NCBI GenBank assembly: GCA_964396965.1
Contig: CAYNGD010000006.1
Coordinates: 8,771 to 72,770, forward strand
Length of the DNA stretch: 64,000 bases
Direction: 5' to 3'
DNA from: an uncultured Dehalococcoidales bacterium
GTDB lineage: Bacteria > Chloroflexota > Dehalococcoidia > Dehalococcoidales > BS750m-G39
Part shown: positions 1 to 64,000 of the stretch, piece after piece
How positions within the stretch are numbered: position 1 is the first letter of the stretch
Layout of the letters: every line of letters starts with the position of its first letter
Notes under the pieces: model-generated
The model's database searches: none
Seen by the model: the letters and a program-made list of their open reading frames with translations, nothing else
What the model was told of the DNA's origin: nothing
Made by a program: the position numbers and the translations under genes

Positions 1-416
1 TGCTCGACAAAGGTATCCAGCAGGTAGATAGGGGTACGGTCACCCAGCTGCTTCTGCCCCTCTTCCAGATGAGTCAATAGCTTTTCTCCATCCCAGTCGG
101 GCTTTATATGTATCGCCTTTATCAGCGGTTTTTCTATCTGGCGGCAGTACTCCCAGCCTTCGCCACCGCTGAGTTGCACCAGGTCAAGATTGCAGTCAGC
201 CGCCACCCTATTTACCTCGGCGGCGGGCGTGTTGGCGAATACCCCGACCACCGGCAGATTATGTTTTTTGACCTCTTCGGCTATCTGCCGAGCCTGCTCA
301 TAGCTGATCTGCCGGGGGCTGGGGGCAAAGACCACCCCGATAAAATCGGCCCGGGCCTCTATCGCCGCCCGGGCGTAAGCCACTTCAGTAACGCCGCATA
401 TCTTAATTTTGGTCAA
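1..416 (-). CDS. trpF: Phosphoribosylanthranilate isomerase, partial (C-terminus lies beyond the left edge)
   Basis: Absent from the ORF track because it runs off the window. Minus-strand translation from TTG at 416 reads (M)TKIKICGVTEVAYARAAIEARADFIGVVFAPSPRQISYEQ...DLVQLSGGE, which shows PRAI-like KICG and DFIGxVF motifs. The TTG overlaps the trpC stop (TTGA). Position fits trpEGDCF order. Confidence 0.8.
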   Translation of the reverse strand, partial: MTKIKICGVTEVAYARAAIEARADFIGVVFAPSPRQISYEQARQIAEEVKKHNLPVVGVFANTPAAEVNRVAADCNLDLVQLSGGEGWEYCRQIEKPLIKAIHIKPDWDGEKLLTHLEEGQKQLGDRTPIYLLDTFVE

Positions 417-1183
417 AGCAGCTCCTTTATCTTGGCGGTTACGTTATCGGCGCCGACCAGCGCCTCGCCAACCAGCATGGCGTTGACCCTCCATTCTTTC
501 AGCTTCCCGACCTCCTCCCGCCCCTTAATGCCGCTCTCGCTGACCACGATTCTGCCCCGGGGGATGGCGGGGCGAAGCTGGCCGGTAATGTTTATATCTA
601 CCTTCATGGTATCCAGGTCACGGTTATTAATGCCGATTATCCTGATGTCATGGGCCAGCGCCCTCTTGAGCTCGCTCCGGTTGTGCACCTCGACCAGGCA
701 CTGCATCCCCAGGGAGTGGCTCAGGGAGAGCAGCTCCTCAAGCCCGGCATCATCCAGTATGGCCACTATCAGGAGCACGGCGTCGGCTCCCCAGGCGCAC
801 GATTCAAATATCTGGTAGGGCTTCAGGATAAAGTCCTTTCTCAGCAGCGGGATATGGGGCAGAGCCCGCTTGGTAGACTCAAGGTCTTCCCGGCTGCCCT
901 TAAAATAGCGCGGCTCGGTAAGCACCGATATTGCCGCTGCTCCGCCCTTGGCGTAGCTTCTGGCCAGCCTGACCGGGTCGAGGTCGGCCTGTATCAACCC
1001 TCTGGAGGGCGAGGCCCGCTTGACCTCTGCGATGAGACGGAGGCCTTCGCCGCTGATGGCTTTGGCCAAATCCAGGGGCGCCGGCCTCTCTATAATGGCC
1101 GCCCTGAGCTTGGGCAGGGGGAAGGCCTTCTGCCTCCGCTCAACCTCTTTCAGCTTTTCGGCAATAATATCATCCAGAAACAT
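413..1183 (-). CDS. trpC: Indole-3-glycerol phosphate synthase
   Basis: 256 aa ORF with LIAEVKRASPS, LTEPRYFKGS, LLRKDFI and IGINNRDL motifs typical of IGPS. Lies in the trp operon. Confidence 0.9.
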   Translation of the reverse strand: MFLDDIIAEKLKEVERRQKAFPLPKLRAAIIERPAPLDLAKAISGEGLRLIAEVKRASPSRGLIQADLDPVRLARSYAKGGAAAISVLTEPRYFKGSREDLESTKRALPHIPLLRKDFILKPYQIFESCAWGADAVLLIVAILDDAGLEELLSLSHSLGMQCLVEVHNRSELKRALAHDIRIIGINNRDLDTMKVDINITGQLRPAIPRGRIVVSESGIKGREEVGKLKEWRVNAMLVGEALVGADNVTAKIKELL

Positions 1184-1188
1184 GGCTA

Positions 1189-2220
1189 TTACCTGTAACT
1201 TTGACTCAGTTTGATTAGACTCTGAAGCTTTTCCAGCGCCCGCCCGCTGTCTATCGTTTCTTCGGCTATCTCGGCGCCTGCCTTGAGGGCGGGCAGCCCG
1301 GAGCTGTTTTTAGTGCGGCTGCCGACGGCGATGCCGGCGGCGGCGTTCATAATCACCGCGTCTCTTCTCGGTCCCCTCTCCCCCTCCAGCACCGCCCGCA
1401 GTATGGCTGCGTTCTCCTGAGGGGTGCCCCCGGCAAGAGTATTTAGTCCGGCCATTCCAAGCCCGAAGTCCTCCGGCGATATTTGGTAGTCGGTAATCTT
1501 ACCGTCATTAAGTTCCCAGACACGTGACAGGCCGGACACCGAGATTTCATCCATCCCATTCAGGCTATAGACGACCAGGGCGTGCCTTGAGCCCAGGCGC
1601 TGGAGCACCTGCGCCATCTTTTCGCCCAGTTCCTGGCTGGCCACGCCCAGAACAATGGAATCGGCCAGCGCCGGGTTGGTCAGCGGGCCGAGGATATTGA
1701 ATACAGTCCTTATGCCCAGCTCGCGGCGGGGGGCGGCGGCGAACTTCATCGCCGGGTGGAAGAGAGGGGCGAACATGAAGCCGATGCCGACACGCTCGAT
1801 GCATTCCCTTACCTGGTTTGCGTCCAGCTCTATTTTCACCCCCAGCGCCTCCAGGACATCGGCGCTGCCGCACCGGCTGGTCATGGCCCGGTTATTGTGC
1901 TTGGCCACCTTTATCCCGGCGCCGGCGGCAACAAAGGCGGCGGCGGTGGAGATGTTAAAGCTTTTGGAGTTATCGCCACCGGTGCCGACGATATCAATCA
2001 CCGGCCCGTCTGTCTCCACGCGGATTGACTTGGCCCGCATGACGCTGGCCAGCCCGGCAATCTCGTCGGCGGTCTCGCCTTTTATTCTCAGGGCGGTAAC
2101 AAAAGCGCCGAACTGGGCGGTGGTTAGCTGGCCGGTGGTCATCTCCTTCATCACCTCAGCCGCCTGCTCCATAGTCAGGGAATGCCCGTCCACCAGCAGG
2201 CTGATGGCTTCTTTAATCAT
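1189..2220 (-). CDS. trpD: Anthranilate phosphoribosyltransferase
   Basis: 343 aa with DIVGTGGD and KHNNRAMTSRCGSADVLEALG motifs. Lies in the trp operon. Confidence 0.92.
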   Translation of the reverse strand: MIKEAISLLVDGHSLTMEQAAEVMKEMTTGQLTTAQFGAFVTALRIKGETADEIAGLASVMRAKSIRVETDGPVIDIVGTGGDNSKSFNISTAAAFVAAGAGIKVAKHNNRAMTSRCGSADVLEALGVKIELDANQVRECIERVGIGFMFAPLFHPAMKFAAAPRRELGIRTVFNILGPLTNPALADSIVLGVASQELGEKMAQVLQRLGSRHALVVYSLNGMDEISVSGLSRVWELNDGKITDYQISPEDFGLGMAGLNTLAGGTPQENAAILRAVLEGERGPRRDAVIMNAAAGIAVGSRTKNSSGLPALKAGAEIAEETIDSGRALEKLQSLIKLSQSYR

Positions 2221-2804
2221 TTTTCTACCTCACCCAGGTTATTTAGTTTTAGGAAGTTCCTCAATATGTCCTTGCCGTTCTGGGTCATAAAGGACTCGGG
2301 GTGGAACTGCACCCCCTCCACCGGGTATTTACGGCGGCGCAGCCCCATGATCGTCCCGTCCTCGGTCCAGGCGGTTATCTCCAGACAGTCCGGCAGGTTT
2401 TCGCGGGCGACCATCAGTGAGTGATAGCGGATGGCGGGGAAGGGATTAGGCAGGCCGTGAAAGACGCCGCTATCGTTATGGTAGATAAGTGAAGACTTGC
2501 CATGCATAATCGCCTTGGCCGGGCCGACGCTGCCCCCGTAGCTGTAGCCGAGGCACTGGTGTCCCAGGCAGACGCCTAGTATAGGCAGCCTCTCCCCGAA
2601 CTGCCTGATGACGTCGTTGGAGATACCGGCGTTTAAGGGGGTGGAGGGGCCGGGTGAGATGACGATGCGCTCCGGCTTCATCCTTTCGATTTCGTCCAGC
2701 GTTATCTTGTTATTGCGGACGACCAGAACCTCTTCCCCCAGCTCGCTCAAATACTGGAAGAGGTTGTAGGTGAAGCTGTCGTAGTTATCAATCAGCAGCA
2801 GCAT
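2217..2804 (-). CDS. trpG: Anthranilate synthase component II (glutamine amidotransferase)
   Basis: 195 aa class-I GATase with PILGVCLGHQ (catalytic Cys) and GVQFHPES. Overlaps trpD and trpE by a few nt. Confidence 0.9.
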   Translation of the reverse strand: MLLLIDNYDSFTYNLFQYLSELGEEVLVVRNNKITLDEIERMKPERIVISPGPSTPLNAGISNDVIRQFGERLPILGVCLGHQCLGYSYGGSVGPAKAIMHGKSSLIYHNDSGVFHGLPNPFPAIRYHSLMVARENLPDCLEITAWTEDGTIMGLRRRKYPVEGVQFHPESFMTQNGKDILRNFLKLNNLGEVEK

Positions 2805-4239
2805 GGCTAATCTCCGTAGCCTCGGCCTGCTCGATGGCTTTTATCAGGGCTCCGGCCTTGTTCATGGTCTCTTCATATTCCCGCTCAGGAACGCTGTCAT
2901 AGACGATGCCGGCGCCGGCCTGGATATGGGCGGTGCCGTTTTGGGTGACGATAGTCCTTATAGTTATGGCGGTGTCCATTCCGCCGGAGAAGCTGAAGTA
3001 GCCAACGCAACCGGCGTAGGGGCCCCTTTTGTCCGGCTCAAGCTCGGCGATGGCCTCCATGGCCCGTATCTTGGGTGCCCCGGAGACGGTTCCAGCGGGG
3101 AAACAGGCGCGCAGGGCATCGAAGGTGGTGAGTTCAGGTCTTAACCTGCCTTCGACATTGGTGACCAGGTGCATGACGTGGGAGTAGCGCTCAACATCCA
3201 TAAGCTCGCTGACCCTGACCGTCCCCGGCACGCTCACCCGCCCGATGTCATTTCTCCCCAGGTCAACCAGCATGATGTGCTCGGCGCGCTCCTTCTCGTC
3301 GGCGCGCAGTTCTTCTTCCAGGCGTTTATCTTCCTCCGGCGTTTTACCCCGAGGCCGTGTCCCGGCCAGGGGGCGGGTGGTCACCGTACCGTTAACCGCC
3401 CTGACCAGGATTTCGGGCGACGAGCCGATAAGCTGGAAGTCCTTGAAGTCCAGGAAGAACATGTAGGGCGAGGGGTTGATGCGTCTTAGGGCTTGGTAGA
3501 TGTCTAGGGGTGAGGCGGTGGTGGAGCGGCTCAGGCGCTGGGAGAGCACAATCTGTATGGCCTCGCCCTCGGTGATATACTGCTTTGCTTTCTTAACATT
3601 GGCCTCGAACTTGGCCCTGGTCAGATTGGACGAGATTTGGGCTGGTCTATCTGATTTCAGTGGTTGGGGATATTTAATGGGCTGCCTGAGTCTGTCGGCC
3701 AGTTCCTCTATCCTCTCTATCGCTTTCTGGTAGGCGCTTTCGGCGGTACCGTCGGGGCGGGCGCAGCTTGCGATTTTAATCTTGTTATTGGCGTGGTCGA
3801 AGATGAGCAGGCTATCAACAAAGATAAAGACCGCTTCCGGCAGCTTCAGCGGGTCGGAGTCCGGCGAAGGGAGTTCCTCAAAGCGCCTTACCGTTTCGTA
3901 GGCAAGGTAGCCGACGGCGCCGCCGCTGAAGTCGGGCAGGCCGCCCAGCGGCGCCAGCCGGTGCTTTTTCATCTCCCCGGCGATGAGCTTTAACGGGTCG
4001 GTCTTATCCCCCTCTCTGGTGCTGAGCACTCTATAAGGCTCGGTGCCGACAAAGCTGTAGCGCGCCGCCTTCCGACTATCCTCCACGCTCTCCAGGAGAA
4101 AACCGTAATCGCCGCGTTTCACCTTTAGTAGGGCCGAGACCGGCGTCTCGCTACCGGCGGCAACCTCCCGATAGACGGGCACTAGGCAGCCCGGCTCTCT
4201 CAGAGCTTTAAATTCTTCCATTGTCGGCTGGTACATCAT
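2788..4239 (-). CDS. trpE: Anthranilate synthase component I
   Basis: 483 aa with chorismate-binding motifs LAGTRPRG, AEHIMLVDLGRND, GAPKIRAME and RGPYAGCVGY. Confidence 0.92.
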   Translation of the reverse strand: MMYQPTMEEFKALREPGCLVPVYREVAAGSETPVSALLKVKRGDYGFLLESVEDSRKAARYSFVGTEPYRVLSTREGDKTDPLKLIAGEMKKHRLAPLGGLPDFSGGAVGYLAYETVRRFEELPSPDSDPLKLPEAVFIFVDSLLIFDHANNKIKIASCARPDGTAESAYQKAIERIEELADRLRQPIKYPQPLKSDRPAQISSNLTRAKFEANVKKAKQYITEGEAIQIVLSQRLSRSTTASPLDIYQALRRINPSPYMFFLDFKDFQLIGSSPEILVRAVNGTVTTRPLAGTRPRGKTPEEDKRLEEELRADEKERAEHIMLVDLGRNDIGRVSVPGTVRVSELMDVERYSHVMHLVTNVEGRLRPELTTFDALRACFPAGTVSGAPKIRAMEAIAELEPDKRGPYAGCVGYFSFSGGMDTAITIRTIVTQNGTAHIQAGAGIVYDSVPEREYEETMNKAGALIKAIEQAEATEISHAAAD

Positions 4240-4572
4240 AAATTCTCCAATAAAAAAACCTCTCGCCTTAGGGGCGAGAGGTTAATCCTTCGCGGTGCCA
4301 CCCTAGTTGATTGCCAAAAAGGCAACCATCTCTCTTCGGGTACAGCCTTGGCGATACCCTGGGCTTGCTAACGGTGCCCTTCCGTCAAAGCCTACTCGGT
4401 CATCCCTTTCGGTTTGCGGCTCCCGAGTCCATTCAGCCCCGGCGCTGGCGCCGGTTTCCACCACAAGGCCCAGAAAAATCTCCGATTTTCCCGGGGACCC
4501 TCATCCGGCTCTCTGCCGCCCCGTTCTGGAGCCTACTAGTCTCGTTCTCAGCCTTTGTGCCATATTCAGTTT
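4240..4572 (-). promoter_or_regulatory. T-box riboswitch leader, tryptophan specifier (UGG)
   Basis: Minus strand shows an AGAGA box, a specifier loop GAA-UGG-A (UGG = 4431..4429), an AGUA box, and the conserved T-box AGGGUGGCACCGCG (4304..4291), which competes with the 5' arm of the terminator. The UGGC bulge fits an NCCA end with discriminator G, as in tRNA-Trp. Confidence 0.85.
4252..4282 (-). terminator. Intrinsic terminator of the T-box leader
   Basis: Minus strand reads CCUCUCGCC-CCUAA-GGCGAGAGG followed by UUUUUUU, about 20 nt before the trpE RBS/ATG. Confidence 0.8.
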
Positions 4573-4578
4573 GGGGTA

Positions 4579-4607
4579 AGTATACATAATTAGTCGTTAT
4601 TTGTCAA
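4579..4607 (-). promoter_or_regulatory. Sigma-70-type promoter for the trp leader
   Basis: Minus strand reads TTGACA (4607..4602), a 17 nt spacer, then TATACT (4584..4579). Confidence 0.6.
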
Positions 4608-4664
4608 GTGGGCCTGGTTAGCGGCGATGGACGGGGGTCAAAACACCGGCCAGAGCGATCACGC

Positions 4665-4693
4665 TTGACTTTTAGTCCTTTCATTTTTATAAT
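4665..4693 (+). promoter_or_regulatory. Sigma-70-type promoter for the tRNA-tuf transcription unit
   Basis: TTGACT (4665..4670), a 17 nt spacer, then TATAAT (4688..4693), about 28 nt upstream of the first tRNA. Confidence 0.6.
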
Positions 4694-4721
4694 ATTCCAG
4701 TTGACCAGCGCCAGAACTATC

Positions 4722-4794
4722 GCCCGAGTGGCGCAATGGCAGCGCAACCGACTTGTAATCGGTAGGTTAGCGGGTTCGACTCCCCTCTCGGGCT
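4722..4794 (+). tRNA. tRNA-Thr (anticodon UGU)
   Basis: Acceptor GCCCGAG/CTCGGGC, D arm GCGC-AATGGCA-GCGC, anticodon arm ACCGA-CTTGTAA-TCGGT, and a TTCGACT T-loop. One imperfect pair in the T stem. No encoded CCA. Confidence 0.85.
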
Positions 4795-4814
4795 GGGATT
4801 TACTGGCGATGTGG

Positions 4815-4899
4815 GGAGGGGTGCCGGAGTGGTTAATCGGAGCAGACTGTAAATCTGCCGCCTGAAATGGCTACGCAGGTTCGAATCCTGCCCCCTCCA
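4815..4899 (+). tRNA. tRNA-Tyr (anticodon GUA), long variable arm
   Basis: Acceptor GGAGGGG/CCCCTCC, anticodon loop CTGTAAA, long variable arm, and T arm GCAGG-TTCGAAT-CCTGC. Confidence 0.9.
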
Positions 4900-4940
4900 C
4901 TGTAGCGTAAAAACTAGAAATATGGTATCTTGTTCATAGT

Positions 4941-5013
4941 GCCCACATAGCTCAGTCGGTAGAGCACCATCTTGGTAAGATGGGGGTCACCAGTTCGAAT
5001 CTGGTTGTGGGCT
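4941..5013 (+). tRNA. tRNA-Thr (anticodon GGU)
   Basis: Acceptor GCCCACA/TGTGGGC, D arm AGCTCAGTCGGTAGAGC, anticodon loop CTTGGTAAG, and T arm CCAGTTCGAATCTGG. Confidence 0.9.
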
Positions 5014-5031
5014 TAAATAAAGGGGGTTAAA

Positions 5032-6237
5032 ATGGCAAAAAAGAAATTCGAGAGGACCAAGCCCCATTGCAATGTGGGCACTATCGGTCATGTTGACCAC
5101 GGCAAGACGACCCTGACCTCGGCGATTACCTTGGTGCTGTCCAAGGCGGGCCTCGCTGGATACCGCGAGTTTGGCTCCATTGATAATGCGCCCGAGGAAA
5201 AGGCGAGGGGACTGACCATCGCTATTGCCCATATTGAGTATGAGACAGAGAAACGCCATTACGCGCATATCGATTGCCCGGGGCACGCCGACTACATTAA
5301 GAACATGATAACCGGCGCTGCCCAGATGGACGGCGCCATCCTGGTGGTGGCCGCCGATGACGGGGTGATGCCCCAGACCAGGGAGCACCTCCTGCTGGCG
5401 CACCAGGTGGAGGTGCCTTATATAGTGGTCGCCCTGAATAAGGTTGACCTGGTGGATGACCCCGAGCTGCTGGAGGTGACCGAGCTGGAGCTGAGGGAGG
5501 AGCTGTTGCCCAAATACGGCTTCCCCGGCAGCGAGGTCCCCATCATCAGAGTGAGTGCTCTCAAGGTTCTGGAGTGCGGCTGCGGCAAGCGGGACTGCCA
5601 GTGGTGCGGCGCCATCTGGAAATTGATGGATGCCGTTGATAGCTATATCCCGACCCCGGTGCGGCCTAAAGACCAGCCTTTCCTGATGTCGGTAGAGGAC
5701 GTCTTCAGCATCAAGGGGCGGGGTACCGTGCCCACCGGGAGGGTGGAGCGGGGGGTGATTAAGGCCGGGGACGAGCTTGAGATAGTCGGCCTGCACCACG
5801 AGCCCCACAAGACGGTGGCTACCAGCCTGGAGATGTTCCACAAGACCCTGGACTATGCCGAGCCGGGGGACGCTGTGGGCATACTGCTGCGTGGTGTTGA
5901 CCGGGACGAGATAGAGCGGGGCCAGGTTTTGGCCGCCCCCGGCACTATCAAGCCCCATACCTACGCCGAGGCCCAGGTATATGTTTTGAGCAAGGAGGAG
6001 GGAGGCCGGCATACCCCGTTCTTCAACGGTTACAAGCCCCAGTTTTATATCAGGACTACCGACGTTACCGGGACTATCGAGTTGCCGGAAGGGGTGGAGA
6101 TGGTCATGCCCGGCGATAACATCACTATGAAGATAAAGCTTATCTATCCGGTGGCTATGGAGCAGGGCCTGCGCTTTGCTATTAGGGAAGGGGGTAGAAC
6201 GGTAGGTGCCGGTACCATTGCCAGCATCATCGAGTAA
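5032..6237 (+). CDS. tuf: Elongation factor Tu
   Basis: 401 aa with [22 protein letters not shown] and SAL motifs. Full three-domain length. Confidence 0.97.
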
Positions 6238-6239
6238 GA

Positions 6240-6407
6240 ATGGCCAAAAAGGGTGAAGCCAGGAATATTATCTATCTCGCCTGCACCGAGTGCAGGGAGA
6301 GGACCTATACCACCAGCAAAAACCGGCACAATGACTCCCAGCGGTTGGAGCTCAAGAAGTATTGCCCCCGCTGTCGCACCCATACCCTCCACCGGGAGGC
6401 AAAATAG
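6240..6407 (+). CDS. rpmG: 50S ribosomal protein L33 (zinc-ribbon C+ form)
   Basis: Missed by the ORF track because it is under 60 aa. Translation is [55 protein letters not shown], with CxxC...CxxC. Canonical position between tuf and secE. Confidence 0.9.
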
Positions 6408-6441
6408 TGGGTGGCAATTAAGGAGGCAGTGAGGCTTTTTC

Positions 6442-6651
6442 ATGGCCCATCGCGCTACTACCAAGCGTTCCAGGTTCAGTCTTTTTGGCGAAATCATCGC
6501 CGAGATGAAGAAGGTGGTCTGGCTCACCAGGCGAGAGGCGGCCTATTTGACCTTTATGGTCTTGGTTGTGTCCATTATCGTGGGCCTGATTCTGGGAGGC
6601 TTTGACTACGGCTTTACCAACCTGGTCAACAAGTTCTTTCTGGGCAAATAA
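6442..6651 (+). CDS. secE: Preprotein translocase subunit SecE
   Basis: 69 aa with a basic N-terminus, KKVVWLTRRE, and a single TM helix. Lies directly upstream of nusG. Confidence 0.85.
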   Translation: MAHRATTKRSRFSLFGEIIAEMKKVVWLTRREAAYLTFMVLVVSIIVGLILGGFDYGFTNLVNKFFLGK

Positions 6652-6678
6652 GCGCCTACCCCTGGCTTTCCGGGCAGT

Positions 6679-7233
6679 TTGGTTCAAATGAGGTTATCGG
6701 TGGCAGGCAATCAGAAAAGTTGGTTCGTCGTCCATACCTACTCCGGGTATGAAGAACGAGTTAAGAAGAACCTTGAGCAGCGCATCAAGTATATGGACAG
6801 CGGGGAGGAAATCTCCCAGGTAATCATACCCACCGAGGTGGAGATTGAGGTCAAGGAAGGGCAGCGGCGCAACGTGAACAAAAAGATACTGCCCGGCTAT
6901 ATCCTGGTTCAGATGGAGCTGAGCGACCAGAGCTGGAATATAGTGCGCAACACCCCGGGTGTTACCGGCTTTGTCGGCAGCGGCAATAAGCCCACCCCCC
7001 TTGAGGAGGGGGAGGTCAACAAAATCTTAAAGCAGATGGAGGCGGAGGCGCCCCGGGTCAGGGTCGGTTTCCGCAAGGGGCAGAGCGTGCGGGTGACCAG
7101 CGGCCCCTTCATTGACTTTGTCGGCGTGGTGGATGAAATCAGCCTGGACAAGGGCAAGGTGAAGGTGCTCCTTTCCCTCTTCGGGCGGGAGACGCCGGTT
7201 GAGCTCGACTTTTTGCAGGTGGAGAAGCTTTAG
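6679..7233 (+). CDS. nusG: Transcription termination/antitermination factor NusG
   Basis: Shows [11 protein letters not shown] (NGN domain) and a C-terminal KOW ([11 protein letters not shown]). Start is uncertain: TTG 6679, ATG 6688, or GTG 6700. The last has a GAGG 6 nt upstream. Confidence 0.92.
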
Positions 7234-7655
7234 TGGCCAAGAAGATTGCCGCGGTAATTAAACTGCAGATTCAGGCGGGGAAGGCCACCCCGGCGCCGCC
7301 GGTAGGCCCGGCCTTGGGACAGCACGGGCTTAATATCATGGCCTTCTGCAAGGAGTACAACGAGCGCACTGCTGGCCAGGAAGGCTCTATCATCCCGGTG
7401 GAGATAACCGTATTCGAGGACCGCTCCTTTACCTTCATCACCAAGACGCCGCCGGCTACCGATCTGCTCAAGAAAGCGTCCGGCCTGGAGAAGGGTTCGG
7501 TCAGTCCCGGCCACGAAAAGGCGGGCAGGATAACCCGGGCCCAGCTCAGGGAGATAGCCCAGCTTAAATCTAAAGATTTAAACGCCAACAGCATCGAGGG
7601 GGCGGAGCGAATCATCGAGGGCACCGCCTGCAGCATGGGTATTGAGGTGGAATAA
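7233..7655 (+). CDS. rplK: 50S ribosomal protein L11
   Basis: 140 aa reading [37 protein letters not shown] start overlaps the nusG stop. Confidence 0.95.
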
Positions 7656-7657
7656 AT

Positions 7658-8371
7658 TTGGCCAAGCACGGTAAGAAATATAACGAGGCACTAGCCCTGG
7701 TGGACCGGGCCAGGCTCTATGAGCCCGCCGAGGCCATCGAGATGGCCAAGAAGGCGGCCTATACCAAGTTCGATGAGACGGTTGAGCTTCACCTGCGGAT
7801 GGGGATTGACCCCCGCGACGCCACCCAGCAGGTGCGCGGGGTAGCTTTATTGCCCCACGGGCTGGGCAAGAAGGTGCGGGTGCTGGTCTTTGCCCAGGGT
7901 GAGGCGGCCAGGAATGCCGAGAGCGCCGGCGCCGACTACGTCGGCGGTGACGACCTGGCTAAAAAGATTGAGGGGGGCTGGCTGGACTTTGACGTCACCA
8001 TCGCCACCCCGGATATGATGGGCAAGGTGGGCCGGCTGGGTAAGATCCTGGGGAGGCGGGGGCTGATGCCCAACCCCAAGTCGGGGACGGTGGTGGCCGG
8101 CGAAGACCTGCCCCGGGCCATCAACGAGGCCCGCCAGGGGCGGGTGGAGTTCAAGCTGGACCGGACGGCTATCATTCATCTCCCGCTGGGCAAGGCCAGT
8201 TTTGAGACGGATAAGCTGCTGGCCAACCTCACCGCCGTTATCGAGGCGGTGACCCGGGCCAAGCCCGCCGGGGCCAAGGGGCAGTATATCAAGACGGCCA
8301 CTTTAACCACCACCATGGGGCCGGGCTTTAAGCTCGACCTGAGACCAACCCTGTCGCTAACCTCCAGTTAG
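7658..8371 (+). CDS. rplA: 50S ribosomal protein L1
   Basis: 237 aa. TTG start with a GAGGTGGA RBS. Typical L1 sequence ([25 protein letters not shown]). Confidence 0.95.
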
Positions 8372-8401
8372 TAAAATCTAGACTGCAAAGGGGACGTTGA
8401 T

Positions 8402-9553
8402 ATGGAAGATGTTGCTATTATTGGTGCCGGACAGAGCGCCTTCAGCCGTAGCTGCGGTGAGTCTATCCGGGAGCTAGCTTTCGAGGCCTACAAGGAGGCG
8501 ATGGCAGGGCTGGATATCACCGGTGACAATATCGACGCCTCGGTTATCTGCTCGGCGCCGGAATATGATAAACAGCGCTCGCCTTCGGGCCTGATTTCGG
8601 AGTACCTGGAGCTGACCCCCAAGCCCACCTTCTATATTGAGACGGTCTGCTCCTCGAGCAGCACGGGCTTAAGGGTGGCCTGGTCGCTGATAAAGGCCGG
8701 GCTGCACCAGGTGGTAGCGGTAGTCGGCTTCCAGAAGATGTCCGAGCTCTCCTCCCGTGACGCCGCCGAGAGGATGGGGCGGGGGGGAGACATAATCTGG
8801 GAGTCGCCCTTCGGAATCACCATGCCCGCCGGCTACGCCATGTACGCCCGGGCCCATATGGAAAAGTACGGCACCACTGAGGAACAGATGGCTAAAATCC
8901 GGGTCAAGAACTCCCACTACGGGGCGACCAACCCCAAGGCCAACTACCGCAAGGAGCTGAGCCTGGAGGATATTTTAAATTCGGAGATGATAACCAGCCC
9001 CTTAAAGAAGTTTGACTGTTGCGCCAACGCCGACGGCTCCTCCTGCGTCATCCTGGCCCGGGGCGACGTGGCTAAGAGCATCACCAAGAAGCCCATCTGG
9101 GTTATCGGCCTGGGGGCGGCCACCGATACCATGAGCATGGCCGGAAGGCAGTCGCTCACCGGGCTGCGCTGTGCTCAGGAGGCGGCCAGGCAGGCCTATA
9201 AGATGGCCGGGGTCAAGCCCCGGGACATTGACGTGGCCGAGGTCCACGACTGCTTTACCATCTCCGAGATTCTGGCCTACGAAGACCTTGGCTTCGCCAA
9301 GCCCGGTGAGGGGGCGGGGCTGATTGAGGACAAAGAGACCTACGCCGACGGCAAGATACCGGTAAACGTTGATGGCGGCCTGCTCTCCAAGGGGCACCCA
9401 ATCGGTGCTACTGGCGGCTCGCAGATTCGGACTATCGTCCGCCAGCTGCGTGGGGCGGCCACCGAGGCCCAGGTGAAGAACGCCGAGATAGGTCTGGTGC
9501 ACAATATCGGCGGCGTCGGGCAGTACGGCAACGTCACCATTTTGAGGAGGTAG
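8402..9553 (+). CDS. SCP2/archaeal-type thiolase (acetyl-CoA C-acyltransferase-like)
   Basis: 383 aa with nucleophile Cys in ETVCSSSS, plus VHDCF, GHPIGATG and HNIGG motifs typical of the DUF35-associated thiolase family. Confidence 0.85.
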   Translation: MEDVAIIGAGQSAFSRSCGESIRELAFEAYKEAMAGLDITGDNIDASVICSAPEYDKQRSPSGLISEYLELTPKPTFYIETVCSSSSTGLRVAWSLIKAGLHQVVAVVGFQKMSELSSRDAAERMGRGGDIIWESPFGITMPAGYAMYARAHMEKYGTTEEQMAKIRVKNSHYGATNPKANYRKELSLEDILNSEMITSPLKKFDCCANADGSSCVILARGDVAKSITKKPIWVIGLGAATDTMSMAGRQSLTGLRCAQEAARQAYKMAGVKPRDIDVAEVHDCFTISEILAYEDLGFAKPGEGAGLIEDKETYADGKIPVNVDGGLLSKGHPIGATGGSQIRTIVRQLRGAATEAQVKNAEIGLVHNIGGVGQYGNVTILRR

Positions 9554-9556
9554 TTA

Positions 9557-9970
9557 ATGGGCTTTGAGAATTTCGGCACGGTCAGCTTTACTTCAGAGGC
9601 CAAGGTAACCGATTTCATCACCCAGCTGGAGGCGGGCAAAGTGATGGCCACCCGCTGCCGCCAGTGCGGGGGCAGCTACTTTCCCCCCAAGGCGGACTGC
9701 CCCAAGTGCCTCTCCAGTGATGTTGAGTGGTTCGAGGTTAAGAGCACGGGTAAGCTCCTGAGCTATACCGTGGTCAACTACGGCCCCACCGGTTTCGAGA
9801 ACGACGCCCCCTATATCCTGGCTCTGGTGCGGTTTTACGAGGGCATCCAGATTCTGGCCCGTCTTAGCCGGGATATCGCCGAGAAGGATATTAAGGTCGG
9901 TATGAGTCTTAAGGTCAGTCCGGTAAGGCTGGCCGATAACAGGATTGCCTACCAATTTAGCAGAGCCTAA
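9557..9970 (+). CDS. DUF35 protein (Zn-ribbon plus OB-fold)
   Basis: 137 aa with CRQCGGSYFPPKADCPKC (CxxC-x10-CxxC) followed by an OB-fold-like C-terminus. Only 3 nt downstream of the thiolase. Confidence 0.8.
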   Translation: MGFENFGTVSFTSEAKVTDFITQLEAGKVMATRCRQCGGSYFPPKADCPKCLSSDVEWFEVKSTGKLLSYTVVNYGPTGFENDAPYILALVRFYEGIQILARLSRDIAEKDIKVGMSLKVSPVRLADNRIAYQFSRA

Positions 9971-9984
9971 CAAGGAGGACAATC

Positions 9985-11391
9985 ATGGTTGGTATTACCT
10001 CATACGGCGCTTATGTGCCCCTCTACCGGCTGAGCCGGGAGGCGGTAGCCAGGGGCGCCCGCGGCGAGAAGGCGATATGTAACTTCGATGAGGACAGCAT
10101 CACAATGGCGGCGGCGGCGGCTATCGACTGCCTGACCGGCCTTGACCGGGAGAAGATTGACGGGCTCTATTTGGCCACCACCACCTCCCCCTACAGGGAG
10201 AAGTCGGGGGCGACTATCGTGGCCATGGCCGCCGACCTCAGAGAGGAAATCCTTACCGCCGATTTCGCCCATTCCCTGCGGGCGGGGACATCGGCATTCA
10301 GGTCAGCTATTGATGCGGTCAAGGCAGGCTCGGCCAAGAGGGTGCTGGTGACGGCGGCTGACTGCCGTCTGGGGCTTCCCGGCTCGGTCTATGAGCAGAA
10401 CTTCGGTGACGGTGCCGGTGCCCTCCTTATCGGCGACACTAATGTTATCGCCAACATTGAAGATAGTTACTCGGTCTATAACGAGATAACCGACGTCTGG
10501 CGATCTGCCGGCGACACCTTTATCCGTTCCTGGGAGGACCGCTTTACCACCACCCACGGCTACGCCACGGCGGTGAGCGAAGCGGTATCAGGGCTATTAA
10601 AGAAGACCGGCCTGAAGCCGGCCGATTTCGCCAAGGTTGTTCTCTATACCCCGGACGCCCGCCGCAGCGCCGACGTGGCTAAAAGACTGGGCTTTGACCC
10701 CAAGACCCAGCTCCAGGACCCCTTATTTAATTTTCTGGGCAACACCGGCAGCGCCCTCCCCCTGATGCTGCTGGCGGCGGCGCTGGAGGAGGCCAAGGCG
10801 GGCGACAGGATACTGCTGGCCAGCTACGGTAACGGCAGCGATGCCTTTGTCCTCCAGGTGACCGAACAGATAGCCAAAATCAAGCCCCGGCGCGGAATGA
10901 AGGGGCATCTGGCCTCGAAGAAGGTAATGGATGATTACCGCCAGTACCTCATCTGGCGGGGAATCCTGCCGATAGAGCCGCGCAAGGAGACGGTGGCCTT
11001 TATCTCCGCCCCGGCCCTGTGGCGGGAGCGAGACGCCAACCTGCGTCTGCGCGGGGTCAAGTGCAAGGTCTGCGGCACCATCCAGTTCCCGCCGCAGCGG
11101 GTCTGCATCAAGTGCCACAGCAAAGACCAGTTCGAGCCCTACCGCCTGTCGGACAAGAAGGCCAAGATATTCACCTTCTCCATGGACTATATCACCTATC
11201 CGGTGCTGGAGCGGCCGGTGGTCAACGTCACCGTTGACTTCGAGGGTGGGGGCAGGGCGCTACTGTATATGACCGACCGCGAGGCGGAGCAGGTCAAGTG
11301 CGGCCTGCCGGTGGAGATGAGCTTCAGGAAGCTGATGGTCAGGGACGGCATCCACAACTATTACTGGAAGGCGATGCCCTTAAGGACATAA
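9985..11391 (+). CDS. Archaeal-type HMG-CoA-synthase-like protein fused to a C-terminal DUF35 domain. Catalytic residues appear substituted.
   Basis: 468 aa. The N-terminal ~345 aa align by eye to archaeal HMGCS (VGITSYGAYVP, DVWR, GNTGSA, LASYGNGSDAF). The C-terminus carries CKVCGTIQFPPQRVCIKC plus an OB fold. The expected Glu/Cys/His positions read T/L/Y. Confidence 0.8.
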   Translation: MVGITSYGAYVPLYRLSREAVARGARGEKAICNFDEDSITMAAAAAIDCLTGLDREKIDGLYLATTTSPYREKSGATIVAMAADLREEILTADFAHSLRAGTSAFRSAIDAVKAGSAKRVLVTAADCRLGLPGSVYEQNFGDGAGALLIGDTNVIANIEDSYSVYNEITDVWRSAGDTFIRSWEDRFTTTHGYATAVSEAVSGLLKKTGLKPADFAKVVLYTPDARRSADVAKRLGFDPKTQLQDPLFNFLGNTGSALPLMLLAAALEEAKAGDRILLASYGNGSDAFVLQVTEQIAKIKPRRGMKGHLASKKVMDDYRQYLIWRGILPIEPRKETVAFISAPALWRERDANLRLRGVKCKVCGTIQFPPQRVCIKCHSKDQFEPYRLSDKKAKIFTFSMDYITYPVLERPVVNVTVDFEGGGRALLYMTDREAEQVKCGLPVEMSFRKLMVRDGIHNYYWKAMPLRT

Positions 11392-11419
11392 GCGACAGAA
11401 TAAAGGGGGAGGTAACCCT

Positions 11420-12598
11420 ATGGTAGGCATTAAAGATAGAGTGGCCATAGTGGGTATGGGTTGTACCCAGTTCGGCGAGCTCTGGGATAAAAGTCATAAA
11501 GATCTGCTGGTTGAGGCCTGCTACGAGGCCTTCGAGGACGCTGGCATCGAGCCCAAGGACATTCAAGCTGCCTGGTACGGCAGCCGCGAGACCGGCTTTA
11601 CCGGCACCCAGCTGGCCAATGCCATAAAGCTGGACTATATACCGGTCAGCCGGGTGGAGAACTTCTGCGCCGGCGGCACCGATACCTTCCGTAATGCCTG
11701 CTATGCCGTGGCCAGCGGCGTCTGTGAGATCGCCCTGGCAGTGGGGGTGGAGAAGTGCAAGGACCACTACGGCGGCTTCTGCATGGACATTCTCGACCCC
11801 TTTGACCGCAGCATGGTGGAGTGGGAACTGCCCCCGGCCAGTCAGTTCGCCCTGCTGGCCACCAGGTATATGCACCACTACGGCTGGAAGTACGAGGACT
11901 TCAAGCGGATACTCTCCATGATTGACGTCAAGAACCATCACAACGGCACCATGTCCCCCAAGGCCCAGTTCCGGCGGGAGATAACCATAGAGCAGGCCAT
12001 GAACGCCCCCATGATTTCCTACCCGCTGGGACTGTATGATGCCTGCGGGGTGAGCGATGGTTCGGCGGCGGCCATTATCACCACCCCTGAGATTGCCAAA
12101 AAGATGAGAAAAGACTACGTCCTGGTAAAGGCTTTAGCCCTGACCAACGGTGCCGGCCAGGCGGTAATGCAGCCGGAGTACAATTTTATCTCCATCCCGG
12201 AGACGGCAACCGCTGCCGAGCACGCCTACAGAGAGGCGGGTATAACCAAACCCCGCCATGAGATAGACGTGGCCATAGTCCATGACTGTTTTTCCATTAC
12301 CGAGCTGATGACCATGGAGGACCTGCAGTTCAGCCCCAGGGGTAAGGCCCCGGAGGATGTTGAGGCTGGCACCTTTACCCTGGAGGGAGAGCTGCCGGTT
12401 AATACTGACGGGGGGCTGAAATGCTTTGGCCATCCCCTTTCGGCCAGCGGGCTGAGGATGATTTATGAAGTCTACAAGCAGCTGCAGGGTAAGGCCGGCC
12501 CCAGGCAGCTGAAGAAAGCGGATATGGGTCTAACCCATAATGTGGGAGGTATCTGCGGCTTCTTTAACTGCACCGTGGCTTTGTTCGGTAGACCATAA
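11420..12598 (+). CDS. SCP2/archaeal-type thiolase (second copy)
   Basis: 392 aa with a Cys nucleophile in ENFCAGGT, plus VHDCF, GHPLSASG and HNVGG. Confidence 0.85.
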   Translation: MVGIKDRVAIVGMGCTQFGELWDKSHKDLLVEACYEAFEDAGIEPKDIQAAWYGSRETGFTGTQLANAIKLDYIPVSRVENFCAGGTDTFRNACYAVASGVCEIALAVGVEKCKDHYGGFCMDILDPFDRSMVEWELPPASQFALLATRYMHHYGWKYEDFKRILSMIDVKNHHNGTMSPKAQFRREITIEQAMNAPMISYPLGLYDACGVSDGSAAAIITTPEIAKKMRKDYVLVKALALTNGAGQAVMQPEYNFISIPETATAAEHAYREAGITKPRHEIDVAIVHDCFSITELMTMEDLQFSPRGKAPEDVEAGTFTLEGELPVNTDGGLKCFGHPLSASGLRMIYEVYKQLQGKAGPRQLKKADMGLTHNVGGICGFFNCTVALFGRP

Positions 12599-12650
12599 TC
12601 TGCTATAATAATACAAAATATATAAAATATTCCGGTGACAGCGGGTGCCG

Positions 12651-12774
12651 TCAGGGCTTAATAGACTGCCTGCCGAGGAGATAGAAGGCTTGAAGGTTAA
12701 GTCCTTGTGCGGCAGGCGCAGGGACTTGCTTTTTTAGGCGGATATCAAGTAGTGTTAATCGGGGGTTAAGGGAG
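12651..12774 (+). promoter_or_regulatory. Putative rplJ (L10) leader / attenuator
   Basis: Hairpin AAGTCCTTG...CAGGGACTT (12699..12727) followed by TTTTTT (12730..12735). Upstream CTGCCTGCCG can pair alternatively with CGGCAGGCG. Sits immediately before the rplJ RBS. Confidence 0.45.
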
Positions 12775-13299
12775 ATGTCCAGGGAAAAGAAAACGGAGAT
12801 TATCGAAAACCTGCAAGAGCTGTTTACTAGGTGCAGCGTGGCCATTCTGGCTGACTACCGGGGCCAATCGGCTAACCAGATGACCGAGCTGCGCCGCCGG
12901 CTCGGGGAGGCAGGGATTGACTTTAAGGTGGTCAAGAACACGCTGGCCAGCTTCGCCGCCCAGAGGTCGGGGAGGGAGGAGCTTTCCGGTTTCTTCGAGG
13001 GGCCGGTGGCGATTGCCTTCGGCTACGGCGATATCAACGGGCCGGCCAAGGCCTTGGCCGGCTATATCGAAGAAACGAAGGCCGGCATGACCATCAAGGG
13101 GGGCTTTTTAGCCGACCGGCTGCTTACCAAAGAGGAGGTAACCACCCTTTCTACTCTGCCATCGAAAGAGGTGTTACTAGCCAGGGTTGTGGGTGGGGTG
13201 CAGGGCCCCATCTCGGCCCTGGTCAGCCAGCTGGCTGACCCGATGACGGGGCTTATAGCTGGACTACAGGCGAGAATTCAACAACTGGAGGGAAGATAA
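12775..13299 (+). CDS. rplJ: 50S ribosomal protein L10
   Basis: 174 aa with typical L10 sequence ([19 protein letters not shown]). Followed by rplL. Confidence 0.93.
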
Positions 13300-13300
13300 G

Positions 13301-13915
13301 ATGCCACAAGAAGAAGCCAAAGGCAAAAAAACGGCCAAGGCCGAAGCCAAGGCTGAGGTAGAGGAACCCAAGGCTGAGGCTAAGGTAGAGGAAGCTAAGC
13401 CTGAGGTAGAGAAACCCGAAACCAAGCCTGAGGTAAAAGAACCTGAAGCTAAAGCTGAAGCAAAGGAACCCGCCGCCAAGGCTGAACCTGAAGCTAAGCC
13501 TGAGGCCAAGGAGGCCAAAGCCAAGGCCGGGGCGAAGAGCTCGGCTGCTGTTGAGCAGATAATGGCCAGCATCAAGAAGATGACGGTGCTTGAGCTATCG
13601 GAGCTGGTCAAGGCGCTGCAGGAAGAGTTCGGCGTCAGCGCTCCGGTAGCGGTAGCGGCACCGGCGGCAGCCGCCGCCGAGGCGGCCCCAGCCGCTGAGG
13701 AGAAGACGGAGTTCAGCGTTATTCTCAAGGAAGTCGGGGCTAACAAGATCAGCGTCATCAGAGCGGTGAGGGAGGTGACCACCCTCGGCCTCAAGGAGGC
13801 CAAGGACTTCGTGGAGAGCGCCCCTCAGACGGTAAAAGAAGGGATTAACCAGGAAGAGGCCAATAACATAAAACAGAAGCTGGAAGCGGCCGGGGCTAGC
13901 GTAGAGATTAAATAA
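13301..13915 (+). CDS. rplL: 50S ribosomal protein L7/L12 with an ~80 aa K/E/A/P-rich N-terminal extension
   Basis: The C-terminal ~125 aa are canonical L12 ([19 protein letters not shown] ... [14 protein letters not shown] ... AGASVEIK). ATG 13301 has a GGAGGGA RBS 7 nt upstream. The internal Met88 (13562) has no SD. Confidence 0.9.
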
Positions 13916-13933
13916 AGCTAAGGGGTTCTAGAC

Positions 13934-14191
13934 ATGCCTCTAAGCGATAAATTCATACTGATGGTCGTGGGTGGTATCTTCATCGTCCTGGGTATATTCC
14001 TGATTCTCTGGGGCAAGGGTGAGGAGAGGGGGTATTACCGTTCTCTGGCCGGCCGCCCCGACGCCAGGGAGTTTCTAGAACACTGGCCGCAGCGCCCCAG
14101 GGTGGGGGCGGGGAAGATAGGCGGCTGGATATCTCTGTCGGTCGGCCTGGTCCTGGCGGCGGTGGGCGGTGCTCTCTGGCTCTGGGGCTAA
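13934..14191 (+). CDS. Small membrane protein (2 predicted TM helices), unknown function
   Basis: 85 aa with two hydrophobic stretches. AAGGGG RBS upstream. Confidence 0.5.
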   Translation: MPLSDKFILMVVGGIFIVLGIFLILWGKGEERGYYRSLAGRPDAREFLEHWPQRPRVGAGKIGGWISLSVGLVLAAVGGALWLWG

Positions 14192-14351
14192 AAAACCTGA
14201 GAGTCTGCCCTGGCGGTGTAGCTTGTGCCCGGCGTCCTCACATTGCGAGGCCCTTTGAACTCCCTTTCCCCGTGGACTGGCCGCCCTTTCTCTAGCCCCA
14301 TAGTGAGGGGCTATCCTCTAGCTTGATTTTTGTTTAAGAGCACTTCAGATA

Positions 14352-15584
14352 GTGAGCATCTCTAAGAGCCAGACTAACGGAGCCAATTCCCGCTGGTATG
14401 CGCTTATCCTGGCAGCGCTGACCTTAACCTTTACCGTCGCCATGCAGCAGATCTGCATGTCGGTGCTTTTCAAGGAGATATCGGAGGAGCTTGGCCTGAG
14501 CCTGGTGCAGATAGGCCTTGTCTGGGGTACACCCGCCTTTTCTGGTTTTCTTATCGTCATTATCGGCGGGCTGCTCTCAGACCGCTACGGGGCCAGACGG
14601 GTTATTGGTGTTGCCTGTATTGTGGCGGGGATAGCCGGTGCCCTGAGGGGTACCGCCGGCGGCTTTGCCAGCCTGTTATTGTTCACTTTCCTGATGGGTC
14701 TGGCGATTTGGGTTATACCACCTAGTGCCTTCAAGAACAACGCCGCCTGGTTTTCAGGAAGGCGGCTGGTAATTGCCAACGGCGTGCTCTCAACCGGTAT
14801 GGGATTTGGTTTTACTTTGGGGTCCTTGGTTAGTGCCACCATACTATCGCCGTTTCTGGGCGGCTGGCAGAATGTGCTGTTCCTCTACGGTGGTATTGCC
14901 GTCGTGTTTGGTTTTCTCTGGCTTTTCACGGCCAAGGAGTTTACCGGGTCGGCGGCTCCGGTAAGTGGAGTGCCGCTGCGCCAGTCGATAGCGCATGTAT
15001 TTCCGGTCAAGTCTCTCTGGTTTATCGGTCTGACCCTGCTGGGCTATTCCGGTTGTATTCAGGCAGTTATCGGCTACATGCCTACCTATCTCCGTAATAT
15101 AGGCTGGACGGTGGCCAGCGCTGACGGCACGCTGGCTGCTTTTACTGCGGTCAGTACCCTGGGCGCTATTCCGCTGACCATGTTATCCGATAGAATCGGT
15201 TTGAAAAAGGCGCTGATTTTCCCGATACTTGTGGTCACCATTCTGTGTGTGGCCTTGCTGCCGGTAGCTGGTAACACCATGGTATGGGTGCTGATGATAT
15301 TGATGGGCGTATCCCGTGACGGGCTTATGGCCGTCTGCCTCACCATGAGCACCGAGACGGAGGGCATCGGCAGCGTCTATGCTGGAGCCGCTGTGGGGCT
15401 TACGCAGACTATTAATTATGTCGGCCAGCTTTTTGCCCCTCCACTGGGTAACAGCCTGGCCAGCCCGGCTAATCCCGCTTCGCCCTATCCCTTCTTCCTC
15501 TGGGCGGGCTTCGGGCTGCTGGGCTTGATTTCTTTCGTTTTCGTCAGGGAAACGGGGTGGAAGCGGAAAGAGCTAAGGCGATAA
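14352..15584 (+). CDS. MFS transporter
   Basis: 410 aa with about 12 hydrophobic segments and an MFS-like GGLLSDRYGARR loop motif. Start codon is uncertain (GTG, no clear RBS). Confidence 0.8.
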   Translation: MSISKSQTNGANSRWYALILAALTLTFTVAMQQICMSVLFKEISEELGLSLVQIGLVWGTPAFSGFLIVIIGGLLSDRYGARRVIGVACIVAGIAGALRGTAGGFASLLLFTFLMGLAIWVIPPSAFKNNAAWFSGRRLVIANGVLSTGMGFGFTLGSLVSATILSPFLGGWQNVLFLYGGIAVVFGFLWLFTAKEFTGSAAPVSGVPLRQSIAHVFPVKSLWFIGLTLLGYSGCIQAVIGYMPTYLRNIGWTVASADGTLAAFTAVSTLGAIPLTMLSDRIGLKKALIFPILVVTILCVALLPVAGNTMVWVLMILMGVSRDGLMAVCLTMSTETEGIGSVYAGAAVGLTQTINYVGQLFAPPLGNSLASPANPASPYPFFLWAGFGLLGLISFVFVRETGWKRKELRR

Positions 15585-15586
15585 GG

Positions 15587-15853
15587 TTATCTTCCGTACC
15601 TCAGTTTGGCGTAAAGCAGAGTGGCGGCCAGGGCGGCTCCGATGGCGTTCCAGACGATGACTGGCAGGAGTCCCAAGTAGAGCCCGTAAATTAACCAGGC
15701 GATGAGTCCCAGCAGGAGCGCGCCGGTAAAGAGCAGGCTTATCTCCCGGGCGCTTCTGAGCTTGAAGACACGGATTATCTGTGGAATCATGCTGCAGGTT
15801 ACTAACAGGCCGGCGAGAAGACCCAGAGCCTCTATCAAAGACAAGTTTGACAC
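15587..15853 (-). CDS. SemiSWEET / PQ-loop family transporter
   Basis: About 85-88 aa, three TM helices, PQ motif (MIPQIIRVFK). The likely true start is TTG at 15844, 6 nt after GGAGGTG. Confidence 0.7.
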   Translation of the reverse strand: MSNLSLIEALGLLAGLLVTCSMIPQIIRVFKLRSAREISLLFTGALLLGLIAWLIYGLYLGLLPVIVWNAIGAALAATLLYAKLRYGR

Positions 15854-15859
15854 CTCCGG

Positions 15860-17404
15860 TTAGGATACCAGGCTTCTTGGCCGGTACTGGATGGCTTCGG
15901 CGATATGGTGGGCCTTGATGATGTCGGCGCCCTCCAGGTCGGCCAGGGTGCGGCCTATTTTGAGGATGCGGTGGAAGGCCCGGGCGGAGAGGTAAAGCTG
16001 TTTCATGGCCGTCCTGAGCAGGCCCTGGGCCGACTCCTCGGTTGAGCAGAACTCCCTGACCTCGGTGGGGGTCATCTCGGCGTTGCAGGCGATAGCCGTC
16101 CCGTTAAAGCGCTGGCGCTGTATCGAGCGGGCGGCTTCCACCCTCTTCTGCACCTTTTCCGACCTTTCCCCCAGCCTGTCGTCGGCCAGCTTCTCGTAGT
16201 CAATGTGGGGCACCTCGACGAAGATATCCACCCGGTCGATGAACGGGCCGCTGATGCGCTTCTGGTAGCGGACAACCAGCCCCGGTGTGCAGGTACACGC
16301 CTTGAAGGGGTCGCCGTAGTAGCCGCAGGGGCAGGGGTTCATCGCTCCCACCAGCATGAAGTTGGCCGGGAAGGTGACGCTACCGTTGGCCCGGCTGATG
16401 GTGATTACCCGGTCCTCCAGGGGCTGGCGCAGCACCTCCAGCACCGAGTGGCCGAACTCGGGGAGCTCATCGAGGAAGAGCACCCCCCGGTGGCTCAGGC
16501 TTATCTCGCCCGGTTTGGGCCAGTGCCCGCCCCCCACCAGCCCGGCGTGGGAGATGGTGTAGTGGGGGGAGCGGAAGGGGCGCTCCCTCACCAGTGGGGT
16601 GTTGGCCGGAAGTAAGCCGCTGACGCTGTATATCTTGGTGACCTCCAGTGCCTCGGCGCTGGTCATCGGCGGCAGCAACGAGGGCAGTGAGCGCGCCAGC
16701 AGTGTCTTGCCGCTGCCCGGCGGCCCCATCATGATGATATTGTGGCCGCCCGCCGCCGCTACTTCCAGGGCCCGCTTGACGTGCTCCTGTCCCTTGATAT
16801 AGGCCAGGTCGGTGGGGGGTAGGGCGGAGGGGGAATATTTCTCGGCTGGCCTGGCCTGGAATTTGGGGGCCGGTATCTCCCCGCGAAAATAGCTGACCAG
16901 TTGGGGCAGGGAGGTAAAGGGGAGGATTCTGGTGCCGTCTATCAGCGACGCCTCCTGGGCGTCAACCTCGGGCACGATAGCGGTGGCCAGGTTTTCCTGG
17001 TGGGCCAGGGCCACCATGGGCAGGATGCCGTTGGTGTGGCGCAGGGCGCCGTCCAGGGCTAGCTCACCGAGGAGAACAGTCTGGGAGAGATCGGCGGAGA
17101 GCTGCTCCGAGCTGAGCAGGATGCCGACGGCGATGGGCAGGTCGTAGGCCGGCCCGGCCTTTTTAAGGCTGGCCGGGGCCAGGTTGACCACGATGCGCTT
17201 CATGGGGAAGTTGCAGCCCGAGTTACGGATGGCTGCCCGAACCCGCTCCCTGGCTTCCTGGACGGCGGCATCGGGCAGCCCCACGATGGTAAATGAGGGC
17301 AGGCCGGGGGAGATATCCACCTCGACCTCAACAATAGCCCCCTCCAGCCCGACCACGGCGCAGGTGGTTACTTTGGCTAGCATTAAAGCTATATTACCGC
17401 TCAA
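15860..17404 (-). CDS. comM: Mg-chelatase-like ATPase ComM/YifB
   Basis: 514 aa with an N-terminal Lon-protease-like domain, Walker A GPPGSGKT, LFLDELPEF, and a C-terminal ChlI-like region. Confidence 0.9.
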   Translation of the reverse strand: MSGNIALMLAKVTTCAVVGLEGAIVEVEVDISPGLPSFTIVGLPDAAVQEARERVRAAIRNSGCNFPMKRIVVNLAPASLKKAGPAYDLPIAVGILLSSEQLSADLSQTVLLGELALDGALRHTNGILPMVALAHQENLATAIVPEVDAQEASLIDGTRILPFTSLPQLVSYFRGEIPAPKFQARPAEKYSPSALPPTDLAYIKGQEHVKRALEVAAAGGHNIIMMGPPGSGKTLLARSLPSLLPPMTSAEALEVTKIYSVSGLLPANTPLVRERPFRSPHYTISHAGLVGGGHWPKPGEISLSHRGVLFLDELPEFGHSVLEVLRQPLEDRVITISRANGSVTFPANFMLVGAMNPCPCGYYGDPFKACTCTPGLVVRYQKRISGPFIDRVDIFVEVPHIDYEKLADDRLGERSEKVQKRVEAARSIQRQRFNGTAIACNAEMTPTEVREFCSTEESAQGLLRTAMKQLYLSARAFHRILKIGRTLADLEGADIIKAHHIAEAIQYRPRSLVS

Positions 17405-17435
17405 GCCTGCTGGGTGTCAACGAACTCAATTCTTT

Positions 17436-17572
17436 TATTCACCCCATCCCCCTTTATCCCCCTTCCCCTAGAGGGGAAGGGGGAAGTGATTTTAAGAGGG
17501 GGCATTAGCCCCCTCTCTATTTTTCTCCCCCTTTCCTTTCCAAGGGGGATTAAGGGGGTGAGGTTGCTAGAT
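17436..17572. repeat. Cluster of three G/C-tract hairpins (repeat copy R1, divergent member of the intergenic repeat family)
   Basis: Three hairpins: CCCCCTTCCCCT/AGGGGAAGGGGG palindrome, GAGGGGGC-ATTA-GCCCCCTC, and CCCCCTT...AAGGGGG. Flanked by TTCACCCCATCCCCC and GGGGGTGAGG. Confidence 0.6.
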
Positions 17573-17592
17573 AATCTCAATGGTCCTGAGTG

Positions 17593-17622
17593 TTGACAAA
17601 CTTTACCTCTATGTGATAGATT
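17593..17622 (+). promoter_or_regulatory. Sigma-70-type promoter of leader L1
   Basis: TTGACA (17593..17598), an 18 nt spacer, then TAGATT (17617..17622). Confidence 0.5.
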
Positions 17623-17629
17623 AAACGCG

Positions 17630-17818
17630 ATATGTTAAGTCAGGCTGTCTCCTGGAGTTTATTTGCCGATTTCGCCTTTACAGGGCGCACCCGGTGCGCT
17701 TGGGGGGCAGCTTGTTTGAAAATTTAAGGCTATTTAAGATATAAAGAAATCCAGAAGAGACCCTCCCAGGCGGAGGGATTTTTGTTTATTAAGGGAACTA
17801 ACCATAAGGAGGGGTAGC
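17630..17818 (+). promoter_or_regulatory. Structured 5' leader L1 with terminator/antiterminator (unclassified cis-regulatory RNA candidate)
   Basis: Terminator CCCTCC-CAGGC-GGAGGG plus ATTTTTGTTT (17761..17790). Upstream GCTTGGGGGG (17698..17707) is complementary to the terminator 5' arm. Paralogous to L2. Confidence 0.5.
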
Positions 17819-19027
17819 ATGGCTGGGCCTTTAGACGGGGTCAGGGTGGTGGAGATAACCATGTTTCAGCAGGGGCCGGTGGCCGGTATGAGGTTGGGTG
17901 ACCTGGGTGCCAAGGTGATTAAGGTTGAGGCTAAGACCGGAGACCCAGGTAGAGGGATGATGAGGATGGTCGGCGTCGATGCCGGCCTAAAGGGGCGAAA
18001 CTATTACTTTGAGAGCAATAACCGCAACAAGAGGAGCATCGTCCTTGACCTTAAGACGAGAAAGGGGATGAAGGTATTCTTAAAGCTGATTGACCGGGCT
18101 GATGTCTTTCTGACCAACATGAGCATCGAGGCACCGCAGAGGATGGGCATCAGCCCCGAGGTGTTGCTCAAGAGAAATCCACGGTTGATCTATGCCCATG
18201 CCTCCGGATGGGGCCGTAAAGGCCCGGATGCCAGCGAGCTTTCCTTCGACTATACCGGCATTGCCCGGTCGGGGACGATGATGATGTGTGGGGAGAGGGG
18301 TGATCCGCCGGGAATCCTGATACCGGGTATGGGTGATGAGCAGGGTGGGCTTATCTGCGCCTGGGCGGTGACCGCCGCCCTCTATGCACGGGAGAAGACA
18401 GGCCGGGGGCAGCTGGTCGATACCTCTTTGATGGGCAGCCTGATTTCCCTGCACGGGGTCAGCTTCTCGGCGCCTGGGGTTCTGGGACAGGAGTTCCCCA
18501 GACTACTCAGGTCGGAAGCGGGCAACCCGATTTATAACCACTATGGGTGTAAGGACGACAAATGGATTGTCTTGGCTCACCTCCAGCCCGACCGGTACTG
18601 GCCCAATGTCTGCCGGGCGATGGGGCTGGAGGAGCTGGAGCATGACCCCAAATTTAGCACGATAGAAGCCAGGCACGATAATGCCAGGGAGCTGGTGGCT
18701 ATCCTGGACGAGAGGTTCGCCACCAGGACCAGGGATGAATGGATGGAGATTTTTAAGAGGGAGGATGTAATCTATACCCCGGTCCAGTCAGCCAGCGAGG
18801 TCTTTGAGGACGGACAGGCGCTGGCCAATGACTATATCATCCCGGTTGACCATCCGGTCTGGGGCAGGATAAAGATGCTGGGCTTCCCCTGGACATTCCA
18901 CGAGACACCAGCCTCGGTGCAGAGGGAGGCCCCCGAGCTCGGCCAGCACACCGAGGAGATTCTGCTGGAGCTGGGCTATAGCTGGGAGGATATCGCTGCT
19001 TTAAAGAATGAAGAGGCGATACCTTAA
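17819..19027 (+). CDS. Class III (CaiB/BaiF family) CoA-transferase
   Basis: 402 aa with LDGVRVVEITMFQQGPVAGMRLGDLGAKVIKVE at the N-terminus and family-typical length. Confidence 0.88.
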   Translation: MAGPLDGVRVVEITMFQQGPVAGMRLGDLGAKVIKVEAKTGDPGRGMMRMVGVDAGLKGRNYYFESNNRNKRSIVLDLKTRKGMKVFLKLIDRADVFLTNMSIEAPQRMGISPEVLLKRNPRLIYAHASGWGRKGPDASELSFDYTGIARSGTMMMCGERGDPPGILIPGMGDEQGGLICAWAVTAALYAREKTGRGQLVDTSLMGSLISLHGVSFSAPGVLGQEFPRLLRSEAGNPIYNHYGCKDDKWIVLAHLQPDRYWPNVCRAMGLEELEHDPKFSTIEARHDNARELVAILDERFATRTRDEWMEIFKREDVIYTPVQSASEVFEDGQALANDYIIPVDHPVWGRIKMLGFPWTFHETPASVQREAPELGQHTEEILLELGYSWEDIAALKNEEAIP

Positions 19028-19047
19028 AGGCTGCTAAAAGGATGAGT

Positions 19048-19076
19048 TTGACAATAGCGCTTTTATATGTTAAGAT
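19048..19076 (+). promoter_or_regulatory. Sigma-70-type promoter of leader L2
   Basis: TTGACA (19048..19053), a 17 nt spacer, then TAAGAT (19071..19076). Confidence 0.5.
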
Positions 19077-19082
19077 TAGGTT

Positions 19083-19295
19083 TGCTTAAATATGGATGAG
19101 AATAAGATGTTAAATATCGCCTTCCAGGACTATTATTACGCCTATTATTTTACACCGAAAGGTGTGCTTGGGAGGTTTGCGGCCTGAAGCAGGGTAGTTA
19201 AGAGCTAAAAATAAACAGGAAAGCTAAAAGGAACCCTCCCAAGCGGGAGGGTTCTCCGTTTTTAGGAATATAACCAAAGGAGGACTAAAAATCAA
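19083..19295 (+). promoter_or_regulatory. Structured 5' leader L2, paralogue of L1
   Basis: Terminator AACCCTCCC-AAGC-GGGAGGGTT plus CTCCGTTTTT (19232..19263). Upstream GCTTGGGAGG (19166..19175) is an exact complement of CCTCCCAAGC in the terminator 5' arm. Confidence 0.5.
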
Positions 19296-20237
19296 GTGAC
19301 CGAAAGAATGGTTAAAAGAAGGTATGAAATCTTTACCATTGCCCCCAACTTTTACCAGCTGGGTACCCCCTCCTATCCGGCCTATCTGACGATGGGGGAT
19401 AAAGGGATGATTATCGAGGGGGGCACCGGGGCTACCTTTCCCATTATCGTTGCCCAGCTCCGGGAGCTGGGCAACGAGCCGGAGCGGATAGAATACGTTG
19501 CCCTTACCCATACCCACCCCGACCATTTCGGCGCCGTACCGCACCTAAAGAAGCTGTGGCCTCATCTGAAGGTTATCGCCAGCGACCTGGCGGCTAAGCT
19601 GCTGCAGAAGGAAGAAGTCATCAAGGACTTTGTCCGCATGGATCGCACCATCGCCGAGATTCTGCTGGTCAAGGGCGATATCGACTGGTGGCCCGTCGAG
19701 CTGGAAAACCCGGTCTTCAAAATTGATAGGATTGTCGGCGAGGGGGATAAGATAGACCTCGGTTCGGGTATGGTATGGACCGTTTATGAAACGCCGGGGC
19801 ATTCGCCCTGCCATATCTCCTTTCACAACGAAAGGGATGGCATACTGGTTATCGGGGACGCCACCGGGATATACGAGCCCGACAAAGAGGTCTTCTGGCC
19901 TAACTATTTCCAGTCCCTGGAGGAGTACTGCAACAGCATTCGCAAGCTGGCGGTGCTGCCGGCTAGGATAGGCGCCCGCAGCCACGGCGGTGTTGTCGGA
20001 GGGGAACCCGGGCACTATTTGCGGAGGGTTATAAAAGCTACCGAGGCTTATCACCGCGAGCTGATGGACCGGCTGGCTGGCGGTGAGAGTCCTGAGGCGA
20101 TTGCCCTGGATAAGGCGAAGTGGGTATATACCTTCACCAACCTACAGCCCTTTAAGCTGATACATGCCATGACCGGGCTTACCCTCAGGCTTTCTCAGGC
20201 GGCGGATGGTAAAGAAGGCCTGTTTGGTGTCCCCTGA
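19296..20237 (+). CDS. MBL-fold metallo-hydrolase
   Basis: 313 aa with the HTHPDH (HxHxDH) motif plus later His/Asp ligands. Start codon is uncertain because the RBS is 12 nt from the GTG. Confidence 0.8.
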   Translation: MTERMVKRRYEIFTIAPNFYQLGTPSYPAYLTMGDKGMIIEGGTGATFPIIVAQLRELGNEPERIEYVALTHTHPDHFGAVPHLKKLWPHLKVIASDLAAKLLQKEEVIKDFVRMDRTIAEILLVKGDIDWWPVELENPVFKIDRIVGEGDKIDLGSGMVWTVYETPGHSPCHISFHNERDGILVIGDATGIYEPDKEVFWPNYFQSLEEYCNSIRKLAVLPARIGARSHGGVVGGEPGHYLRRVIKATEAYHRELMDRLAGGESPEAIALDKAKWVYTFTNLQPFKLIHAMTGLTLRLSQAADGKEGLFGVP

Positions 20238-20279
20238 ACTCAGGCAAGGTGTTATAATACAGCGAAGAGGAGTAACGTT

Positions 20280-21437
20280 ATGCCAAGTGAGGCTATTGGC
20301 GGGCTGATGGCAGCCGATAAATACTACCAGGACTACGGCGCCAGGGCCAGAGAGCTTAAGAAGCAGGGGAAAAAGATAATAGGCTACCTGTGCGCCTTTA
20401 CCCCGGTGGAGATCATCACCGCCGCCGGCCTAGTGCCTTTCCGGATAAAAGGAGATGTTAACGAGCCCATCACTAAGGCCGATACTGAGATGGAGACCAT
20501 CGTCTGCCCCCTGGTGCGGAGCTGCTTTGATATGGCGCTTAAGGGAAACTATGAGTTCCTTGACGGCATCGTCATCCCCCACGCCTGTGACAGCATCTCC
20601 CGGACCTACGATGTCTGGAAGTATTCACTGAACCTCCCCTACTCCCATTTCATCAATATGCCCCACAGCACCGACGGGCCGTCACTCGAATTTTACAAGG
20701 CGCTGCTGGGCACGTTAAGGAAGAGCCTGGCCAAGTTTGCCGGAAGAGAGATTTCCGACCAGGACTTGAGAGAGGCAATAAAGCTCTACAACCAGAACCG
20801 GGCTAAAGTGCGGGAGCTGTATGAGCTGAGGAAGGCCTCGCCGCCCCTGATATCGGGTGCGGAGATAACCAGGGTGTTGGTAGGGGCAATTAGCCTGCCG
20901 GTTGAGGAGGCCACCCGGCTCGTTGACAGCGTTATCGAAGAGGTCAAGCAGCGGCCGCCGCTACCGGCCAAGGCAGCCCGGCTGATGGTGGTTGGTGCCG
21001 AGGTTGACGATATTGCCTTCATCGACCTCATCGAGGACAGCGGGGCCTGGGTGGTGGCCGACGACCTCTGCCCCGGGGCGAGGGAGTTCTGGGCCGATGT
21101 TGAGGTCACCAAGAATCCGATTGACGGCATCGCCGAGCGGTATTTAAGGAAGATAAACTGCGGCCGGACCTTCCGTGAGAGAAAAGGGAGCTATGACGAC
21201 TATCTCGAGGAGAGGTTCGGGCATATCGGGCGTTTTATTAAAGAATTTAAGGTGGATGGGGTGGTGCTCTATATTTACAAGTACTGCGACCCTTACGGCT
21301 TCGACGTGCCGCCGATGAAGGGCTACATCGAATCTAAGGGAACGCCGGTGCTCTACCTTGAGGACGAGTATTCCATGTCCACCATCGGCAGGCTCAGGAC
21401 CAGAATTCAGGCCTTCCTGGAATTGATTGCTAAATAG
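20280..21437 (+). CDS. Benzoyl-CoA reductase / 2-hydroxyacyl-CoA dehydratase family subunit (BzdN/BcrC/HgdB-like)
   Basis: 385 aa HGD-D-type sequence (IGYLCAFTPVEIITAAGLVPFRI, conserved Cys in CPLVRSC, PHACDS). Confidence 0.85.
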   Translation: MPSEAIGGLMAADKYYQDYGARARELKKQGKKIIGYLCAFTPVEIITAAGLVPFRIKGDVNEPITKADTEMETIVCPLVRSCFDMALKGNYEFLDGIVIPHACDSISRTYDVWKYSLNLPYSHFINMPHSTDGPSLEFYKALLGTLRKSLAKFAGREISDQDLREAIKLYNQNRAKVRELYELRKASPPLISGAEITRVLVGAISLPVEEATRLVDSVIEEVKQRPPLPAKAARLMVVGAEVDDIAFIDLIEDSGAWVVADDLCPGAREFWADVEVTKNPIDGIAERYLRKINCGRTFRERKGSYDDYLEERFGHIGRFIKEFKVDGVVLYIYKYCDPYGFDVPPMKGYIESKGTPVLYLEDEYSMSTIGRLRTRIQAFLELIAK

Positions 21438-21458
21438 TAGTTTATAAGGAGAACGGTT

Positions 21459-22796
21459 ATGACCGAGGAGAAGAAACCGGAGGAGAGAAAAAAGAGGAGG
21501 ACGGCCACCGAGGCGGCGGCCAAGATAGGGCCGATGGCCAAGGCGATGAACGCCGCCGTGCTTCAGGCGAGCCAGGATGGCGAGCCGATAGCCTACTCCT
21601 TTATCTACAGCGGCTATGACGAAATCATCCGGGCGATGGATATCGTCCCCGCCTGGACGGAGAACTACGCCGGAATCTGCGGTGCCAAGCGCGATGCCCA
21701 GCGGTTCCTGGAGAGGGCGGAGGGGGAGAACTTCTCCCGCTCCCTCTGCACCTACGCCCTCTGCGGCCTGGGCTTTGACAACTGGCGCGAGGAGCTGGGG
21801 GAGATGCCCCTGGATGCCCCCTGGGGTGGGCAGGCCCGGCCCACGGTGATGCTGGGCAGCGGCCAGGTCATCTGCGACCCCAGGTACAAGTGGTACCAGG
21901 CGGCCCAGCACTATATGACCGACGTGCCGGTCTATGTCGGCGGGCTGCCCTATCCCCCCTATGAGGAGGACTACGACTACCGCGAGGTGCAGGACTACTA
22001 CGTGAAATATATCGTCGGGGAGCTGCGGGGGCTGGTCGAGTTTCTGGAGAAGAATACTAATAGAAAGATGGACTGGGAGCGCTTGAGCCAAGTGGTTGAC
22101 ATCAGCGACCGCACCTGGAACACGATTTCCGAGGCCTACGACCTGCGCAAGGCGGTGCCCTGCCCGATGGGCACCGGCGACGCCATGAATACCATGGTGC
22201 CGATGACCTTCATGATGGGAACCCAGGAGGCCCTGGACTTCTTCAAGGACCTATATGATGAGCTTAAGTGCAAGATAGCCAACAAAGAGGGCGTAATTCC
22301 CGACGAGAAATACCGGCTGCTCTGGGGTGGGGGGCTGCCCTCGTGGTTTGCCCTGACTGATTTTAACTACTTCAACAGCAGGGGGGCGGTCTTTCCCGCC
22401 GAGACTACCTACCGGCTGCTGGAGCCGGTCTATAAGCTGGACTTACCTAAGGTCAGCGACCCACTGGAGCACCTGGCCTGGCGCTGGGTGAGGTACTGGA
22501 CCTGTCGTCATGACAGGGCCAGGAAACGCCCGGGCTCTACCCCTGAGGTTGAGCGCCTTATTGAGTATATCGAGGAATACAAGATAGACGGGGTGGTGAT
22601 GCACGAGGCCTTCTCCTGCCGCAGCTGGCACCCCGGCCTGATATGGCAGCTTAACCAGCTCAAACGGGTCTATAGTGATATACCATCGCTGGTTCTGGAG
22701 AGCGATATCGTTGACATCAGCTCCTATAACGAGGCCGACACCAGGGCCAGGATAGATGCCTTCATCGATACCCTGGAGGCGGTCAAGAGCCGGTGA
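21459..22796 (+). CDS. Benzoyl-CoA reductase / 2-hydroxyacyl-CoA dehydratase family subunit (BzdO/BcrB/HgdA-like)
   Basis: 445 aa, second HGD-D-type subunit with conserved Cys residues (SLCTYALCG, AFSCRSW). Tightly linked to its neighbours. Confidence 0.85.
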   Translation: MTEEKKPEERKKRRTATEAAAKIGPMAKAMNAAVLQASQDGEPIAYSFIYSGYDEIIRAMDIVPAWTENYAGICGAKRDAQRFLERAEGENFSRSLCTYALCGLGFDNWREELGEMPLDAPWGGQARPTVMLGSGQVICDPRYKWYQAAQHYMTDVPVYVGGLPYPPYEEDYDYREVQDYYVKYIVGELRGLVEFLEKNTNRKMDWERLSQVVDISDRTWNTISEAYDLRKAVPCPMGTGDAMNTMVPMTFMMGTQEALDFFKDLYDELKCKIANKEGVIPDEKYRLLWGGGLPSWFALTDFNYFNSRGAVFPAETTYRLLEPVYKLDLPKVSDPLEHLAWRWVRYWTCRHDRARKRPGSTPEVERLIEYIEEYKIDGVVMHEAFSCRSWHPGLIWQLNQLKRVYSDIPSLVLESDIVDISSYNEADTRARIDAFIDTLEAVKSR

Positions 22797-23638
22797 AAAG
22801 CCAGTATTTCGCCGGGGTTGACATCGGTTCCACCATGACCAAGGTGGTCATCATGGACCAGGCGACCCTGGCCTCGGTTATCGGCCCCACCGGCCCCGAG
22901 CACCGCAAGCTGGCCAACCGGGTGATGGAGGAGGCGCTAGGCAAGGCCGGACTTGCCTTCGAGGAGATAACCTACCTGGTGGCCACCGGCTACGGGCGGA
23001 TCAACGTCCCCTTCGCCGACAGGCAGATAACCGAGATATCCTGCCACGCCCGGGGGGTGGCCCACCTGCTGCCCGGGGTGAGGACGGTGATTGACATCGG
23101 CGGCCAGGACAGCAAGGGAATCAAGCTCAAAGACGGGCGGGCGGTGGACTTCGTTATGAACGACAGGTGCGCCGCCGGCACCGGCCGCTTTCTGGAGGTG
23201 ACCGCCGAGAGCCTCGGCGTCAGCCTGGAGGAGATGGGTAAATTAGCGCTGGAGGCTAAGAATAAGGTGGAGATAGGCAGCACCTGCACCGTCTTCGCCG
23301 CCCAGGAGGTAGTGGCCAAGCTCTCCGAGGGGGCGGCGCTGGCCGATATCATCGCCGGCCTGCACGAGGCGATTGCTACCCGGATATACGGCATGGTCCG
23401 GCGCCTGAAGATAGAGAGGGAGGTGGCCCTGACCGGCGGCGGGGCTAAGAATATTGGCCTAGTTAAGTCTATGGAAGCTAAACTGGGCTTCCCGGTGCTG
23501 CTGCCACCGGAGCCGCTGCTCACCGGGGCTATCGGGGCGGCGCTGCTGGGTGGGGATATAGTCAAGGAGGCGGAGAAGAAGGGAGAGAAACTAAAGAAAA
23601 GCCCCCGTCGCCTCACTGAGGCTACCTTGTTTACATAA
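22793..23638 (+). CDS. BcrAD/BadFG/HgdC-type ATPase (electron-activating subunit 1)
   Basis: 281 aa with GVDIGSTMTK, DIGGQDSK, cluster Cys motifs RCAAGTGRFLE and STCTVFA. GTG start overlaps the upstream stop (GTGA). Confidence 0.88.
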   Translation: MKSQYFAGVDIGSTMTKVVIMDQATLASVIGPTGPEHRKLANRVMEEALGKAGLAFEEITYLVATGYGRINVPFADRQITEISCHARGVAHLLPGVRTVIDIGGQDSKGIKLKDGRAVDFVMNDRCAAGTGRFLEVTAESLGVSLEEMGKLALEAKNKVEIGSTCTVFAAQEVVAKLSEGAALADIIAGLHEAIATRIYGMVRRLKIEREVALTGGGAKNIGLVKSMEAKLGFPVLLPPEPLLTGAIGAALLGGDIVKEAEKKGEKLKKSPRRLTEATLFT

Positions 23639-23653
23639 TATAGGAAGAAAATC

Positions 23654-24439
23654 ATGATATATGTTGCCGGGATTGATATCGGCTCCGCCTTCGCCAAGGC
23701 GGTGATAATGGCGGAGAATAAAATAGTCGCCCACCGGGTAAAGCCCTCCGGCGGGAACTACAGGCTCACCGCCGGGCAGGTTATGGATGAGGCTCTTGAC
23801 AAGGCCAGGCTATCTCAAAAGGATATAGCCGGTACCGTAGCCACCGGCTACGGCGCATCCAGCGTCTCTTCGGCCAGCCAGACAGCCTCGGATATATCCT
23901 GCCTGGCTAGGGGGGTGCACTATCTCTTTCCTGGTGCCCGCACCGTCATTGATATCGGCGGGCAGTTCACCCGAGTGCTTAAATTAGACGGGCGGGGGAG
24001 GGCCACCTCCTTCCTGCTCAGCGAGAAGTGCGCCGCCGGTAGCGGGCGATTTCTGCAGGTGATTGCCAGGGTGCTTCAGGTTAACCTTGATGACATCGGC
24101 GAGCTATCGCTAAAGTCCAAGAAAAGGGTTGACTTCAACACCGGCTGCGCCGTCTTCGCAGAGTCGGAGGCGGTATCCCGCATCGCCGAGGGGGCGGCCA
24201 AGGAGGATATTCTGGCCGGTCTGCACCGGGCTCTGGCGGCTAAGATTCAGGCCATGGTGGCCAGGCTCGGCCTTGAGCCTGAGTGTGCTGTGGTGGGGGG
24301 TGGGGCCAAGGATATCGGGCTGGTCAGGAGCATAGAGGCCGGGCTGGAGGGTAAACTGCTGATTCCCGACGAGCCGCAGATTGTGGCCGCCCTGGGGGCA
24401 GCCCGGCTGGCCGGGGAAAAGGTCGATCAGGGGGACTGA
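23654..24439 (+). CDS. BcrAD/BadFG/HgdC-type ATPase (electron-activating subunit 2)
   Basis: 261 aa with GIDIGSAFAK, DIGGQFT, KCAAGSGRFLQ and TGCAVFA. Distinct paralogue of the preceding gene. Confidence 0.88.
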   Translation: MIYVAGIDIGSAFAKAVIMAENKIVAHRVKPSGGNYRLTAGQVMDEALDKARLSQKDIAGTVATGYGASSVSSASQTASDISCLARGVHYLFPGARTVIDIGGQFTRVLKLDGRGRATSFLLSEKCAAGSGRFLQVIARVLQVNLDDIGELSLKSKKRVDFNTGCAVFAESEAVSRIAEGAAKEDILAGLHRALAAKIQAMVARLGLEPECAVVGGGAKDIGLVRSIEAGLEGKLLIPDEPQIVAALGAARLAGEKVDQGD

Positions 24440-24440
24440 T

Positions 24441-25832
24441 ATGATTGATAAGAAGATTATAACCGAACTACGCAAGACGGTAGGCGAGAACGCCGTCATG
24501 ACCTCAAAGGAGGACCTCAATGCCTACTCCTACGACGGCACCACTACCTGGGCTCACCCGCCCGACGTGGTGGTGCTGCCGACCACTGCCGAGCAGGTCT
24601 CCCACATCCTGAAGCTGGTTAACGAGCACAGGGTCCCGGTCACCCCCAGGGGGGCCGGCACCAACCTCAGTGGCGGCTCCATCCCGATAAAGGGGGGTAT
24701 CGTCCTCTGCACCACCAGGATGGATAAAATACTGGACATAAACAAGGCCAATCTGACCGCCACCGTCGAGCCCGGCGTGGTGCTCCAGGACTTCAATCTG
24801 GCCCTGGCCAAGCAGGGGTTGTTCTATCCCCCCGACCCCCAGAGCTTCCTAGGCTGCACCCTGGGTGGCAACGTGGCCGAGAATGCCAGCGGCCCCTACT
24901 GCGTCAAGTATGGGGTAACCAAGCAGTACGTGTTGGGGCTGGAAGTGGTCCTGGCCAACGGCTACATCATGAAGCTGGGTGGGGTGACGGTCAAGAACCG
25001 CACCGGCTATGAGCTGATGATGCTGTTCACCGGCTCCGAGGGAACGCTGGGGGTAATCACCAAGATAACCCTCCGGCTGCTGCCGATGCCGCCGGCCAAC
25101 CAGACGGTGATGGCTGTCTTTGACGATGTGGCCGTCGGTGGGCAGGCGGTATCCGATATCATGGCCAGCGGGGTGGTGCCGGCCAAGGTCGAGTTCGTTG
25201 ATAACTTCGTCCTGAGGCGAATCGAGGAGATGACCCCGATGGGTCTGCCGGTGGAGGCCAAGGCGCTGCTGCTGATCCAGACCGATGGCTCGCCGGCGGC
25301 GGTTGAGGCCGAAACTAAGCAGATTGTTGAAATACTGAAGAAGAGCGGGGCCAAGGAGGTCAGGGTGGCCAAGGACGCTGCCGAGGCGGCGATGTACTGG
25401 AAGATGAGGAGCGCCGGCTATGCTGCTACCTTCGGTGCCGCCCATACCGTCATGACCGAGGACGTGACCGTGCCCCGGGACCGGATGGCCGAGTTCATCC
25501 ACAAGCTGGAGGAGATATCGGAGAGGACCGGCTTCTTTATCTGCTACCTGGGCCATGCCGGCGACGGCAATTTGCACCCATCGATATTCACCGATATCAG
25601 GAACGAGGAGGAGTTCGCCCGCGCCCAAAAGGCGATGGAGGAGATATTCGAGTCGGCGCTCTCGGTGGGCGGCGTCCTCTCCGGCGAGCACGGCATCGGT
25701 CTGGAGAAACAGCGCTTCCTCAAGCGGGCGATGGACCCGGTGGCCCTTGACCTGATGATAAAGATAAAGGGAATTTTGGACCCCAACCATATCCTCAACC
25801 CGGGCAAGATATGGGAAGAGGAAAGGGTTTGA
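24441..25832 (+). CDS. FAD-linked oxidase, GlcD / D-2-hydroxyacid dehydrogenase-like
   Basis: ATG 24441 lies 1 nt after the upstream stop (the track ORF from 24381 is an upstream extension). Shows an FAD PCMH domain (PRGAGTNLSGGSIP) and C-terminal GEHGIG. Confidence 0.88.
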   Translation: MIDKKIITELRKTVGENAVMTSKEDLNAYSYDGTTTWAHPPDVVVLPTTAEQVSHILKLVNEHRVPVTPRGAGTNLSGGSIPIKGGIVLCTTRMDKILDINKANLTATVEPGVVLQDFNLALAKQGLFYPPDPQSFLGCTLGGNVAENASGPYCVKYGVTKQYVLGLEVVLANGYIMKLGGVTVKNRTGYELMMLFTGSEGTLGVITKITLRLLPMPPANQTVMAVFDDVAVGGQAVSDIMASGVVPAKVEFVDNFVLRRIEEMTPMGLPVEAKALLLIQTDGSPAAVEAETKQIVEILKKSGAKEVRVAKDAAEAAMYWKMRSAGYAATFGAAHTVMTEDVTVPRDRMAEFIHKLEEISERTGFFICYLGHAGDGNLHPSIFTDIRNEEEFARAQKAMEEIFESALSVGGVLSGEHGIGLEKQRFLKRAMDPVALDLMIKIKGILDPNHILNPGKIWEEERV

Positions 25833-25833
25833 T

Positions 25834-27123
25834 ATGGCCAGGACCGAGCTGGACAAATACCAGCAGATAAAGAGGTTTGAGGACGACCTGGGCCAGTGCA
25901 TGAAGTGCGGCTTCTGCACCTTCTGGTGCCCGGTCTACCGGGAGGAGCGGGTAGAACCTTCGGTGGCACGGGGCAAGGACATGATGATAAGAGGGCTGCT
26001 GGCCGGTGAGCTGGATTATACTAAGGAGTATGCCGACCGCCTGAACCAGTGCACCCTCTGCATGGCCTGCACCGCCAACTGTCCGGCCAAGGCCAACATT
26101 CCCAACGTCATCGTCGCCGCCAGGGCGGACACGACCAAAGCTCGTGGCTTGAAGTTTCCCTATAATATCGTCTACCGCTGGCTGCTGCCCCGCCGGACGC
26201 TTTTCGGTGGCGTGGTCCGCTTCGCCTCCTGGCTCCAGGGTATCTTTATGCCCAGGACCGAGGGCACCATCCGGCATCTATCCCTGTTCCTCTCGGCGCT
26301 AGGCCGGGGCCGGAACATACCCCAGATTGCCCCCCACTTCCTGAGGCAAACGGTGCCGGTGGTGAATAAGCCGCCGGAAGGCGTTAAGACGGTGATGACG
26401 GTGGGCTATTTCACCGGCTGTATGACCGACTTCGTTCTGCCTGAGCTGGGAAGGCATATTATCGACTTCCTGACCCGGAACGGGGTCGAGGTCATCGTGC
26501 CCCGCGAGCAGGGCTGCTGCGGATCGCCGGTTTTCCTGGGGGCGGGTGACTTCGACACCGGCCGGAAGATGGCCGATAGCAACGTTAAGGCCTTTGAGGA
26601 GGTGGACTACGTGGTCACCGACTGTGCCACCTGTGTCTCGACGCTTAAGGACTACCCCAAATTTCTGGCCGATAGCCCGGAGCGGGAGGAGGCCTACAAG
26701 AAGTTCGCTGGCAAAATACTGGATATCTCCCAGTTCCTGGTTGACGTGCTGAAATTACCGGCGTCGGCCTATCAACCCTCGGCGGAAGCCAAAGGCAAGA
26801 AGGTCACCTGGCACGACCCCTGCCACCTCAGCCGTTATCTGGGGGTAACCAGCCAGCCCCGGCAGATTATAAGGTCGATACCCGGTGTGGAGTACATCGA
26901 GATGCCTAACGCTGACCGGTGCTGCGGCATGGCCGGGACCTTCAGCTTTTACTACTACGACCTGTCCAAGCAGATTGCCGATAAGAAGGTGGCGGCAATC
27001 AAGTCCACCGGGGCCGATATCGTCGTCACCGGCTGCCCCGGCTGTGAGATTCAGCTTATTGACAGCCTGCTGCGGAACAAGGTCCCGGTAGAGGTGATGC
27101 ACATTATGGAGCTGCTGGCCTGA
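25834..27123 (+). CDS. Fe-S oxidoreductase, GlcF/HdrD-like (2x[4Fe-4S] plus two CCG domains)
   Basis: 429 aa with CMKCGFCTFWCP, CTLCMACTANCP, CCGSP and CCGMAG. Confidence 0.88.
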   Translation: MARTELDKYQQIKRFEDDLGQCMKCGFCTFWCPVYREERVEPSVARGKDMMIRGLLAGELDYTKEYADRLNQCTLCMACTANCPAKANIPNVIVAARADTTKARGLKFPYNIVYRWLLPRRTLFGGVVRFASWLQGIFMPRTEGTIRHLSLFLSALGRGRNIPQIAPHFLRQTVPVVNKPPEGVKTVMTVGYFTGCMTDFVLPELGRHIIDFLTRNGVEVIVPREQGCCGSPVFLGAGDFDTGRKMADSNVKAFEEVDYVVTDCATCVSTLKDYPKFLADSPEREEAYKKFAGKILDISQFLVDVLKLPASAYQPSAEAKGKKVTWHDPCHLSRYLGVTSQPRQIIRSIPGVEYIEMPNADRCCGMAGTFSFYYYDLSKQIADKKVAAIKSTGADIVVTGCPGCEIQLIDSLLRNKVPVEVMHIMELLA

Positions 27124-27144
27124 CGGGCTATCGCAGGCTCTGAC

Positions 27145-27178
27145 AGAGGCTGGTTTTTAAAGCCAGCCTCTTTTGTTT
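27145..27178 (+). terminator. Intrinsic terminator after the glcF-like gene
   Basis: AGAGGCTGG-loop-CCAGCCTCT followed by TTTTGTTT. Confidence 0.7.
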
Positions 27179-27242
27179 AAGTATTCTCTAAACTTGTTGC
27201 GTCTGGGGGCAAATGGTAAAATTTAAGAGGGAAGAGAGAAGA

Positions 27243-30119
27243 ATGCCGTTAGACAGCATCGTCGTTAAAGGGGCGAGGGAACACAACCTCAAGAACGTAG
27301 ACGTGGTGATACCCCGCGACAAGCTGGTGGTCATCACCGGCGTCTCCGGCTCGGGGAAGAGCTCGCTGGCCTTCGATACTATCTATGCCGAGGGGCAGCG
27401 CCGCTACGTTGAATCTCTATCGGCCTATGCCCGCCAGTTTCTGGGCCGGATGGAGAAGCCCGAGGTTGACTATATCGAGGGCCTGAGCCCGGCCATATCT
27501 ATAGACCAGAAGGGCCCCAGCAAAAACCCTCGCTCCACGGTGGGCACCGTCACCGAGACCTATGACTACCTGAGGCTGCTTTTCGCCCGCGTCGGCCACC
27601 CCCACTGCCCCCGGTGTGGCCGGGAGATAACCGCCCAGACGGTGCAGCAGATTGTTGACGCCATCCAGAATATAGCCGCGGGCAGCCGCATCATGATTCT
27701 GGCGCCGCTGGTCAGGGACCGCAAGGGCGAGTACCAGACCGTCTTTGACGACCTGCGCAAGGCGGGCTACGTAAGGGTGCGGGTTGACGGCGAGCTCCAC
27801 GACCTCTCCGAGGAGTTCCAGCTGGACAAGTACAAGAAGCACTCCATCGAGGCGGTGGTGGATAGGTTGATAACAGGGCAGCCGGAGGACAAGAGCCGCA
27901 TCGCCGACTCGGTAGAGACCGCCCTCAAGCTGGGGGCGGGGGTGGTGCTGGTGGCCGTCGAGGGCGGCGAGGAGCTGCTTTTCTCGGAGCACTTCGCCTG
28001 CGTCCACTGTGGCATCAGCCTGGGGGAGATCGCCCCCCGGACTTTCAGCTTTAACAGCCCTCACGGCGCCTGCCGGGAGTGCACCGGGCTGGGGGTCAAG
28101 CTGGAGATAGACCCCGAGCTGGTGCTGAACAAGGAACTTTCTATTATGGAGGGGGCCATCCGCCCCTGGCAGTTCCATAGCTGGTACTTCTACCGGCTGG
28201 AGCCGATGGCCCGGGCCCACGGCATCTCGCTGAACAAGCCTGTCAAGGACTTGACCCTGGAGCAGCTCAAGCTGCTGCTGTACGGGGAGGGGGGTGAGGC
28301 GAAGTACTACCGCAACCGCTTTGGTCGGCTCCGGCGCTACGATGACAGCTTCGAGGGCATCATCCCGACCATGCAGCGGCACTACCGGGAGACGGAGTCG
28401 GAGAACTCCAGGGCTAACATCGAGCGCTACATGGTGGCCCGGCCCTGCCCCGCCTGCGGCGGCAAGCGCCTCAAGCCGGAGTCTTTGGCGGTGACCATCG
28501 GCACCAAGAATATTGTTGAGGTCAGCGCCATGTCGGTCAGCCAGGCGATGGAGTGGGTGACCGCTATCAGCGGCGATGGTAAAAGGGCAATGCTCAACAA
28601 GCGGGAGAGGCTCATCGCCCACCAGATTATCAAGGAGATTCAGTCCCGCCTGGGATTTTTGAGGGATGTCGGCCTGGACTACCTCACCCTCGACCGCGCC
28701 TCGGCGACGCTGGCCGGCGGCGAGGCCCAGCGCATCCGGCTAGCCACCCAGATTGGCAGCGGGCTGATGGGGGTGCTCTATATCTGCGACGAGCCGACCA
28801 TCGGACTTCACCCCGCCGACGACTTCCGCCTGATTGAGACACTGAAACGCCTGAGAGACCTAGGCAACACCATACTGGTGGTGGAGCACGACGAGGCGAT
28901 GATGCGGGCGGCCGACCACATCATCGATATGGGGCCGGGGGCGGGGGAGCACGGCGGCTGGATTGTGGCCACCGGCACCATAGAAGATATCATGGCCTGC
29001 CCCGATTCCAAGACCGGGCAGTACCTGAGCGGTACCAAGAAGATACCCCTCCCCTCCCGGCGACGCCCCGGTAACGGCGAGGAGCTGGTCATCAAAGGGG
29101 CCAGGGAGAACAACCTTAAAAATATCGATGTCCATATCCCCCTGGGCAAATTTGTCGGTGTCACCGGCGTTTCCGGCTCGGGCAAGAGCACACTGATTGA
29201 CGATATTTTACATAAAAGGCTGGCCCAGCTCTTCTACCGTTCGCGGGAGCGGGCGGGCGACTGTGATGCTATCACCGGCACCGAGCACATTGACAAGGTG
29301 GTCAACATCGACCAGTCCCCCATCGGGCGCACTCCCCGCAGCAATCCGGCCACCTATACCGGCACCTTCACCCCCATCCGCGAACTCTTCGCCACCGTCC
29401 CCGAGGCCAGGATGAGGGGCTATAAGCCGGGGCGGTTCTCCTTTAACGTCAAGGGCGGGCGCTGCGAGGCCTGCCGCGGGGAGGGATTCATACAGATTGA
29501 GATGCAGTTCCTGCCCGACGTCACCGTCCCCTGCGAGGTCTGCCAGGGGAAGCGCTATAACCGCGAGGCGCTGGAAATCAGGTTTAAGGGCAAGAACATC
29601 GCCGAGGTGCTGGACATGACCGTGGAGCAGGCGCTGGCCTTCTTCGACCACTTCCCCAGGGTCAAGAACAAGCTGGAGACGCTGAGGGATGTGGGGCTGG
29701 GCTATATCCGCCTCGGCCAGCCGGCGCCGACCCTCTCCGGCGGCGAGGCGCAGCGGGTGAAGCTGGCCACCGAGCTATCCAAGCGCTCCACGGGCCGGAC
29801 GCTCTATATCCTCGACGAGCCGACCACCGGCCTCGCCTTCGATGACGTGGCCGCCCTGCTGCGGGTGCTGCAGCGCCTGGTTGACGCTGGTAACACGGTG
29901 GTGGTCATCGAGCACCACCTGGACGTCATCAAGAACGCCGACCATATCATTGACCTGGGGCCGGGGGCGGGCGACCGGGGGGGCTATATCGTCGCCACCG
30001 GAACGCCTGAGGAGATTGCCAGGGTTAAGTCTTCGGCCACCGGCCAGTATTTAGGCCGGGTGCTGCCTAAGGATGTGGAGTATGCTTTGACCGGCAAACC
30101 CCCGGCAGCGATAGATTAG
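27243..30119 (+). CDS. uvrA: Excinuclease ABC subunit A
   Basis: From ATG 27243 the protein reads [18 protein letters not shown], with two ABC modules and zinc-finger Cys clusters. The track start 27213 lies inside a likely extended -10 (TGGTAAAAT, 27214..27222), so 27243 is preferred. Confidence 0.95.
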
Positions 30120-32686
30120 TTCACCTCAATCGTTGAGCCTTCGGCGGTCTTGATAATATCAATCCGTGTCGGGAAGGAGTCCCTCATCTCCTCCATGTGG
30201 GTGATGACCAGTATCTTCTCGAAGTCGTCCTGAATCGAGTTTATCGCCTCTTTGACCTTTTCGATGCCGGCTACGTCCTGGGTGCCGAAGCCTTCATCTA
30301 TAATCAGGGTGGGGAGGGGTGCCCCCGCCCTCCGGGCTAAAAGCTTGGAGAGGGCGATGCGGACGGCAAAGTTAATGCGGAAGGCCTCGCCGCCGCTGAA
30401 CATCTCGTAGTTTCTTGTTCCCAGCTCATCGGCGATTTTTATATCCAGCGTCTCCTGAACTTCTCCCTTCTTGGTCTCCCGCTGGGTCTCAATCTTGACG
30501 TGCATCCGGTTATCGGTCATCTTGCCCAGCAGGCGGTTGGCTTCGTTCTCAATCTCGGGCAGCGCCATCTCGATGAGCAGCGCCTGTATCCCCTTCTTGC
30601 CGAAGGCCTGGGCCAGCTCCCGGTAGATTTTTTCCTCTTTGGCTGCCTGAGCTATCAGCCTGACCGTCTCCTTCTGCCTGGCCTCAAGCTCGGCGCAGCG
30701 ATCCAACCTGGCCCTGGCCTGCCAAGCCAGCTCCTGGGCCTGCTTCTGCTGGTTGTCCAGCGCTTGGTGTTCGGCCTCCGCCCGGGCTAATTCATCGGCC
30801 AGTTGAGGGAGGGCTTCCAGTTCTTGGTTTAGTTCTAGACTTTTCTGCTGGTCAGTCTCGAGCCTCTGCTTTAGCTCACGGCTGGCCTCCTCGGCCTTCT
30901 GGGCCGCATCCTTCTCCTGGCTTAAGAGCCTATCGGCCTCTTCCAGCTCCCGCTTGGGGCTTTCGTACTGCTCCAGCTCGCCGAGGCGCTGGCGCACCCG
31001 CTCGTGTTGCCCTGAATCGTAATCAAGCTTGGCTGTCTCTTCTTCGACTCTGGCTAACGCCTCCTGCTCACCGGCGGCGAAGTCCTTATTGGCCAGGCGC
31101 TGTTCAATCTCATTGAGGCTCTCTCTGGCCTGGGCTAGCTGGCTTTCTACCGCCTGGGCCTGGCTGATGCCCTGCTTTAATAGGCTTATCTGGCCCTGCA
31201 ATGAGGCCCTTTCCTGGTTCAGCCTGTCTTCCAGGGGGGCTATCTCGCCCTCCAGCGCCTCAAGCTCTGTCCTCTTACCGGCCAGTTCACTCTGGCCTTC
31301 CTCCAGGGATTTGGCTTTAGCCTTTTTGTCAGCGGTGTATTGGGTTTTAATTCGCTCCAGGCCTGCGCTGGTCAGCTCGGTCTTGCACAGGGGACAGCTG
31401 GCCCCCTCCTGGTGGGCCAGCATTTCGAGCTTTTCCTCTGTCTCATTTATCTCTTTCTCCAGGCGGTCCTGGCCGGACTCCAGGTAGTTCAGCTGCTTCC
31501 TTAGCTCCTGGGCCGCCTGCCTCTTCCGGCCTATCTCCGCTTCCTGTCCGGCCAGCCTGTCCAGCCTGGCTTCCGCCTGCTGTAAATTGGCCTTGAGCTG
31601 GGGCAGCCTGGCCGCCTCAGCCTCCAGCTGGCCGATTTGGCTCTGGGCCAGCTTGTGCTCGGTGATTAGTTCCGCCTGCGCCCGCTCGATGGCCATCTCC
31701 AGCTGGGCCTTGTGTTTATCCAGGACGACCGATTGCCTGAACTTTTGCTCGAATTCGCCATAGAGTGCCCGGGCTTCGGCCAGTTGAGCGTAGCCCTCTT
31801 CTATAGATTGGCGCCGGGCGATAAGCTCCTCGTATCCTTCAATGCGCGCCCGGTGCTCTTTAAGCTCCTGGTCGCGGCGCTCATGTTCCCTTTTAGTGGT
31901 ATTTATGTGCTCCTCAAGCTGGGCCAGCTGTGATTTTTTGTTCTCCAGCGTTTCTTTTTGCTGCCTTAGCCTGTCGAGCCTGGTCTGGTGTTCTTTGAGC
32001 GCCGCTGCGGCCTCGGCCAGCCCCTTCTCCGCCTCGGCCACCTCGGCCTCATAGACGGGCTTTTTGGCCAGCTCACTGGTAATCTCCTCGATAGAGCGGT
32101 CAAGCCGCTCCTTTTCCATCTCATGCTGTCTGGCGCGTTCTTTAGCTGCCTCCTCGAGCCGGTCATAGACGGCCAGCCCCAGGATATTGCCCAGCACCTC
32201 CTTGCGCTTGTTGGGGGGCTGGTTGGTGAACTCGTCGGCGTGGCCCTGCCTGAGGAAGGCGCTGTTGATGAAGGTGGTGTAGTCCATGTGCAGGGTATCG
32301 ATAATCCTCTGCTGGGTCTGGGTTACGCTGTCGGCGCTGATTGACCTAAAGCCACCGTCGGCGGCTATCTGGAACTCCAGCAGGGTCTTTCCCGAAGCCG
32401 CCCGCCTTCTGGGCTTGGAGTGCTTGCGGATGATGCGGTAGGCCTGCCCGCCCACGGCGAAGTCGAATTCGACCTCCGTCTCGCTCTGTCCCTGGTGGAT
32501 GAGGTCGTCGTCGCTCTTGGCCCTGGTCTTGCCCCAGAGCGCCCAGGTCATGGCGTCAATCAGGGCCGACTTGCCGTTGCCATTATCGCCGGCGATGCAG
32601 GCGGTGTGGATGCCGTTGAAATAGAGGGGGGGCACCCTGTCCCGGTAGGGCATGAAGTTGCGCACCGACAGCCTGATGGGAATCAT
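30116..32686 (-). CDS. sbcC: SbcC/Rad50-family SMC-like ATPase
   Basis: 856 aa with N-terminal Walker [21 protein letters not shown], a long coiled coil, a central CPLC zinc hook, and C-terminal FSGGE signature plus LIIDEGFG Walker B. Confidence 0.85.
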
Positions 32687-32707
32687 TTGTGGTTATTTTA
32701 GCACAAA

Positions 32708-34030
32708 TTAAGGGTGACGGGGCTTATGGCGCCGCAGCGATTTGATTGACCTTCCCGTGATGCGGCGGTAGATAACCTCAATAAGAAAGGCCGAACCGAC
32801 CATTACCACCAGTACCAGCAGTTCCCTGGGGGCGGTGGTGGCCCTCTGGGCAATCAGTATCGCCAGGGCGCTGAGGCAGACAATAGCGCCGATAACCGAT
32901 AGCCACCTCCGGGAACCGGTGGTGGCCGCCAGGCGGGCATTGGCGATGTTGACCGCAGCAAAGATGAGCAGAAAACCGGAGCTGCCCATGGTGGAGATGC
33001 GGGACAGGTCAAAGAGGTTGGCCACCGTCAGTGTCAGGGCTGAGGTTATCAGCAGTCCCTCGATGGGGCGCCTCCAGACCTCCCTGTCCAGGCCCTCGGG
33101 CAGCTCTCCCTCTTTGGCGATGACGTAGCTGACGCGGGCCGTCCCGTAGAGGGTGGCGTTGATGGCGGAGCCGGTTGATAGCAGGGCGGCGGCGGCAATC
33201 ATGGTGAAGCCAATAGCCCCCAGGAAGGGCCTGGCGGCTTCGGCCAGGGCGTAGTCTTCCGCTGATACTATGCTGGCTACGCTTAAGTTCCCGATGGTTA
33301 CCAGGGAGATAAGAACGTAAAGGGCAATAACGAAGCCAACCGCGGAGAAGTAGGCAAGGGGTAGCGTCCGGCGCGGGTTCCTCACGTTTTCGGCGGTGTT
33401 GGCGATAAGCTCAAATCCCTCGTAGGCCAGGAAAATAATCATCCCTCCCGCCACCAGCTGTACCGGAGCGCTCCAGGCCGCCGGCGCCAGCTGGGACACC
33501 TTAACGCTCCCCAGCCCCACCCCCAGAAAGACACAGAGTATGGCAATCTTTACCGCCACGATGTAGTTCTCCGATTTGCCGACCGTTTTAGCCCCCAGGA
33601 TATTCAGGCAGGTGAAAAGGATAACGGCGGCACTGGCGAGGATATGCTTCCAGATTAGCTGGACGCTTTCCGGGAAAAAGGTAGCCCCGTAGCTGCCAAA
33701 GGCATAGGCGTATAAGGAAAGCATAACGATGTAGCTCAGCCAGAGGAGAACGTTGAGGCCGCCGGTGAGCACTCCGGGGCCGAAGGCCTGGTTGAGGAAT
33801 TCAACGGTGCCTCCCTGGCTAGGGTAGGCGATAGATAGTTTGGCGTAGGAGTAGGCTGTTAGCAGGGCTACTATGCCGGCCAGGGCAAAGGCTATCGGCG
33901 TTCCGCCGTGGGCCAGCTGGACGGCCAGACCGAGGACGGCGAAGATGCCTCCTCCAACCATGCCGCCGATGCCGATGGCAACCGCCGACCAGTAGCCGAT
34001 TGCCCCTCTTCCGATAGGAGATACGCTCAC
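32708..34030 (-). CDS. APC-family amino acid permease
   Basis: 440 aa with about 12 TM segments. APC-like N-terminal GGGIFAV-type motif. Confidence 0.85.
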   Translation of the reverse strand: MSVSPIGRGAIGYWSAVAIGIGGMVGGGIFAVLGLAVQLAHGGTPIAFALAGIVALLTAYSYAKLSIAYPSQGGTVEFLNQAFGPGVLTGGLNVLLWLSYIVMLSLYAYAFGSYGATFFPESVQLIWKHILASAAVILFTCLNILGAKTVGKSENYIVAVKIAILCVFLGVGLGSVKVSQLAPAAWSAPVQLVAGGMIIFLAYEGFELIANTAENVRNPRRTLPLAYFSAVGFVIALYVLISLVTIGNLSVASIVSAEDYALAEAARPFLGAIGFTMIAAAALLSTGSAINATLYGTARVSYVIAKEGELPEGLDREVWRRPIEGLLITSALTLTVANLFDLSRISTMGSSGFLLIFAAVNIANARLAATTGSRRWLSVIGAIVCLSALAILIAQRATTAPRELLVLVVMVGSAFLIEVIYRRITGRSIKSLRRHKPRHP

Positions 34031-34131
34031 AGGCAGTGGTTCCCTTCAACTAACGTCGCTGGTAACTAACAGGAATAATAGCACACTGCCAGTTGTCTTT
34101 GACAGGGGGTTGGGCCCAGCCCGGCTTTAGA

Positions 34132-34572
34132 CTATTTTTTGGGTTTATCCTTTCTGATATACTGGCCGCCGGTGACCACGGTAAAGTGAAAGATGGGACG
34201 GTCAACACGCCTCAGTATCAGGGGGCAGTGTTTCATCCCGGCGGGGATAAAAATAAGGCAGCTCCTGGTGATGATATGTTTTTCGTCCTCCAGCCATATC
34301 TCTACCTCTCCGCCCAGGTCATAGGGGTCGTCGGCGTTATTGCCGTAAAAGCCGATAATCTCGTCGGAGTTATGCACATGGGGCTCGTTTTCAGTGGTGG
34401 TCGAGGCTTTCACAAACCAGGCGGTGTTCATGTGAAAGGCCCCCTCGACCACGTTTTCGTCCATCCACAGGATTCGTTTGGCATAGGTGGCGTAGAACTC
34501 GGCGATTTTCTTCTTGCCTTCGGGGATTTTAAGCTCGGTCACGATATATTTGCCGTACTTTGATTCTGCCAT
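34132..34572 (-). CDS. Cupin-fold protein, unknown function
   Basis: 146 aa with PHVHNSDEIIGFYG...GEVEIWL...IPAGMKH, resembling the two cupin motifs. AAGGAGG RBS, and TGTTATAAT extended -10 upstream. Confidence 0.5.
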   Translation of the reverse strand: MAESKYGKYIVTELKIPEGKKKIAEFYATYAKRILWMDENVVEGAFHMNTAWFVKASTTTENEPHVHNSDEIIGFYGNNADDPYDLGGEVEIWLEDEKHIITRSCLIFIPAGMKHCPLILRRVDRPIFHFTVVTGGQYIRKDKPKK

Positions 34573-34690
34573 CAGGTGTGACCTCCTTCAAGGCTTTTTT
34601 ACTCTTGATGTCCGACATTATAACACCTTTTCGGGCTGAAGCTTAAATCGGCTTGACCTTGAGACTCCACCCCCTTAGAATGAGGTTATC

Positions 34691-36019
34691 ATGTTTGAAG
34701 TACTGACCGATAAGCTAAGCGCCGTCTTCCGCAAACTCAGCAGCCGGGGGCGCTTAAGCGAGAAGGATATAGACGAGGCCCTGCGCCAGGTGCGCCTGGC
34801 CTTATTAGAGGCCGATGTCAATTTTAAGGTGGTCAAGGAGTTCACCGCCCGGGTGAGGGAGCGCTCGCTGGGGGCACAGGTGCTGGAGAGCCTCACCCCC
34901 GCCCAGCAGATGGTCAAGGTCGTCAACGAGGAACTGGTGAGGATACTGGGGGAGGGGGAGAGCCGCCTGGAGGCATCGGCCCATCCGCCTTCGGTGATAA
35001 TGCTGGCCGGCCTGCAGGGCTCGGGCAAGACCACCACCGCCGCCAAGCTGGCCCTGAACCTGAAGCACTCTGGGCAGAAGCCGCTTCTGGTCGCCGCCGA
35101 CAACCGCCGTCCCGCCGCCATCGAACAGTTGGTGACGCTGGGCGGGCAGCTCGATATTCCCGTCTATCACGAGACGGTGAAGTCAAAGAGTGTAGACGTC
35201 TGCGCCCACGCCCTGAAGAAGGCCAGGGAGCTTGGGGCCAGCTGGGCCATTGTTGACACCGCCGGGCGGATGCACATAGATGAAGAGCTGATGGCGGAGC
35301 TGGCCGGGGTCAAGAAAGGGCTTAACCCCACCGAGGTGCTGCTGGTGGTGGACGCCATGACCGGCCAGGACGCGGTCAGGATGGCCGAGGAGTTTAATTC
35401 CCGGCTGGGCCTGACCGGGCTTATCCTGACCAAGATGGACGGGGACGCCCGGGGCGGGGCCGCCCTTTCCATCAGGTGGGTGAGCGGGGTGCCGATCAAG
35501 TTTATCGGCATCGGCGAGAAGGTGGGCGACTTCGAGCCTTTCTACCCCGACCGTCTGGCCTCGCGCATCCTGGGCATGGGCGATGTGCTGACCTTTATCG
35601 AGAAGGCGGAGAAGACCTTCGACCAGAAGCGGATGAAAGAGCTGGAGAAGAAGGTCAAGACCGCCAGCTTTACCCTGGAGGACTTTCTCGGCCAGCTCGG
35701 CGAGATACAGAAGATGGGACCGGTAGCCCAGCTGGTGGAGATGCTGCCGGGGGCTTCGCAGCTGGCCAGGAGGATGCCCGCCGGCATGGAGGAGAAGCAG
35801 CTTAAGAAGGTGGAGGCGATGATACGCTCGATGACGCCGGAGGAGAGGCGGACCCCCAACATCATTGACGGCAGCCGGAGGCGGCGCATCGCCAAGGGGA
35901 GCGGGGTGATGACCCAGGATGTCAACCAGCTGTTGAACCAGTTTCGCCAGATGCAGAAGCTGATGAAGCTGGGGGTAAAGGGCAAGCTGCCCGGCAATCT
36001 AAAGGGGATTTTTGGGTAG
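34691..36019 (+). CDS. ffh: Signal recognition particle protein Ffh
   Basis: 442 aa with an NG domain (GLQGSGKTTT, DTAGR, TKMDGDARGG) and a Met-rich M domain. Confidence 0.95.
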   Translation: MFEVLTDKLSAVFRKLSSRGRLSEKDIDEALRQVRLALLEADVNFKVVKEFTARVRERSLGAQVLESLTPAQQMVKVVNEELVRILGEGESRLEASAHPPSVIMLAGLQGSGKTTTAAKLALNLKHSGQKPLLVAADNRRPAAIEQLVTLGGQLDIPVYHETVKSKSVDVCAHALKKARELGASWAIVDTAGRMHIDEELMAELAGVKKGLNPTEVLLVVDAMTGQDAVRMAEEFNSRLGLTGLILTKMDGDARGGAALSIRWVSGVPIKFIGIGEKVGDFEPFYPDRLASRILGMGDVLTFIEKAEKTFDQKRMKELEKKVKTASFTLEDFLGQLGEIQKMGPVAQLVEMLPGASQLARRMPAGMEEKQLKKVEAMIRSMTPEERRTPNIIDGSRRRRIAKGSGVMTQDVNQLLNQFRQMQKLMKLGVKGKLPGNLKGIFG

Positions 36020-36067
36020 TCCACAGTCGCCTTACCCGTTAATGGCTTGATACGAGGAGGATTGACC

Positions 36068-36406
36068 ATGGCAACCAAAGTGTTTGTACTGCTGAGCACC
36101 GGAGACCGGGAAGTGGCTTTGGAGGTTGGGCTGGTATACCCGCTCAATGCGGCCAGGCAGAAGTGGATGGATGAGGTCAAACTCATTATTTTTGGCCCCT
36201 CGGAGAAGCTCGCCGCCTATGATATGGAGGTTCAGGCGATGCTTAAAGATTTGCAGGGGGCTGGTGTTGAAGTTATCGCCTGCAAATGGTGCGCCGATAG
36301 AATGAAGATAACCGATTTGATTGAGAAAGCCGGAATAGAGGTTGTCTACGTCGGCCCGATAATCTCTCAGCTGTTAAAGAATGGTTGGGCCTCCTTGACA
36401 TTCTGA
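36068..36406 (+). CDS. DsrE/DsrF-like family protein
   Basis: 112 aa from ATG 36068 (GAGGAGGA RBS 7 nt upstream). Sequence KVFVLLSTGD...IACKWCADRM resembles the DsrE fold with a conserved Cys. Confidence 0.6.
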   Translation: MATKVFVLLSTGDREVALEVGLVYPLNAARQKWMDEVKLIIFGPSEKLAAYDMEVQAMLKDLQGAGVEVIACKWCADRMKITDLIEKAGIEVVYVGPIISQLLKNGWASLTF

Positions 36407-36431
36407 GGTAATGCTTAATGTGTGGTGAAGG

Positions 36432-37943
36432 TTATTCCAGATAGTCTTTCAGGCGGCGGCTGCGGCTGGGGTGGCGCAGCTTGCGCAGGGCCTTGGCCTC
36501 AATCTGGCGTATCCTCTCCCGGGTGACGTTGAACTCCTTGCCTACTTCCTCTAGAGTGCGGCTCCTGCCGTCCTCAAGGCCGAAGCGTAGCTGGAGCACC
36601 CTCTGTTCGCGGGGGCTGAGGCTGGAGAGAACCGAGTCTATCTGCTCTTTGAGAAGCTGCCGGGAGGCGGCATCGGCGGGGGGCAGGGCGTTGCGGTCCT
36701 CGATAAAGTCCCCCAGGTGGCTGTCCTCCTCCTCGCCCATGGGCGATTCCAGAGAAACCGGCAGCTGTGAGACCTTGACTATCTCCCCCACTTTTTCCGG
36801 AGGCATCTCCATCTCCTTGCCGATTTCCTTGGCGGTAGGCTCCCGGCCGTACTCCTGGGCCAGACGGCGGCTCACCCGCAGCAGCTTGTTGATGGTCTCC
36901 ACCATATGCACCGGGATGCGGATGGTCCGCGCCTGGTCGGCGATGGAGCGGGTGATGGCCTGGCGGATCCACCAGGTGGCGTAGGTGCTGAACTTATAGC
37001 CCTTGCGGTAGTCGAATTTTTCCACCGCCCGGATGAGGCCGATGTTGCCCTCTTGGATGAGGTCGAGCAGGGACATACCCCGCCCGATATGCTTCTTGGC
37101 CACGCTGACCACCAGGCGCAGGTTGGCCTCGATGAGGTGGCTTTCTGCCCTCTCCGCATCGAGCTCGATATTGTGCAGGTAAGCCTGGAGCTGTGTCTCG
37201 TAGGCCTGAATGTCGCTGACGAAGCCGGGGTCGTTGACTAGGTTCTCTATGCCCGCCGCCGAGACCTTCTCCCCGATGGCATCGAGTATCTCCTGCGGCA
37301 GCAGGTTGATATTGAGCGAAAGCTCGGTGAGAAAGAGCTCGGTCTCGGTGATTGATTTCTGGGAGTGGTGGGCCATCGCCAGGATGAGGTTGGGGCTTAT
37401 TTCGCTGTCAATGCTTTCCCGCAGTTTATTGTTATAGATTTTCTCCAGGAAGCTGGCCTCAGTTGGCAGCTCCAGGTGCTGGTGGATTAGGTTGATGATT
37501 GGGGCGGCCTGGGCCAGCTCGTGGAGTATGGCCAGTATTATCTCGGTGGCGGTCGGCTCTGAGCCGTATTTTTCCCGGTAGTCCTGTTTGACCTGTTTTA
37601 TGCGCCGCCCCTCCTCCATCTTTCGGGCCAGCTCCTTTTCCTCTTCGGCGGTGAGCAGGGAGACCCGCCCGATTTCGTGGAGGTACATCCGCACCGGGTC
37701 ATCGACCACCTCCGGCTCCCCCATCTGTTCCAGCGGTAACTCCAGCTCCAGGTCTGACGACTCGGGCTTTTCAATCTCGAGGTGCCTTATCTCGCGCCAG
37801 GGGGCGTCTTCGTTGCCGTTATCTCCGTTTTCCTCGTCCTCGGATTCGGCGAAGGAGCTCAATTCGGCTGGCTCTTCGACATCTGCGTCCAGCCGCTCGT
37901 CTTCGGTCTTTTCTTCCTCGTCCCTGTCATCTTTTTTGGCCAT
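36432..37943 (-). CDS. rpoD: RNA polymerase sigma factor RpoD (sigma-70)
   Basis: 503 aa with regions 1.2-4.2 recognisable ([56 protein letters not shown]). Acidic N-terminus. Confidence 0.95.
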
Positions 37944-39714
37944 TGTCTCTTCCTCTTTGTGCTGACCGCCGCTGGCTTTTCTGGGCCAGGACCTCGCCCA
38001 GCTGGCTGTTGACCTCGGTCCCCAGTTCCCTCAGCTTGGCCAGCTCGGCGGTAGTACCTCCTGACTGGGCCTCCAGGGCTAACACCGCTTCCTGTTTGTT
38101 TTTCAAGTTCCGCAGGAACTTTTCCCTTAAGTCCAGGGCGCACTGGGCGTATTTCTGCTCTAGATTGTTGCTCAGGAGCTGTCTGGTGAGCAGGGAGTCA
38201 AGGTGCTCGTGGATGGCCGGCTCTAGCCTGTCTTTTATCTCTTCTATTTTATCACTCTGCCGCCAGGCGATAAAGATTTCCCGGTTTTCGCTGTTTTCAA
38301 AATACTCTGGCTTCAGCCCTTCCTCCCGGCGCTTTAGCACCGGGTGCTGGAGTAGTAATGCCAGGCAGTACTCCTCTTTGGGGCTGGACAGGGTCGGGCG
38401 CACCGGTGCCGCCTCCGGCGCTCTGGCCTGGCCTCTGACCTGACTGGACTTGAGCCTGACCAGATCGGCTTCCAGCTCCCTTTCGGTTACCCTGAGCAGG
38501 CCGGCCAGCTTTTGTAAATAGTGGGCCTTGCGCACGTTGTCCCTTATCTCGGCGATGATGGGCAGCAGCCTGTCCCGGGCGGAGGTCTTGCCCCTGGCGG
38601 TGTTTAGGTCAAGCCCGGCGGTGGCCATATTAAAGGTGTAGTCAACGATGGGCACCGCCTTTTCCACCAGCCCCTGCCAGTTCTTCTTGTCCTTTTTGAT
38701 AACGTCGTCGGGGTCTTGGCCCTCCGGCATGATGGTGACCCTGACCTCGGCATCGAGGGTGTTCTCGTAGCCCACCGCCCTCAGGGTGGCCTCCTCGCCG
38801 GCGGCGTCGGCGTCCAGGGCCAGAATCAGGTTGCGGGTGAGCCTCTTTAATATATTGACCTGCCTTTCGGTGACCGCCGTGCCCATCGAGGCGACCACGT
38901 TGCTGAAGCCGTTCTGGTGGGCGGTGATGACGTCCATGTAGCCCTCGACGATGATGGCCGCATCCTTCTCCCTGATGGCATCCCTGGCCAGGTTGATCCC
39001 GTAGAGGGTGCCGCTCTTATCGAAGAGGGGGGTCTGTGGTGAGTTGATGTATTTGGGCAGCGAGTCATCCAGCACCCGCCCGCCGAAGCCGGTGACGCGC
39101 CCCCGCACGTCAAAGATGGGGAACATCAGCTTGTTGCGGAAGCGGTCGTGGGATTGTTTGCCTTCGGCCTCTATTATCAGGCCGGCGCTGAGCATCTCCT
39201 TTTCGGTATAGTCTCTCTCTAAAAGGTATTTTTTGAGAGCATCCCAGCTGTTGGCGCTGTAGCCCAGCTGGAACGCTTTTACCGTATCTTCGGTGAAGCC
39301 TCTTTTGGCGATATAGTCCTGCGCCTTCTGTCCCGCCGCTGAGTTAAGCAGCAGGTTGTGGAAGTACTGCGCCGCCGCCTGGTTTACATCGTAAAGCCGT
39401 TGCCTCTCCCCGCTCTCCGCCCCCGGCTCGAACCTTGACGGGATAACCACCCCCGCCTTCTGGGCGAGCTGCCTCAGGGCCTCGCCGAAGTCTATGTTCT
39501 GCTTTTTCATGACGAAGGAGAAGACATCGCCGCCGTTGTTGCAGCCGAAGCAGTGCCAGCTCTGCTGCTCCGGGTAGACATAGAAGGAGGGGTGCTTCTC
39601 GCCGTGGAAGGGGCAGAGGCCTTTAAAGGTTTTTCCGGCCTTGGTCAGCTTGATGTCCCGGCCAATGACCTCGACGATGTCTATCCTCTGCTTTACCTCG
39701 TCAACAGCGCCCAT
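37927..39714 (-). CDS. dnaG: DNA primase
   Basis: 595 aa with a zinc-finger [13 protein letters not shown]...CFGC, a TOPRIM domain ([16 protein letters not shown]), and 17 nt overlap with the rpoD start. Confidence 0.93.
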
Positions 39715-39784
39715 ATCTATATATTATATACCATTTTTACCGTCGTTTTGCTTCTAACCCCGCCCCATTTTTAAACCAGTGTTC

Positions 39785-39925
39785 TTTTTCCCATACCCAC
39801 CCGCCCTCAGAGGTTTCACCCTTTTAGACTCTTTTTCCCCTCCGCTCGAAAGGGGCTGACCTCTTTCACTCTTGGGGGGAGTAACCCTTTCCTTATAAGG
39901 GCGGCAGGGCGGGAATAGATAAATC
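39785..39925. repeat. Intergenic repeat copy R2 (G3/C3-tract inverted termini)
   Basis: Left end TTCCCATACCCACCCGCCC plus hairpin. Right end GGGCGGCAGGGCGGGAATAGATAAATC. Lies between dgt and dnaG. Confidence 0.7.
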
Positions 39926-41055
39926 TAGCGGGGTGGGGGAAACTCGTAGTCGCCGAAGAGTGGGAGACTCCTGGCCTGGGGTGGTTTCTTGGCCTTTGGC
40001 TTTCTAATGGGCGGCGGTTGCGGCTTGGGGGTGGGGAAGATCTCCTCAACCATTCTTATGGCGTACTGGTCGGTCATTCCGGCGATGTAGTCCACCACCC
40101 TCCGCTCCAGCTCGTCGCTGTAGAAGCGGTACTCCGCCGGCATTTTATCGGCATTCTCCTTGAAGTATTTATACAGGGTGCGGATTATCTCTCTGGCCTT
40201 CTCCGACTCCTCCTGGGCCGAGCGCACGTTATAGACCCGCTTGAAGAGGAAGTCGCGCAGGGCATCGGTCGCTGCCAGGACCTCCGGGCTCATGGTTATG
40301 GAAGGCCTTTCCCTGGTGTCCGTCATCGAGGGATAGCAGCGTTCGATGATGTCACAGACCATGGTGTTGATGCGCAGGGAGCGGGTGTTGCCCAGGACGG
40401 TGATGGCGGCCAGGGGCAGCTCGCCCTCGGAGAGCATGCCCGCCCTGATGGCATCGTCAATATCGTGGTTGATGTAGGCGATTGAGTCCGAAATCCTGAC
40501 CACCTCGCCCTCCAGTGTTCCGGCCTCCCCGCCCCTGATGCTCTCCCTCTCCTTGGAGTGGTGTAAAATGCCGTCCCTCACCTCCCAGGTGAGGTTGAGC
40601 CCATGGCCGTCGTTCTCCAGCAGGTCCACCACCCGCAGGCTCTGCTCGTTGTGCTTAAAGCCCTTGCGGTAGAGTTCGTTTAAGACATCCTCGCCGACAT
40701 GGCCGAAGGGGGTGTGCCCCAGGTCGTGCCCCAGGGCGATGGCCTCGGTCAGGTCTTCGTTCAGATTAAGCGCCCTTGAGATGGTGCGGGCTATCTGGGA
40801 AACCTCCAGGGTGTGGGTAAGCCGGGTGACGTAGTGGTCGCCCAGGGGGGCGATAAAGACCTGCGTCTTGTGCTTTAAGCGGCGGAAGGCCTTGCTGTGG
40901 ATGATGCGGTCACGGTCGCGCTGGAAGGCGGTGCGCACCGGGCAGGGCTCCTCTGGTCTGGCTCTACCCCGGGAGTACCTGCTCTTGGCGGCGTGCGGGG
41001 AGAGGCTTTCTTCCCTTTCTTCGGCGAGCTGTCGGATATTAAGCCGGCCAATCAT
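39925..41055 (-). CDS. dgt: dGTPase-like HD-domain triphosphohydrolase
   Basis: Shows FQRDRDRIIHSKAFRRLKHKTQVF and HDLGHTPFGH motifs. ATG 41055 overlaps the ppsA stop (ATGA), so it is preferred over the longer track ORF. Has a Pro/Lys-rich C-terminal tail. Confidence 0.85.
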   Translation of the reverse strand: MIGRLNIRQLAEEREESLSPHAAKSRYSRGRARPEEPCPVRTAFQRDRDRIIHSKAFRRLKHKTQVFIAPLGDHYVTRLTHTLEVSQIARTISRALNLNEDLTEAIALGHDLGHTPFGHVGEDVLNELYRKGFKHNEQSLRVVDLLENDGHGLNLTWEVRDGILHHSKERESIRGGEAGTLEGEVVRISDSIAYINHDIDDAIRAGMLSEGELPLAAITVLGNTRSLRINTMVCDIIERCYPSMTDTRERPSITMSPEVLAATDALRDFLFKRVYNVRSAQEESEKAREIIRTLYKYFKENADKMPAEYRFYSDELERRVVDYIAGMTDQYAIRMVEEIFPTPKPQPPPIRKPKAKKPPQARSLPLFGDYEFPPPR

Positions 41056-43310
41056 TTTTCTTTTAGCTTGGCTTCTGCCTTGGCGATTATCTCTCTGGTG
41101 GTGCCAATCATATCCGGGCTTATCGAGACCGAGGTGATGCCCCACTTTACCAGCTTTTCGGTGAGCTCGGGATATACCGAGGGCGCCTGCCCGCAGATAG
41201 ACGAGGTGACCCCCATCTTCCTGGTTATCTTGACCACCCTCTCCAGGGCGACCATCACCGCTTCGTCACGCTCATCGAAGGTCCCGGCCAGCTTTTCGCT
41301 GTCCCGGTCAATGCCCAGGATAAGCTGGGTCAGGTCATTGGAGCCGATGGAGATACCGTCGATGCCTACCTCTAAAAACTTCTCCAGAATCAAAACGTTG
41401 GAGGGCACCTCGACCATCATCCACAGCTTGAAGTCCTCGGAGCGCACCAGCCCCTCGGCCTCCATTATTTTCTTGGTCCCGATAAGCTCGTTGACCGTCC
41501 TGACGAAGGGAATCATCACCCAAAGGTTCTTGTGCTCTTTTCTGACCCTCTTGATGGCCTCCAGCTCCAGTTTGAACACCTCGATGTCGGTGATATAGCG
41601 CGAGGCCCCCCGGTAGCCAATCATGGGGTTTTCCTCTACCGGCTCGTAGTCCTGGCCGCCGGTGAGCTCCCGGTATTCGTTGGTCTTGAAATCGTTGGTG
41701 CGATAGACCACGGGGCGGGGGTCGAAGGCCTGGGCGAAGAGGTTGATGCCGTGGTAGAGCTTTTCCACGAATTCCTCTTCACGATGGTGCTTGATCATGT
41801 ACTGGGGGTGTTCACCAATCTGGGCCACGATGAACTCGGCCCTGAGAAGGCCCACCCCGTCCACGTTGTGGGCGGCTACCTTTTCCGCCAGCTCGGGCTG
41901 GGCCAGGTTTACGTAAACCCTGGTCTTGGTCCTGACCGCTTCCCGGAGCATATCGGATACGGCGGTGGTCTTTATCCTCCTTGTCACCTTGCCTTCGTAG
42001 ACCTTGCCGTGCGAACCGTCCACGGTGACTACCTGCCCGTTATTAAGGGTGGTGGTGGCGCGCTCGGTGCCGACCACGCAGGGGATGCCCAGCTCCCGGC
42101 TGACGATGGCGGCGTGGGCGGTCCGGCCGCCCCGGTCGGTGACGATGGCCACCGCCCGCTTCATCGCCGGGACGAAATCCGGGGTGGTCATCTCCGCCAC
42201 CAGTATATCGCCATCGTGCACCTTGTCTATCTGGGAGATATCTTTCATTATCTTGGCCGGGCCGGAGGCAATGCCCGGGCTGGCCTTATCGCCGGTGAGC
42301 AGTACCGGGGCTTTAATCTCCTCCTCTTCTTCGGTGGGCTTCTTGATGGTGGTTACCGGCCGGGTCTGGACGATATAGATTTTGTCGTCTTCCTTGGCCC
42401 ACTCGATGTCCTGGGGGAACTTGTACCACGCCTCGAGCTTTTTGCCCAGCTTGGCTATCTGGACTATTTCCTCATCGGTTACTTTTTGTTTCCCCTGCTC
42501 CGCCTCTGGGATTTCCTGCCAGATATTGGTCTCTTCGCTGGTAGCTTTGGGGTTCCTGACCAGCCGCTGCTCCTGCCGGGCCAGCTTCTTGCTGACTATC
42601 TTGGCCTCTTTTTTATCGACGATGTAAAGGTCAGGGGTTACCTCCCCGGAGACGATAGCCTCGCCCAGGCCGTAGACCGCCTCGATGATGATGTGTTCGG
42701 GGTCGCTGGTGACCGGCTCTATGGTGAACATCACCCCGGAGGCCCGGGACTGGACCATTTTTTCCACCGGCACGGCGATGCCCACCTTGAAGTGGTCGAA
42801 GCCCTGCTGGTGGCGGTAGAAGATGGCCCTCGGTTCAAAGAGAGAGGCCCAGCAGCCCAGGACGGCGGCGATCACCTCCCTCTTCCCCTCAATGTTGAGG
42901 AAGGTGCGCTGCTGGCCGGCGAAAGAGGCCTCGGGCAAATCTTCGGCGGTGGCCGAGGAGCGCACCGCCACCAGCCCGCCGCCCATCTCGGTGTAGGCCT
43001 GGCTGATTGCCCGGGCTGTTCCCGCGGGCATGGGGGTGTCGCTGATTAGCTGTTTGATCTGGCCGGCAATCTGGTGGAGCTGGTTGCTGTTGTCCGGGTT
43101 TAGCGACTTCAGCAGCCTGCCGATTTTGTCGTTGAGGCCTGTTTTGTCCAGAAAGTCAAAATAGGCTTCGGCGGTGACGATAAATCCGGGCGGGACCGGT
43201 ATCTTGGCCCTGGTCATCTCGCCGAGGTTGGCTCCCTTGCCGCCGGCGGTGGCTACATCATTTTTGGTAACCTCGTTGAACCAGACAACAAGCTTCAGGG
43301 CTGGGCTCAT
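41052..43310 (-). CDS. ppsA: Phosphoenolpyruvate synthase (pyruvate, water dikinase)
   Basis: 752 aa with an N-terminal ATP-grasp (GGKGANLGEM), a phospho-His domain (TDRGGRTAHAAIVSRELGIPCVVG), and a C-terminal PEP-utilising TIM barrel (GSNDLTQ). Confidence 0.9.
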   Translation of the reverse strand: MSPALKLVVWFNEVTKNDVATAGGKGANLGEMTRAKIPVPPGFIVTAEAYFDFLDKTGLNDKIGRLLKSLNPDNSNQLHQIAGQIKQLISDTPMPAGTARAISQAYTEMGGGLVAVRSSATAEDLPEASFAGQQRTFLNIEGKREVIAAVLGCWASLFEPRAIFYRHQQGFDHFKVGIAVPVEKMVQSRASGVMFTIEPVTSDPEHIIIEAVYGLGEAIVSGEVTPDLYIVDKKEAKIVSKKLARQEQRLVRNPKATSEETNIWQEIPEAEQGKQKVTDEEIVQIAKLGKKLEAWYKFPQDIEWAKEDDKIYIVQTRPVTTIKKPTEEEEEIKAPVLLTGDKASPGIASGPAKIMKDISQIDKVHDGDILVAEMTTPDFVPAMKRAVAIVTDRGGRTAHAAIVSRELGIPCVVGTERATTTLNNGQVVTVDGSHGKVYEGKVTRRIKTTAVSDMLREAVRTKTRVYVNLAQPELAEKVAAHNVDGVGLLRAEFIVAQIGEHPQYMIKHHREEEFVEKLYHGINLFAQAFDPRPVVYRTNDFKTNEYRELTGGQDYEPVEENPMIGYRGASRYITDIEVFKLELEAIKRVRKEHKNLWVMIPFVRTVNELIGTKKIMEAEGLVRSEDFKLWMMVEVPSNVLILEKFLEVGIDGISIGSNDLTQLILGIDRDSEKLAGTFDERDEAVMVALERVVKITRKMGVTSSICGQAPSVYPELTEKLVKWGITSVSISPDMIGTTREIIAKAEAKLKEK

Positions 43311-43450
43311 GCTGCTCCTCCTTGTAGTTGTCTTTTAACCGGTGCCGGGGATAAGAACGGGGTCTTTTAATGTCTTGAATTAAGGACTAAAGGGCTTCTC
43401 CTTTGCCTTGATGGTTTAATTATAACATTTAAATACCGCCAAGCAAAAGC

Positions 43451-43607
43451 GGGGGATTCCCCGGTTTTTAAAGTACGTTTTGTTTCCCACTCTCCCACCC
43501 TTCGGAGGCATGGCCTCCAAATCCTTATTCTTGGGGTGGGGGAAAGGGCTTTAGCCCTTTTATATTAAGGGCGGCAGGTGGGAAAAGATATAAAAAGGGG
43601 TGGGGTA
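43451..43607. repeat. Intergenic repeat copy R3
   Basis: Left 50 nt are nearly identical to R6 (CCGGTTTTTAAAGTACGT..TTTCCCAC.CTCCCACCC). Right end reads GGGCGGCAGGTGGGAAAAGATATAAAAAGGGGTGGGG. Confidence 0.75.
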
Positions 43608-43669
43608 AGGAGATTGTAAATAGGCAAAAAACGACGTTTGAAAAGCGAGGGAGGGTGACCTTTTCTTTA

Positions 43670-43698
43670 TTGACAGTGGGGGTGTTGTGGAGTAAAAT
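43670..43698 (+). promoter_or_regulatory. Sigma-70-type promoter for the nuclease gene
   Basis: TTGACA, a 17 nt spacer, then TAAAAT. Confidence 0.55.
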
Positions 43699-43733
43699 TT
43701 ATTTTGCTGGTGTGAAGCAGAGGAGGTAGTTCC

Positions 43734-44282
43734 ATGATAGAGATGACGATTGATAGTATCCGGGTTAGCCTGATGAACTACCAGCGGGTGGTCATTCTGA
43801 AGGAGAAGGACGCCGACCGTTACCTGCCCATCTGGATTGGCCCCGCCGAAGCCGACGCCATCGCCGTAAAGCTCCAGGACGTCACCGTGCCCAGGCCGCT
43901 CACCCACGACCTGCTGCGCTCGGTCATTGACTCTCTGGGGGCTACCATCAACTCAATAATCGTCAGCGAGCTTAAGAACGACACCTTCTACGCCAAGATT
44001 ATCCTCAATGTGGACGGGGGGCAGATGGAGGTTGACTCCCGCCCCAGTGACGCCCTGGCCCTGGCGGTGAGGGCGGGGGTGCCTATCTATGCCGAGGAAA
44101 CGGTCCTGGACCGGGCTGGCATTCTGCTGGACAAGGAGACGGGCAAGCCTATTCCCCAGTCCGGTGAGGGTGAGGCGGGTGGCATTATGGAGGTGAGCGA
44201 GGAAGAGCTGGGCCGGATGTCCGCCTTCCGGGACTTCATCGATACTCTTGACCTGGACGACTTCGACAAGCGCAAGTCTTAA
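43734..44282 (+). CDS. Bifunctional nuclease (BFN/DUF151) domain protein
   Basis: 182 aa with VVILKEKDADRYLPIWIG..EADAI...RPLTHDL...SRPSDALALA, typical of DUF151. Confidence 0.8.
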   Translation: MIEMTIDSIRVSLMNYQRVVILKEKDADRYLPIWIGPAEADAIAVKLQDVTVPRPLTHDLLRSVIDSLGATINSIIVSELKNDTFYAKIILNVDGGQMEVDSRPSDALALAVRAGVPIYAEETVLDRAGILLDKETGKPIPQSGEGEAGGIMEVSEEELGRMSAFRDFIDTLDLDDFDKRKS

Positions 44283-44348
44283 AAGCAACTTAAGAAATAA
44301 AAGGGGCTCCGGGCGAAAGTTCTGGGGCTTTTTCTTAGCCGGCAGAGG

Positions 44349-44377
44349 TTGACCGGCCGAGGCAGATTTGGTATGCT
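44349..44377 (+). promoter_or_regulatory. Sigma-70-type promoter of the atp operon
   Basis: TTGACC, a 17 nt spacer, then TATGCT, ending 9 nt before the first ATG. Confidence 0.5.
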
Positions 44378-44386
44378 GGTCACGGC

Positions 44387-44611
44387 ATGGGCAGATGGGC
44401 AGTGGCCTTTAGGTTCATTGGGGTGGGGTGGTTTGTGGCTATATCAATCCTGTTGGGAGTGTGGGGTGGTCTCTGGCTGGATGATAAACTCGGTAGTGCG
44501 CCTGTTATGCTAATAGTGGGCTTATTTTTGGGTCTGACGGTTGCTTTTTACGGTGTTTATCGTATGCTGTTACCCCTCATGCGCAACAAGCGGGACAAGG
44601 AGGACGGTTAG
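44387..44611 (+). CDS. atpZ: AtpZ/AtpI-like small membrane protein
   Basis: 74 aa with two TM helices. First gene of the atp operon. Its stop overlaps the atpB GTG. Confidence 0.65.
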   Translation: MGRWAVAFRFIGVGWFVAISILLGVWGGLWLDDKLGSAPVMLIVGLFLGLTVAFYGVYRMLLPLMRNKRDKEDG

Positions 44612-45621
44612 TGCCTGAGCAGGACGAGACAGGACAGGGAGCAGCGCCCAAAAAGGGCTGTCTGGGTTGCTCCTTCCCCCTTTTGATCGGTCTGTCGCTT
44701 GTTTTGCTGGCTCTCTTTCTCATTGGTCTTGCTGCTGGCCCGGTGGGTAAAGGGTTGCTCGGTGTGTTTGGTGTCAGCTTGAATTTCCCCAGCTGGCTTA
44801 TTGTTCCCCAGCCGGAGCTTAGACTGCCCGCCGAGACCGTCTTTCACATCTTCGGCTTCCCCATAACCAACAGCGTTATCGCTGCCTGGATTACCATCGT
44901 CTTTCTGGTGGGGTTTTCCTATGCCATTACCCGCCGCCTGAAGCTGGTCCCGGGCCGGCTTCAGGCTATTTTTGAGTTCCTGGTGGGCTGGCTCCATGAC
45001 CTCTGCACCGGCGTTGTTGGCGAGGAGTACGGGCGCCGTTTCTTCCCGGTGGTGGCCACCATCTTTCTCTTCGTCGCCTTTAACGCCTGGCTGGGGCTGC
45101 TGATTCCGGGCTTCGGCTCGATAACTATCCATACCGCCGAAGGGCAGGTGCACCTGCTCCGGGAGGCCAACACCGATATCAATATGCCGCTGGCGCTGGC
45201 GTTGACTTCTTTTGCCTTTTTCTGGTACTTTGGCTTCAAGGCGCTGGGCGTCCGCTTTACCAAGGATTTTGTTAATTTCGATGAGTTGAGTAAGGGATTC
45301 CGCCAGCTTTTCAAGGGCAAGCTTGTGGACGGTCTGATGGGGGTTGTCACTGGGTTTATGACCCTCTTTGCCGGAGCGCTGGAGTTTTTAAGCGTGTGTA
45401 TCCGCGTTCTCAGCCTGACCTTCCGTCTCTTCGGCAACATGACCGCCGGTGAAATACTGGTCTTTGTCATGCTTTTCCTTATCAGTATGCTGTCTTTCCT
45501 TGTCCTGCCGCTCTACGGGCTGGAGCTGCTTATCGGCTTCATACAGGCCATTATCTTCGGTGGCCTGACCCTTATCTACCTTACCACGGCGGTGCAGCCT
45601 CATGAGGAAGAGGCGCACTGA
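44611..45621 (+). CDS. atpB: F-type ATP synthase subunit a (with N-terminal extension)
   Basis: 336 aa with the conserved Arg region LSLTFRLFGNMTAGE. Start codon is uncertain. Confidence 0.9.
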   Translation: MPEQDETGQGAAPKKGCLGCSFPLLIGLSLVLLALFLIGLAAGPVGKGLLGVFGVSLNFPSWLIVPQPELRLPAETVFHIFGFPITNSVIAAWITIVFLVGFSYAITRRLKLVPGRLQAIFEFLVGWLHDLCTGVVGEEYGRRFFPVVATIFLFVAFNAWLGLLIPGFGSITIHTAEGQVHLLREANTDINMPLALALTSFAFFWYFGFKALGVRFTKDFVNFDELSKGFRQLFKGKLVDGLMGVVTGFMTLFAGALEFLSVCIRVLSLTFRLFGNMTAGEILVFVMLFLISMLSFLVLPLYGLELLIGFIQAIIFGGLTLIYLTTAVQPHEEEAH

Positions 45622-45660
45622 AATAATGCTTATAAACTAAACTAGTGAAGGAGGTTCGGT

Positions 45661-45891
45661 ATGGATCCTGCAACAATGAAGATGCTGGCGATAGGGCTGG
45701 GGGTTGGTCTGGGGATGCTGGGGCCGGGGCTGGCCCTGGGGCTTATCGGCTATTCCGCTCTGCAGGGGATAGCCCGTAACCCCGAGGCGAGGGGGCCGAT
45801 TCTGACCAACATGATTCTGGTGGCCGGCCTGGCCGAGGCTGTCGGCATTTACGTCCTGATTGTGGCTATTCTTCTGGTATTCGTGGCTTAA
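45661..45891 (+). CDS. atpE: F-type ATP synthase subunit c
   Basis: 76 aa hairpin with an ARNPEA loop and carboxylate in GLAEAVGIY. Confidence 0.92.
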   Translation: MDPATMKMLAIGLGVGLGMLGPGLALGLIGYSALQGIARNPEARGPILTNMILVAGLAEAVGIYVLIVAILLVFVA

Positions 45892-45904
45892 CTAGGAGGA
45901 AACG

Positions 45905-46015
45905 ATGGAACAGGATGGACTACCTTCTTTTGCCGGTATGATAATCGCCGCAGCCATAGTGGGGGTGCTGGTTATAGCCGGCATCGTGCTGCTGGCGGTG
46001 TTTACCCTTTTATAA
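45905..46015 (+). CDS. 36 aa single-TM micro-protein between atpE and atpF (hypothetical)
   Basis: Below the ORF-track threshold. AGGAGGA RBS 5 nt upstream of the ATG. Translation is MEQDGLPSFAGMIIAAAIVGVLVIAGIVLLAVFTLL. Confidence 0.4.
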   Translation: MEQDGLPSFAGMIIAAAIVGVLVIAGIVLLAVFTLL

Positions 46016-46092
46016 TGGCCCGCCGCTTTAAAGAGAGCTTGCCTTTGGCTTGTTCTTTTAGCGGGCAGCCGTCTATTTGAGCGGTCTAGGGG

Positions 46093-46611
46093 GTGAAAAT
46101 GGGAAATTTGACAGGGAGTTTAGGTATAAATCCGGCGACCCTGCTGGCGCAGGTTGTCAACGTGGTCATCCTTCTCGGCCTGCTCTACCTGGTGGCCTAT
46201 AAGCCGATTATGCGCATGATGGACGAGCGCTCCAACAAGATTAAGGAGAGCATGGACAACACCGAGTACATCAGGCAGCAGGCGGAGCGCGCTGAGGAGG
46301 AGGCGGCTAAGCGCATCGAGGTGGCGGCCAAGGAGGGGCAGGAGGCCATCGCCCGGGCGGTGCGCACCGGGGAGGAAGTGAGGCAGGAGGCGCAGCAGAA
46401 GGCCAAGAGTGAGGCCGAGGCCATGATTGCACGGGCCCGGGTCGAGATTCAGCGGGAACGGGACGAGGCTGTTGAACAGCTGCGCCGGGAGTTCGCCGAT
46501 ATAACCATCGAGGCGGCGGGCAAGGTCATTGACCGCACCTTGGACAAGAAGGCCCACCGCGATATTATCGATAAGGTTCTTAAAGAGAGCACCATACTTA
46601 GGAAGGGCTAG
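46093..46611 (+). CDS. atpF: F-type ATP synthase subunit b
   Basis: About 170 aa with an N-terminal TM helix and a long charged helix. Start is GTG 46093 or ATG 46099. Confidence 0.85.
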   Translation: MKMGNLTGSLGINPATLLAQVVNVVILLGLLYLVAYKPIMRMMDERSNKIKESMDNTEYIRQQAERAEEEAAKRIEVAAKEGQEAIARAVRTGEEVRQEAQQKAKSEAEAMIARARVEIQRERDEAVEQLRREFADITIEAAGKVIDRTLDKKAHRDIIDKVLKESTILRKG

Positions 46612-46631
46612 TCTTATTTTTAGGAGATAGC

Positions 46632-47165
46632 GTGGCCAGAAGGTTTTATGCCCGCCGCTACGTCCAGGCGGTGTTTGACATCGCCCGGGAGAAGAAAGAG
46701 CTGGATAGGTGGCAGTCCGACCTGAACAAGGTGGCCGCTTTGAGCGCTGACGCCACCGTTGCGGCGCTGCTGGAGAACCCTAGGGTTCCTTTTGAGGCTA
46801 AGGCCAAGCTATTGTCCGGGCAGCTGGGCGGTATCGAGCCACTGGCCCTGAACCTGGTCTATCTGCTGGTGAGCCGGGGCAGGCTGGGTATGCTCGGCGA
46901 TATTGCTCACGAGTACCAGCTCCTGCTGGACGACTACCGCGGCATAGAGAGGGCTGAGGTTACCACCGCCATTGCCCTTGATGCTAAGGATATCGCCTCG
47001 CTTGAGGAGCGGCTGGGGACGATGGTGGGCAAGAAGGTGGTGGTGGAGGCCAGGGTTGATAGCGGTCTTGTCGGCGGGATGGTGGCCCGGGTGGGGGGCA
47101 AATTGCTCGACGGCAGCACCATCACTAAACTAACGGCGATGAGGAAGGCGCTGGCGGGCGGCTAA
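46632..47165 (+). CDS. atpH: F-type ATP synthase subunit delta
   Basis: 177 aa, OSCP-like (YARRYVQAVFDIA). GTG start with an AGGAG RBS. Confidence 0.85.
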   Translation: MARRFYARRYVQAVFDIAREKKELDRWQSDLNKVAALSADATVAALLENPRVPFEAKAKLLSGQLGGIEPLALNLVYLLVSRGRLGMLGDIAHEYQLLLDDYRGIERAEVTTAIALDAKDIASLEERLGTMVGKKVVVEARVDSGLVGGMVARVGGKLLDGSTITKLTAMRKALAGG

Positions 47166-47195
47166 GATGAACAGTCAGTTAAGGAGGTGGCTTAA

Positions 47196-48707
47196 GTGAC
47201 ATCTAGAGGTCAGGATATCGTCTCCGTTATCAAACAGCAGATTGAGCAGTTCGGCACGGAGCTGGCCATGGTTGACGTCGGCACCGTGATTGAGATTGGC
47301 GACGGCATCGCCCGCATCCACGGGCTGGCGGCGGCCAAATACAACGAATTGCTTGAGTTCCCCAACGATGTTATGGGCATCGCCCTTAATCTGGAGGAGG
47401 ACGGCGTGGCCGCCGTTGTCCTGGGCGACTACACCGGCATCAAAGAGGGGGACGAGGTCAAGTGCACCGGCCGAATCGCCGAGGTGCCGGTGGGTGAAGC
47501 CCTTATCGGCCGGGTGGTCGATTCACTGGGAAGGCCGCTGGACGGCAAGGGCCCGGTCAAGACCAGTAAGGCCCGCCCCCTGGAGAGGGTGGCCCCCAAT
47601 GTCACCAAGCGCCAGTCGGTGGATACCCCGGTGCAGACCGGAATCAAGGCGGTTGACAGCATGTTCCCCATCGGCAGGGGACAGAGAGAGCTCATTATCG
47701 GCGACCGCTCCACCGGGAAGACCGCCATCGCCCTTGACGCCATCATCAACCAGAAGGGCGGCGATTTAATCTGTATCTATGTCGCCATCGGCCAGAAGAC
47801 CTCGCGTGTAGCCCGGGTAGTCAACACCCTGGAGAACTACGGGGCGATGGAACACAGCATCGTGGTGGTGGCCAACGCCGCCGACTCTGTCGCCATGCAA
47901 TACCTGGCCCCCTACGCCGGCTGCGCCATCGGCGAGGAGTTCATGGAGGCGGGCAGGGACGTTTTGATTGTCTATGACGACCTCTCCAAGCACGCCTGGT
48001 CCTACCGTCAGCTCTCCCTGCTTTTGCGCCGCCCCCCGGGGCGGGAGGCCTACCCCGGCGACGTATTTTACCTGCACAGCCGCTTACTTGAGAGGGCGGC
48101 CAAATACGCTGACGAGTTCGGCGGCGGCTCCCTTACTGCTTTACCCATCATCGAGACGCAGGCCGGGGACGTCTCCGCCTATATCCCGACCAACGTTATT
48201 TCAATTACCGACGGCCAGCTCTATCTGGAGACCGACCTCTTTAACGCCGGCATCAGGCCGGCGCTGAACGTTGGCCTGTCGGTGTCCCGGGTGGGCAGCG
48301 CCGCCCAGACCAAGGCCATGAAGCAGGTGGCCAGCCGCCTCAAGCTGGATATGGGCCAGTACCGAGAGGTGGCCGCCTTCGCCCAGTTCGGCACCGCCGA
48401 GCTGGATAAGGCCACCCGGGCCCAGCTTGAGCGTGGCCAGCGCATCACCGAGGTATTGAAGCAGCCCCAGTACGTGCCAGTGCCTTTGGAGAAGCAGGTC
48501 ATGATTCTCTACGCCGCCATCAACGGCTACCTGGACGATGTACCGGTGGATAAGGTCACCGCCTTTGAGGCCAACTTCCACCGCTTTATGGAGGCCAACC
48601 ACCCCAAGATAGGCGACCAGATTGCGAAAGATAAAGAGATCAAACCGGAGACCGAGGATAAACTGAAAGCCGCCATCGCCGAATTTAAGAAGGATATGGC
48701 TTTATAG
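47196..48707 (+). CDS. atpA: F-type ATP synthase subunit alpha
   Basis: 503 aa with GDRSTGKT Walker A and canonical alpha sequence. Confidence 0.97.
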
Positions 48708-48714
48708 GAGAGGG

Positions 48715-48900
48715 CGTTTCTCTTCCCACCCTGACCCGCCCTACAGAGGCTTAGCCTCTAAAACTCCTTAAAAAAGGGGAGTGAAAAACCGAATACGGGG
48801 GAGGCGAAGGTAATATCTCCCCCTTCGTTGGGGGTGGGGAGGAACAAGAAGGCCTAAAAGGGTGAAACCTTTTTGGGCGGGTGGGTATAGGAAGTAAAAC
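48715..48900. repeat. Intergenic repeat copy R4 (inside the atp operon)
   Basis: Left end TTCCCACCCTGACCCGCCC plus hairpin AGAGGC-TTA-GCCTCT. Internal GGGGGAG...CTCCCCC hairpin. Right end GGGCGGGTGGGTATAGGAAGTAAAAC. Confidence 0.75.
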
Positions 48901-48923
48901 ATAAATTTGAGGGATGAAGGGGA

Positions 48924-49271
48924 ATGGAAAAGATGATTGCGTACTGCGGGATAACCTGCACTGAGTGCCCGGCTTTTCTAGCCACCCAGGATGACGACGA
49001 CGCCAAAAGGAAAGAGACCGCCGAGCTGTGGACCAAACAATATAACGTTGATATCAAGCCTGAAGATATAAACTGCGATGGTTGCCTTAGCGATACAGGC
49101 AGACTGGTGGGTCACTGCTACGTCTGCGAGATGAGAAAGTGCGGGCAGGAAAGGGGCGTGGCCAACTGTGCCTACTGCAACGATTACGGCTGCCAGAAAC
49201 TAGAGAAGTTCTTCGAGATGGCGCCGATGTACAGAGCTACCCTGGATGAAATCAGGAAGGGATTACAGTAA
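48924..49271 (+). CDS. Cys-rich DUF3795-like protein
   Basis: 115 aa with 11 Cys in the pattern YCGITCTECP...CDGC...CYVCEMRKC...CAYCNDYGC. Confidence 0.7.
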   Translation: MEKMIAYCGITCTECPAFLATQDDDDAKRKETAELWTKQYNVDIKPEDINCDGCLSDTGRLVGHCYVCEMRKCGQERGVANCAYCNDYGCQKLEKFFEMAPMYRATLDEIRKGLQ

Positions 49272-49273
49272 GT

Positions 49274-50131
49274 TTGGCTAATATTCGTTTAATAAGACGC
49301 CGGATACGCGGCATCCAGTCCACCGCCAAGATAACCCGCGCCATGGAGATGATTGCTACCTCCAAGATGAGGAAGGCCCAGGAGCGGGGTCTGGCCGGGC
49401 GCCCCTACGCCGAGAAGATTATGAAGGTGATGGCCGACTTGGCGGCGCTGCGGCGGGAGGGGGAGGAGATGCACCCCCTGCTGCAAAAGCGGCCAGTGGA
49501 GAAAATCGGCCTACTGCATATCACCCCCGACCGCGGCCTGTGCGGCGGGCTCAACACCAACCTGAACCGCCGCACCACCAGCTTTATCCTGGAGCAGGAG
49601 GTGCTGGTGAGCCTGGTGGTGGTGGGGCGAAAGGGGCGGGACTTTATGCGGCGCTACCGGCGGGAAATCCGCGCCGAGTTTACCAACCTCGGCGACCGCC
49701 CTGGCTGGCTGGATACTCTGCCTATATCCCGCATAATCATTGACGACTACACCAGCCGCGAGATAGACCGGGTCTATATCGTCTATCCCCAGTTTATCTC
49801 CACCATGGTGCAGAAGCCGGTTGTCCAGCAGATACTGCCGGTTGAGCCGGCGGCGATACCCACCGCCCAGAATGTTGACTATATCTATGAGCCCGGCCCG
49901 GCCCAGGTGCTGGGCCAGCTGTTGCCTAGGTTTGTCGAGATGGAGGTCTATCACGCTATTCTGGAGTCTATCGCCAGCGAGCAGTCGGCGAGGATGGTGG
50001 CCATGCGCAACGCCACAGATAGCGCCAATGAGCTTATCGAGGAGCTTACCCTGATGTATAATAAGGCACGTCAGGAGATGATAACCAAGGAGCTGCTGGA
50101 TATTACTGGCGGGGCGGCAGCCCTGGCCTGA
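49274..50131 (+). CDS. atpG: F-type ATP synthase subunit gamma
   Basis: 285 aa with IRRRIRGIQSTAKITRAMEMIATSKMRKAQ and C-terminal ITKELLDITGGAAAL. TTG start. Confidence 0.92.
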   Translation: MANIRLIRRRIRGIQSTAKITRAMEMIATSKMRKAQERGLAGRPYAEKIMKVMADLAALRREGEEMHPLLQKRPVEKIGLLHITPDRGLCGGLNTNLNRRTTSFILEQEVLVSLVVVGRKGRDFMRRYRREIRAEFTNLGDRPGWLDTLPISRIIIDDYTSREIDRVYIVYPQFISTMVQKPVVQQILPVEPAAIPTAQNVDYIYEPGPAQVLGQLLPRFVEMEVYHAILESIASEQSARMVAMRNATDSANELIEELTLMYNKARQEMITKELLDITGGAAALA

Positions 50132-50147
50132 AATAAGGAGGTGTGAC

Positions 50148-50423
50148 ATGCCTATCACTAGCAAAGATTTCGACAGGAGTGACCGTAAGTCCGAGATTAT
50201 ACTGATGGACTTCCTCCGCTCCCATCCCCTTGAGGCCTACAGCCTCGACGAGCTGGTCAAGACGATGGCAGTCCAGGGCCGGAAGCTGAGCAAGGAAGAG
50301 CTGGGCAATATGCTGATGCTGATGGAGTACGGCCGAAAGATAATATCGAAGAAAATAGGCGGGGTGACCTATTACCGCTACCGCCAGTTTGCTGGTTACG
50401 GTCCCCCGGCCGGAGCTAAATAG
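50148..50423 (+). CDS. Small winged-helix-like protein, unknown function
   Basis: 91 aa. Strong AAGGAGGTG RBS. Helix-rich, followed by a KKIGGVTYYRY beta-hairpin-like wing. Confidence 0.5.
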   Translation: MPITSKDFDRSDRKSEIILMDFLRSHPLEAYSLDELVKTMAVQGRKLSKEELGNMLMLMEYGRKIISKKIGGVTYYRYRQFAGYGPPAGAK

Positions 50424-51833
<1,410 letters not shown>

Positions 51834-51838
51834 AACAG

Positions 51839-52273
51839 ATGGCAACAACCAGGCTGGATATTGTTACCGCGGAACGGGTGGTCTATTCCGAGGACGTGGA
51901 TATGGTCATCGCTCCCGGTATTGAGGGTCAGCTGGGAATCCTGCCCCACCACGCCCCCCTGATGACCACGCTTATACCCGGTGAGTTACTGGTGAGGAAG
52001 GGCGGGCAGGAGCTTCCCCTGGCCATTACCGGGGGCTTTATCGAGGTGCGCCCCGACCGGATTATAATCCTGGCTGATGCCGCCGAGAGGGTTGAAGAGA
52101 TTGACGTGGCCAGGGCCGAGGAGGCCAAGCGCCGTGCCGAAGAGAGGCTTAAGGTTCGGGCTCCTGAGGTGGATCTATTGCGGGCGGAAGCAGCCCTGCG
52201 CCGCTCTCTGGTCCGCCTTGAGGTTGCCGCTAGGCGAAGAAGGCGCAGCAAAACCCAGCCTCCACCGGGCTAA
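51839..52273 (+). CDS. atpC: F-type ATP synthase subunit epsilon
   Basis: 144 aa with an N-terminal beta-sandwich ([12 protein letters not shown]) and a helical, Arg-rich C-terminus. Confidence 0.9.
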
Positions 52274-52391
52274 AGTAAATGGGTTAGCGGGCGCAGGTTA
52301 GCGGGGGAAAATCAGTTTGGTTTGCCTTGATTTCCACGGGGGCCGGGACTAAAGCCCCGGCGATTGATTACCGTTAGACGAGCTTTAAAGG

Positions 52392-52691
52392 TTAGAGAAT
52401 CTCCAGGGTAGCCCTGGTGCCGGCTTTGGCCGCTTTCACCCTTATCAGGGTGCGCATGGCCTGGGCGACACGGCCCTGACGGCCAATAATTCTCCCCTTA
52501 TCCTCCTCGGCGACCTGTAGCTTGAGTATGATGCCCTGCTCATCGGTTTCCTCGGTGACGGTAACCTCATCGGGTACGTTCACGATGGATTTGGCGATGA
52601 ATTCGACTAGTTCCTTCATACCTTTTACTTCTTTCGGGCTTTCTTGTGTCTCCGGGGCCTCCTGTTCTTCCGGGTTTTCTTGGTCTTTCAT
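52392..52691 (-). CDS. KH-domain RNA-binding protein (YlqC/UPF0109-like)
   Basis: 99 aa with [17 protein letters not shown] (GxxG KH motif). Directly downstream of rpsP (ATGA overlap). Acidic N-terminal extension. Confidence 0.8.
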
Positions 52692-53251
52692 GATGGCTCC
52701 TCGCTTGTTTCGGTGCTTGGTTCGGCTGGTTCCTCGCTAGTCGCGGGTTCTTCTATGGTGGCTGTTTTCGGGTCCTCCTTGCTTGCTTTAGGTTTTGCAG
52801 TGGTGCTGGCTTCCGGTTTTTCAGCCAGACCAGCCTCTGGTTCCTTGATTGCAGCTTCTGGTTCCTTGGCAGCTTTGGCCTCTTCCTTGACTGCCTTGGG
52901 TGCTTCGGCGACTTCAGCCTTGGCTTCTGCCGGAGCAGCCGCCTTGGCCCTCTTCTTCTTGCCGACCTTGGGGGCGCTGGCCTTCATTCTCTCTTTCCTT
53001 GAGGCGGGCTCTTCGATAATGCCGGCCTTGGCCAGCAACCGGGCGGCGGTATCGGTTGGCTGGGCGCCCGATTTAAGCCAACTCTGCGCTTTTTCCTGGT
53101 CGATAACTATTGTTTCGGGGTCGGTAAGGGGGTTGTAGTGACCAATAGCGGCGATGAAGGCTCCATCACGAGGGGCTCTGGAATCAGCTACCACGATACG
53201 GTAACTCGGGGTCTTTTTGGCTCCAATGCGGCGTAGTCTGATTTTTACCAA
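52688..53251 (-). CDS. rpsP: 30S ribosomal protein S16 with a ~100 aa K/E/A/P-rich C-terminal extension
   Basis: From TTG 53251 (GGAGAAAAAGGA upstream) the protein reads (M)[29 protein letters not shown]..., canonical S16 for about 85 aa, then a low-complexity tail. Confidence 0.9.
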
Positions 53252-53316
53252 TTTATTTCCTTTTTCTCCACAGGGTATTATGCGGTATAACGGCTTGCTT
53301 GTCAATGGCTGGGTTT

Positions 53317-53736
53317 TTATGCTCGTCTCAACGCCCGGGTGATAAAGAATCCGGGCAGGCCGACAATCACCACTGTGGCCAATGTAAAAAGAGCGTCAAC
53401 CCACCAGGACGGGTTTCTGGTTAAAGTTATGAATATGGCAGCCGCCACAATCACTCCCAGAGCGGCAACATAGTAAACCGAGGTGCCTACCAGCGACAAT
53501 ATCCTGCCCGCCGAAAATTTACCGCGTATCAGTAACAGTATGAACCCGGCGATGAGAACCAGAATTCCAAGCATCGGGGCAAATAGGGCCACCGAACTGG
53601 CACTCTGCCCGATATCGGAGGCGGTGCCATGAAAGTAGGCTAGAGCAAAGCCAAAACTATATCGAAATCCCATAAGGAGCAGCATGAACCCCGCCCCAAG
53701 CGCATAGAGCAGGACCCAGAGCCACGTAAGCCGCAT
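53317..53736 (-). CDS. Integral membrane protein (4 TM), unknown function
   Basis: About 139 aa from ATG 53736 (GGAGGTG RBS 6 nt upstream). Hydrophobic throughout. Confidence 0.55.
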
Positions 53737-53768
53737 CCTTGGCACCTCCCACTGTGTTAAGCTGCCCC

Positions 53769-53797
53769 AATATAAGTGATTAATTACAGTGTGTCAA
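53769..53797 (-). promoter_or_regulatory. Sigma-70-type promoter for the membrane protein gene
   Basis: Minus strand reads TTGACA, a 17 nt spacer, then TATATT. Confidence 0.5.
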
Positions 53798-53823
53798 TAG
53801 CTTGAATAGGGCTGTTTAAGAGG

Positions 53824-54008
53824 ACGTTTTATTTCCCACCCTGACCCGCCCTTCGGAGGGTTTGCTTCCCATCCTTGAATTTTTGGGGTTAGGGGAAAAG
53901 GGAGGTTAATTCTCTCCTCTGGGGGTGGGGTGAGAAAGTGTTAGAAGCGGAGCTTACATGGGTGGGTGGGTATGGGAAGAAAAACTGACTTTAAAAGGGG
54001 GTGGGGTT
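53824..54008. repeat. Intergenic repeat copy R5
   Basis: Left end TTTCCCACCCTGACCCGCCC plus hairpin. Right end GGGTGGGTGGGTATGGGAAGAAAAACTG ... GGGGGTGGGG. Confidence 0.75.
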
Positions 54009-54033
54009 GACCTGACTATGGTATAATCGGGTT

Positions 54034-54753
54034 ATGAAGGTAAAAAACCTGCACAGCTGGCAGGTCAGCACCGCCCAGGCCTTTGATATACAGCTGAGGC
54101 TGGCATCACAGGTATCCAGGACTAACGAACTGACTAACCCCCGCTATATCGCCGGGGTGGATATATCGGTTGACCGGATTCGGGGGGTGGCCCGGGGGGC
54201 GGTGGTGGTCCTGAGCTACCCCGAACTCAGGCTGGTGGAGAGCCAGGTGGTGAGCGGGGAGGTCGATTTCCCCTATGTCCCCGGCCTGCTCTCCTTCCGG
54301 GAGGCGCCGCTGACCCTGGCCGCCTTCGAGCGGCTGGAGACTGCCCCCGACCTTGTCCTCTTCGACGGGCAGGGCATCGCCCACCCCAGGCGGCTGGGGC
54401 TGGCGGCGCACCTGGGGCTTTTTCTGGACAGGCCCTCTATTGGCTGCGCCAAGTCGCGGCTGTGCGGCTCTCACAATACGCTGGGTCTGGAGCCGGGCAG
54501 CTATGCCGAGCTAGTGGATGGGGGGGAGGTTATTGGCGCCGTTCTCCGGACGAAAGCGGGGACAAAACCGGTCTATGTTTCAATCGGTCATAAGATTGAT
54601 TTGAAAAGCGCCATCGACTGGGTGATGCAGTGCTGCCGGGGCTACCGCCTGCCCGAGCCTACCCGGCTGGCCCACCTGGCGGCGGGGGGAAAGCTGGAGA
54701 GCAGAGAAGCCCCGGTTACGGCGGCAGACTATCAAGGGAGGCTTTTTGAATAG
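54034..54753 (+). CDS. nfi: Endonuclease V
   Basis: 239 aa with AGVDIS, YVPGLLSFRE, DGQGIAHPRRLGLA and GCAKS motifs. Confidence 0.9.
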   Translation: MKVKNLHSWQVSTAQAFDIQLRLASQVSRTNELTNPRYIAGVDISVDRIRGVARGAVVVLSYPELRLVESQVVSGEVDFPYVPGLLSFREAPLTLAAFERLETAPDLVLFDGQGIAHPRRLGLAAHLGLFLDRPSIGCAKSRLCGSHNTLGLEPGSYAELVDGGEVIGAVLRTKAGTKPVYVSIGHKIDLKSAIDWVMQCCRGYRLPEPTRLAHLAAGGKLESREAPVTAADYQGRLFE

Positions 54754-55846
54754 ATGCAGGAGCTGAGGGATAAGCTGAAGGACTTGCGGTCCAGAGTCTC
54801 TATAGCCATGGTGCATCTTTGACGTAGCCGGCAGAGAAAAGGAAATCGCCCGTCTGGAGAAGCAGTCGGCTGATCCCGATTTCTGGCAGGAGCCGGAAAG
54901 GGCGCAGGGGGTAATGCGACAGCTTGCCGAGCAGAAGAGGGTGGTTGAGCGCTGGCGGGTGATGGAGGAGAGGACGTCTGAAGTTGCCGAGCTGGTTTCT
55001 TTAGGGGACGAGTCATTACGGGCGGATATTGAGGCCGAGGTGGAGAGATTAGCTTCCCGCCTCGATAAAATGGAGCTTGAGGTGGCCTTCGGTGGTGATT
55101 ACGACGCCAGGAACGCCATCCTGTCGATACACGCCGGGGCGGGGGGGACCGAGTCGCAGGACTGGGCGCAGATGCTGGTGAGGATGTACCTGCGCTGGGC
55201 GGAACGGCGCCACTATCAGGCCGAGGTGCTCGACCTTTCTCCGGGGGAGGAGGCGGGGGTAAAGAGCGTGGTCATCGGGGTTAAAGGCGATTACGCCAAT
55301 GGCTATCTGAAATCGGAGCACGGCGTTCACCGCCTGGTGAGACTTTCCCCGTTTGACGCCGACCACGCCCGGCACACCTCTTTCGCCCTGGTGGAGGTGA
55401 TGCCCGAGGCCGAGGCCGGCGTTGACGTAAGGATAGAGCCGGAAGATTTGAAGGTGGAGACCTTCCGTTCCAGCGGGCCGGGGGGACAGCACATGCAGAA
55501 GACGAGCAGCGCGGTGAGGCTCACCCACCTGCCCACCGGCCTGACGGTCTCCTGCCAGAGCGAGCGCTCCCAGCACCAGAACAAGGAAATCGCCCTGAAG
55601 ATACTCCGCTCCCGCCTTCTGGAGCTTGAGCTGGAGAAAAGGGCGGAGGAGAGGGCTAAACTGAAGGGGAAGCGCATCGCCGCTGGCTGGGGTAACCAGA
55701 TACGGAGCTACGTCCTCCACCCCTACAAGATGGTCAAGGACCACCGAACCGAATACCAGACCAGCGATGCCGATGCCGTCCTCGACGGAGAGCTGGACGG
55801 CTTTATCAATGCCTATTTGCGGTCAATCATGGGCGAGAAGGAATAA
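54754..55846 (+). CDS. prfB: Peptide chain release factor 2, requires programmed +1 frameshift: join(54754..54819,54821..55846)
   Basis: Frame 0 reads MQELRDKLKDLRSRVSIAMVHL and then hits CTT TGA C. The +1 frame continues DVAGREKEIARLEK... and carries SPF and GGQ motifs. Confidence 0.93.
54808..54823 (+). promoter_or_regulatory. RF2 autoregulatory +1 frameshift site
   Basis: ATGGTG CAT CTT TGA C: the canonical CUU UGA C slippery/stop context, with a weak SD-like GGUG 3 nt upstream of CUU. Confidence 0.85.
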
Positions 55847-55850
55847 AAGA

Positions 55851-56057
55851 GGGAATTACCCGGTTTTTAAAGTACGTATTATTTCCCACCCTCCCACCCT
55901 CAAAGGCTGCGCCTCTGAAACTTGCTGCCCAGCCCCTCCACCGGGGGAGAGTTAGAGTTTCCCTCCCGCTGGGGTGGGGCAGGTAAGTATAAGAGGGTGA
56001 AACTCTTTTGGGAGGGAGGATATGGGAAGAAAAACTGGGTTATAATGGGGGAGGGGA
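55851..56057. repeat. Intergenic repeat copy R6
   Basis: Left end CCCGGTTTTTAAAGTACGTATTATTTCCCACCCTCCCACCC. Right end GGGAGGGAGGATATGGGAAGAAAAACTG ... GGGGGAGGGG. Confidence 0.75.
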
Positions 56058-56064
56058 AAGAAGA

Positions 56065-57183
56065 ATGATTAAGAAGATTGGTATATTAGTTCTGGCGGTC
56101 TTGCTGCTCCTGGCCGTATTAAGCCCGGCCCTGGTGCAGGCTCAGAGTGGGCTGACAGTAACCTCAAGCTCGGCGGAGGCCAATTTCCCCCAGCAGCTCA
56201 ACTTTAGTCTATCCGCCACCAGCAACGTCAATATCACTGATATTCGCCTATGCTATGCCATTGAGCATATCGGCTTCGCCGATGTTACCAGTGAGGCCTA
56301 TGTTGATTTTACCCCCGCCGCCAGCGTTAAGGTGAGCTGGTCACTGGATATGGTCAAGATTGGCGGGCTGCCGCCCGGCTCCGTCGTGGATTACTGGTGG
56401 AAAATAGAGGACGGGAACGGCGACCGTCTGGAGACGGCCCCGGCGCAGGTGCAGTTTGATGACACCCGCTACCAATGGCGCAGCCTCACCGAGGGCAACC
56501 TGACCCTTTACTGGTACAGTGGTAATGACGCCTTCGCCCAAGAGCTGATGGCGGCCGCCCAGCAGGCTATGGCCAAGCTGGCCAATGACACCGGTGCCGA
56601 GCTGGAGAAACCGGCTAAGCTCTATGTCTACGCCAACTCCAGCGACCTGCAGGGCTCGATGATTTACCCCCAGGAGTGGACGGGCGGTGTGGCCTTTACC
56701 CGCTACAGCACCATGGCTATCGGCATAGCGCCCAGTGATATCGACTGGGGCAAGAGGGCCATCGCCCACGAGCTGACCCACCTGGTTATCCACCAGATAA
56801 CCCTCAACCCCTATAACGATCTGCCTACCTGGCTGGACGAAGGTCTGGCGGTACGCAGCGAAGGGCCGCTTGAGCCGGCTTTCAGCTCCAGCCTGGCCAG
56901 CGCTATCGCTTCGGGCAGCCTCATCTCGGTGCAGAGCCTGGCCAGCCCCTTCTCTGCTTTTCCCGACCAGGCAGTTCTCTCCTATGCCGAGAGCTACAGC
57001 CTGGTCGATTTCCTCATCACCAGCTACGGGCAGGCCAAGATGTTCCAGCTCTTGAGCGTTTTCCGGCAGGGCAGCGGCTACGACCAGGCGCTCGAGGAGG
57101 TCTACGGCTTTGATATGGGTGGCCTGAATAGCCTGTGGCAGAAATACGTCACCGATAAATACCAGGCGGCGGTGGGCGCTTGA
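56065..57183 (+). CDS. Secreted zinc metallopeptidase (peptidase MA-like, HExxH)
   Basis: From ATG 56065 the protein reads MIKKIGILVLAVLLLLAVLSPALVQAQS (signal peptide). Shows HELTHLVIH and WLDEGLA motifs. Confidence 0.75.
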   Translation: MIKKIGILVLAVLLLLAVLSPALVQAQSGLTVTSSSAEANFPQQLNFSLSATSNVNITDIRLCYAIEHIGFADVTSEAYVDFTPAASVKVSWSLDMVKIGGLPPGSVVDYWWKIEDGNGDRLETAPAQVQFDDTRYQWRSLTEGNLTLYWYSGNDAFAQELMAAAQQAMAKLANDTGAELEKPAKLYVYANSSDLQGSMIYPQEWTGGVAFTRYSTMAIGIAPSDIDWGKRAIAHELTHLVIHQITLNPYNDLPTWLDEGLAVRSEGPLEPAFSSSLASAIASGSLISVQSLASPFSAFPDQAVLSYAESYSLVDFLITSYGQAKMFQLLSVFRQGSGYDQALEEVYGFDMGGLNSLWQKYVTDKYQAAVGA

Positions 57184-57878
57184 ATAAAGAGAAGAAATCG
57201 TTTACCATCCGTGACCTGCCGCTGGCCGAGCGGCCCCGGGAGAGGCTACAGAAGTTCGGTGCCGAGGCTTTATCCGCCCAGGAGATACTGGCGGTACTGC
57301 TGGGGCGGGGGGTCTCCGGCGAATCGGTGATGGTCACCGCCCAGAGGCTGCTGGCCCGCTTCGGCGGCCTTAAGGGGATTGCCGAGGCCTCGGTAGAGGA
57401 GCTCTCCGGGGTCAGGGGAATCGGCCTGGCCAAGGCGGCCCAGATTAAGGCCGCCTTCGAGCTTTCCGGCCGGCTGGGCGGCTATGCCGATAGTCAGGAC
57501 AGGCCGGTGCTGGATACGCCGGAGGCGGTGGCTGGCTTGGTCGGGGGCAGGCTGGGGGGCAAGAAGAAGGAGCATTTCCTGGCGCTGCTGATTGACACCA
57601 GGAACCAGCTGATAAAGCTGGCCGAAATCTCGGTGGGCAGCCTGGACGCCAGCATCGTCCACCCCAGGGAGGTATATAAGGAGGCGATAGCCGCCAGCGC
57701 TGCCTCGGTAATCTTTGTCCACAACCACCCCTCGGGCGACCCCACTGCCTCGGAAGACGACATAAAGCTGACCAGGGGGCTGGTCGAGGCGGGGGCGATT
57801 CTGGGCATAGAGGTCCTGGACCACGTCATCATCGGTGACAAAAAATACCTCAGCCTGAAGCGTGAGGGGCTGTTTTAA
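57180..57878 (+). CDS. radC: RadC-like JAB-domain protein
   Basis: 232 aa with an N-terminal HhH region (LSAQEILAVLLGRG) and a JAMM motif HNHPSGDPTASEDD. Confidence 0.88.
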   Translation: MNKEKKSFTIRDLPLAERPRERLQKFGAEALSAQEILAVLLGRGVSGESVMVTAQRLLARFGGLKGIAEASVEELSGVRGIGLAKAAQIKAAFELSGRLGGYADSQDRPVLDTPEAVAGLVGGRLGGKKKEHFLALLIDTRNQLIKLAEISVGSLDASIVHPREVYKEAIAASAASVIFVHNHPSGDPTASEDDIKLTRGLVEAGAILGIEVLDHVIIGDKKYLSLKREGLF

Positions 57879-57893
57879 GCGGAGTCGGTTCTC

Positions 57894-58181
57894 CTAGCTG
57901 GCGCTGGTTTCCCCGGTCTTACCCCAGGCGATGTCAACCAGCTTTAGGGCCATGGTCTTGGCGGCCCTCTCGCCGGCCTCGTTTAAGGAGAAGGTGTGGA
58001 TAACATATTCGGCGCCCTTGGCGGAGTGGAAAACGACGGCCCAGTCCTGCGCCCGTTTTATCGCCACCCAACGCCCCGGTGCCGAATCCCCGGGCGGTGT
58101 CTCCCCCGCCTCCCATTCGTAACCATGCCCGGTTTTACCCAGGCCCAGCTCCTGCGGCGTTCTTAGCTGTTCCATGGCCAT
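57894..58181 (-). CDS. Hypothetical protein
   Basis: 95 aa ORF with no recognisable motif. Preceded by an AT-rich region with a TATAAT on the minus strand. No clear SD. Confidence 0.4.
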   Translation of the reverse strand: MAMEQLRTPQELGLGKTGHGYEWEAGETPPGDSAPGRWVAIKRAQDWAVVFHSAKGAEYVIHTFSLNEAGERAAKTMALKLVDIAWGKTGETSAS

Positions 58182-58337
58182 ACTACTTTGGTACTATTCC
58201 AACTACCCACTATTGTACTATTATAATTACGGCGTTTCATTACACTTTTTGGTAATTTTTGTCACGATTTCGTGTAATTTCTTTGCCTGTTTTCGCTACA
58301 ACGTGCTATTATTAGCGGTAGAGGACGGGAGGAAGCG

Positions 58338-58739
58338 TTGTATTATTTTGCCTACGGCTCCGACCTGAGCAAGAAGCAGATGAGAGAGCGCTGCCCGATG
58401 GCCAAGCCGGTGTCCGCGGTCACCCTGCACCACTACCGGCTGGTCTTCAGCGGCTGGTCCCGTAACTGGCGGGGTGGGGTGGCCACCATCCAGCCCTTCC
58501 GGGGGGAGAAGGTGGCGGGGGCTATCTACGAACTCTCTGAGGAGGATATGAGGCGGCTGGACAAGTACGCGGACTGTCCCGCCACCTATAATCGGCTTAA
58601 AATAGGGGTGAACAACGACTTCGGTGAGTTGATAGAGGCGGTGACCTATATCAGAGCCCGGCGCGCCGAAGAGGCGCCGCCTTCCAAGGACTACCTGGCG
58701 GTTATCCAGCAGGGCTACCGGGACTGGGGGATTATCTAG
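58338..58739 (+). CDS. Gamma-glutamylcyclotransferase / AIG2-like protein
   Basis: 133 aa with YYFAYGSDLSKKQMRERCP at the N-terminus, typical of the GGCT fold. TTG start after a GGGAGGA RBS. Confidence 0.75.
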   Translation: MYYFAYGSDLSKKQMRERCPMAKPVSAVTLHHYRLVFSGWSRNWRGGVATIQPFRGEKVAGAIYELSEEDMRRLDKYADCPATYNRLKIGVNNDFGELIEAVTYIRARRAEEAPPSKDYLAVIQQGYRDWGII

Positions 58740-58740
58740 G

Positions 58741-60327
58741 ATGAAGAGAGCCTTATATCTGGTTCTGGCGCTGTTGGTATTAAGCAGCCTGCTGGCTATC
58801 GGCTGCCCGGGCGGCGGGGTGACGCACCCCGCCAGCGGCACCGTCCTTAACCTCTACGGCATTGACCCCTATACCCTGGACCCGGCCGTTTCCAGCGAGA
58901 TGACCTCCCACGTCTATCTGATGCAGATATTCAGCGGGCTGCTGCGCCTCGATGACAAGCTGGAGCCAGCGCCGGACATCGCCAAGAGTTGGGATATAAG
59001 CAATAACGGCCAGACCTATACCTTCCATCTCAGGCAGGACGTCAAGTTCCAGGACGGCAGGCCGGTCACCGCCGCCGACTTCAAGTATTCCTGGGAGCGG
59101 GCCTGCACCCCCCAGACCGGCTCGAGCACAGCGGCCACCTACCTGGGCGATATCGTTGGGGTGTCCGAGGTCCTGGCCGGGCAAGCCACCGAAATCAGCG
59201 GGGTAAAGGTCATTGACAACTACACCCTTCAGGTGACCATAGATGCCCCTAAGTCCTATTTCCTTTCCAAGCTGACCTACCCTACCTCCTTCGTCGTTGA
59301 TAAGGCCAACGTGGCGGCGGGCAAGCAGTGGTGGCGCTCTCCCAACGGCACCGGCCCTTTTAAGCTGGCGAAGTGGCAGCAGGGCCAGCAGTTGGTGCTG
59401 GAGAAGAACGAGCTTTACTACGGCGATATGGCCAAGGTGGACCAGGTCGTCTTCAAGCTCTGGAGCGGCATCCCGATGGATATGTACGAGACCGGCGATA
59501 TTGACGTTACCGAAGTCGGCGCCGACTATATCGAGAAGGTCACCGATAAGGCCGGGCCATTTTACCAGGACCTGAGCATCGTCCCCGAGCTGAGCTTTTA
59601 TTATATCGGTTTTAATGCCGCCAAGCCACCCTTCGATGACGCCAACATCCGCCGCGCCTTCTCCATGGCTATTGACAAGGAGAAGATAATTTCGCTGGTC
59701 TATAAGGGTACCATGGAGCCGGCCTACGGCATCCTGCCCCCGGGCATGCCCGGCTATAATGAAAATCTGGCCGGTCTGCACTATGACGTAGCCAAGGCTA
59801 AGGAGCTGATTGCCCAGTCTAGCTACGGTGACGTCTCCAAACTGCCGCCCATCACCATCACCACTGTGGGTGAGGGGGGTGCCATTCCCAGCGATTTGGA
59901 GGCGGTTATCTACCAGTGGCAGCAGAACCTGGGGGTGGAGGTAAAGGTGAGGCAGCTGGAGCCGGAGCGGTTCCTCTATCACCTGAACGATGAGGTGGAC
60001 GAGATGTTCTATACTGGCTGGGTTGCCGACTACCCTCACCCTCAGGACTTCTTGGACATCCTCTTTCACAGTGGTTCTGAGTCTAACTCCGGTGGCTACA
60101 GCAACCCCGAGGTGGATGCCCTGCTGGATAAGGCGGGGGTGGAGCCGAACAGCGCTTTAAGCCTGAGGCTTTACCAGCAGGCCGAGCAGATGCTGGTTAA
60201 CGATGCTGCCTGTCTCCCGCTGGGCTTCGGGCGGGACTATGTCTTGGTCAAGCCCTACGTTAAAGGCTATAACCTGAACCCCCTCGGTTTTGCCATGCTC
60301 GATACGGTTTCGGTTGAGCCTCATTAG
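58741..60327 (+). CDS. ABC transporter substrate-binding protein, family 5 (peptide/nickel type), lipoprotein
   Basis: 528 aa with a lipobox-like LLAIGC signal and SBP_bac_5-like sequence (TFHLRQDVKFQDGRPVTAADFKYSWER). Confidence 0.85.
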   Translation: MKRALYLVLALLVLSSLLAIGCPGGGVTHPASGTVLNLYGIDPYTLDPAVSSEMTSHVYLMQIFSGLLRLDDKLEPAPDIAKSWDISNNGQTYTFHLRQDVKFQDGRPVTAADFKYSWERACTPQTGSSTAATYLGDIVGVSEVLAGQATEISGVKVIDNYTLQVTIDAPKSYFLSKLTYPTSFVVDKANVAAGKQWWRSPNGTGPFKLAKWQQGQQLVLEKNELYYGDMAKVDQVVFKLWSGIPMDMYETGDIDVTEVGADYIEKVTDKAGPFYQDLSIVPELSFYYIGFNAAKPPFDDANIRRAFSMAIDKEKIISLVYKGTMEPAYGILPPGMPGYNENLAGLHYDVAKAKELIAQSSYGDVSKLPPITITTVGEGGAIPSDLEAVIYQWQQNLGVEVKVRQLEPERFLYHLNDEVDEMFYTGWVADYPHPQDFLDILFHSGSESNSGGYSNPEVDALLDKAGVEPNSALSLRLYQQAEQMLVNDAACLPLGFGRDYVLVKPYVKGYNLNPLGFAMLDTVSVEPH

Positions 60328-60356
60328 GTGGGAGGGACAGCTGTGCCTGAATTCGG

Positions 60357-60445
60357 CGGAGGGGGTGGGATTCGAACCCACGGCCCCGGTTTCCCGGAGC
60401 AACGGTTTTCAAGACCGTCACCATAAACCGCTCGGACACCCCTCC
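60357..60445 (-). tRNA. tRNA-Ser (anticodon UGA), long variable arm
   Basis: Minus strand shows acceptor GGAGGGG/CCCCTCC, D arm GTCCGAGCGG, anticodon loop CTTGAAA, a long variable arm, and T arm GTGGGTTCGAATCCCAC. Confidence 0.9.
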
Positions 60446-60535
60446 GCGGCTTTAGATAGTATAGTTAGTTGGCTTCTGGCCGTCAAACTTTAGTGGTGGT
60501 GAACATGATGGGCGGACTTGACATCTTAGTGATTT

Positions 60536-60776
60536 AAGGGGTGTCTCTCGTCCCACCCTGGCCCGCCCTAAAGAGGTTTCACCTCTAAGGTGTGGAAAAT
60601 CCCCCTTATTCCCCCTTTACTAAAGGGGGAGACTGTTCTGAAGGGCAGAAAGGGCTTTAGCCCTACCATAAACGGCGGTGGGTGAAGACTATCTTGCTCC
60701 CTTCCCCTTGGGGGCGTAGCCCCTTCCATATAAGGGCGGCAGGGCGGGAATAGATAATTAATAAAGGGGCGGGGGT
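60536..60776. repeat. Intergenic repeat copy R7 (composite, three terminus modules)
   Basis: Left end TCCCACCCTGGCCCGCCC plus hairpin. Middle module GGCGGTGGGTGAAG. Right end GGGCGGCAGGGCGGGAATAGATAATTAATAAAGGGGCGGGGG, nearly identical to the R2 right end. Confidence 0.75.
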
Positions 60777-60780
60777 TCTC

Positions 60781-62028
60781 TTATTTGATAAACCTCTCCC
60801 CCACAAAATCCTGCAATACTTCGGGCACTAATATAGTCCCGTCGGACTGCTGGTAGTTCTCCATAATAGCGATGAGGACACGTGGTAGCGCTAATCCAGA
60901 GCCGTTCAGGGTGTGGACGAACCGGGGCTTTTCCTCCGGGGTGGGGCGGTAGCGGATGTTGGCTCGCCGCGCCTGAAAGTCGCCGCAGTTGGAGCAGGAG
61001 CTTACCTCCAGCCACTCCTCGCAGCCCGGCGCCCACATCTCGATGTCGTAGGACTTCTGTGAGGCAAAGCCAAGCTCGCCGGTGCAGAGCTGCTTTATGC
61101 GGTAGGGAAGCTCCAGCTTCTGGCAGACGTCTTCGGCATCATTGAGTAGCTTTTCCAGCTCGTCGTTGGAGGCTTCCGGCGCGGTGAACTTGTAAAGCTC
61201 AACCTTATCGAACTGGTGGCCCCTTTTAATGCCGCGGGTATCTTTTCCCGCCGACATCTTCTCCCGGCGGAAGCAGGCGGTGTAGGCGACGTAGTAAACG
61301 GGCAGGGTGCCCGGCGGGATAATCTCGCAGCGGTAGAGGTTGGTCAGGGGCACCTCGGCGGTGGGCACGAACCAGAGGTCGTCGGCCTCATCATGGTAGA
61401 GGTTATCGGCGAACTTGGGCAGGTTGCCCGAGCCGACCATGCACTCCCGCTTGACCATGAAGGGCGGGTAAATCTCCTGATAGCCGTGTTTTGAGGTGTG
61501 CAGGTCGAGCATAAAAGATATGATGGCCCGCTGCAGCCTGGCGCCCAGCCCTTTGAGCACGTAGAAGCGGGTGCCGGAGAGCTTTACTCCCCGCTCGAAG
61601 TCGATGATGCCCAGGTCTTCGCCCAGCTTCCAGTGGGGGGAGGGGGTGAAGCTGAAGCTCTTGGGCTCCCCCCAGGAGCGGGTGATAACGCTGTCGTCCT
61701 CGTCGGCACCGACGGGTACGGAGGGGTGGGGGATATTGGGCACCTGGAGCAGGAGTTCTCCCAGCTGGCTATCCAGCTCTCTCAGCTCGTCCTCCAGCCC
61801 CCTGATTATGGCGCGCAGGTCGCGGCCTTCCTCAACGGTAGCCTTGTCCGATTTTCTCTTCTGGGCGGTCTGTTTTTTCTGGTGCCTCAGGCTCTCCAGC
61901 TCTAACAGCTTCTGGCGACGCTCGCCGTCAAGCTCCATGATTTCGTCCAGCGGGGCGCTGTCCTTACGGTCTTCTATCGCCCTGCGCACAAGGTTAATGT
62001 TGTCCCGGATAAATTTAAGGTCAAGCAT
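60781..62028 (-). CDS. serS: Seryl-tRNA synthetase
   Basis: 415 aa with an N-terminal coiled-coil arm and class II motifs (FRRE, GSGLA). Confidence 0.95.
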   Translation of the reverse strand: MLDLKFIRDNINLVRRAIEDRKDSAPLDEIMELDGERRQKLLELESLRHQKKQTAQKRKSDKATVEEGRDLRAIIRGLEDELRELDSQLGELLLQVPNIPHPSVPVGADEDDSVITRSWGEPKSFSFTPSPHWKLGEDLGIIDFERGVKLSGTRFYVLKGLGARLQRAIISFMLDLHTSKHGYQEIYPPFMVKRECMVGSGNLPKFADNLYHDEADDLWFVPTAEVPLTNLYRCEIIPPGTLPVYYVAYTACFRREKMSAGKDTRGIKRGHQFDKVELYKFTAPEASNDELEKLLNDAEDVCQKLELPYRIKQLCTGELGFASQKSYDIEMWAPGCEEWLEVSSCSNCGDFQARRANIRYRPTPEEKPRFVHTLNGSGLALPRVLIAIMENYQQSDGTILVPEVLQDFVGERFIK

Positions 62029-62047
62029 AATGATTTACCAACCTTCT

Positions 62048-63535
62048 TTACTTCTCCTTCTCCCTCAGTTGGGGGAATAAAATAACCTCTCTTATGGCTG
62101 GCTGGTTGGTCAGGAGCATCACCAGGCGGTCGATGCCCACCCCCAGCCCCCCGGCGGGTGGCATGCCGTACTCCAGCGCGGTGAGGTAGTCTTCGTCGAT
62201 TGACCAGCGCTCCTCGTCTTCGGCCTGTCTCTCTTTTAGCTGCTCCTCAAAGCGCTCCCTCTGCTCCAGCGGGTCGTTGAGCTCGGTGTAGGCGTTGGCA
62301 ATCTCAAGGCCGCCGGCGATGGCCTGAAAGCGCTCCACCACCCTCTCTTCGCCCGGCTTGTTCTTGGCCAGCGGCGACATCGAGGCGGGGTAGTCAAAGA
62401 TTATGGTCGGCTGGATGAGCTTGGGCCTGACGAAGTCCTTGATAAGCTGGTCAACCAGTTTAGCCCAGTTCTTCTTGGGGTCAACCTCGATGTTAAGTGA
62501 GCGTACCTTCTCTCGCAGCCCGTCGGCGGTGGGGTGGGTAACGAAGTCGATGCCGCTGTACTTCTTGACGGCGTCGCGCAGGGTTATTCGCGGCCAGGGC
62601 GGCTTAAAGTTGATAGTGTCTTCGCCGAACTTAGTTTTGGTGGTGCCCAATACCTCCTGGCTGGCCGATGATACCATCTCCTCAAGCATATCCATGACAT
62701 CGTTGTAGTCGGCGTAGGCTTCGTAGCTTTCCAGCATGGTGAACTCGGGGTGGTGCTCGGTGGAGACCCCCTCGTTGCGGAAGATGCGCCCGATTTCATA
62801 GACCTTATCGAAGCCGCCCACCAGCAGCCGCTTGAGGTGGAGCTCCAGGGCGATGCGCAGGTAGAAGTCCTGGTCTAAAGCGTTGTGGTGGGTGGTGAAG
62901 GGGTTGGCCAGGGCCCCGCCGGCAGAGGGCTGCAGCACCGGCGTTTCCACCTCGATAAAGCCACGCTTATTTAAAAACTGGCGGATAGCGGCGATAGCCC
63001 GGCTGCGCACTAGGAAGACCTCCCTGGCCGGGGCGTTGGCGATGAGGTCAAGGTAGCGCTGGCGGTAGCGCGTGTCCACATCGGCCAGGCCATGCCACTT
63101 CTCCGGCAGGGGCCGGAGCGACTTGGCCAGCAGGGTGAATCTCTCGACATCGAGGGTGGGCTCGCCGGTCTTGGTGCGGAAGAGCTTGCCGCCGGCCCCG
63201 ATGATGTCGCCGATGTCCAAGTCCTGAAATAGCTCAAGGCTTTTTCCATCAAAGTGGTCTTTGTAGAAGCAGAGCTGGATTTTGCCCTCGCCGTCGCGCA
63301 GGTCGGCAAAAGAGGTCTTGCCCATCTTTCTCATGGCGGTAAGCCGCCCGGCGAGAGTGACTGCTTTTGTTTTAGCCTGGCCCCTCTTCTCCTGTCTCTC
63401 CAGAAGCTCCAAAGCCTGCCGGGTGGTATGGCTGCGGTTGTAGCTGGAGGGGTAGGGGTCTATGCCCTGCTTGCGGAGCCGCTCAAGCTTTTGTCGGCGC
63501 CGTTGGGTGATACGGTCCAATCTGGTTGTCATCAA
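62048..63535 (-). CDS. lysS: Lysyl-tRNA synthetase, class II
   Basis: 495 aa with an OB anticodon-binding domain and class II motifs (FRNEG, GGLGVGIDRLVMLL). Confidence 0.95.
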   Translation of the reverse strand: MMTTRLDRITQRRRQKLERLRKQGIDPYPSSYNRSHTTRQALELLERQEKRGQAKTKAVTLAGRLTAMRKMGKTSFADLRDGEGKIQLCFYKDHFDGKSLELFQDLDIGDIIGAGGKLFRTKTGEPTLDVERFTLLAKSLRPLPEKWHGLADVDTRYRQRYLDLIANAPAREVFLVRSRAIAAIRQFLNKRGFIEVETPVLQPSAGGALANPFTTHHNALDQDFYLRIALELHLKRLLVGGFDKVYEIGRIFRNEGVSTEHHPEFTMLESYEAYADYNDVMDMLEEMVSSASQEVLGTTKTKFGEDTINFKPPWPRITLRDAVKKYSGIDFVTHPTADGLREKVRSLNIEVDPKKNWAKLVDQLIKDFVRPKLIQPTIIFDYPASMSPLAKNKPGEERVVERFQAIAGGLEIANAYTELNDPLEQRERFEEQLKERQAEDEERWSIDEDYLTALEYGMPPAGGLGVGIDRLVMLLTNQPAIREVILFPQLREKEK

Positions 63536-64000
63536 TCTGCCCCCTCAAAGAGTCCAGCCAGGCGGTTGACTTTACCTCTCTCTCCAGGAGGTAGCGGAGG
63601 TAGTTCCTCATTACCATCTCCAGCTGGTGAGATAGCTCCCGGTCAATTTCCAGCCCGCATACCGCGCTATAGTCGCTGGTCTGCAGTAATAGTAGCACTT
63701 TTCGGGCTTTTTCGGAAAGGGGGTAGGCTGGCTGGCTCTGGCCGCAGCCGGGGCAGAGCATACCGCCGGCGCCGGGGGAGAACAGATTGGCGGCCTCCTT
63801 TAATGCCGCTTTGCAGGCGACGCAATACTGGAGCTGGGGGCGGTAGCCGGCGGTATCCAAAAGGTGCAGCTCGAAGTAGCGCAGTATTAAATCGCTATCG
63901 CCGCCCTGGCATAAGCTCTGGAGGGTCTCCACTAATAGCTGGAAAAGGGGGTAGTCCTCCACGTTATCGGCGGCGAACTGGTTGACAAGCTCAGTGGCGT
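63483..64000 (-). CDS. recO: DNA repair protein RecO, partial (N-terminus beyond the right edge)
   Basis: The reading frame stays open to the window edge upstream of the track ORF. Shows the CVACK...CPGC zinc motif and RecO-like C-terminal helices. Confidence 0.8.
   Translation of the reverse strand, partial: ATELVNQFAADNVEDYPLFQLLVETLQSLCQGGDSDLILRYFELHLLDTAGYRPQLQYCVACKAALKEAANLFSPGAGGMLCPGCGQSQPAYPLSEKARKVLLLLQTSDYSAVCGLEIDRELSHQLEMVMRNYLRYLLEREVKSTAWLDSLRGQIDDNQIGPYHPTAPTKA

Follow-up and report, generated by a model that had tools for sequence, protein, structure and literature searches.

Which pathway does a cluster of eight genes serve in an uncultured Dehalococcoidia bacterium, where an oxygen-sensitive iron-sulfur radical enzyme, resembling aryl-CoA reductases and commonly labelled 'benzoyl-CoA reductase', is encoded beside genes suited to 2-hydroxyacid metabolism? 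We addressed this question from the protein sequences, the gene neighbourhoods of related loci and the non-coding DNA between the genes.

Gene content and genomic setting

A domain profile search confirmed eight same-strand ORFs with the expected domains at 17819-27123 (+) of the window, that is, the whole 64,000-nt stretch of DNA analysed (Table 1). All products named in the initial annotation were found (class III CoA-transferase, MBL-fold hydrolase, two HGD-D subunits, two BcrAD-type ATPases, GlcD-like dehydrogenase and Fe-S/CCG protein), and the terminator it had placed behind them is real. The genes are co-directional and close-set as described, with successive spacings of 268, 42, 21, -4, 15, 1 and 1 nt, but they do not form a single unbroken unit. 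An attenuator occupies the 268-nt gap 3' of the CoA-transferase gene, comprising a promoter-like site and a short ORF with a terminator hairpin behind it, and a second, paralogous leader lies 5' of the CoA-transferase gene, giving two transcription units with one leader each. Because the flanks consist of housekeeping genes (comM, rplL, uvrA, sbcC, ffh, rpoD and ATP synthase), we regard the cluster as core genome and not as an island. The window contains no ferredoxin gene and no Dch/Had/Oah genes, and neither Etf nor an enoyl-CoA reductase.

Table 1 Features of the cluster and its leaders, in window coordinates
Feature	Position	Strand	Details
Promoter-like site, leader A	17593..17622	+	TTGACA, 18 nt spacer, TAGATT
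Leader peptide A	17632..17727	+	MLSQAVSWSLFADFAFTGRTRCAWGAACLKI; Phe/Trp-codon-rich
Leader A, region 1	17649-17657	+	
Leader A, region 2	17698-17707	+	GCTTGGGGGG
Attenuator terminator A	17761..17787	+	CCCTCCC-AGGC-GGAGGG, then T-run
Class III CoA-transferase	17819..19027	+	402 aa; PF02515 (CoA_transf_3), 388 bits
Promoter-like site, leader B	19048..19076	+	TTGACA, 17 nt spacer, TAAGAT
Leader peptide B	19107..19187	+	MLNIAFQDYYYAYYFTPKGVLGRFAA; five Tyr and one Phe codon within seven consecutive
Leader B, region 1	19120-19128	+	
Leader B, region 2	19166-19175	+	GCTTGGGAGG
Attenuator terminator B	19230..19262	+	GGAACCCTCCC-AAGC-GGGAGGGTTCT, then T-run
MBL-fold hydrolase	19296..20237	+	313 aa; PF00753 (Lactamase_B); HxHxDH motif intact (THTHPDH)
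Small HGD-D subunit	20280..21437	+	385 aa; PF06050, 299 bits
Large HGD-D subunit, substrate-binding	21459..22796	+	445 aa; HGD-D, 189 bits
ATPase subunit a	22793..23638	+	281 aa; PF01869 (BcrAD_BadFG) and TIGR00241
ATPase subunit b	23654..24439	+	261 aa; BcrAD_BadFG
GlcD-type FAD-dependent D-2-hydroxyacid dehydrogenase	24441..25832	+	463 aa; PF01565 (FAD_binding_4) and PF02913 (FAD-oxidase_C)
Fe-S partner	25834..27123	+	429 aa; PF02754 x2 (CCG) and PF13183 (2x[4Fe-4S])
Intrinsic terminator	27145..27178	+	12-bp stem at 27145-27171, 3-nt loop, then T-run; ends operon

The four-subunit enzyme

The proposed membership in the ketyl-radical BCR/HAD family was borne out. The small subunit has six Cys (C38, C76, C103, C264, C294 and C336) predicted to hold a double-cubane [8Fe-9S]-type site; all align with Cys common to BzdN and DCCP, whereas HadC lacks two of them. 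Its NCBIfam scores (double_cubane 233 bits, BzdN 193, HadC 187) each fall under the cut-off, and its matches in the PDB are BzdN (196 bits), HadC (152) and DCCP (111). Alignment assigns C97, C139 and C387 of the large subunit as [4Fe-4S] ligands and Glu68 as the catalytic residue, with active-site roles as in the BzdNO structure (PMC11971306), and Arg142 sits where BzdO has His131. The three Cys and the Glu are conserved and no cluster ligand has been lost. Both subunits score higher to BzdO/BzdN than to HadB/HadC. ATPase a, nearest in the PDB to HadI (254 bits) and MbdQ (240), has canonical ASKHA motifs (DIGSTMTK, DIGGQD; motifs compared in 73 orthologues) and two bridging-cluster Cys. These Cys are retained in ATPase b, where the phosphate-2 motif is degenerate (DIGGQF), with F or Y standing in place of the Asp across the orthologues examined; the motif of MbdP, DIGGQT, is degenerate in an analogous way.

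Judged by sequence, the enzyme falls outside every characterised clade: the two HGD-D subunits were placed inside none of them, and neither this placement nor the retained ligands speak against the initial annotation. No BCR is as close to the enzyme as >100 representative clusters that are uncharacterised. The gene order of the four-gene module is kept in about 75 of the 82 related loci, which come from two phyla, and this recurrence of gene arrangement is far above chance. In a sister clade the distal cubane ligands are lost (3-Cys) and the GlcD/CCG context is unchanged, indicating that the family chemistry can do without the double cubane. The tension noted in the initial annotation between a 2-hydroxyacid-like context and an ATP-dependent aryl-CoA-reductase-like enzyme is genuine, as the build is BCR-like and the gene context dehydratase-like. 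Cofactors and subunits are still laid out as in class I benzoyl-CoA reductases, and we therefore infer an intermediate form between reductases and dehydratases.

Associated enzymes

The CoA-transferase scores under all NCBIfam equivalog cut-offs, its nearest solved structure being succinate-hydroxymethylglutarate CoA-transferase (185 bits). Of 25 Dehalococcoidia loci, 21 have the CoA-transferase gene next to the enzyme module. Class III CoA-transferases are also the partners of FldBC and HadBC. The top solved relatives of the MBL protein are all PqsE (73-74 bits, E ~1e-19), a 2-aminobenzoylacetyl-CoA thioesterase; the MBL protein is thus suited to a CoA-ester pathway and is probably an acyl-CoA thioesterase. 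Its gene is optional: among 25 orthologous loci of Dehalococcoidia, 8 have it (about one third).

The GlcD-like ORF is open from 24381, with the ATG one base past the ATPase stop codon as the likely start. The protein scores 499 bits against TIGR00387 (cut-off 568), and its PDB matches are glycolate oxidase (337 bits), LctD (308), D-LDH (251) and D-2HGDH (198). GlcD-family enzymes use D-(R)-2-hydroxyacids, matching the (R)-specificity of the dehydratases, and the FAD/Fe-S members normally oxidise 2-hydroxyacids and do not reduce 2-oxoacids. The Fe-S partner resembles HdrD, GlcF, GlpC and the C-terminal part of LdhH (339 bits to the last), with HdrB-like matches in the PDB. An arrangement running from the CoA-transferase to GlcD/CCG was found in most Dehalococcoidia loci, and at least 16 of these loci have GlcD/CCG in linkage with the enzyme module. 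Other linked arrangements occur in L024 and in Syntrophorhabdus L049, while L057, which is cut at its end, retains only CCG; an IorA-like 2-oxoacid:ferredoxin oxidoreductase lies beside GlcD/CCG in L049 and beside CCG in L057.

Leader-peptide attenuators

Two leader-peptide attenuators had been overlooked in the initial annotation. Each combines a conserved promoter, a short ORF with an invariant ATG and a run of aromatic codons, a pair of complementary segments (regions 2 and 3) and a terminator. The -35 element of leader A (TTGACAA) and its spacing are conserved 5' of CoA-transferase genes in related loci, orthologous peptides read ..ALFFADFIFT.. and ..GLYYTNFIFS.., and region 3, complementary to region 2, forms the 5' arm of terminator A. 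The leader B unit is paralogous; its region 3 (CCTCCCAAGC) is exactly complementary to region 2, and its orthologues contain YYYYYYFY runs in which TAT and TAC vary synonymously. Compensatory changes across regions 2, 3 and 4 were seen in L011. About 15 species of Dehalococcoidia have Tyr-run or Phe/Tyr leaders in front of the orthologous genes, and deltaproteobacterial orthologues (60-69% identity) have none.

A ribosome stalled at the Phe/Tyr codons would leave region 2 (GCUUGGGAGG) free to pair with region 3 (CCUCCCAAGC), so that no terminator forms, and a ribosome reaching the stop codon would mask region 2 and transcription would terminate. Under constrained folding, leader A adopted the states of a classical attenuator: the terminator formed in free RNA and with a ribosome at the stop codon, and the 2:3 antiterminator formed when the ribosome was placed over the aromatic codons. 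In leader B, all three constrained folds retained the terminator.

An independent metagenome scan, using only region 2 and the terminator sequence as the query, returned 120 hits. A leader ORF with at least four F/Y/W among nine residues was found at 100 of these (99 of 2000 random controls), and one with at least six at 54 (13 of 2000). Downstream genes encoded DAHP synthase at 61 loci (446 bits, cut-off 335), the cluster's CoA-transferase at 14 and its MBL protein at three, a PLP aminotransferase at ten, and pheS, with Phe-only leaders, at two. The DAHP synthase operon runs on through aroB-aroD-aroE-aroK-aroA-aroC-pheA-tyrA. As this attenuator class also precedes that shikimate–pheA–tyrA operon, the aminotransferase gene and pheS, the cluster belongs to the Phe/Tyr-starvation regulon. 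Codon-run attenuators activate their genes under shortage of the cognate amino acids, and membership of such a regulon favours an anabolic or salvage role.

Proposed function

Because leaders of the same type control the aromatic amino-acid pathway, the cluster most likely makes aromatic amino-acid precursors and does not degrade aromatics; its earlier treatment as a catabolic pathway is not supported, given the attenuators shared with biosynthesis genes. It would be an accessory route to Phe and Tyr precursors, switched on when Phe- and Tyr-tRNA are scarce. Our best reading of the chemistry, put forward tentatively, is salvage of cinnamate and p-coumarate. Environmental aryl-C3 acids of this kind would be CoA-activated by the class III CoA-transferase. 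The ATPase pair would prime the iron-sulfur enzyme with one low-potential electron, and ketyl-radical chemistry at a [4Fe-4S]-OH2 site would then hydrate the double bond, giving (R)-aryl-lactyl-CoA, the reverse of the Fld-type phenyllactate/2-hydroxyisocaproate dehydratase reaction. Handing the CoA on to a further molecule of substrate, or the action of the PqsE-like MBL thioesterase, would release the (R)-2-hydroxyacid, which the GlcD-type flavoenzyme and its HdrD-like partner would oxidise to phenylpyruvate or 4-hydroxyphenylpyruvate for the co-regulated aminotransferase to convert to Phe and Tyr.

Several points count against salvage. The six-Cys double cubane, two different ATPases and BzdN/BzdO scores suggest a stoichiometric two-electron reductase and not a dehydratase, and no 2-hydroxyacyl-CoA dehydratase is known to act anabolically. 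The route is dispensable, since leader-carrying organisms also have the complete canonical pathway (pheA, tyrA), and for aryl-lactates GlcD/CCG alone would suffice. The CoA-transferase is nearest to dicarboxylate-specific enzymes, the invariant Arg142 could indicate a carboxylated substrate, the leaderless deltaproteobacterial orthologues could be catabolic, and three or four loci have a 4-hydroxybenzoyl-CoA-reductase-like Mo enzyme as a neighbour.

The same architecture would fit an ATP-dependent two-electron reductase that starts from a different, plentiful aromatic CoA ester and yields a usable Phe/Tyr precursor, for instance by reductively stripping a substituted phenylpropanoid of a substituent on its ring or side chain. 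In that case GlcD/CCG would be the next pathway enzyme, or a dedicated electron-input module replacing the ferredoxin genes of bcr/bzd/mbd clusters, consistent with an FAD/Fe-S dehydrogenase adjoining where ferredoxin is absent. This proposal retains the regulon and accounts for the BzdN-like six Cys (the BzdN cluster is proposed to store two electrons), the MbdQP-like ATPase heterodimer with one degenerate motif, and BzdN and BzdO as best solved matches. We nevertheless consider it unlikely: we can name no specific reduction that would yield arylpyruvates, D-2-hydroxyacid couples have too positive a potential to serve normally as donors to enzymes of this kind, the gene context is unchanged in the 3-Cys sister clade, and stoichiometric ATP use is expensive for energy-limited subsurface cells.

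A conventional catabolic or fermentative Fld/Had/Lcd/Hgd-type pathway run forward, from an amino-acid-derived 2-oxoacid through the D-2-hydroxyacid and its CoA ester to enoyl-CoA and further reduction, would explain the class III CoA-transferase and D-2-hydroxyacid dehydrogenase around a dehydratase-family enzyme with activators, the acyl-CoA dehydrogenase and IOR-like genes in related loci, and HadI as top score for individual ATPases. It is quite improbable, as degrading Phe/Tyr derivatives under Phe/Tyr starvation, signalled by attenuators shared with the shikimate/pheA/tyrA operon and pheS, makes no sense, GlcD-type enzymes normally oxidise 2-hydroxyacids, and Etf and enoyl-CoA reductase are missing from the window. 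The direction initially suggested, 2-hydroxyacid to enoyl-CoA, is therefore disfavoured; if the enzyme is a (de)hydratase, a starvation regulon makes enoyl-CoA to 2-hydroxyacid likelier.

Ring reduction by this enzyme is now unlikely, and an aryl-CoA ring reductase of class I type that serves anaerobic breakdown of an aromatic acid, the common reading in marine Dehalococcoidia metagenome studies, is the least probable assignment: the JGI label of orthologues ('benzoyl-CoA reductase/2-hydroxyglutaryl-CoA dehydratase subunit'), published ascriptions of bcr/bzd genes to marine Dehalococcoidia, the BCR-like architecture, the 4-hydroxybenzoyl-CoA-reductase-like enzyme beside the module in L001, L002, L007 and L067, and Syntrophaceae loci with a ligase and ABC transporter beside it, as in aromatic catabolic clusters, are set against widely missed cut-offs of every BCR equivalog HMM (193 vs 454, 98 vs 449), an invariant Arg in place of BzdO His131, no ferredoxin or Dch/Had/Oah genes nearby, the core-genome location, co-regulation with aromatic amino-acid biosynthesis and the >100 nearer representative clusters.

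Neighbours of the module in other loci include genes for an acyl-CoA dehydrogenase and a c3-type acyl-CoA ligase, and one such ligase gene has a Tyr-run leader of its own.

Gene content and genomic setting of the cluster

The cluster comprises eight genes running in one direction, and all of the open reading frames and domains listed in the initial annotation were recovered: a class III CoA-transferase, an MBL-fold protein, the small and large HGD-D-fold subunits, ATPases a and b, a GlcD-like protein and a CCG (HdrD-like Fe-S) protein. Gaps between consecutive genes, from the MBL gene through the CCG gene, are 42, 21, −4, 15, 1 and 1 nt, with the GlcD-like gene most likely starting at an ATG preceded by a GGGGGA Shine-Dalgarno sequence. 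The terminator annotated behind the last gene was borne out as a hairpin followed by a T-run. None of the eight proteins reached an NCBIfam equivalog cut-off.

The window is core genome of about 59% G+C, rich in housekeeping genes that include trpED with a T-box, tuf, rplA/rplL, comM, uvrA, sbcC, ffh, rpoD, dnaG, ppdK, ATP synthase and several tRNA synthetases. The nearest relatives of its proteins are encoded by MAGs of uncultured Dehalococcoidia/Dehalococcoidales (73–89% identity). An MFS transporter upstream of the cluster and an amino-acid permease downstream gave no specific hint of a substrate. Genes for a ferredoxin and for a dienoyl-CoA hydratase, dehydrogenase or ring hydrolase are absent from the 64-kb window, as are ferredoxin and lower benzoyl-CoA pathway genes among the conserved neighbours of orthologous loci.

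Coordinates of the features discussed (window positions unless another locus is named)
Feature	Sequence	Position	Strand
trpD	Window	1189–2220	
trpE	Window	2788–4239	
T-box leader (RF00230)	Window	4267–4558	−
rplA	Window	7658–8371	
Archaeal-type thiolase/HMG-CoA synthase trio	Window	8402–12598	
L10 leader (Rfam RF00557)	Window	12614–12740	
Three-hairpin element	Window	17441–17570	
Three-hairpin element	L001/L002	~8390–8520	
Three-hairpin element	L011	~200–300	
Three-hairpin element	L012	~7230–7300	−
Three-hairpin element	L025	~5900–6000	
Promoter-like site (TTGACA), leader A	Window	17593	
Leader A, before the CoA-transferase gene	Window	17632–17727	
Eight-gene cluster	Window	17819–27123	+
Promoter-like site (TTGACA), leader B	Window	19048	
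Leader B, before the MBL gene	Window	19107–19187	
Small-subunit gene	Window	20280–21437	+
Large-subunit gene	Window	21459–22796	+
ATPase b gene	Window	23654–24439	+
Most likely start (ATG) of the GlcD-like gene	Window	24441	+
Terminator hairpin	Window	27145–27171	
Mo-enzyme variant locus	L001	6339–15648	
Nine-gene DAHP synthase operon	L155	600–9305	

Phylogenetic placement

A search of 1.84 billion representative proteins matched 169 clusters at E ≤ 1e-30 and 733 at E ≤ 1e-10. Approximately 150 uncharacterised representatives scored 130–540 bits, each above every solved enzyme. In a rough neighbour-joining (NJ) tree, the orthologue group of the window forms a tight clade on a long stem, comprising Dehalococcoidia, Syntrophaceae and Syntrophorhabdus, with BzdO, MbdO and HadB among the most distant representatives. 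Tight clustering within a characterised clade, which the initial annotation had named as an outcome that would refute its reading, was not observed, because these ~150 representatives are closer and the three solved enzymes are distant; this placement is based on HMM scores, PDB chains and the crude NJ tree, with HgdAB, FldBC, LcdAB and BcrBC represented by HMMs or absent. An exact look-up of the large subunit returned no record, and the orthologues, together with ten more distant (intermediate) representatives, bear generic names and derive from MAGs only, with no cultured or characterised relative among them. Two further representatives, P0125 and P0127, are paralogous HGD-D large subunits in Dehalococcoidia/Chloroflexota MAGs (~42% identical), indicating that these lineages carry several uncharacterised enzymes of the HGD-D family.

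Subunits, predicted cofactors and ATPases of the radical enzyme

The two HGD-D-fold subunits are paralogous, both matching PF06050 (299 and 189 bits), and their PDB matches are confined to BzdNO, MbdON, HadBC and DCCP; the solved structures compared were BzdNO (8S02), MbdONQP (9G87/9GAI), HadBC (3O3M) and DCCP (6ENO). Against the solved chains, the small subunit scored highest to BzdN (196 bits), followed by HadC (152), DCCP (111) and MbdN (97), and the large subunit to BzdO (86), MbdO (71), HadB (57) and DCCP (42), or 104, 98, 87 and 53 bits, respectively, with an 18-sequence large-subunit profile. All equivalog models for BCR fell far short of their cut-offs (BzdN 193 vs 454, BzdO 98 vs 449, BcrC 146 vs 421, BcrB 70 vs 487 bits), as did NCBIfam HadB (99 vs 750) and HadC (187 vs 700). 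The best NCBIfam model for the small subunit, 'double_cubane', also scored under its cut-off (233 vs 350 bits).

DCCP contains two [8Fe-9S] double cubanes, class I BCR contains a single double cubane in BzdN (six Cys) together with an aqua-[4Fe-4S] cluster in BzdO on C95, C128 and C380, with E65 and H131, and the dehydratases retain single cubanes only (PMC11971306). When BzdN, DCCP, HadC and 78 small-subunit orthologues were aligned with MAFFT, BzdN and DCCP shared Cys at six columns, and the window protein has Cys at each of them (C38, C76, C103, C264, C294 and C336). All six are kept in 59 of the 78 orthologues, among them every one of the 25 Dehalococcoidia-type sequences. Two of the columns, equivalent to C38 and C264, hold Pro and Ala in HadC. 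Invariant residues of the large subunit are C97, C139, C387, E68 and Y99 (18 orthologues for the three Cys and E68). C97, C387 and E68 align with BzdO C95, C380 and E65; HMMER pairs C139 with C129, and moving the alignment by one residue, as judged by eye, pairs it with C128. An invariant Arg142 takes the place of BzdO His131, the residue beside the Fe-bound water, in this moderately certain alignment of ~20% identity. Loss of cluster ligands, the other refuting outcome raised initially, can be ruled out given the six small-subunit Cys and the large-subunit Cys3 and Glu. The cofactor layout predicted from these residues is probably of the BCR type.

A 17-member Syntrophorhabdus/Syntrophus subclade (L049, L057, L061, L067, L069, L072, L073, L075–L077 and L079–L085) has S/T in place of C38, S in place of C264 and I/L/V in place of C294, and has therefore lost the ligands of the distal cubane. 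As this three-Cys sister clade keeps the GlcD/CCG context, its sequences suggest that the reaction of the family does not require the distal cubane.

Both ATPases exceed the cut-off of TIGR00241 (279 and 233 vs 125 bits), have HadI as their best match (254 and 218 bits) and conserve C126 and C165, the two Cys of each ASKHA-type subunit for a bridging [4Fe-4S] cluster; they are true paralogues. ATPase a keeps DIGSTMTK and DIGGQD. ATPase b and 62 orthologues have F or Y where the DxGGQD phosphate-2 motif has its second Asp, with the bridging Cys kept. MbdP has an analogous change (DIGGQT) and the Asp is kept in HadI, HgdC, MbdQ and DCCP-R. This pattern suggests an asymmetric ATPase heterodimer in which one ATP site is weakened. 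As predicted from its subunits, the architecture of the enzyme is BCR-like, not dehydratase-like.

Gene neighbourhoods and accessory enzymes

Large-subunit orthologues were identified in 80 GTDB species belonging to Dehalococcoidia and Thermodesulfobacteriota (Syntrophaceae, Syntrophorhabdus, Desulfatiglandales), and the four-gene module (small, large, ATPase a, ATPase b), including the two adjacent ATPase paralogues, is conserved in ~75 of 82 loci. In Dehalococcoidia the order is CoA-transferase, MBL protein (8 loci) or, in some, a second CoA-transferase, then small-large-ATPa-ATPb-GlcD-CCG. Syntrophaceae loci combine a Liv-type ABC transporter and an AMP-forming acyl-CoA ligase with ATPb-small-large-ATPa, some having an extra acyl-CoA dehydrogenase and another MBL protein. 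The three-Cys Syntrophorhabdus loci L049 and L057 encode GlcD (L049), CCG (both), an IorA-like 2-oxoacid:ferredoxin oxidoreductase and two ligases. A three-subunit Mo enzyme (Mo-hydroxylase) resembling 4-hydroxybenzoyl-CoA reductase (627–683 bits vs a cut-off of 995) is encoded at L001, L002, L007 and L067. The first three of these loci, from Dehalococcoidia, are without nearby ATPases and carry a divergent CoA-transferase, an arylformamidase-like cyclase (PF04199) and CoxG; L067 has kept both ATPases.

The class III CoA-transferase adjoining the module is nearest to succinate-hydroxymethylglutarate (dicarboxylate) and formyl-CoA transferases. The best solved relatives of the MBL protein are all PqsE, the MBL-fold 2-aminobenzoylacetyl-CoA thioesterase of Pseudomonas aeruginosa, a distant relationship (73–74 bits) in which the HxHxDH metal site is intact in both; no quinolone genes accompany it here, and the MBL gene is optional (8 of 25 loci). 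The GlcD-like protein is nearest to glycolate oxidase, LctD and D-lactate dehydrogenases. Its similarity to this type is strong (TIGR00387 499 bits; PDB glycolate oxidase 337 and LctD 308 bits) but under equivalog cut-offs, and the GlcD/CCG pair has the same domain architecture as GlcDF, the D-lactate dehydrogenases of sulfate reducers and LctD of Acetobacterium woodii, from which it differs in being part of a radical-enzyme operon, with aryl-lactates as putative substrates. As a whole, the neighbours speak for 2-hydroxyacid/2-oxoacid/enoyl-CoA metabolism, not the benzoyl-CoA pathway.

In many loci (L008, L015, L111, L116, L119, L129, L150, L167, L200) two class III CoA-transferase paralogues occur in tandem, ~70% and ~87% identical to that of the window. 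In those examined, a Phe/Tyr-mixed leader precedes the first gene and a separate, Tyr-rich leader precedes the second, which suggests two acceptor specificities or a heteromeric enzyme.

Leader-peptide attenuators upstream of the cluster genes

The 268-nt gap behind the CoA-transferase gene is paralogous to the region upstream of that gene, with invariant blocks over ~230 nt. Each region contains, in order, a promoter-like site, a short ORF, and a hairpin with a T-run right before the Shine-Dalgarno sequence of the next gene. The encoded peptides are MLSQAVSWSLFADFAFTGRTRCAWGAACLKI (leader A) and MLNIAFQDYYYAYYFTPKGVLGRFAA (leader B), with aromatic residues at four and six of nine positions, respectively, and at up to eight of nine in orthologues. 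Region 2 (GCTTGGGAGG) lies within the ORF, 9–18 nt ahead of its stop codon, and its exact complement (CCTCCCAAGC) forms the 5′ arm of the terminator. A partner for region 2 is also available in region 1 (TCCCAAG/CTCCTGG), located immediately ahead of the aromatic codons. When leader A was folded with ViennaRNA under an imposed ribosome footprint, the free RNA formed the 1:2 pairing and the terminator, a ribosome on the aromatic codons gave the 2:3 antiterminator, and a ribosome at the stop codon restored the terminator. The thermodynamic optimum of leader B is the terminator throughout, which would require a kinetic choice between structures.

Orthologous leader elements were found in ~15 species. 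Tyr runs such as MISQIASQEYYYYYYFYAS precede the MBL, small-subunit or second CoA-transferase gene, with TAT and TAC varying synonymously and the leader ATG invariant, and the leaders ahead of the first CoA-transferase gene mix Phe and Tyr (..ALFFADFIFT.., ..GLYYTNFIFS..). Compensatory changes are evident in L011 (CAGGGGGGGG / CCCCCCCCCAAG / TGGGGGG). The deltaproteobacterial loci showed no leaders of this kind, and none was found in L001 and L007 when an aromatic leader peptide was looked for there. At gathering thresholds Rfam yielded no family for these leaders, all matches, such as Phe_leader at 22–24 bits, being at chance level.

A predicted Phe/Tyr regulon

Scanning of metagenomes with the pattern GCTTGGG-N(50-75)-CCCTCCCAAGCGG, which contains no aromatic codons, returned at least 120 loci (L086–L205). 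Of the 120 matches listed, 100 had a leader ORF spanning region 2 in which four or more of nine residues were F/Y/W, compared with 99 of 2000 random positions (5%); for six or more of nine, the counts were 54 of the 120 compared with 13 of 2000. In the DAHP synthase operon of nine genes (e.g. L155, L125), this gene is followed by aroB-aroD-aroE-aroK-aroA-aroC-pheA(CM-PDT-ACT)-tyrA. Leader codon usage tracks the target gene, with mean Tyr/Phe counts over the best nine residues of 5.7/1.3 for MBL-operon, 4.3/1.9 for aminotransferase and 3.3/2.0 for DAHP synthase leaders.

Genes downstream of the leader, counted among the matches listed
Gene product	Matches	Model score vs cut-off (bits)	Remarks
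DAHP synthase type I-beta	61	NF006421, 446 vs 335	
CoA-transferase of this cluster	14		
PLP aminotransferase (PRK06836)	10	513 vs 376	Leaders like HYYYYYYYAFT
Aldolase-like 331-aa protein	4		
Unknown 366-aa protein	3		Upstream of an ABC transporter with a PF04392 binding protein in L134
MBL protein of this cluster	3		
PheS	2	TIGR00468, 315 vs 237	Phe-only leaders
c3-type acyl-CoA ligase	1		62% identical to the module-adjacent ligase of Syntrophaceae

Leaders with codon runs, of the trpL, pheL, pheM and hisL types, activate their genes when charged cognate tRNA runs short. Given this behaviour and the shared leaders, the cluster would be co-regulated with Phe/Tyr synthesis, transamination, uptake and tRNA charging, and both the Phe/Tyr-responsive attenuation and the membership of the cluster in this regulon are very probable. 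The proteobacterial systems likewise have a short ORF with a regulatory codon run, four segments with 1:2, 2:3 and 3:4 pairings, a stop codon beside region 2, an intrinsic terminator after the segments, and target genes that serve to make those amino acids and to charge their tRNAs. The present leaders differ in their Tyr-codon runs, their Chloroflexota host and the additional control of a radical-enzyme cluster.

The Tyr/Phe attenuators of Chloroflexota are easily recognised and would control the shikimate-pheA-tyrA operon, the aminotransferase, pheS and transporters, providing a ready-made regulon map for unculturable organisms; the 366-aa and aldolase-like proteins are pointed to as further unknown members. 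A T-box leader (97.7 bits) is located upstream of trpE and trpD in the window, suggesting that the organism uses a tRNA-sensing T-box for its Trp genes and leader-peptide attenuation for its Phe/Tyr genes.

Proposed pathway and alternative readings

A reading that would use every part of the cluster is the salvage of aryl-C3 acids through reverse dehydratase chemistry, which we consider plausible although somewhat short of probable. The CoA-transferase would activate an aryl-acrylate such as cinnamate or p-coumarate; in loci with a ligase and an acyl-CoA dehydrogenase, arylpropionates could also enter. The radical enzyme would then add water at C2, the reverse of the FldBC/HadBC reaction, to give (R)-aryl-lactyl-CoA, the water being the Fe-bound one seen in HadB and BzdO. 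CoA would be handed to the next substrate molecule or cut off by the PqsE-like thioesterase, and hydrolysis of the CoA ester would render the sequence irreversible. The GlcD/CCG family is specific for D-(R)-2-hydroxyacids, and GlcD/CCG would oxidise the hydroxyacid to an arylpyruvate, from which the co-regulated aminotransferase would produce Phe or Tyr. We also considered the cluster as a substitute for missing pheA and tyrA, a reading that was dropped as the leader-controlled shikimate operon of related contigs ends with both genes; salvage would accordingly be an accessory economy measure, not a replacement. For energy-starved subsurface cells, plant-derived acids would be a sensible source from which to recover the two amino acids that cost most to make. 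The full proposal, an anabolic BCR/HAD ketyl-radical enzyme of abundant, uncultured sediment Dehalococcoidia hydrating the alpha-carbon of lignin-derived cinnamoyl-/4-coumaroyl-CoA, with a short onward route through phenylpyruvate and 4-hydroxyphenylpyruvate to Phe and Tyr, under a previously undescribed Chloroflexota Tyr/Phe attenuator regulon, is rather more doubtful.

The main evidence against salvage is the reductase-like build of the enzyme, which leaves a two-electron, ATP-stoichiometric reductase reaction feeding Phe/Tyr supply as a serious rival. DCCP and its ATPase DCCP-R (Carboxydothermus hydrogenoformans; 6ENO, 7YYL) have all six ligand Cys in common with the small subunit, but DCCP is homodimeric, contains two double cubanes and has no site for a CoA ester, whereas only one of the two paralogous subunits here has the double-cubane ligands. 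If salvage by hydration were correct, the enzyme would stand as a living intermediate linking the reductases with the dehydratases, in which a double cubane and a heterodimeric ATPase serve dehydratase-type chemistry, and possibly the first case of a radical (de)hydratase reaction in the hydration direction. The clade joins the cofactor and subunit layout of ATP-driven reductases to a dehydratase gene context and, together with the sister clade that appears to have lost the distal cubane, may offer a natural test of the proposed DCCP to BCR to HAD evolutionary path.

A plain catabolic 2-hydroxyacyl-CoA dehydratase pathway would be in keeping with the gene content of FldA/FldBC/FldI (Clostridium sporogenes) and HadA/HadBC/HadI (Clostridioides difficile; 3O3M, 4EHT), in which a class III CoA-transferase also stands beside an HGD-D pair and HgdC-type ATPases, the large subunit has a Cys3-ligated [4Fe-4S] cluster with a conserved Glu, and there is a link to a D-(R)-2-hydroxyacid dehydrogenase. 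Such a pathway conflicts with regulation by Phe/Tyr starvation. The similarity to Had is also low (HadB 57–87 bits, HadC 152 bits), and two of the six small-subunit Cys are missing from HadC. The Fld, Had, Hgd and Lcd systems have a single gene for a homodimeric, catalytically used activator where two distinct ATPase genes are present here, and the dehydratase beta subunit has one cubane ([4Fe-4S]/[4Fe-5S]) compared with six double-cubane Cys in the window protein. Relative to Fld/Had, the dehydrogenase here is of the FAD/Fe-S type (GlcD plus HdrD-like) and not NAD-dependent, a putative MBL thioesterase is added, and the regulation and proposed direction are anabolic.

A ring-reducing BCR is at odds with the Phe/Tyr-starvation regulation as well. 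The best solved matches are indeed BzdNOPQ (Aromatoleum sp. CIB; BzdN 196, BzdO 86–104 bits) and MbdONQP, which share the four-gene architecture, the six-Cys [8Fe-9S] site of the small subunit (a prediction here), the [4Fe-4S] Cys3 and Glu of the large subunit and, in MbdP, one ATPase with a degenerate DxGGQD motif. They differ in that scores to them are far under the equivalog cut-offs, His131 is replaced by Arg, ferredoxin and the lower benzoyl-CoA pathway are absent here, a CoA-transferase takes the place of the ligase, the cluster is under putative Phe/Tyr-starvation control, and more than 100 uncharacterised sequence clusters are closer to its enzyme. Sediment metagenomes abound in orthologues (at 90% identity, >900 clusters with E < 1e-10), which automatic annotation labels with names like 'benzoyl-CoA reductase'. 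From the presence of bcr-type genes, several studies have attributed anaerobic degradation of aromatics to marine Dehalococcoidia; a search of one literature library found such general bcr/bzd claims for marine Chloroflexi, and no paper on this clade or its leaders. If the clade serves amino-acid supply, part of the aromatic-degradation inference needs re-examination, and if the anabolic hydration reading is true, the 'benzoyl-CoA reductase' genes used for it have been misread.

Acrylate/D-lactate, glutaconate/D-2-hydroxyglutarate and anaerobic alpha-oxidation pathways were set aside on the Tyr/Phe-codon control, not on chemistry. Indole/isatin or kynurenine metabolism, considered because of the cyclase and Mo-hydroxylase genes neighbouring the module in L001, L002 and L007, was rejected as this context is confined to a few loci, with no leader in the two examined (L001 and L007).

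Other features of the window

An archaeal-type gene trio, located between rplA and the L10 leader, encodes two thiolases, the second an acetyl-CoA acetyltransferase, and between them an HMG-CoA synthase that carries a fused DUF35-like zinc-ribbon/OB domain (NF003274, 254 bits vs a cut-off of 244). It represents an unusual insertion in a ribosomal-protein region and hints at a mevalonate pathway.

Directly upstream of the cluster promoter is a ~130-nt element with three G/C-rich hairpins: CCCCTTCCCC-TAGA-GGGGAAGGGG, AGAGGGGGC-ATTA-GCCCCCTCT and a third. The element occupies this position in several species, with differing flanking contexts, and could be an insulator/terminator or a small repeat element.

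Follow-up and report, generated by a model that had tools for sequence, protein, structure and literature searches.

Probable leader-peptide attenuators with Phe and Tyr codons upstream of a CoA-transferase gene and a HAD/BCR-like operon in an uncultured Dehalococcoidales bacterium

The closest described relatives of the system reported here are the leader-peptide attenuators of E. coli pheL-pheA and pheM-pheST (Rfam Phe_leader, RF01859; PMC3082878, PMC11802643), in which a short ORF with a run of Phe codons is combined with 1:2, 2:3 and 3:4 hairpins and an intrinsic terminator. E. coli trpL, the Yanofsky model, has a four-region architecture in which a ribosome at the stop codon, or no translation, leads to termination, and a stalled ribosome to antitermination. 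In Corynebacterium glutamicum, the aroR leader ahead of aroF (Neshat et al. 2014, as described in PMC11802643) encodes a mixed aromatic peptide (Phe-Tyr-Phe) and controls DAHP synthase by ribosome stalling; according to that description, AroR has only three aromatic residues and is reportedly responsive to Phe and not to Tyr. The T-box leaders of tyrS, pheS and aro genes in Firmicutes (PMC1262725) also sense aminoacyl-tRNA status through a choice between terminator and antiterminator, ahead of the same kinds of genes, but they bind uncharged tRNA directly and do not need translation.

Two leaders, L1 and L2, lie in a 64,000-nucleotide stretch of DNA from an uncultured Dehalococcoidales bacterium (hereafter the window), and very probably work as ribosome-mediated transcription attenuators, with a leader peptide through which the charging of tRNA-Phe and tRNA-Tyr is sensed. 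Each has a short ORF between promoter and terminator, a cluster of codons for the putatively sensed amino acid, an intrinsic terminator 5' of the first structural gene and a mutually exclusive 2:3 antiterminator, and pheST is a target in this lineage as in E. coli. Unlike pheL and pheM, the leaders belong to another phylum, have non-canonical genes among their targets, carry their regulatory codons on the 3' side of region 1, in the bulge that separates it from an extra hairpin, and show no sequence or covariance-model similarity: the gathering score of RF01859 is 55, and its best scores here were 24.1 and 22.3 bits, on the terminator only and in one case on the wrong strand. In trpL the Trp codons are inside region 1 and 1:2 is a pause hairpin, whereas in most members here region 1 precedes the codons and a further small hairpin is joined to region 2. 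Compared with AroR, the family comes in versions specific to the target, some with runs of 5-8 Tyr, and has a region 2/region 3 (R2/R3) cassette common to many operons. We regard it as a previously undescribed family of a known kind, Dehalococcoidia leader-peptide attenuators that also appear to control the shikimate pathway. A literature search for leader-peptide attenuation in Chloroflexi, for leaders with Tyr runs and for the operon in Dehalococcoidia yielded no paper on any of the three, and nothing that resembles the long Tyr-run leaders. Classical leader-peptide attenuation would extend to the Dehalococcoidia (Chloroflexota). A T-box is present elsewhere in the window (4267-4558, minus strand).

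The elements of L1 and its predicted target are as follows.
17593..17622, + strand: L1 promoter, TTGACA, 18-nt spacer, TAGATT, TG-extended, 10/12 consensus matches
17632..17727, + strand: L1 leader ORF MLSQAVSWSLFADFAFTGRTRCAWGAACLKI, 31 codons plus stop
17643..17657, + strand: region 1 (R1) GGCUGUCUCCUGGAG, predicted anti-antiterminator strand, partner region 2 (from MFE folds)
17653..17679, + strand: regulatory aromatic codons W8, F11, F14 and F16, read from the sequence
17685..17699, + strand: small hairpin P, GCGCAC-CCG-GUGCGC
17698..17712, + strand: region 2 (R2) GCUUGGGGGGCAGCU, partner region 1 or region 3
17761..17787, + strand: L1 terminator, region 3 (R3) CCCUCCCAGGC at 17761-17771, region 4 (R4) GGAGGG at 17772-17777, then a U-tract
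17819..19027, + strand: family III CoA-transferase gene, predicted to be controlled by L1 (Pfam PF02515, E 4.5e-116)

The L1 ORF (peptide beginning MLSQAVSWSLFADFAFTG...) starts only ~2-4 nt past the predicted transcription start and has no Shine-Dalgarno sequence, and the TTGACA of its promoter is conserved among homologous leaders. The final two bases of hairpin P are the first two of R2. Duplex energies are -18.8 (R1:R2), -18.3 (R2:R3) and -12.2 kcal/mol (R3:R4). The CoA-transferase matched no NCBIfam model at its cutoff.

L2 lies between the CoA-transferase gene and a multigene operon.
19048..19076, + strand: L2 promoter, TTGACA, 17-nt spacer, TAAGAT, TG-extended, 10/12 consensus matches
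19107..19187, + strand: L2 leader ORF MLNIAFQDYYYAYYFTPKGVLGRFAA
19119..19128, + strand: R1 GCCUUCCAGG, partner 19167-19176 (from MFE folds)
19131..19151, + strand: regulatory codons Y9, Y10, Y11, A12, Y13, Y14 and F15
19152..19165, + strand: small hairpin P, ACACC-GAAA-GGUGU
19166..19176, + strand: R2 GCUUGGGAGGU
19230..19263, + strand: L2 terminator, R3 within GGAACCCUCCCAAGC at 19230-19244, R4 GGGAGGGUUCU, then CCGUUUUU
19296..27171, + strand: operon predicted to be controlled by L2, ending at a terminator at 27145-27171

The L2 peptide begins MLNIAFQDYYYAYYFT... and has a weak Shine-Dalgarno sequence; an in-frame ATG further upstream, at 19092, would make the ORF 31 aa long, and it is annotated as a 31-aa gene in one public assembly. 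The U-tract is interrupted. Duplex energies are -15.0 (R1:R2), -19.8 (R2:R3) and -22.5 kcal/mol (R3:R4).

The initial annotation had pointed out a 10-nt G-rich segment complementary to the 5' arm of the terminator in both leaders, and both the coordinates and the pairing hold. In L2, GCTTGGGAGG at 19166-19175 is matched without exception by the reverse complement CCTCCCAAGC at 19235-19244, within the stem-loop of the terminator (19230-19255). In L1, GCTTGGGGGG at 17698-17707 faces CCTCCCAGGC at 17762-17771 within the terminator (17761-17777), giving 10 paired positions of which two are G-U, exactly where L1 and L2 differ. These differences had been read as compensatory, but they are one-sided and tolerated as G-U, with no double changes between the two leaders. 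The upstream hairpins, GCGCAC-CCG-GTGCGC and ACACC-GAAA-GGTGT, are as described. What had been missed is the aromatic-codon ORF in each leader and R1, the 5' strand just upstream of the aromatic codons; with R1:R2 added as a third pairing, the classical 1:2, 2:3 and 3:4 scheme is complete.

Taken alone, the window sequence argues only weakly against chance. The 10-mer, allowing one mismatch at most, is not enriched (13 matches observed in the window and 24 expected), and the R2:R3 duplexes have modest z-scores relative to shuffled R2 (-1.9 and -2.9). A profile nhmmer search of the window returned no copies beyond L1 and L2. G-rich segments readily pair with any C-rich arm, and the two hairpins might then be ordinary terminators or insulators between transcription units, with the complementarity a by-product of composition and no regulation at all. 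We find this hardly credible, since each terminator lies 3' of its own promoter and 5' of the gene that it would silence, the elements are conserved in register with compensatory changes in homologous leaders, and the cassette is reused ahead of aromatic-pathway genes. It is the homologues, described below, that settle the question.

Homologous leaders were collected via the neighbouring protein, as homologues of the CoA-transferase, and not via the RNA. Such leaders adjoin 22/80 genome loci and number 37, comprising 22 of type a (L1-like) and 15 of type b (L2-like); the CoA-transferase homologues closest to that of the window (75-84% identity, L003-L024) have no such leader. The ORF, R1:R2, the hairpin, R2:R3 and the terminator are retained in all 37. 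R2:R3 is the RNAalifold consensus of the whole set, and its cells are 93.6% paired, compared with 39-65% when the partner is slid, which bears out the earlier view of a regulated attenuator rather than chance similarity. For the terminated state (R1:R2, hairpin P and terminator), 96.3% of cells pair in type a and 93.6% of cells do so in type b, with 46-63% for slid partners. Column-based covariation counts from MAFFT were blurred by one-column register shifts in G/C runs and by GCGGAGGG versus GCGGGAGGG terminators, so that some cells scored as unpaired are alignment artefacts.

Double changes are seen only in this wider alignment, where R1:R2, the hairpin and the terminator account for most of them; the terminated-state helices have five such pairs in each alignment (type a and type b). 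Compensatory changes occur in the type-a R1:R2 helix (12-18/82-88), and the corresponding type-b helix (15-24/72-81) is 98% paired. The terminator stems are conserved through a switch between CCCUCC/GGAGGG and CCCCCC/GGGGGG; a good U-tract is missing in two homologues. The small hairpin keeps its structure with different sequence, as the initial annotation had proposed: of 135 distinct leaders, 127 form at least 5 bp ahead of R2, the stems coming in 54 different sequences, and the type-a helix (57-62/66-71) is paired in 21/22 leaders, although the MFE fold of L1 in the window prefers an alternative local hairpin. In the antiterminator one R2:R3 pair switches between G-C (17 leaders), A-U (16) and G-U (4) and is broken in none of the 37, a thin signal of one pair and few evolutionary events, and the rest of R2:R3 shows no double changes.

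Conservation of the ORF has a different character in its two parts. The frame is intact in 37/37 leaders (22/22 of type a and 15/15 of type b), and in the alignment its start codon is ATG or GTG. Type-a leaders carry 2-4 Phe plus Tyr in the codon cluster, with cores of the form (Y/F)(Y/F)T(D/N)F(I/V)F, and type-b leaders carry 4-7 Tyr and 1-2 Phe, with TAT and TAC interchangeable. Both synonymous codons are used freely within the patch (TAT 60, TAC 46; TTT 53, TTC 28). A three-base period in codon-position entropy is clear in type b (0.71 at position 3, with 0.21 and 0.36 at the other two) and absent from type a (0.45, 0.47 and 0.53). Past the patch, the frame and the stop position vary while the nucleotides stay conserved, so the 3' part of the leader is constrained as RNA; the alignments therefore suggest that the aromatic patch is constrained as codons and the downstream part as RNA.

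The initial annotation had envisaged a candidate ligand as the signal. The conserved Phe/Tyr-codon ORFs and the R1:R2 pairing point instead to a translating ribosome as the sensor. A riboswitch-type attenuator, in which a metabolite, tRNA or RNA-binding protein stabilises the antiterminator or anti-antiterminator and the ORFs are incidental, would share the genuine terminator/antiterminator alternative; it could explain the unusual sequence conservation of R2 and R3 as a binding site, and the L1 ORF does lack a Shine-Dalgarno sequence. It nevertheless seems highly improbable, as the sole sizeable unpaired stretch is the aromatic-codon patch, which varies synonymously and in length yet keeps an open frame and a start codon in every one of the 37 leaders, and a ligand aptamer does not explain why the peptide composition matches the target. 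Rfam searches of the whole window at gathering thresholds found no family at L1 or L2, and at 17400-19400 with E up to 10 only chance microRNA and terminator matches were returned, with no riboswitch, T-box or leader family. A metabolite riboswitch was rejected for want of an Rfam match and because the R1-R2 interval consists of open-frame aromatic codons of variable number and a simple 5-7 bp hairpin. The T-box covariance model matched only the minus-strand segment mentioned above, with no hit at 17400-19400; riboswitch, T-box and TRAP-like readings were all rejected on the grounds given for the ligand- or protein-binding model. The conserved aromatic ORF, the R1:R2 pairing, the stall modelling below and the target-matched peptides very probably make L1 and L2 Yanofsky-type attenuators and not ligand riboswitches.

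For these attenuators we propose a mechanism in which a strong sigma-70-type promoter starts transcription and the short ORF is translated at once. Its early codons form R1, followed by the aromatic cluster (W/F/F/F in L1; YYYAYYF in L2), hairpin P and R2. When Phe and Tyr are ample, or translation does not occur, R2 would be held by R1 or masked by a ribosome that runs on to the stop codon; with R2 unavailable, the C-rich R3 would pair with R4, and transcription would terminate. When Phe or Tyr is scarce, we infer that the ribosome stalls on the first aromatic codons, covering R1 and leaving R2 free. Free R2 would capture R3 once it is made, so that no terminator forms and polymerase reads through into the CoA-transferase gene; in L2, the same antitermination would give read-through into the MBL/HAD-BCR-like/GlcDF-like operon.

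Folding models with a ribosome footprint placed on codons are consistent with this scheme when they are co-transcriptional. In a nascent transcript made up to R3 but ending before R4, a footprint at the first aromatic codon gave at least 6 bp of R2:R3 in 36/37 leaders; without a ribosome, R1:R2 formed in 26/37 and R2:R3 in only 10/37. By this footprint model, R1:R2 is placed as the anti-antiterminator of a leader-peptide attenuator would be. Full-length equilibrium folding with a stalled ribosome did not flip, the terminator being kept in 30/37 leaders and R2:R3 formed in 6/37. As the flip appears only in the co-transcriptional model ending before R4, the switch must be kinetic. In the single-ribosome model of type a, a stall at the two distal invariant Phe codons leaves R1 free to re-pair. 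The further suggestion that the C-rich arm sequesters the GGAGG RBS fared less well: the duplex is possible (-9.5 to -12.9 kcal/mol) but absent from the MFE folds, and it is not needed, since in either state R3 is already paired with R2 or R4.

A metagenome leader set shows the genes with which the cassette is associated; it was picked by the R2/R3 pattern, and cannot test the R2:R3 pairing. DAHP synthase is the commonest target, preceded by the R2/R3 cassette and an aromatic ORF in 60/120 matches, with cores such as LYYAYFTF; in one case (L093) the leader and DAHP synthase are followed by the full aroB-D-E-K-A-C genes. The cassette also stands ahead of pheS-pheT (L115: leader, PheS, PheT), ahead of a HisC-like aminotransferase with hisB next, and ahead of an aryl-acid gene set encoding an ABC transporter, an IorAB-like oxidoreductase and a PaaK-like ligase. 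The amino acids encoded in the core vary with the target gene: Phe-only cores at pheS, runs of 5-8 Tyr at hisC and mixed Y/F/W at aroF and the shikimate operon. The family is thus modular, with one cassette and a peptide re-tuned for each target, and its targets (DAHP synthase and the shikimate pathway, pheST, the HisC-like aminotransferase) fit the supply or use of the sensed amino acid.

The same regulon bears on a TnaC-like sensor, in which free Phe, Tyr or an aryl compound would cause the aromatic-rich peptide to arrest the ribosome during its own synthesis. Induction would then follow abundance, a catabolic logic that suits Fld-like enzymes, and the CoA-transferase, HAD/BCR-like radical enzyme and 2-hydroxyacid dehydrogenase do come from families known above all for aromatic catabolism and fermentation. 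We judge such a sensor very unlikely. DAHP synthase/shikimate genes and pheST under the same cassette need a starvation logic, and the terminators are of the intrinsic kind and do not depend on Rho. How many aromatic residues there are, and in what order, varies freely between leaders (3-8 Tyr), and the remaining peptide is unconserved, which argues for codon sensing rather than an arrest peptide.

The target genes in the window include no recognised aromatic-biosynthesis gene. The L2 operon encodes an MBL/ODP-fold protein, two HGD-D (BzdN/HadC-like) subunits, two activase-type ATPases, a GlcD-like FAD dehydrogenase and a GlcF/LdhH-like Fe-S protein. The usual annotation of such CoA-transferase and radical-enzyme genes is "aromatic degradation", either benzoyl-CoA-reductase-like or dehydratase-like. 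By attenuator logic, the leaders imply that the CoA-transferase gene and the MBL/HAD-BCR-like/GlcDF-like operon are induced by Phe/Tyr starvation, which would link both to Phe and Tyr and suggests a role in aromatic-acid salvage. If attenuators reveal the function of their targets, the CoA-transferase (Phe-type leader) and the L2 operon (Tyr-type leader) would act together. One tentative scheme is a starvation-induced anabolic salvage, in which environmental aryl acids (cinnamate/p-coumarate or (R)-aryl-lactates) are converted via phenylpyruvate and 4-hydroxyphenylpyruvate to Phe and Tyr; by analogy, the route might effectively be the clostridial Fld aryl-lactate pathway in reverse, which we likewise put forward with some doubt. 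From its regulation, an abundant, uncharacterised operon of uncultured sediment Dehalococcoidia gains a testable physiological role, as a probable part of an aromatic amino-acid supply regulon.

Two further observations sit well with salvage. The cassette is also found on the IorAB-like/PaaK-like/ABC-transporter operon, a gene set that matches the known aryl-acid route of methanogens. In seven Desulfobacterota-type loci, an unrelated Phe-rich leader (e.g. MKFFGQTFFFSFFFCF...) stands ahead of the homologous CoA-transferase gene and offers independent support for the leader-peptide reading.

The leaders L1, upstream of the CoA-transferase gene (17819-19027), and L2, upstream of the MBL operon (19296-27171), each carry a G-rich segment that can pair with a downstream terminator arm, as the initial annotation had described. 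In L2, GCTTGGGAGG (19166-19175) has its exact reverse complement at 19235-19244, inside a terminator-like stem-loop (19230-19255) followed by CCGTTTTT. The equivalent GCTTGGGGGG of L1 (17698-17707) lies opposite CCTCCCAGGC (17762-17771), within the terminator 17761-17777 with its tail ATTTTTGTTT, and G-U pairs form at both positions where L1 departs from L2. Small hairpins of the same structure but different sequence lie immediately 5' of the segment (L1, GCGCAC-CCG-GTGCGC, 17685-17699; L2, ACACC-GAAA-GGTGT, 19152-19165). Compensatory change between the two leaders was overstated, the differences being one-sided and tolerated as G-U. The proposal of a regulated attenuator held as to its kind and missed the sensor, a short ORF with aromatic codons in each leader:

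17593-17622, near-consensus L1 promoter (10/12 matches, TG extension)
17632-17727, L1 leader ORF MLSQAVSWSLFADFAFTGRTRCAWGAACLKI, starting just past the predicted transcription start
19048-19076, near-consensus L2 promoter (10/12 matches, TG extension)
19107-19187, L2 leader ORF MLNIAFQDYYYAYYFTPKGVLGRFAA, starting just past the predicted transcription start

The L2 leader has a second in-frame ATG at 19092, and its ORF is already called as an unannotated 31-aa gene in a public assembly (L201 1774-1869, equal to 19092-19187).

Minimum free energy folds pair early ORF codons with the G-rich segment in both leaders: GCCUUCCAGG (19119-19128) with 19167-19176 in L2, and GGCUGUCUCCUGGAG (17643-17657) with 17698-17712 in L1. 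The four classical regions are R1, the part of the ORF immediately upstream of the aromatic codons; R2, the G-rich segment; R3, the C-rich terminator arm and loop; and R4, the terminator 3' arm. Duplex energies for R1:R2 (anti-antiterminator), R2:R3 (antiterminator) and R3:R4 (terminator) are -18.8, -18.3 and -12.2 kcal/mol in L1 and -15.0, -19.8 and -22.5 kcal/mol in L2. Judged from the window by itself, the complementarity is statistically unremarkable, with no enrichment of the 10-mer and R2:R3 z-scores of -1.9 and -2.9. No Rfam family matched L1 or L2, whether the scan used gathering thresholds or allowed E up to 10.

Homologues were gathered through the CoA-transferase downstream of L1, which has numerous relatives among Dehalococcoidia MAGs, and not through the RNA. 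The leader was detected by nhmmer in 22 of the 80 genome loci fetched, mostly as two copies: type a precedes the CoA-transferase gene, and type b follows it and is itself followed either by an MBL-fold gene, the arrangement in the window, or by a second CoA-transferase gene. All 37 leaders of the resulting set, L1 and L2 included, retain an open short ORF. Type a peptides read ...SPGL(Y/F)(Y/F)T(D/N)F(I/V)FT... and type b peptides ...IASQxYYY(Y)(Y)AYF..., with 4-7 Tyr. Synonymous codons are mixed freely (TAT 60, TAC 46; TTT 53, TTC 28), and variability in type b is highest at the third codon position. Beyond the aromatic patch, frame and stop position vary but the nucleotides of R2 and of the small hairpin before it are conserved, which argues for constraint at the codon level in the 5' part of the leader and at the RNA level in the 3' part. 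Leader-bearing loci encode CoA-transferase homologues that are ~70-73% or 87-88% identical, whereas the loci with the closest homologues (L003-L024, 75-84%) lack the leader; the family in Dehalococcoidales thus comprises regulated and unregulated paralogous lineages.

RNAalifold returned the R2:R3 antiterminator as the consensus of all 37 leaders. By explicit count R2:R3 was 93.6% paired, against 39-65% with the partner slid, and one pair occurs as G-C (17), A-U (16) and G-U (4) and is broken in none. Covariation of the antiterminator itself is confined to one position and few evolutionary events; within type a alone it is 87% paired with little covariation. Pairing in the terminated state (R1:R2, small hairpin and terminator) reached 96.3% for type a and 93.6% for type b, compared with 46-63% in slid controls. 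MAFFT register slips within G and C runs inflate the count of 'unpaired' cells in these alignments. Double changes occur at five pairs per alignment, mostly in the outer R1:R2 helix, hairpin and terminator, and 0/500 shuffles scored as high as observed. Directly 5' of R2, 127/135 distinct leaders have a hairpin with 5 bp or more, and 54 different stems occur among them.

Stalling was modelled on nascent RNA reaching R3 but not R4, a 28-nt ribosome footprint being imposed as a hard constraint. Placing the first aromatic codon in the A site gave R2:R3 helices of 6 bp or more in 36/37 leaders. Without a ribosome, R1:R2 formed in 26/37 and R2:R3 in only 10/37; a ribosome placed on the stop codon gave R2:R3 in 11/37. 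In RNA ending 12 nt past R2, R1:R2 formed in 83/105 leaders among the metagenome matches listed. When just one ribosome is modelled, a stall at the two distal Phe codons of type a leaves R1 free. Full-length RNA at equilibrium kept the terminator despite the stall in 30/37 leaders, so switching must be kinetic, as in the trp attenuator.

Metagenome contigs were scanned for GCTTGGGRGG-N(40-70)-CCCTCCCRRGYGG, a pattern that makes no reference to the ORF or the downstream gene. At least 120 stretches matched, and all but ~5 of the matches listed have a correctly placed aromatic-rich short ORF.

Genes behind aromatic leaders in the metagenome scan
At least 60: DAHP synthase with ferredoxin-like domain (AroB-AroD-AroE-AroK-AroA-AroC next in L093)
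At least 20: CoA-transferase
At least 7: PheS (then PheT in L115)
At least 6-7: HisC-like aminotransferase (then HisB in L141)
At least 4: MBL operon
At least 4: HMGL-like gene, replacing DAHP synthase ahead of aroB-D-E
At least 3: octopine-DH-like gene
At least 1: AMP-ligase
At least 1: ABC transporter, IorA/IorB-like oxidoreductase and PaaK-like ligase (L161)

Among the matches listed, the leader core was LYYAYFTF before DAHP synthase (means Y 3.8, F 2.4, W 0.7), F-N-x-N-F-(I/M)-F before PheS, HYYYYY(YYY)AF before the HisC-like aminotransferase, YYYGYYYF before the MBL operon, and of Phe or Tyr type before CoA-transferases. Such a match of peptide to target is a prediction of codon-sensing attenuation and is hard to explain otherwise.

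The HMGL-like gene (aldolase/isopropylmalate-synthase fold) occupies the usual DAHP synthase place, immediately 3' of the leader and 5' of aroB-aroD-aroE (L157 2006-3871, L163 6708-10381, L155, L159), and may provide the shikimate pathway with a different first step. An octopine/nopaline-dehydrogenase-family gene and ABC-transporter genes follow the leader at L132 6401-14741 and L199 3154-7335, with a further DAHP synthase-aroB-aroD-aroE-aroK block next in L132. At L161 3312-11913 the genes behind the leader (..TFTYHYAYTFPE..) encode a Peripla_BP_6 ABC transporter, IorA-like (POR_N plus TPP_C, 601 aa) and IorB-like oxidoreductase subunits and a PaaK-like AMP-binding ligase, a set that matches the aryl-acid route of aromatic amino-acid synthesis.

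A CoA-transferase homologue (68-72% identity) in seven Desulfobacterota-type MAG loci (L075, L049, L059, L066, L067, L070, L077) has a leader ~215-340 nt upstream (3687-3905 in L075) that bears no sequence relation to the window leaders. Its ORF is extremely Phe-rich, e.g. MKFFGQTFFFSFFFCFSQRSAQLRNIK, with hairpins and a terminator bearing a U-tract behind it, giving independent support for the link of the CoA-transferase to Phe. Downstream of this gene, L075 encodes a 481-aa protein without a Pfam hit and a UbiD-family (de)carboxylase.

L1 and L2 are best explained as Yanofsky-type attenuators, in which L1 would sense mainly Phe and L2 mainly Tyr. At the level of sequence, both appear to have every feature of the class, and neither belongs to any curated family. 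Their nearest described counterparts include pheL-pheA and pheM-pheST of E. coli (PMC3082878, PMC11802643) and aroR-aroF of C. glutamicum, whose leader contains Phe-Tyr-Phe, as summarised in PMC11802643. An earlier survey found no Phe or Tyr attenuators in Actinobacteria and noted that Firmicutes tyrosine genes use T-boxes (PMC1262725); our literature search turned up no publication describing leaders of this kind in Chloroflexi. Unlike the known examples, the present leaders place the regulatory codons in a bulge flanked by R1 and by an additional hairpin that is fused to R2, reuse a single R2/R3 cassette throughout the regulon and in some cases carry long Tyr runs. The element is a new family with a well-known mechanism.

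The chief value of these results is a function prediction for an uncharacterised operon of uncultured Dehalococcoidia. Its products are a family III CoA-transferase, an MBL/ODP-fold protein, two HGD-D subunits, two activase-type ATPases, a GlcD-like FAD dehydrogenase and a GlcF/LdhH-like Fe-S protein, the enzyme families known from the aryl-lactate/aryl-acrylate (Fld/Had) pathway and class I benzoyl-CoA reductases. The HGD-D subunit searched against solved structures (20280-21437) is closest to BzdN (196 bits) and HadC (152 bits), and all NCBIfam matches of both subunits fell below cutoffs. In Methanococcus maripaludis, according to work cited in PMC4162585, aryl acids feed aromatic amino-acid synthesis via indolepyruvate oxidoreductase. 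It is possible, if on balance doubtful, that the operon salvages aryl acids into Phe and Tyr, a reading advanced because predicted starvation-inducible control, a regulon shared with shikimate genes and the co-regulated IorAB-like/PaaK-like set agree.

The L2 promoter (19048) follows the CoA-transferase stop codon (19027) with no intervening terminator, so transcripts escaping the first attenuator would enter the second, and the downstream operon would be doubly gated by Phe- and Tyr-type leaders. Other RNA features of the window are:

4267-4558, minus strand, T-box leader (97.7 bits)
4722-5013, plus strand, cluster of three tRNA genes
12614-12740, plus strand, L10 ribosomal-protein leader
60357-60445, minus strand, further tRNA gene

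Given the T-box, both T-box and leader-peptide attenuation would be in use in the same genome. Two strong G/C-rich palindromic hairpins at 17440-17565 (17457-17484, 12 bp; 17495-17516, 9 bp) separate the promoter of L1 from the divergent promoter of a ChlI-like gene (minus strand, promoter 17420-17391), and a similar motif, AAGGGGGAT(A/G)GGG, occurs upstream of the -35 box in L025, L038 and L039.

Follow-up and report, generated by a model that had tools for sequence, protein, structure and literature searches.

The window analyzed here, a 64,000-nucleotide stretch of a contig from an uncultured Dehalococcoidales bacterium, carries four adjacent genes (the core) that raise the question of whether they encode an ATP-dependent class I benzoyl-CoA reductase (BCR), as a preliminary description proposed, or an enzyme closer to the related 2-hydroxyacyl-CoA dehydratases (HADs). 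An open reading frame check, together with PF06050 and PF01869 matches, confirmed the four genes, their sizes, and their location at 20280-24439: two HGD-D-type subunits (L1 and L2) followed by two different BcrAD/BadFG ATPases (A1 and A2). The core and the flanking genes considered here are as follows.

14352..15584, plus strand: MFS transporter (PF07690, E = 6e-43)
17819..19027, plus strand: family III CoA-transferase (PF02515, E = 4.5e-116)
19296..20237, plus strand: metallo-beta-lactamase-fold (MBL) hydrolase (PF00753, E = 4e-25; HTHPDH motif in the translation)
20280..21437, plus strand: L1, 385 amino acids (PF06050, E = 8e-89)
21459..22796, plus strand: L2, 445 amino acids (PF06050, E = 2e-55)
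22793..23638, plus strand: A1, 281 amino acids, GTG start (PF01869, E = 2e-65; TIGR00241, 279 bits)
23654..24439, plus strand: A2, 261 amino acids (PF01869, E = 5e-53)
24441..25832, plus strand: GlcD-type FAD-dependent D-2-hydroxyacid dehydrogenase subunit (PF01565 and PF02913; TIGR00387, 499 bits)
25834..27123, plus strand: GlcF-like iron-sulfur subunit (PF02754, E = 3e-40, and PF13183; 4Fe-4S dicluster, Fer4, with two CCG domains)

From the MBL gene to glcF the genes are tightly packed, neighbors either overlapping or lying no more than 42 nt apart. The GTG start of A1 overlaps the L2 stop by 4 nt, and for GlcD the ATG one base past the A2 stop matches orthologues of 462 to 463 amino acids better than does a TTG at 24381. 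The unit is closed by the sole strong terminator-like hairpin (27145-27171), 3′ of glcF. A further terminator-like hairpin lies between the CoA-transferase and MBL genes (19230-19255), and the CoA-transferase gene is probably a separate transcription unit. As the preliminary description had stated, a GlcDF-like pair adjoins the core, and no ferredoxin or 2-oxoglutarate:ferredoxin oxidoreductase (KGOR) gene was found between 14 and 30 kb in the window.

The architecture of the core is nearest to that of BZD-type class I BCR (BzdNOPQ of Aromatoleum; structure 8S02), a point on which the preliminary description is supported. Both systems combine a small and a large HGD-D subunit with one canonical and one degenerate ATPase, at similar sizes (379/434/267/303 amino acids in BzdNOPQ). 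In L1, Cys38, Cys76, Cys103, Cys264, Cys294, and Cys336 align with the six [8Fe-9S] double-cubane ligands of BzdN and of the double-cubane protein DCCP, cysteines that are missing from HadC, HgdB, and MbdN. The basic surroundings of this site are also similar, with BzdN Arg53 and Arg267 retained and Arg290 replaced by Lys, and the top solved-structure match of L1 is BzdN (196 bits), above HadC. We therefore predict from sequence that L1 is a BzdN-like electron-relay subunit holding an [8Fe-9S] double cubane. L2, aligned to BzdO, MbdO, HadB, and HgdA, has a three-cysteine [4Fe-4S] site (Cys97, Cys139, and Cys387) with Glu68 and Tyr99, and is the predicted substrate-binding catalytic subunit; its top solved-structure match is BzdO (86 bits), above HadB.

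Both ATPases carry the two cluster-bridging cysteine motifs previously noted, with Cys126 in DRCAAGTGRFL and Cys165 in STCTVFA of A1, and Cys126 in EKCAAGSGRFL and Cys165 in TGCAVFA of A2. The nucleotide-site motifs of A1 are canonical (DIGSTMTK, TGYGR, DIGGQDSK, and MNDRCAAGTGRFL), while those of A2 are degenerate (DIGSAFAK, TGYGA, DIGGQFTR, and LSEKCAAGSGRFL). GGQD is present in 63/63 A1 orthologues and 0/45 A2 orthologues, and the DCCP-R candidate catalytic bases Asp94 and Glu69 correspond to Phe and Asp in A2. Judged by these motifs, A1 would be the canonical electron-activating ATPase and A2 its degenerate partner, paralleling BzdP/Q and MbdP/Q, in which BzdP and MbdP are the degenerate members. 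The ATPase comparison put forward earlier is thus Bzd-like in its asymmetry but not in its affinities, since both proteins match the homodimeric activator HadI best among solved structures and the closest relative of A2 is A1 (49% identity) rather than BzdP (38%) or MbdP (33%); A1 is 45% identical to MbdQ. Similarly, the proposed BzdNOPQ-like gene order holds only in outline. In genuine bzdNOPQ the degenerate P precedes the canonical Q, whereas here canonical A1 precedes degenerate A2, and Desulfobacterota relatives have the order A2-L1-L2-A1, so that the order is similar to that of bzd but neither identical nor conserved.

Despite this shared hardware, orthology with Bzd was rejected. The core proteins miss all NCBIfam equivalog cut-offs for BzdN, BzdO, BzdQ, and BcrA-D, and identity to Bzd is only 24 to 31%. 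L2 is equally distant from BzdO, MbdO, and HadB and nests with neither BzdO nor MbdO. Residues of the BzdO benzoyl pocket are not retained (His131 to Arg, Gln274 to Leu, Tyr298 to Thr, and Trp46 to Ser/Cys). L2 instead has a clade signature of Arg142, Arg388, and Trp390 that is absent from BzdO, HadB, and HgdA. The MBR-type 3-methylbenzoyl-CoA reductase (MbdONQP; 9G87/9GAI) is likewise a heterotetramer with canonical MbdQ and degenerate MbdP, and MbdO has an Arg after the third Cys like L2, but MbdN has a single-cubane site only, and identities are 24% to MbdO and 25% to MbdN. The core is a separate, widespread, and uncharacterized clade of the BCR/HAD radical-enzyme family.

Members of this family (63 to 84% identical) occur in Dehalococcoidia, Desulfatiglandales, Syntrophorhabdus, and the benzene degrader ORM2a, and also in Syntrophus-like genomes. 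Across related loci, the L2 signature E-C-Y-C-R-C-R-W/F is invariant (80/80). Of 75 L1 orthologues, 72 have all six cysteines; L1 is of the single-cubane type at three loci, the distal three cysteines being gone in Syntrophorhabdus and at locus L087, and at least 13 loci have L1-L2-A1 only, with one ATPase gene. The second ATPase gene and the double cubane are thus both dispensable within the orthologous family, and the L2 active-site signature is nonetheless invariant.

The neighborhood is also informative. Companions that recur across lineages are GlcD/GlcF, a PqsE-like thioesterase, a CoA-transferase or CoA ligase, and often indolepyruvate:ferredoxin oxidoreductase (IOR). A GlcD/GlcF-type dehydrogenase accompanies the core in 29 of the 80 loci, spanning Chloroflexota and Desulfobacterota (GlcD was not seen in the other 51, many of them short contigs), and it does so in four arrangements: downstream, upstream, on the opposite strand, or fused as one 863-amino-acid protein. 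Solved relatives of GlcD are glycolate oxidase (337 bits), LctD (308), D-LDH (251), and D-2HGDH (198), and the GlcF-like subunit would be the electron outlet of the dehydrogenase. The preliminary description took the GlcDF pair as a possible electron entry point; because it is of the D-2-hydroxyacid dehydrogenase type and co-conserved with the core across phyla, we consider it better read as a pathway enzyme. IOR alpha subunits above the TIGR03336 cut-off flank the core in Dehalococcoidia and Syntrophorhabdus, and at one locus of the latter the genes follow one another on the same strand as GlcD-GlcF-IorA-IorB-ligase-ligase-L1-L2. The MBL protein, whose top solved relative is the 2-aminobenzoylacetyl-CoA thioesterase PqsE (74 bits, E = 8e-20), is a candidate PqsE-like acyl-CoA thioesterase by homology, with homologues beside the core in 11/80 loci, including ORM2a and other Desulfobacterota. 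The CoA-transferase, whose top solved relative is succinate-hydroxymethylglutarate CoA-transferase (185 bits; no equivalog cut-off reached), adjoins the core in 27/80 loci, every one Chloroflexota-like, and is likely the substrate-activating enzyme in Dehalococcoidia.

We consider that the core most plausibly encodes an ATP-primed ketyl-radical 2-hydroxyacyl-CoA dehydratase, or in reverse an enoyl-CoA alpha-hydratase, that uses Bzd-like hardware within a 2-hydroxyacid/2-oxoacid pathway (probability roughly 0.5). This reading draws on the packing of the MBL-to-glcF genes as one unit, the recurrence of GlcD/GlcF and IOR beside the core, and the thioesterase affinity of the MBL protein. It also draws on the dispensability of the BZD-like hallmarks alongside an invariant L2 signature, and on HadI as the best match of both ATPases. 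Further support comes from the lack of crotonase and ferredoxin genes near the core and from the benzoyl-CoA reductase of ORM2a, both taken up below. The gene set follows the operon logic of HAD systems (HadBC/HadI of Clostridioides difficile, FldABC/FldI, and HgdAB/HgdC; compare ldhA with hadAIBC-acdB-etfBA), namely, CoA-transferase, dehydratase, activator, and 2-hydroxyacid dehydrogenase. HAD enzymes belong to the same family and share the Cys triad with Glu and Tyr; several orthologues of the core resemble them further in having just one activator gene and a partner subunit of the single-cubane type. The ORM2a copy adjoins an acyl-CoA dehydrogenase with Etf, an arrangement also seen in classical HAD operons, although the dehydrogenase was expressed while L1/L2 was not.

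In such a pathway, a carboxylic acid would first be converted to its CoA ester, by the family III CoA-transferase in Dehalococcoidia and by an AMP-forming ligase in Desulfobacterota and Syntrophorhabdus. An A1/A2 heterodimer, with a [4Fe-4S] cluster bridged by Cys126 and Cys165 of each chain, would be reduced by ferredoxin or flavodoxin, and ATP, used chiefly at the canonical site of A1, would drive one low-potential electron into the double cubane of L1 and from there to the [4Fe-4S] cluster of L2. The motifs are observed, and we infer the electron path from the structures of BzdNO, HadBC, and DCCP. At the open iron of L2, aided by Tyr99 and Glu68, the thioester would become a ketyl radical, the alpha-hydroxyl would be eliminated or added, and the electron would be given back for further turnovers. 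Gene neighborhoods suggest that the acid may then be freed by the PqsE-like thioesterase or CoA-transferase, that GlcD/GlcF would interconvert D-2-hydroxyacid and 2-oxoacid, and that the 2-oxoacid would be handled, in many relatives, by a ferredoxin oxidoreductase of the indolepyruvate type. This last enzyme is a hint that the substrates may carry an aryl group, as in phenyllactyl-CoA/cinnamoyl-CoA.

Several observations count against a dehydratase or set the core apart from known HAD systems. Outside Chloroflexota, most hosts are recognized degraders of aromatic compounds, and the core belongs to Dehalococcoidia and Desulfobacterota, whereas the known HAD hosts are amino-acid-fermenting Clostridia. 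The evidence from gene neighborhoods is indirect, GlcD being seen in fewer than half of the loci. GlcD-type flavoenzymes normally oxidize hydroxyacids, and the dehydrogenases of known HAD operons are NAD-dependent, whereas that of the window is of the FAD/FeS type and is accompanied by a thioesterase. Characterized 2-hydroxyacyl-CoA dehydratases have neither a six-Cys double-cubane partner (three cluster cysteines in HadC, none in Fusobacterium HgdB) nor a two-gene asymmetric activator such as the heterodimer predicted here; among characterized enzymes, the two occur together only in BZD-type BCR. BzdN and BzdO outscore HadC and HadB, whose equivalog cut-offs are missed widely.

The four-subunit layout, the double-cubane cysteines with their basic surroundings, the degenerate ATPase, and the BzdN and BzdO matches favor the interpretation of the preliminary description, a class I BCR-like reductase that is ATP-dependent and transfers two electrons. 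Such an enzyme would dearomatize benzoyl-CoA or a similar compound, or act reductively on a different recalcitrant CoA ester, with stoichiometric ATP use by A1/A2 and two electrons stored in the L1 double cubane. The aromatic-degrading guilds among the hosts fit such a role, and reduced ferredoxin could come from an IOR-like enzyme. Aromatic acids can be activated by family III CoA-transferases, as by the succinyl-CoA:benzoate CoA-transferase of Geobacter. We nevertheless regard this interpretation as doubtful: its architecture stands, but the failure of Bzd orthology and the orthologues with one ATPase or a single cubane speak against it. No crotonase homologue of the dch/oah type was found within ~10 kb of the core in any of the 80 loci, nor were dienoyl-CoA hydratase, ring hydrolase, ferredoxin, or KGOR genes found near the core in these loci or in the window. 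In place of the ferredoxin, oxidoreductase, hydratase, dehydrogenase, and hydrolase genes that accompany bzd, the window has GlcD/GlcF, thioesterase, and CoA-transferase genes, the first two of which a ring reductase leaves unexplained. In ORM2a, the reduction of benzoyl-CoA falls to a class II Bam enzyme, which is abundant, whereas the orthologue of the core, WAC06985.1, gave no proteome spectra on benzene. Stoichiometric ATP use would also be costly for such energy-limited strict anaerobes. Nor would a ring reductase be a new idea, since the class I bcr/bzd label has already been given to genes of this kind from Chloroflexi in metagenome papers; given the separate branch and the conserved neighbors pointing to 2-hydroxy-acid metabolism, that label is probably a misnomer.

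A third, undescribed reaction on CoA esters derived from 2-hydroxy acids, such as ATP-coupled reductive alpha-dehydroxylation (2-hydroxyacyl-CoA plus two electrons to acyl-CoA), appears improbable. Here hydroxide would leave the ketyl radical and the double cubane would supply a second electron, taking the place of beta-deprotonation, which may suit substrates without a beta-hydrogen (e.g., mandelyl-CoA-like). Such a reaction would reconcile reductase-type hardware with a hydroxyacid/oxoacid neighborhood and is consistent with the clade-specific L2 residues. However, it has no precedent, single-cubane or one-ATPase orthologues speak against an obligatory two-electron store, and the acyl-CoA dehydrogenase/Etf beside the ORM2a copy is as expected of HAD operons. 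A small-molecule reductase (acetylene/hydrazine/azide type) resembling DCCP/DCCP-R of Carboxydothermus hydrogenoformans (6ENO and 7YYL), with functionally unrelated genomic neighbors, is extremely unlikely, for although L1 has six double-cubane cysteines, its top NCBIfam match is the double_cubane model NF040772 (233 bits, under the cut-off of 350), and ATP-driven electron delivery via a BcrAD-type ATPase is shared, DCCP forms a homodimer that has a narrow channel and a motif of seven Cys and is served by a reductase that is itself homodimeric, while the window enzyme lacks the seventh Cys, pairs L1 with a CoA-ester-type subunit whose thioester site is common to BzdO and HadB, and has recurring CoA-transferase, ligase, and thioesterase neighbors.

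Upstream of the CoA-transferase gene, the MFS transporter gene is syntenic in 8 of the 80 loci, in Dehalococcoidia, alongside the housekeeping genes comM and uvrA; on synteny alone, it might possibly encode a substrate importer.

Two large subunits followed by two different ATPases make up the core L1-L2-A1-A2 (co-directional within 20280-24439), as the preliminary description had proposed, and the translations bear out that both ATPases carry the Cys motifs CAAG[TS]GRFL and C[TA]VFA. Pfam E-values for the four proteins range from 1e-53 to 1e-89. The core and its neighbors are as follows.

17819-19027: family III CoA-transferase, upstream of the core
19296-20237: metallo-beta-lactamase-fold protein (MBL), upstream of the core
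20280-21437, + strand: L1, small HGD-D-type subunit (385 aa; PF06050)
21459-22796, + strand: L2, catalytic HGD-D-type subunit (445 aa; PF06050)
22793-23638, + strand: A1, canonical BcrAD/BadFG ATPase (281 aa; PF01869), its GTG start overlapping the L2 stop
23654-24439, + strand: A2, degenerate BcrAD/BadFG ATPase (261 aa; PF01869)
24441-25832: GlcD-type FAD enzyme, immediately 3' of the core
25834-27123: GlcF-like Fer4+CCG protein, 3' of the core

Intergenic gaps from the MBL gene through glcF are at most 42 nt, and the only strong terminator-like hairpins lie at 19230-19255, after the CoA-transferase, and at 27145-27171, after glcF. Given this spacing and hairpin placement, MBL-L1-L2-A1-A2-GlcD-GlcF probably forms a single operon. 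Among solved structures, the MBL protein comes nearest to PqsE, an acyl-CoA thioesterase. GlcD most resembles glycolate oxidase, LctD, D-lactate dehydrogenase, and D-2-hydroxyglutarate dehydrogenase.

The likeness to the benzoyl-CoA reductase (BCR) BzdNOPQ, in which two HGD-D-type subunits are likewise encoded with two non-identical BcrAD/BadFG ATPases, is real and goes further than the preliminary description knew. Against solved structures, L1 scored best with BzdN (196 bits), followed by the 2-hydroxyacyl-CoA dehydratase subunit HadC (152 bits), the double-cubane cluster protein (DCCP; 111 bits), and MbdN (97 bits). BzdN holds an [8Fe-9S] double cubane on six Cys residues inside a basic pocket (PMC11971306). 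By alignment, all double-cubane Cys of BzdN and DCCP are matched in L1 (Cys38, Cys76, Cys103, Cys264, Cys294, and Cys336), and the six are conserved in 72 of 75 L1 orthologues; equivalents of BzdN Arg53 and Arg267 are kept as well, with Arg290 replaced by Lys. This BzdN-type site distinguishes L1 from HadC, with its single [4Fe-4S] cluster, and from HgdB, which has no cluster. The distal-cubane Cys are missing from the aligned sequences of HadC, Fusobacterium HgdB, MbdN, and two unrelated proteobacterial systems.

However, the system falls outside the Bzd family by score thresholds, phylogenetic placement, pocket residues, and gene context. The proposed four-gene architecture stands, as does the six-Cys site, but the ATPase order is reversed, the equivalog cut-offs are missed, and the pocket is not kept. 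Scores fell far short of every NCBIfam equivalog cut-off for Bzd, Bcr, Had, and DCCP, including those for BzdN (TIGR03190, 193 versus 454 bits), BzdO (TIGR03191, 98 versus 449 bits), BzdQ (TIGR03192, 164 bits for A1 and 135 for A2 versus 380), HadB (NF052455, 99 versus 750 bits), HadC (NF052456, 187 versus 700 bits), and DCCP (NF040772, 233 versus 350 bits). Among solved structures, L2 scored best with BzdO, at 86 bits (MbdO, 71; HadB, 57). BzdO carries an aqua-[4Fe-4S] cluster with Cys95, Cys128, and Cys380 as ligands and Glu65 and His131 as flanking residues; its benzoyl pocket comprises Trp46, Tyr97, Gln274, Tyr298, Leu302, and Leu383, and its N-terminal arm touches the CoA nucleotide (PMC11971306). 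The three Cys and Glu65 have counterparts in L2 (Cys97, Cys139, Cys387, and Glu68), and BzdO Tyr97 is also kept. Since HadB, HgdA, and MbdO have the same residues, this site, common to BCRs and to the Had/Fld/Hgd/Lcd dehydratases, does not discriminate. BzdO His131, Gln274, Tyr298, Trp46, and Leu383 are absent from the aligned L2, which has Arg142, Leu293, Thr317, Ser51 (Ser/Cys), and Trp390.

In a distance analysis with 110 cluster representatives, BzdO, MbdO, and HadB were all separated from L2 by more than 2 substitutions per site; L2 sat within its own large uncharacterised clade and did not nest with BzdO. The signature Glu68-Cys97-Tyr99-Cys139-Arg142-Cys387-Arg388-Trp/Phe390 is invariant in 80/80 best relatives, which therefore form one orthologous family, presumably catalyzing one type of reaction. 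A role for Arg142 in binding a distal carboxylate, as in 2-hydroxyglutaryl-CoA, is unsupported; Fusobacterium HgdA has Met at this position. The highly charged N terminus of L2 (21459-21530), MTEEKKPEERKKRRTATEAA, is almost invariant among Dehalococcoidia orthologues. A conserved segment at residues 263 to 304 (22245-22370), KIANKEGVIPDEKYRLLWGG, gave phmmer matches to polyubiquitin chains (E of ~1e-23, no single stretch significant), a chance similarity inflated by the ubiquitin repeats, which we dismiss.

Both ATPases retain the two Cys residues that serve this ATPase family as bridging ligands of a [4Fe-4S] cluster, Cys126 (CAAG[TS]GRFL) and Cys165 (C[TA]VFA). A1 is canonical at all motifs (DIGSTMTK, TGYGR, DIGGQDSK, and MNDRCAAGTGRFL), whereas A2, like its orthologues, deviates at every one (DIGSAFAK, TGYGA, DIGGQFTR, and LSEKCAAGSGRFL); GGQD occurs in 63/63 A1 and 0/45 A2 sequences. 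DCCP-R has two candidate catalytic bases, D94 (the GGQD Asp) and Glu69 (PMC9351452). As their A2 equivalents are Phe and Asp, hydrolysis by A2 is probably impaired. Having two activator-type genes separates the window from the Had/Fld/Hgd/Lcd systems, each with a single homodimeric activator gene. BzdQ/BzdP, MbdQ/MbdP, and an uncharacterised Rhizobium system likewise pair a canonical with a degenerate subunit. In bzdPQ the degenerate gene comes first, opposite to the order of A1 and A2. A2 shares its highest identity with A1 (49%), followed by BzdP (38%) and MbdP (33%), and the homodimeric activator HadI is the top-scoring match for both A1 and A2. In a neighbor-joining tree with BzdP/Q, MbdP/Q, HadI, HgdC, and DCCP-R, deep nodes were unresolved (bootstrap values of 21 to 50%; 42% for A2 with BzdP), so that neither a BzdP/Q nor an HgdC-type grouping was supported and A1 and A2 could be assigned to neither the BCR nor the activator clade; given this low support, we used only identities and motif states. 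A C-terminal tail of A1, ...RRLxEATLFT (23570-23638), is common to A1 orthologues and missing from HadI, HgdC, MbdQ, and BzdQ; it may be a docking peptide.

The closest L2 relatives (73 to 89% identity) belong to Dehalococcoidales/Dehalococcoidia MAGs, in which the conserved core comprises the CoA-transferase, an optional MBL, L1, L2, A1, A2, GlcD, and GlcF. Scanning GTDB with one genome per species yielded 317 relatives, of which the best 80 (62 to 84% identity) also include Desulfatiglandales, Desulfobacteraceae, Syntrophorhabdus, a Syntrophus-labelled MAG, and the benzene degrader ORM2a. Among these best 80 of 317 loci, neighbors were L1 in 78, A1 in 64, A2 in 46, the GlcD-type enzyme in 29 (28 with A2), GlcF in 22, CoA-transferase in 27, MBL in 11, AMP-ligase in 11, and an IOR-type oxidoreductase in 9; A2 was not seen nearby in 21 of the 64 A1-bearing loci. 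GlcD/GlcF lies downstream of the core in Dehalococcoidia, upstream in Syntrophorhabdus and one further locus (L062), and on the opposite strand in ORM2a and locus L086, while in Desulfatiglandales GlcD-Fer4-CCG is fused as one 863-aa protein. Retention of this unit through rearrangements and across phyla is good evidence that GlcD/GlcF is functionally coupled to the core.

Based on this gene neighborhood, we favor, with a probability of roughly one-half, a 2-hydroxyacyl-CoA dehydratase, or hydratase working in reverse, within a 2-hydroxyacid/2-oxoacid pathway. A CoA-transferase and a D-2-hydroxyacid dehydrogenase recur at the core across phyla, as in Had/Fld/Hgd/Lcd systems, although the GlcD/GlcF type of dehydrogenase differs from their LdhA and FldH. 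The pathway would run from an acid to its CoA ester, to 2-hydroxyacyl/enoyl-CoA, to the 2-hydroxyacid, and finally to the 2-oxoacid. The suggestion that the GlcDF-like pair is the electron entry point for A1/A2 did not hold: the pair behaves as a co-conserved pathway enzyme, a D-2-hydroxyacid dehydrogenase, and its redox potential is too high, hydroxyacid/oxoacid couples (~-190 mV) lying far above the activator cluster. One Syntrophorhabdus locus encodes GlcD-GlcF-IorA-IorB-ligase-ligase-L1-L2-TetR on a single strand, and IOR alpha passes its equivalog cut-off of 651 bits in Syntrophorhabdus (680 bits) and in Dehalococcoidia (753 bits, for a copy fused to a GltD-like domain). The repeated presence of IOR and PqsE-like neighbors is a weak hint of aryl-substituted substrates. 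Several Dehalococcoidia (L005, 16484-19792; also L053, L055, and L059) encode next to the cluster a 1,102-aa protein in which IOR alpha is fused to a GltD-like FeS flavoprotein that binds NAD(P); it could couple 2-oxoacid oxidation to NAD(P)H. The ORM2a locus (A1; GlcF and GlcD on the opposite strand; MBL-A2-L1-L2; then acyl-CoA dehydrogenase, EtfB, EtfA, and an FeS-CCG protein) resembles hadAIBC-acdB-etfBA with ldhA of Clostridioides difficile. Dicarboxylate-type CoA-transferase relatives and the ORM2a-adjacent glutaryl-CoA dehydrogenase had prompted the idea of 2-hydroxyglutaryl-CoA as substrate, which we reject, since in ORM2a that dehydrogenase is expressed and L1/L2 are not.

A BCR-like reductase, to which the four-gene architecture and double-cubane site point, is unlikely, at about half the weight of the dehydratase reading, and benzoyl-CoA itself is an unlikely substrate for such an enzyme. 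The 64-kb window holds no ferredoxin, ferredoxin-regenerating oxidoreductase, dienoyl-CoA hydratase, dehydrogenase of that pathway, or ring hydrolase; the preliminary description was thus correct that no ferredoxin gene adjoins, none being found in the window cluster. No crotonase homologue was found within ~10 kb in any of the best 80 of 317 loci. The ORM2a proteome study attributes benzoyl-CoA reduction to a class II Bam enzyme present in abundance, and the orthologue WAC06985.1 was without spectra, while the adjoining glutaryl-CoA dehydrogenase/Etf had them (PMC13101534). The proteome is thus indirect evidence against a BCR role. WAC06985.1 is nevertheless labelled K04112 bcrC by KEGG ("2-hydroxyacyl-CoA dehydratase" by PGAP), showing how automatic pipelines turn the L1/L2 family into "bcr"; a JGI label for a family member reads "BcrC/BadD/HgdB."

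Such labels bear on carbon-cycle inferences. Dehalococcoidia are among the most abundant bacteria of marine and subsurface sediments, and metagenome surveys have credited them with anaerobic aromatic-ring degradation largely via bcr/bzd labels on such genes; in papers on marine Chloroflexi, class I bzdNOPQ/bcr genes are reported and taken as a sign of aromatic degradation. Should the family prove to consist of hydroxyacid-linked radical (de)hydratases rather than BCRs, these inferences need revision.

Less probable still, at odds of around one in eight, is a two-electron reaction of a new kind, acting on CoA esters of hydroxyacid origin. This would be a third BCR/HAD type, with ATP-coupled, double-cubane-dependent net two-electron chemistry on 2-hydroxy/2-oxo-acid CoA esters (reductive alpha-dehydroxylation, for example, or arylacrylyl/aryllactyl-CoA reduction), widespread in subsurface Dehalococcoidia and syntrophic/sulfate-reducing aromatic degraders. 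The six-Cys site and ATPase pair are not obligatory among orthologues. At least 13 Desulfobacterota loci with several kilobases of flank have only L1-L2-A1, with six Cys still in L1. Both Syntrophorhabdus loci (L089 and L090) and locus L087 have lost the distal three cubane Cys (S/T, S, and L/V instead) and kept the proximal three, as in HadC, making them natural single-cubane variants with an unchanged L2 signature. One or two ATPase genes and a single or double cubane can thus serve one and the same active site, and neither feature can be taken to mark stoichiometric two-electron reduction; MbdN likewise has a single cubane, yet belongs to a true BCR. A DCCP-like small-molecule role is highly improbable: L1 has only six of the seven DCCP motif Cys (Lys57 replaces Cys94), and DCCP is a homodimer, whereas L1 is partnered by L2, in which the distal Cys are absent.

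The clade is a natural intermediate between DCCP/BzdN-type and HAD-type members and, with cubane and ATPase number varying around an invariant active site, a ready-made test system for the role of the second cubane and the purpose of the degenerate ATPase. Non-identical ATPase pairs are not confined to BCRs, given two uncharacterised HGD-D systems on plasmids: one of Rhizobium leguminosarum (L009, 3433-8861) with two different activase genes, one strongly degenerate, and one of Paraclostridium bifermentans (L093, 7074-10922) with a fused 1,282-aa "activase." When plasmids were searched by tblastn for named BCR references, only generically annotated systems matched. Aromatoleum loci L010 and L011 (10001-14460) carry bzdNOPQ copies with 88 to 90% identity to the crystallised BzdN. 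In place of the canonical bzdM-bzdA, genes for an acetyltransferase, an SDR, an acyl-CoA dehydrogenase, and a TRAP transporter come next, and these loci are probably paralogous bzd-type clusters.

An L1-L2 pair (L001/L002, 8802-15648; 77% identical) without adjacent ATPases neighbors a CoxG protein, a xanthine-dehydrogenase-family molybdoenzyme (FAD, 2Fe-2S, and Mo subunits), a cyclase, and a divergent CoA-transferase, and one MAG, CAZQRP01, holds two copies of the system (L018 and L043). Together, these suggest that paralogues with different substrates share one ATPase pair. The remaining window genes are housekeeping (ribosomal proteins, uvrA, rpoD, dnaG, and ATP synthase). Within the ribosomal protein cluster, between rplA and rplJ (8402-12598), are inserted an archaeal-type acetoacetyl-CoA thiolase, an HMG-CoA synthase fused to a DUF35/ChsH2 zinc-ribbon and OB-fold domain (NF003274, 254 bits versus a cut-off of 244), and a second thiolase.
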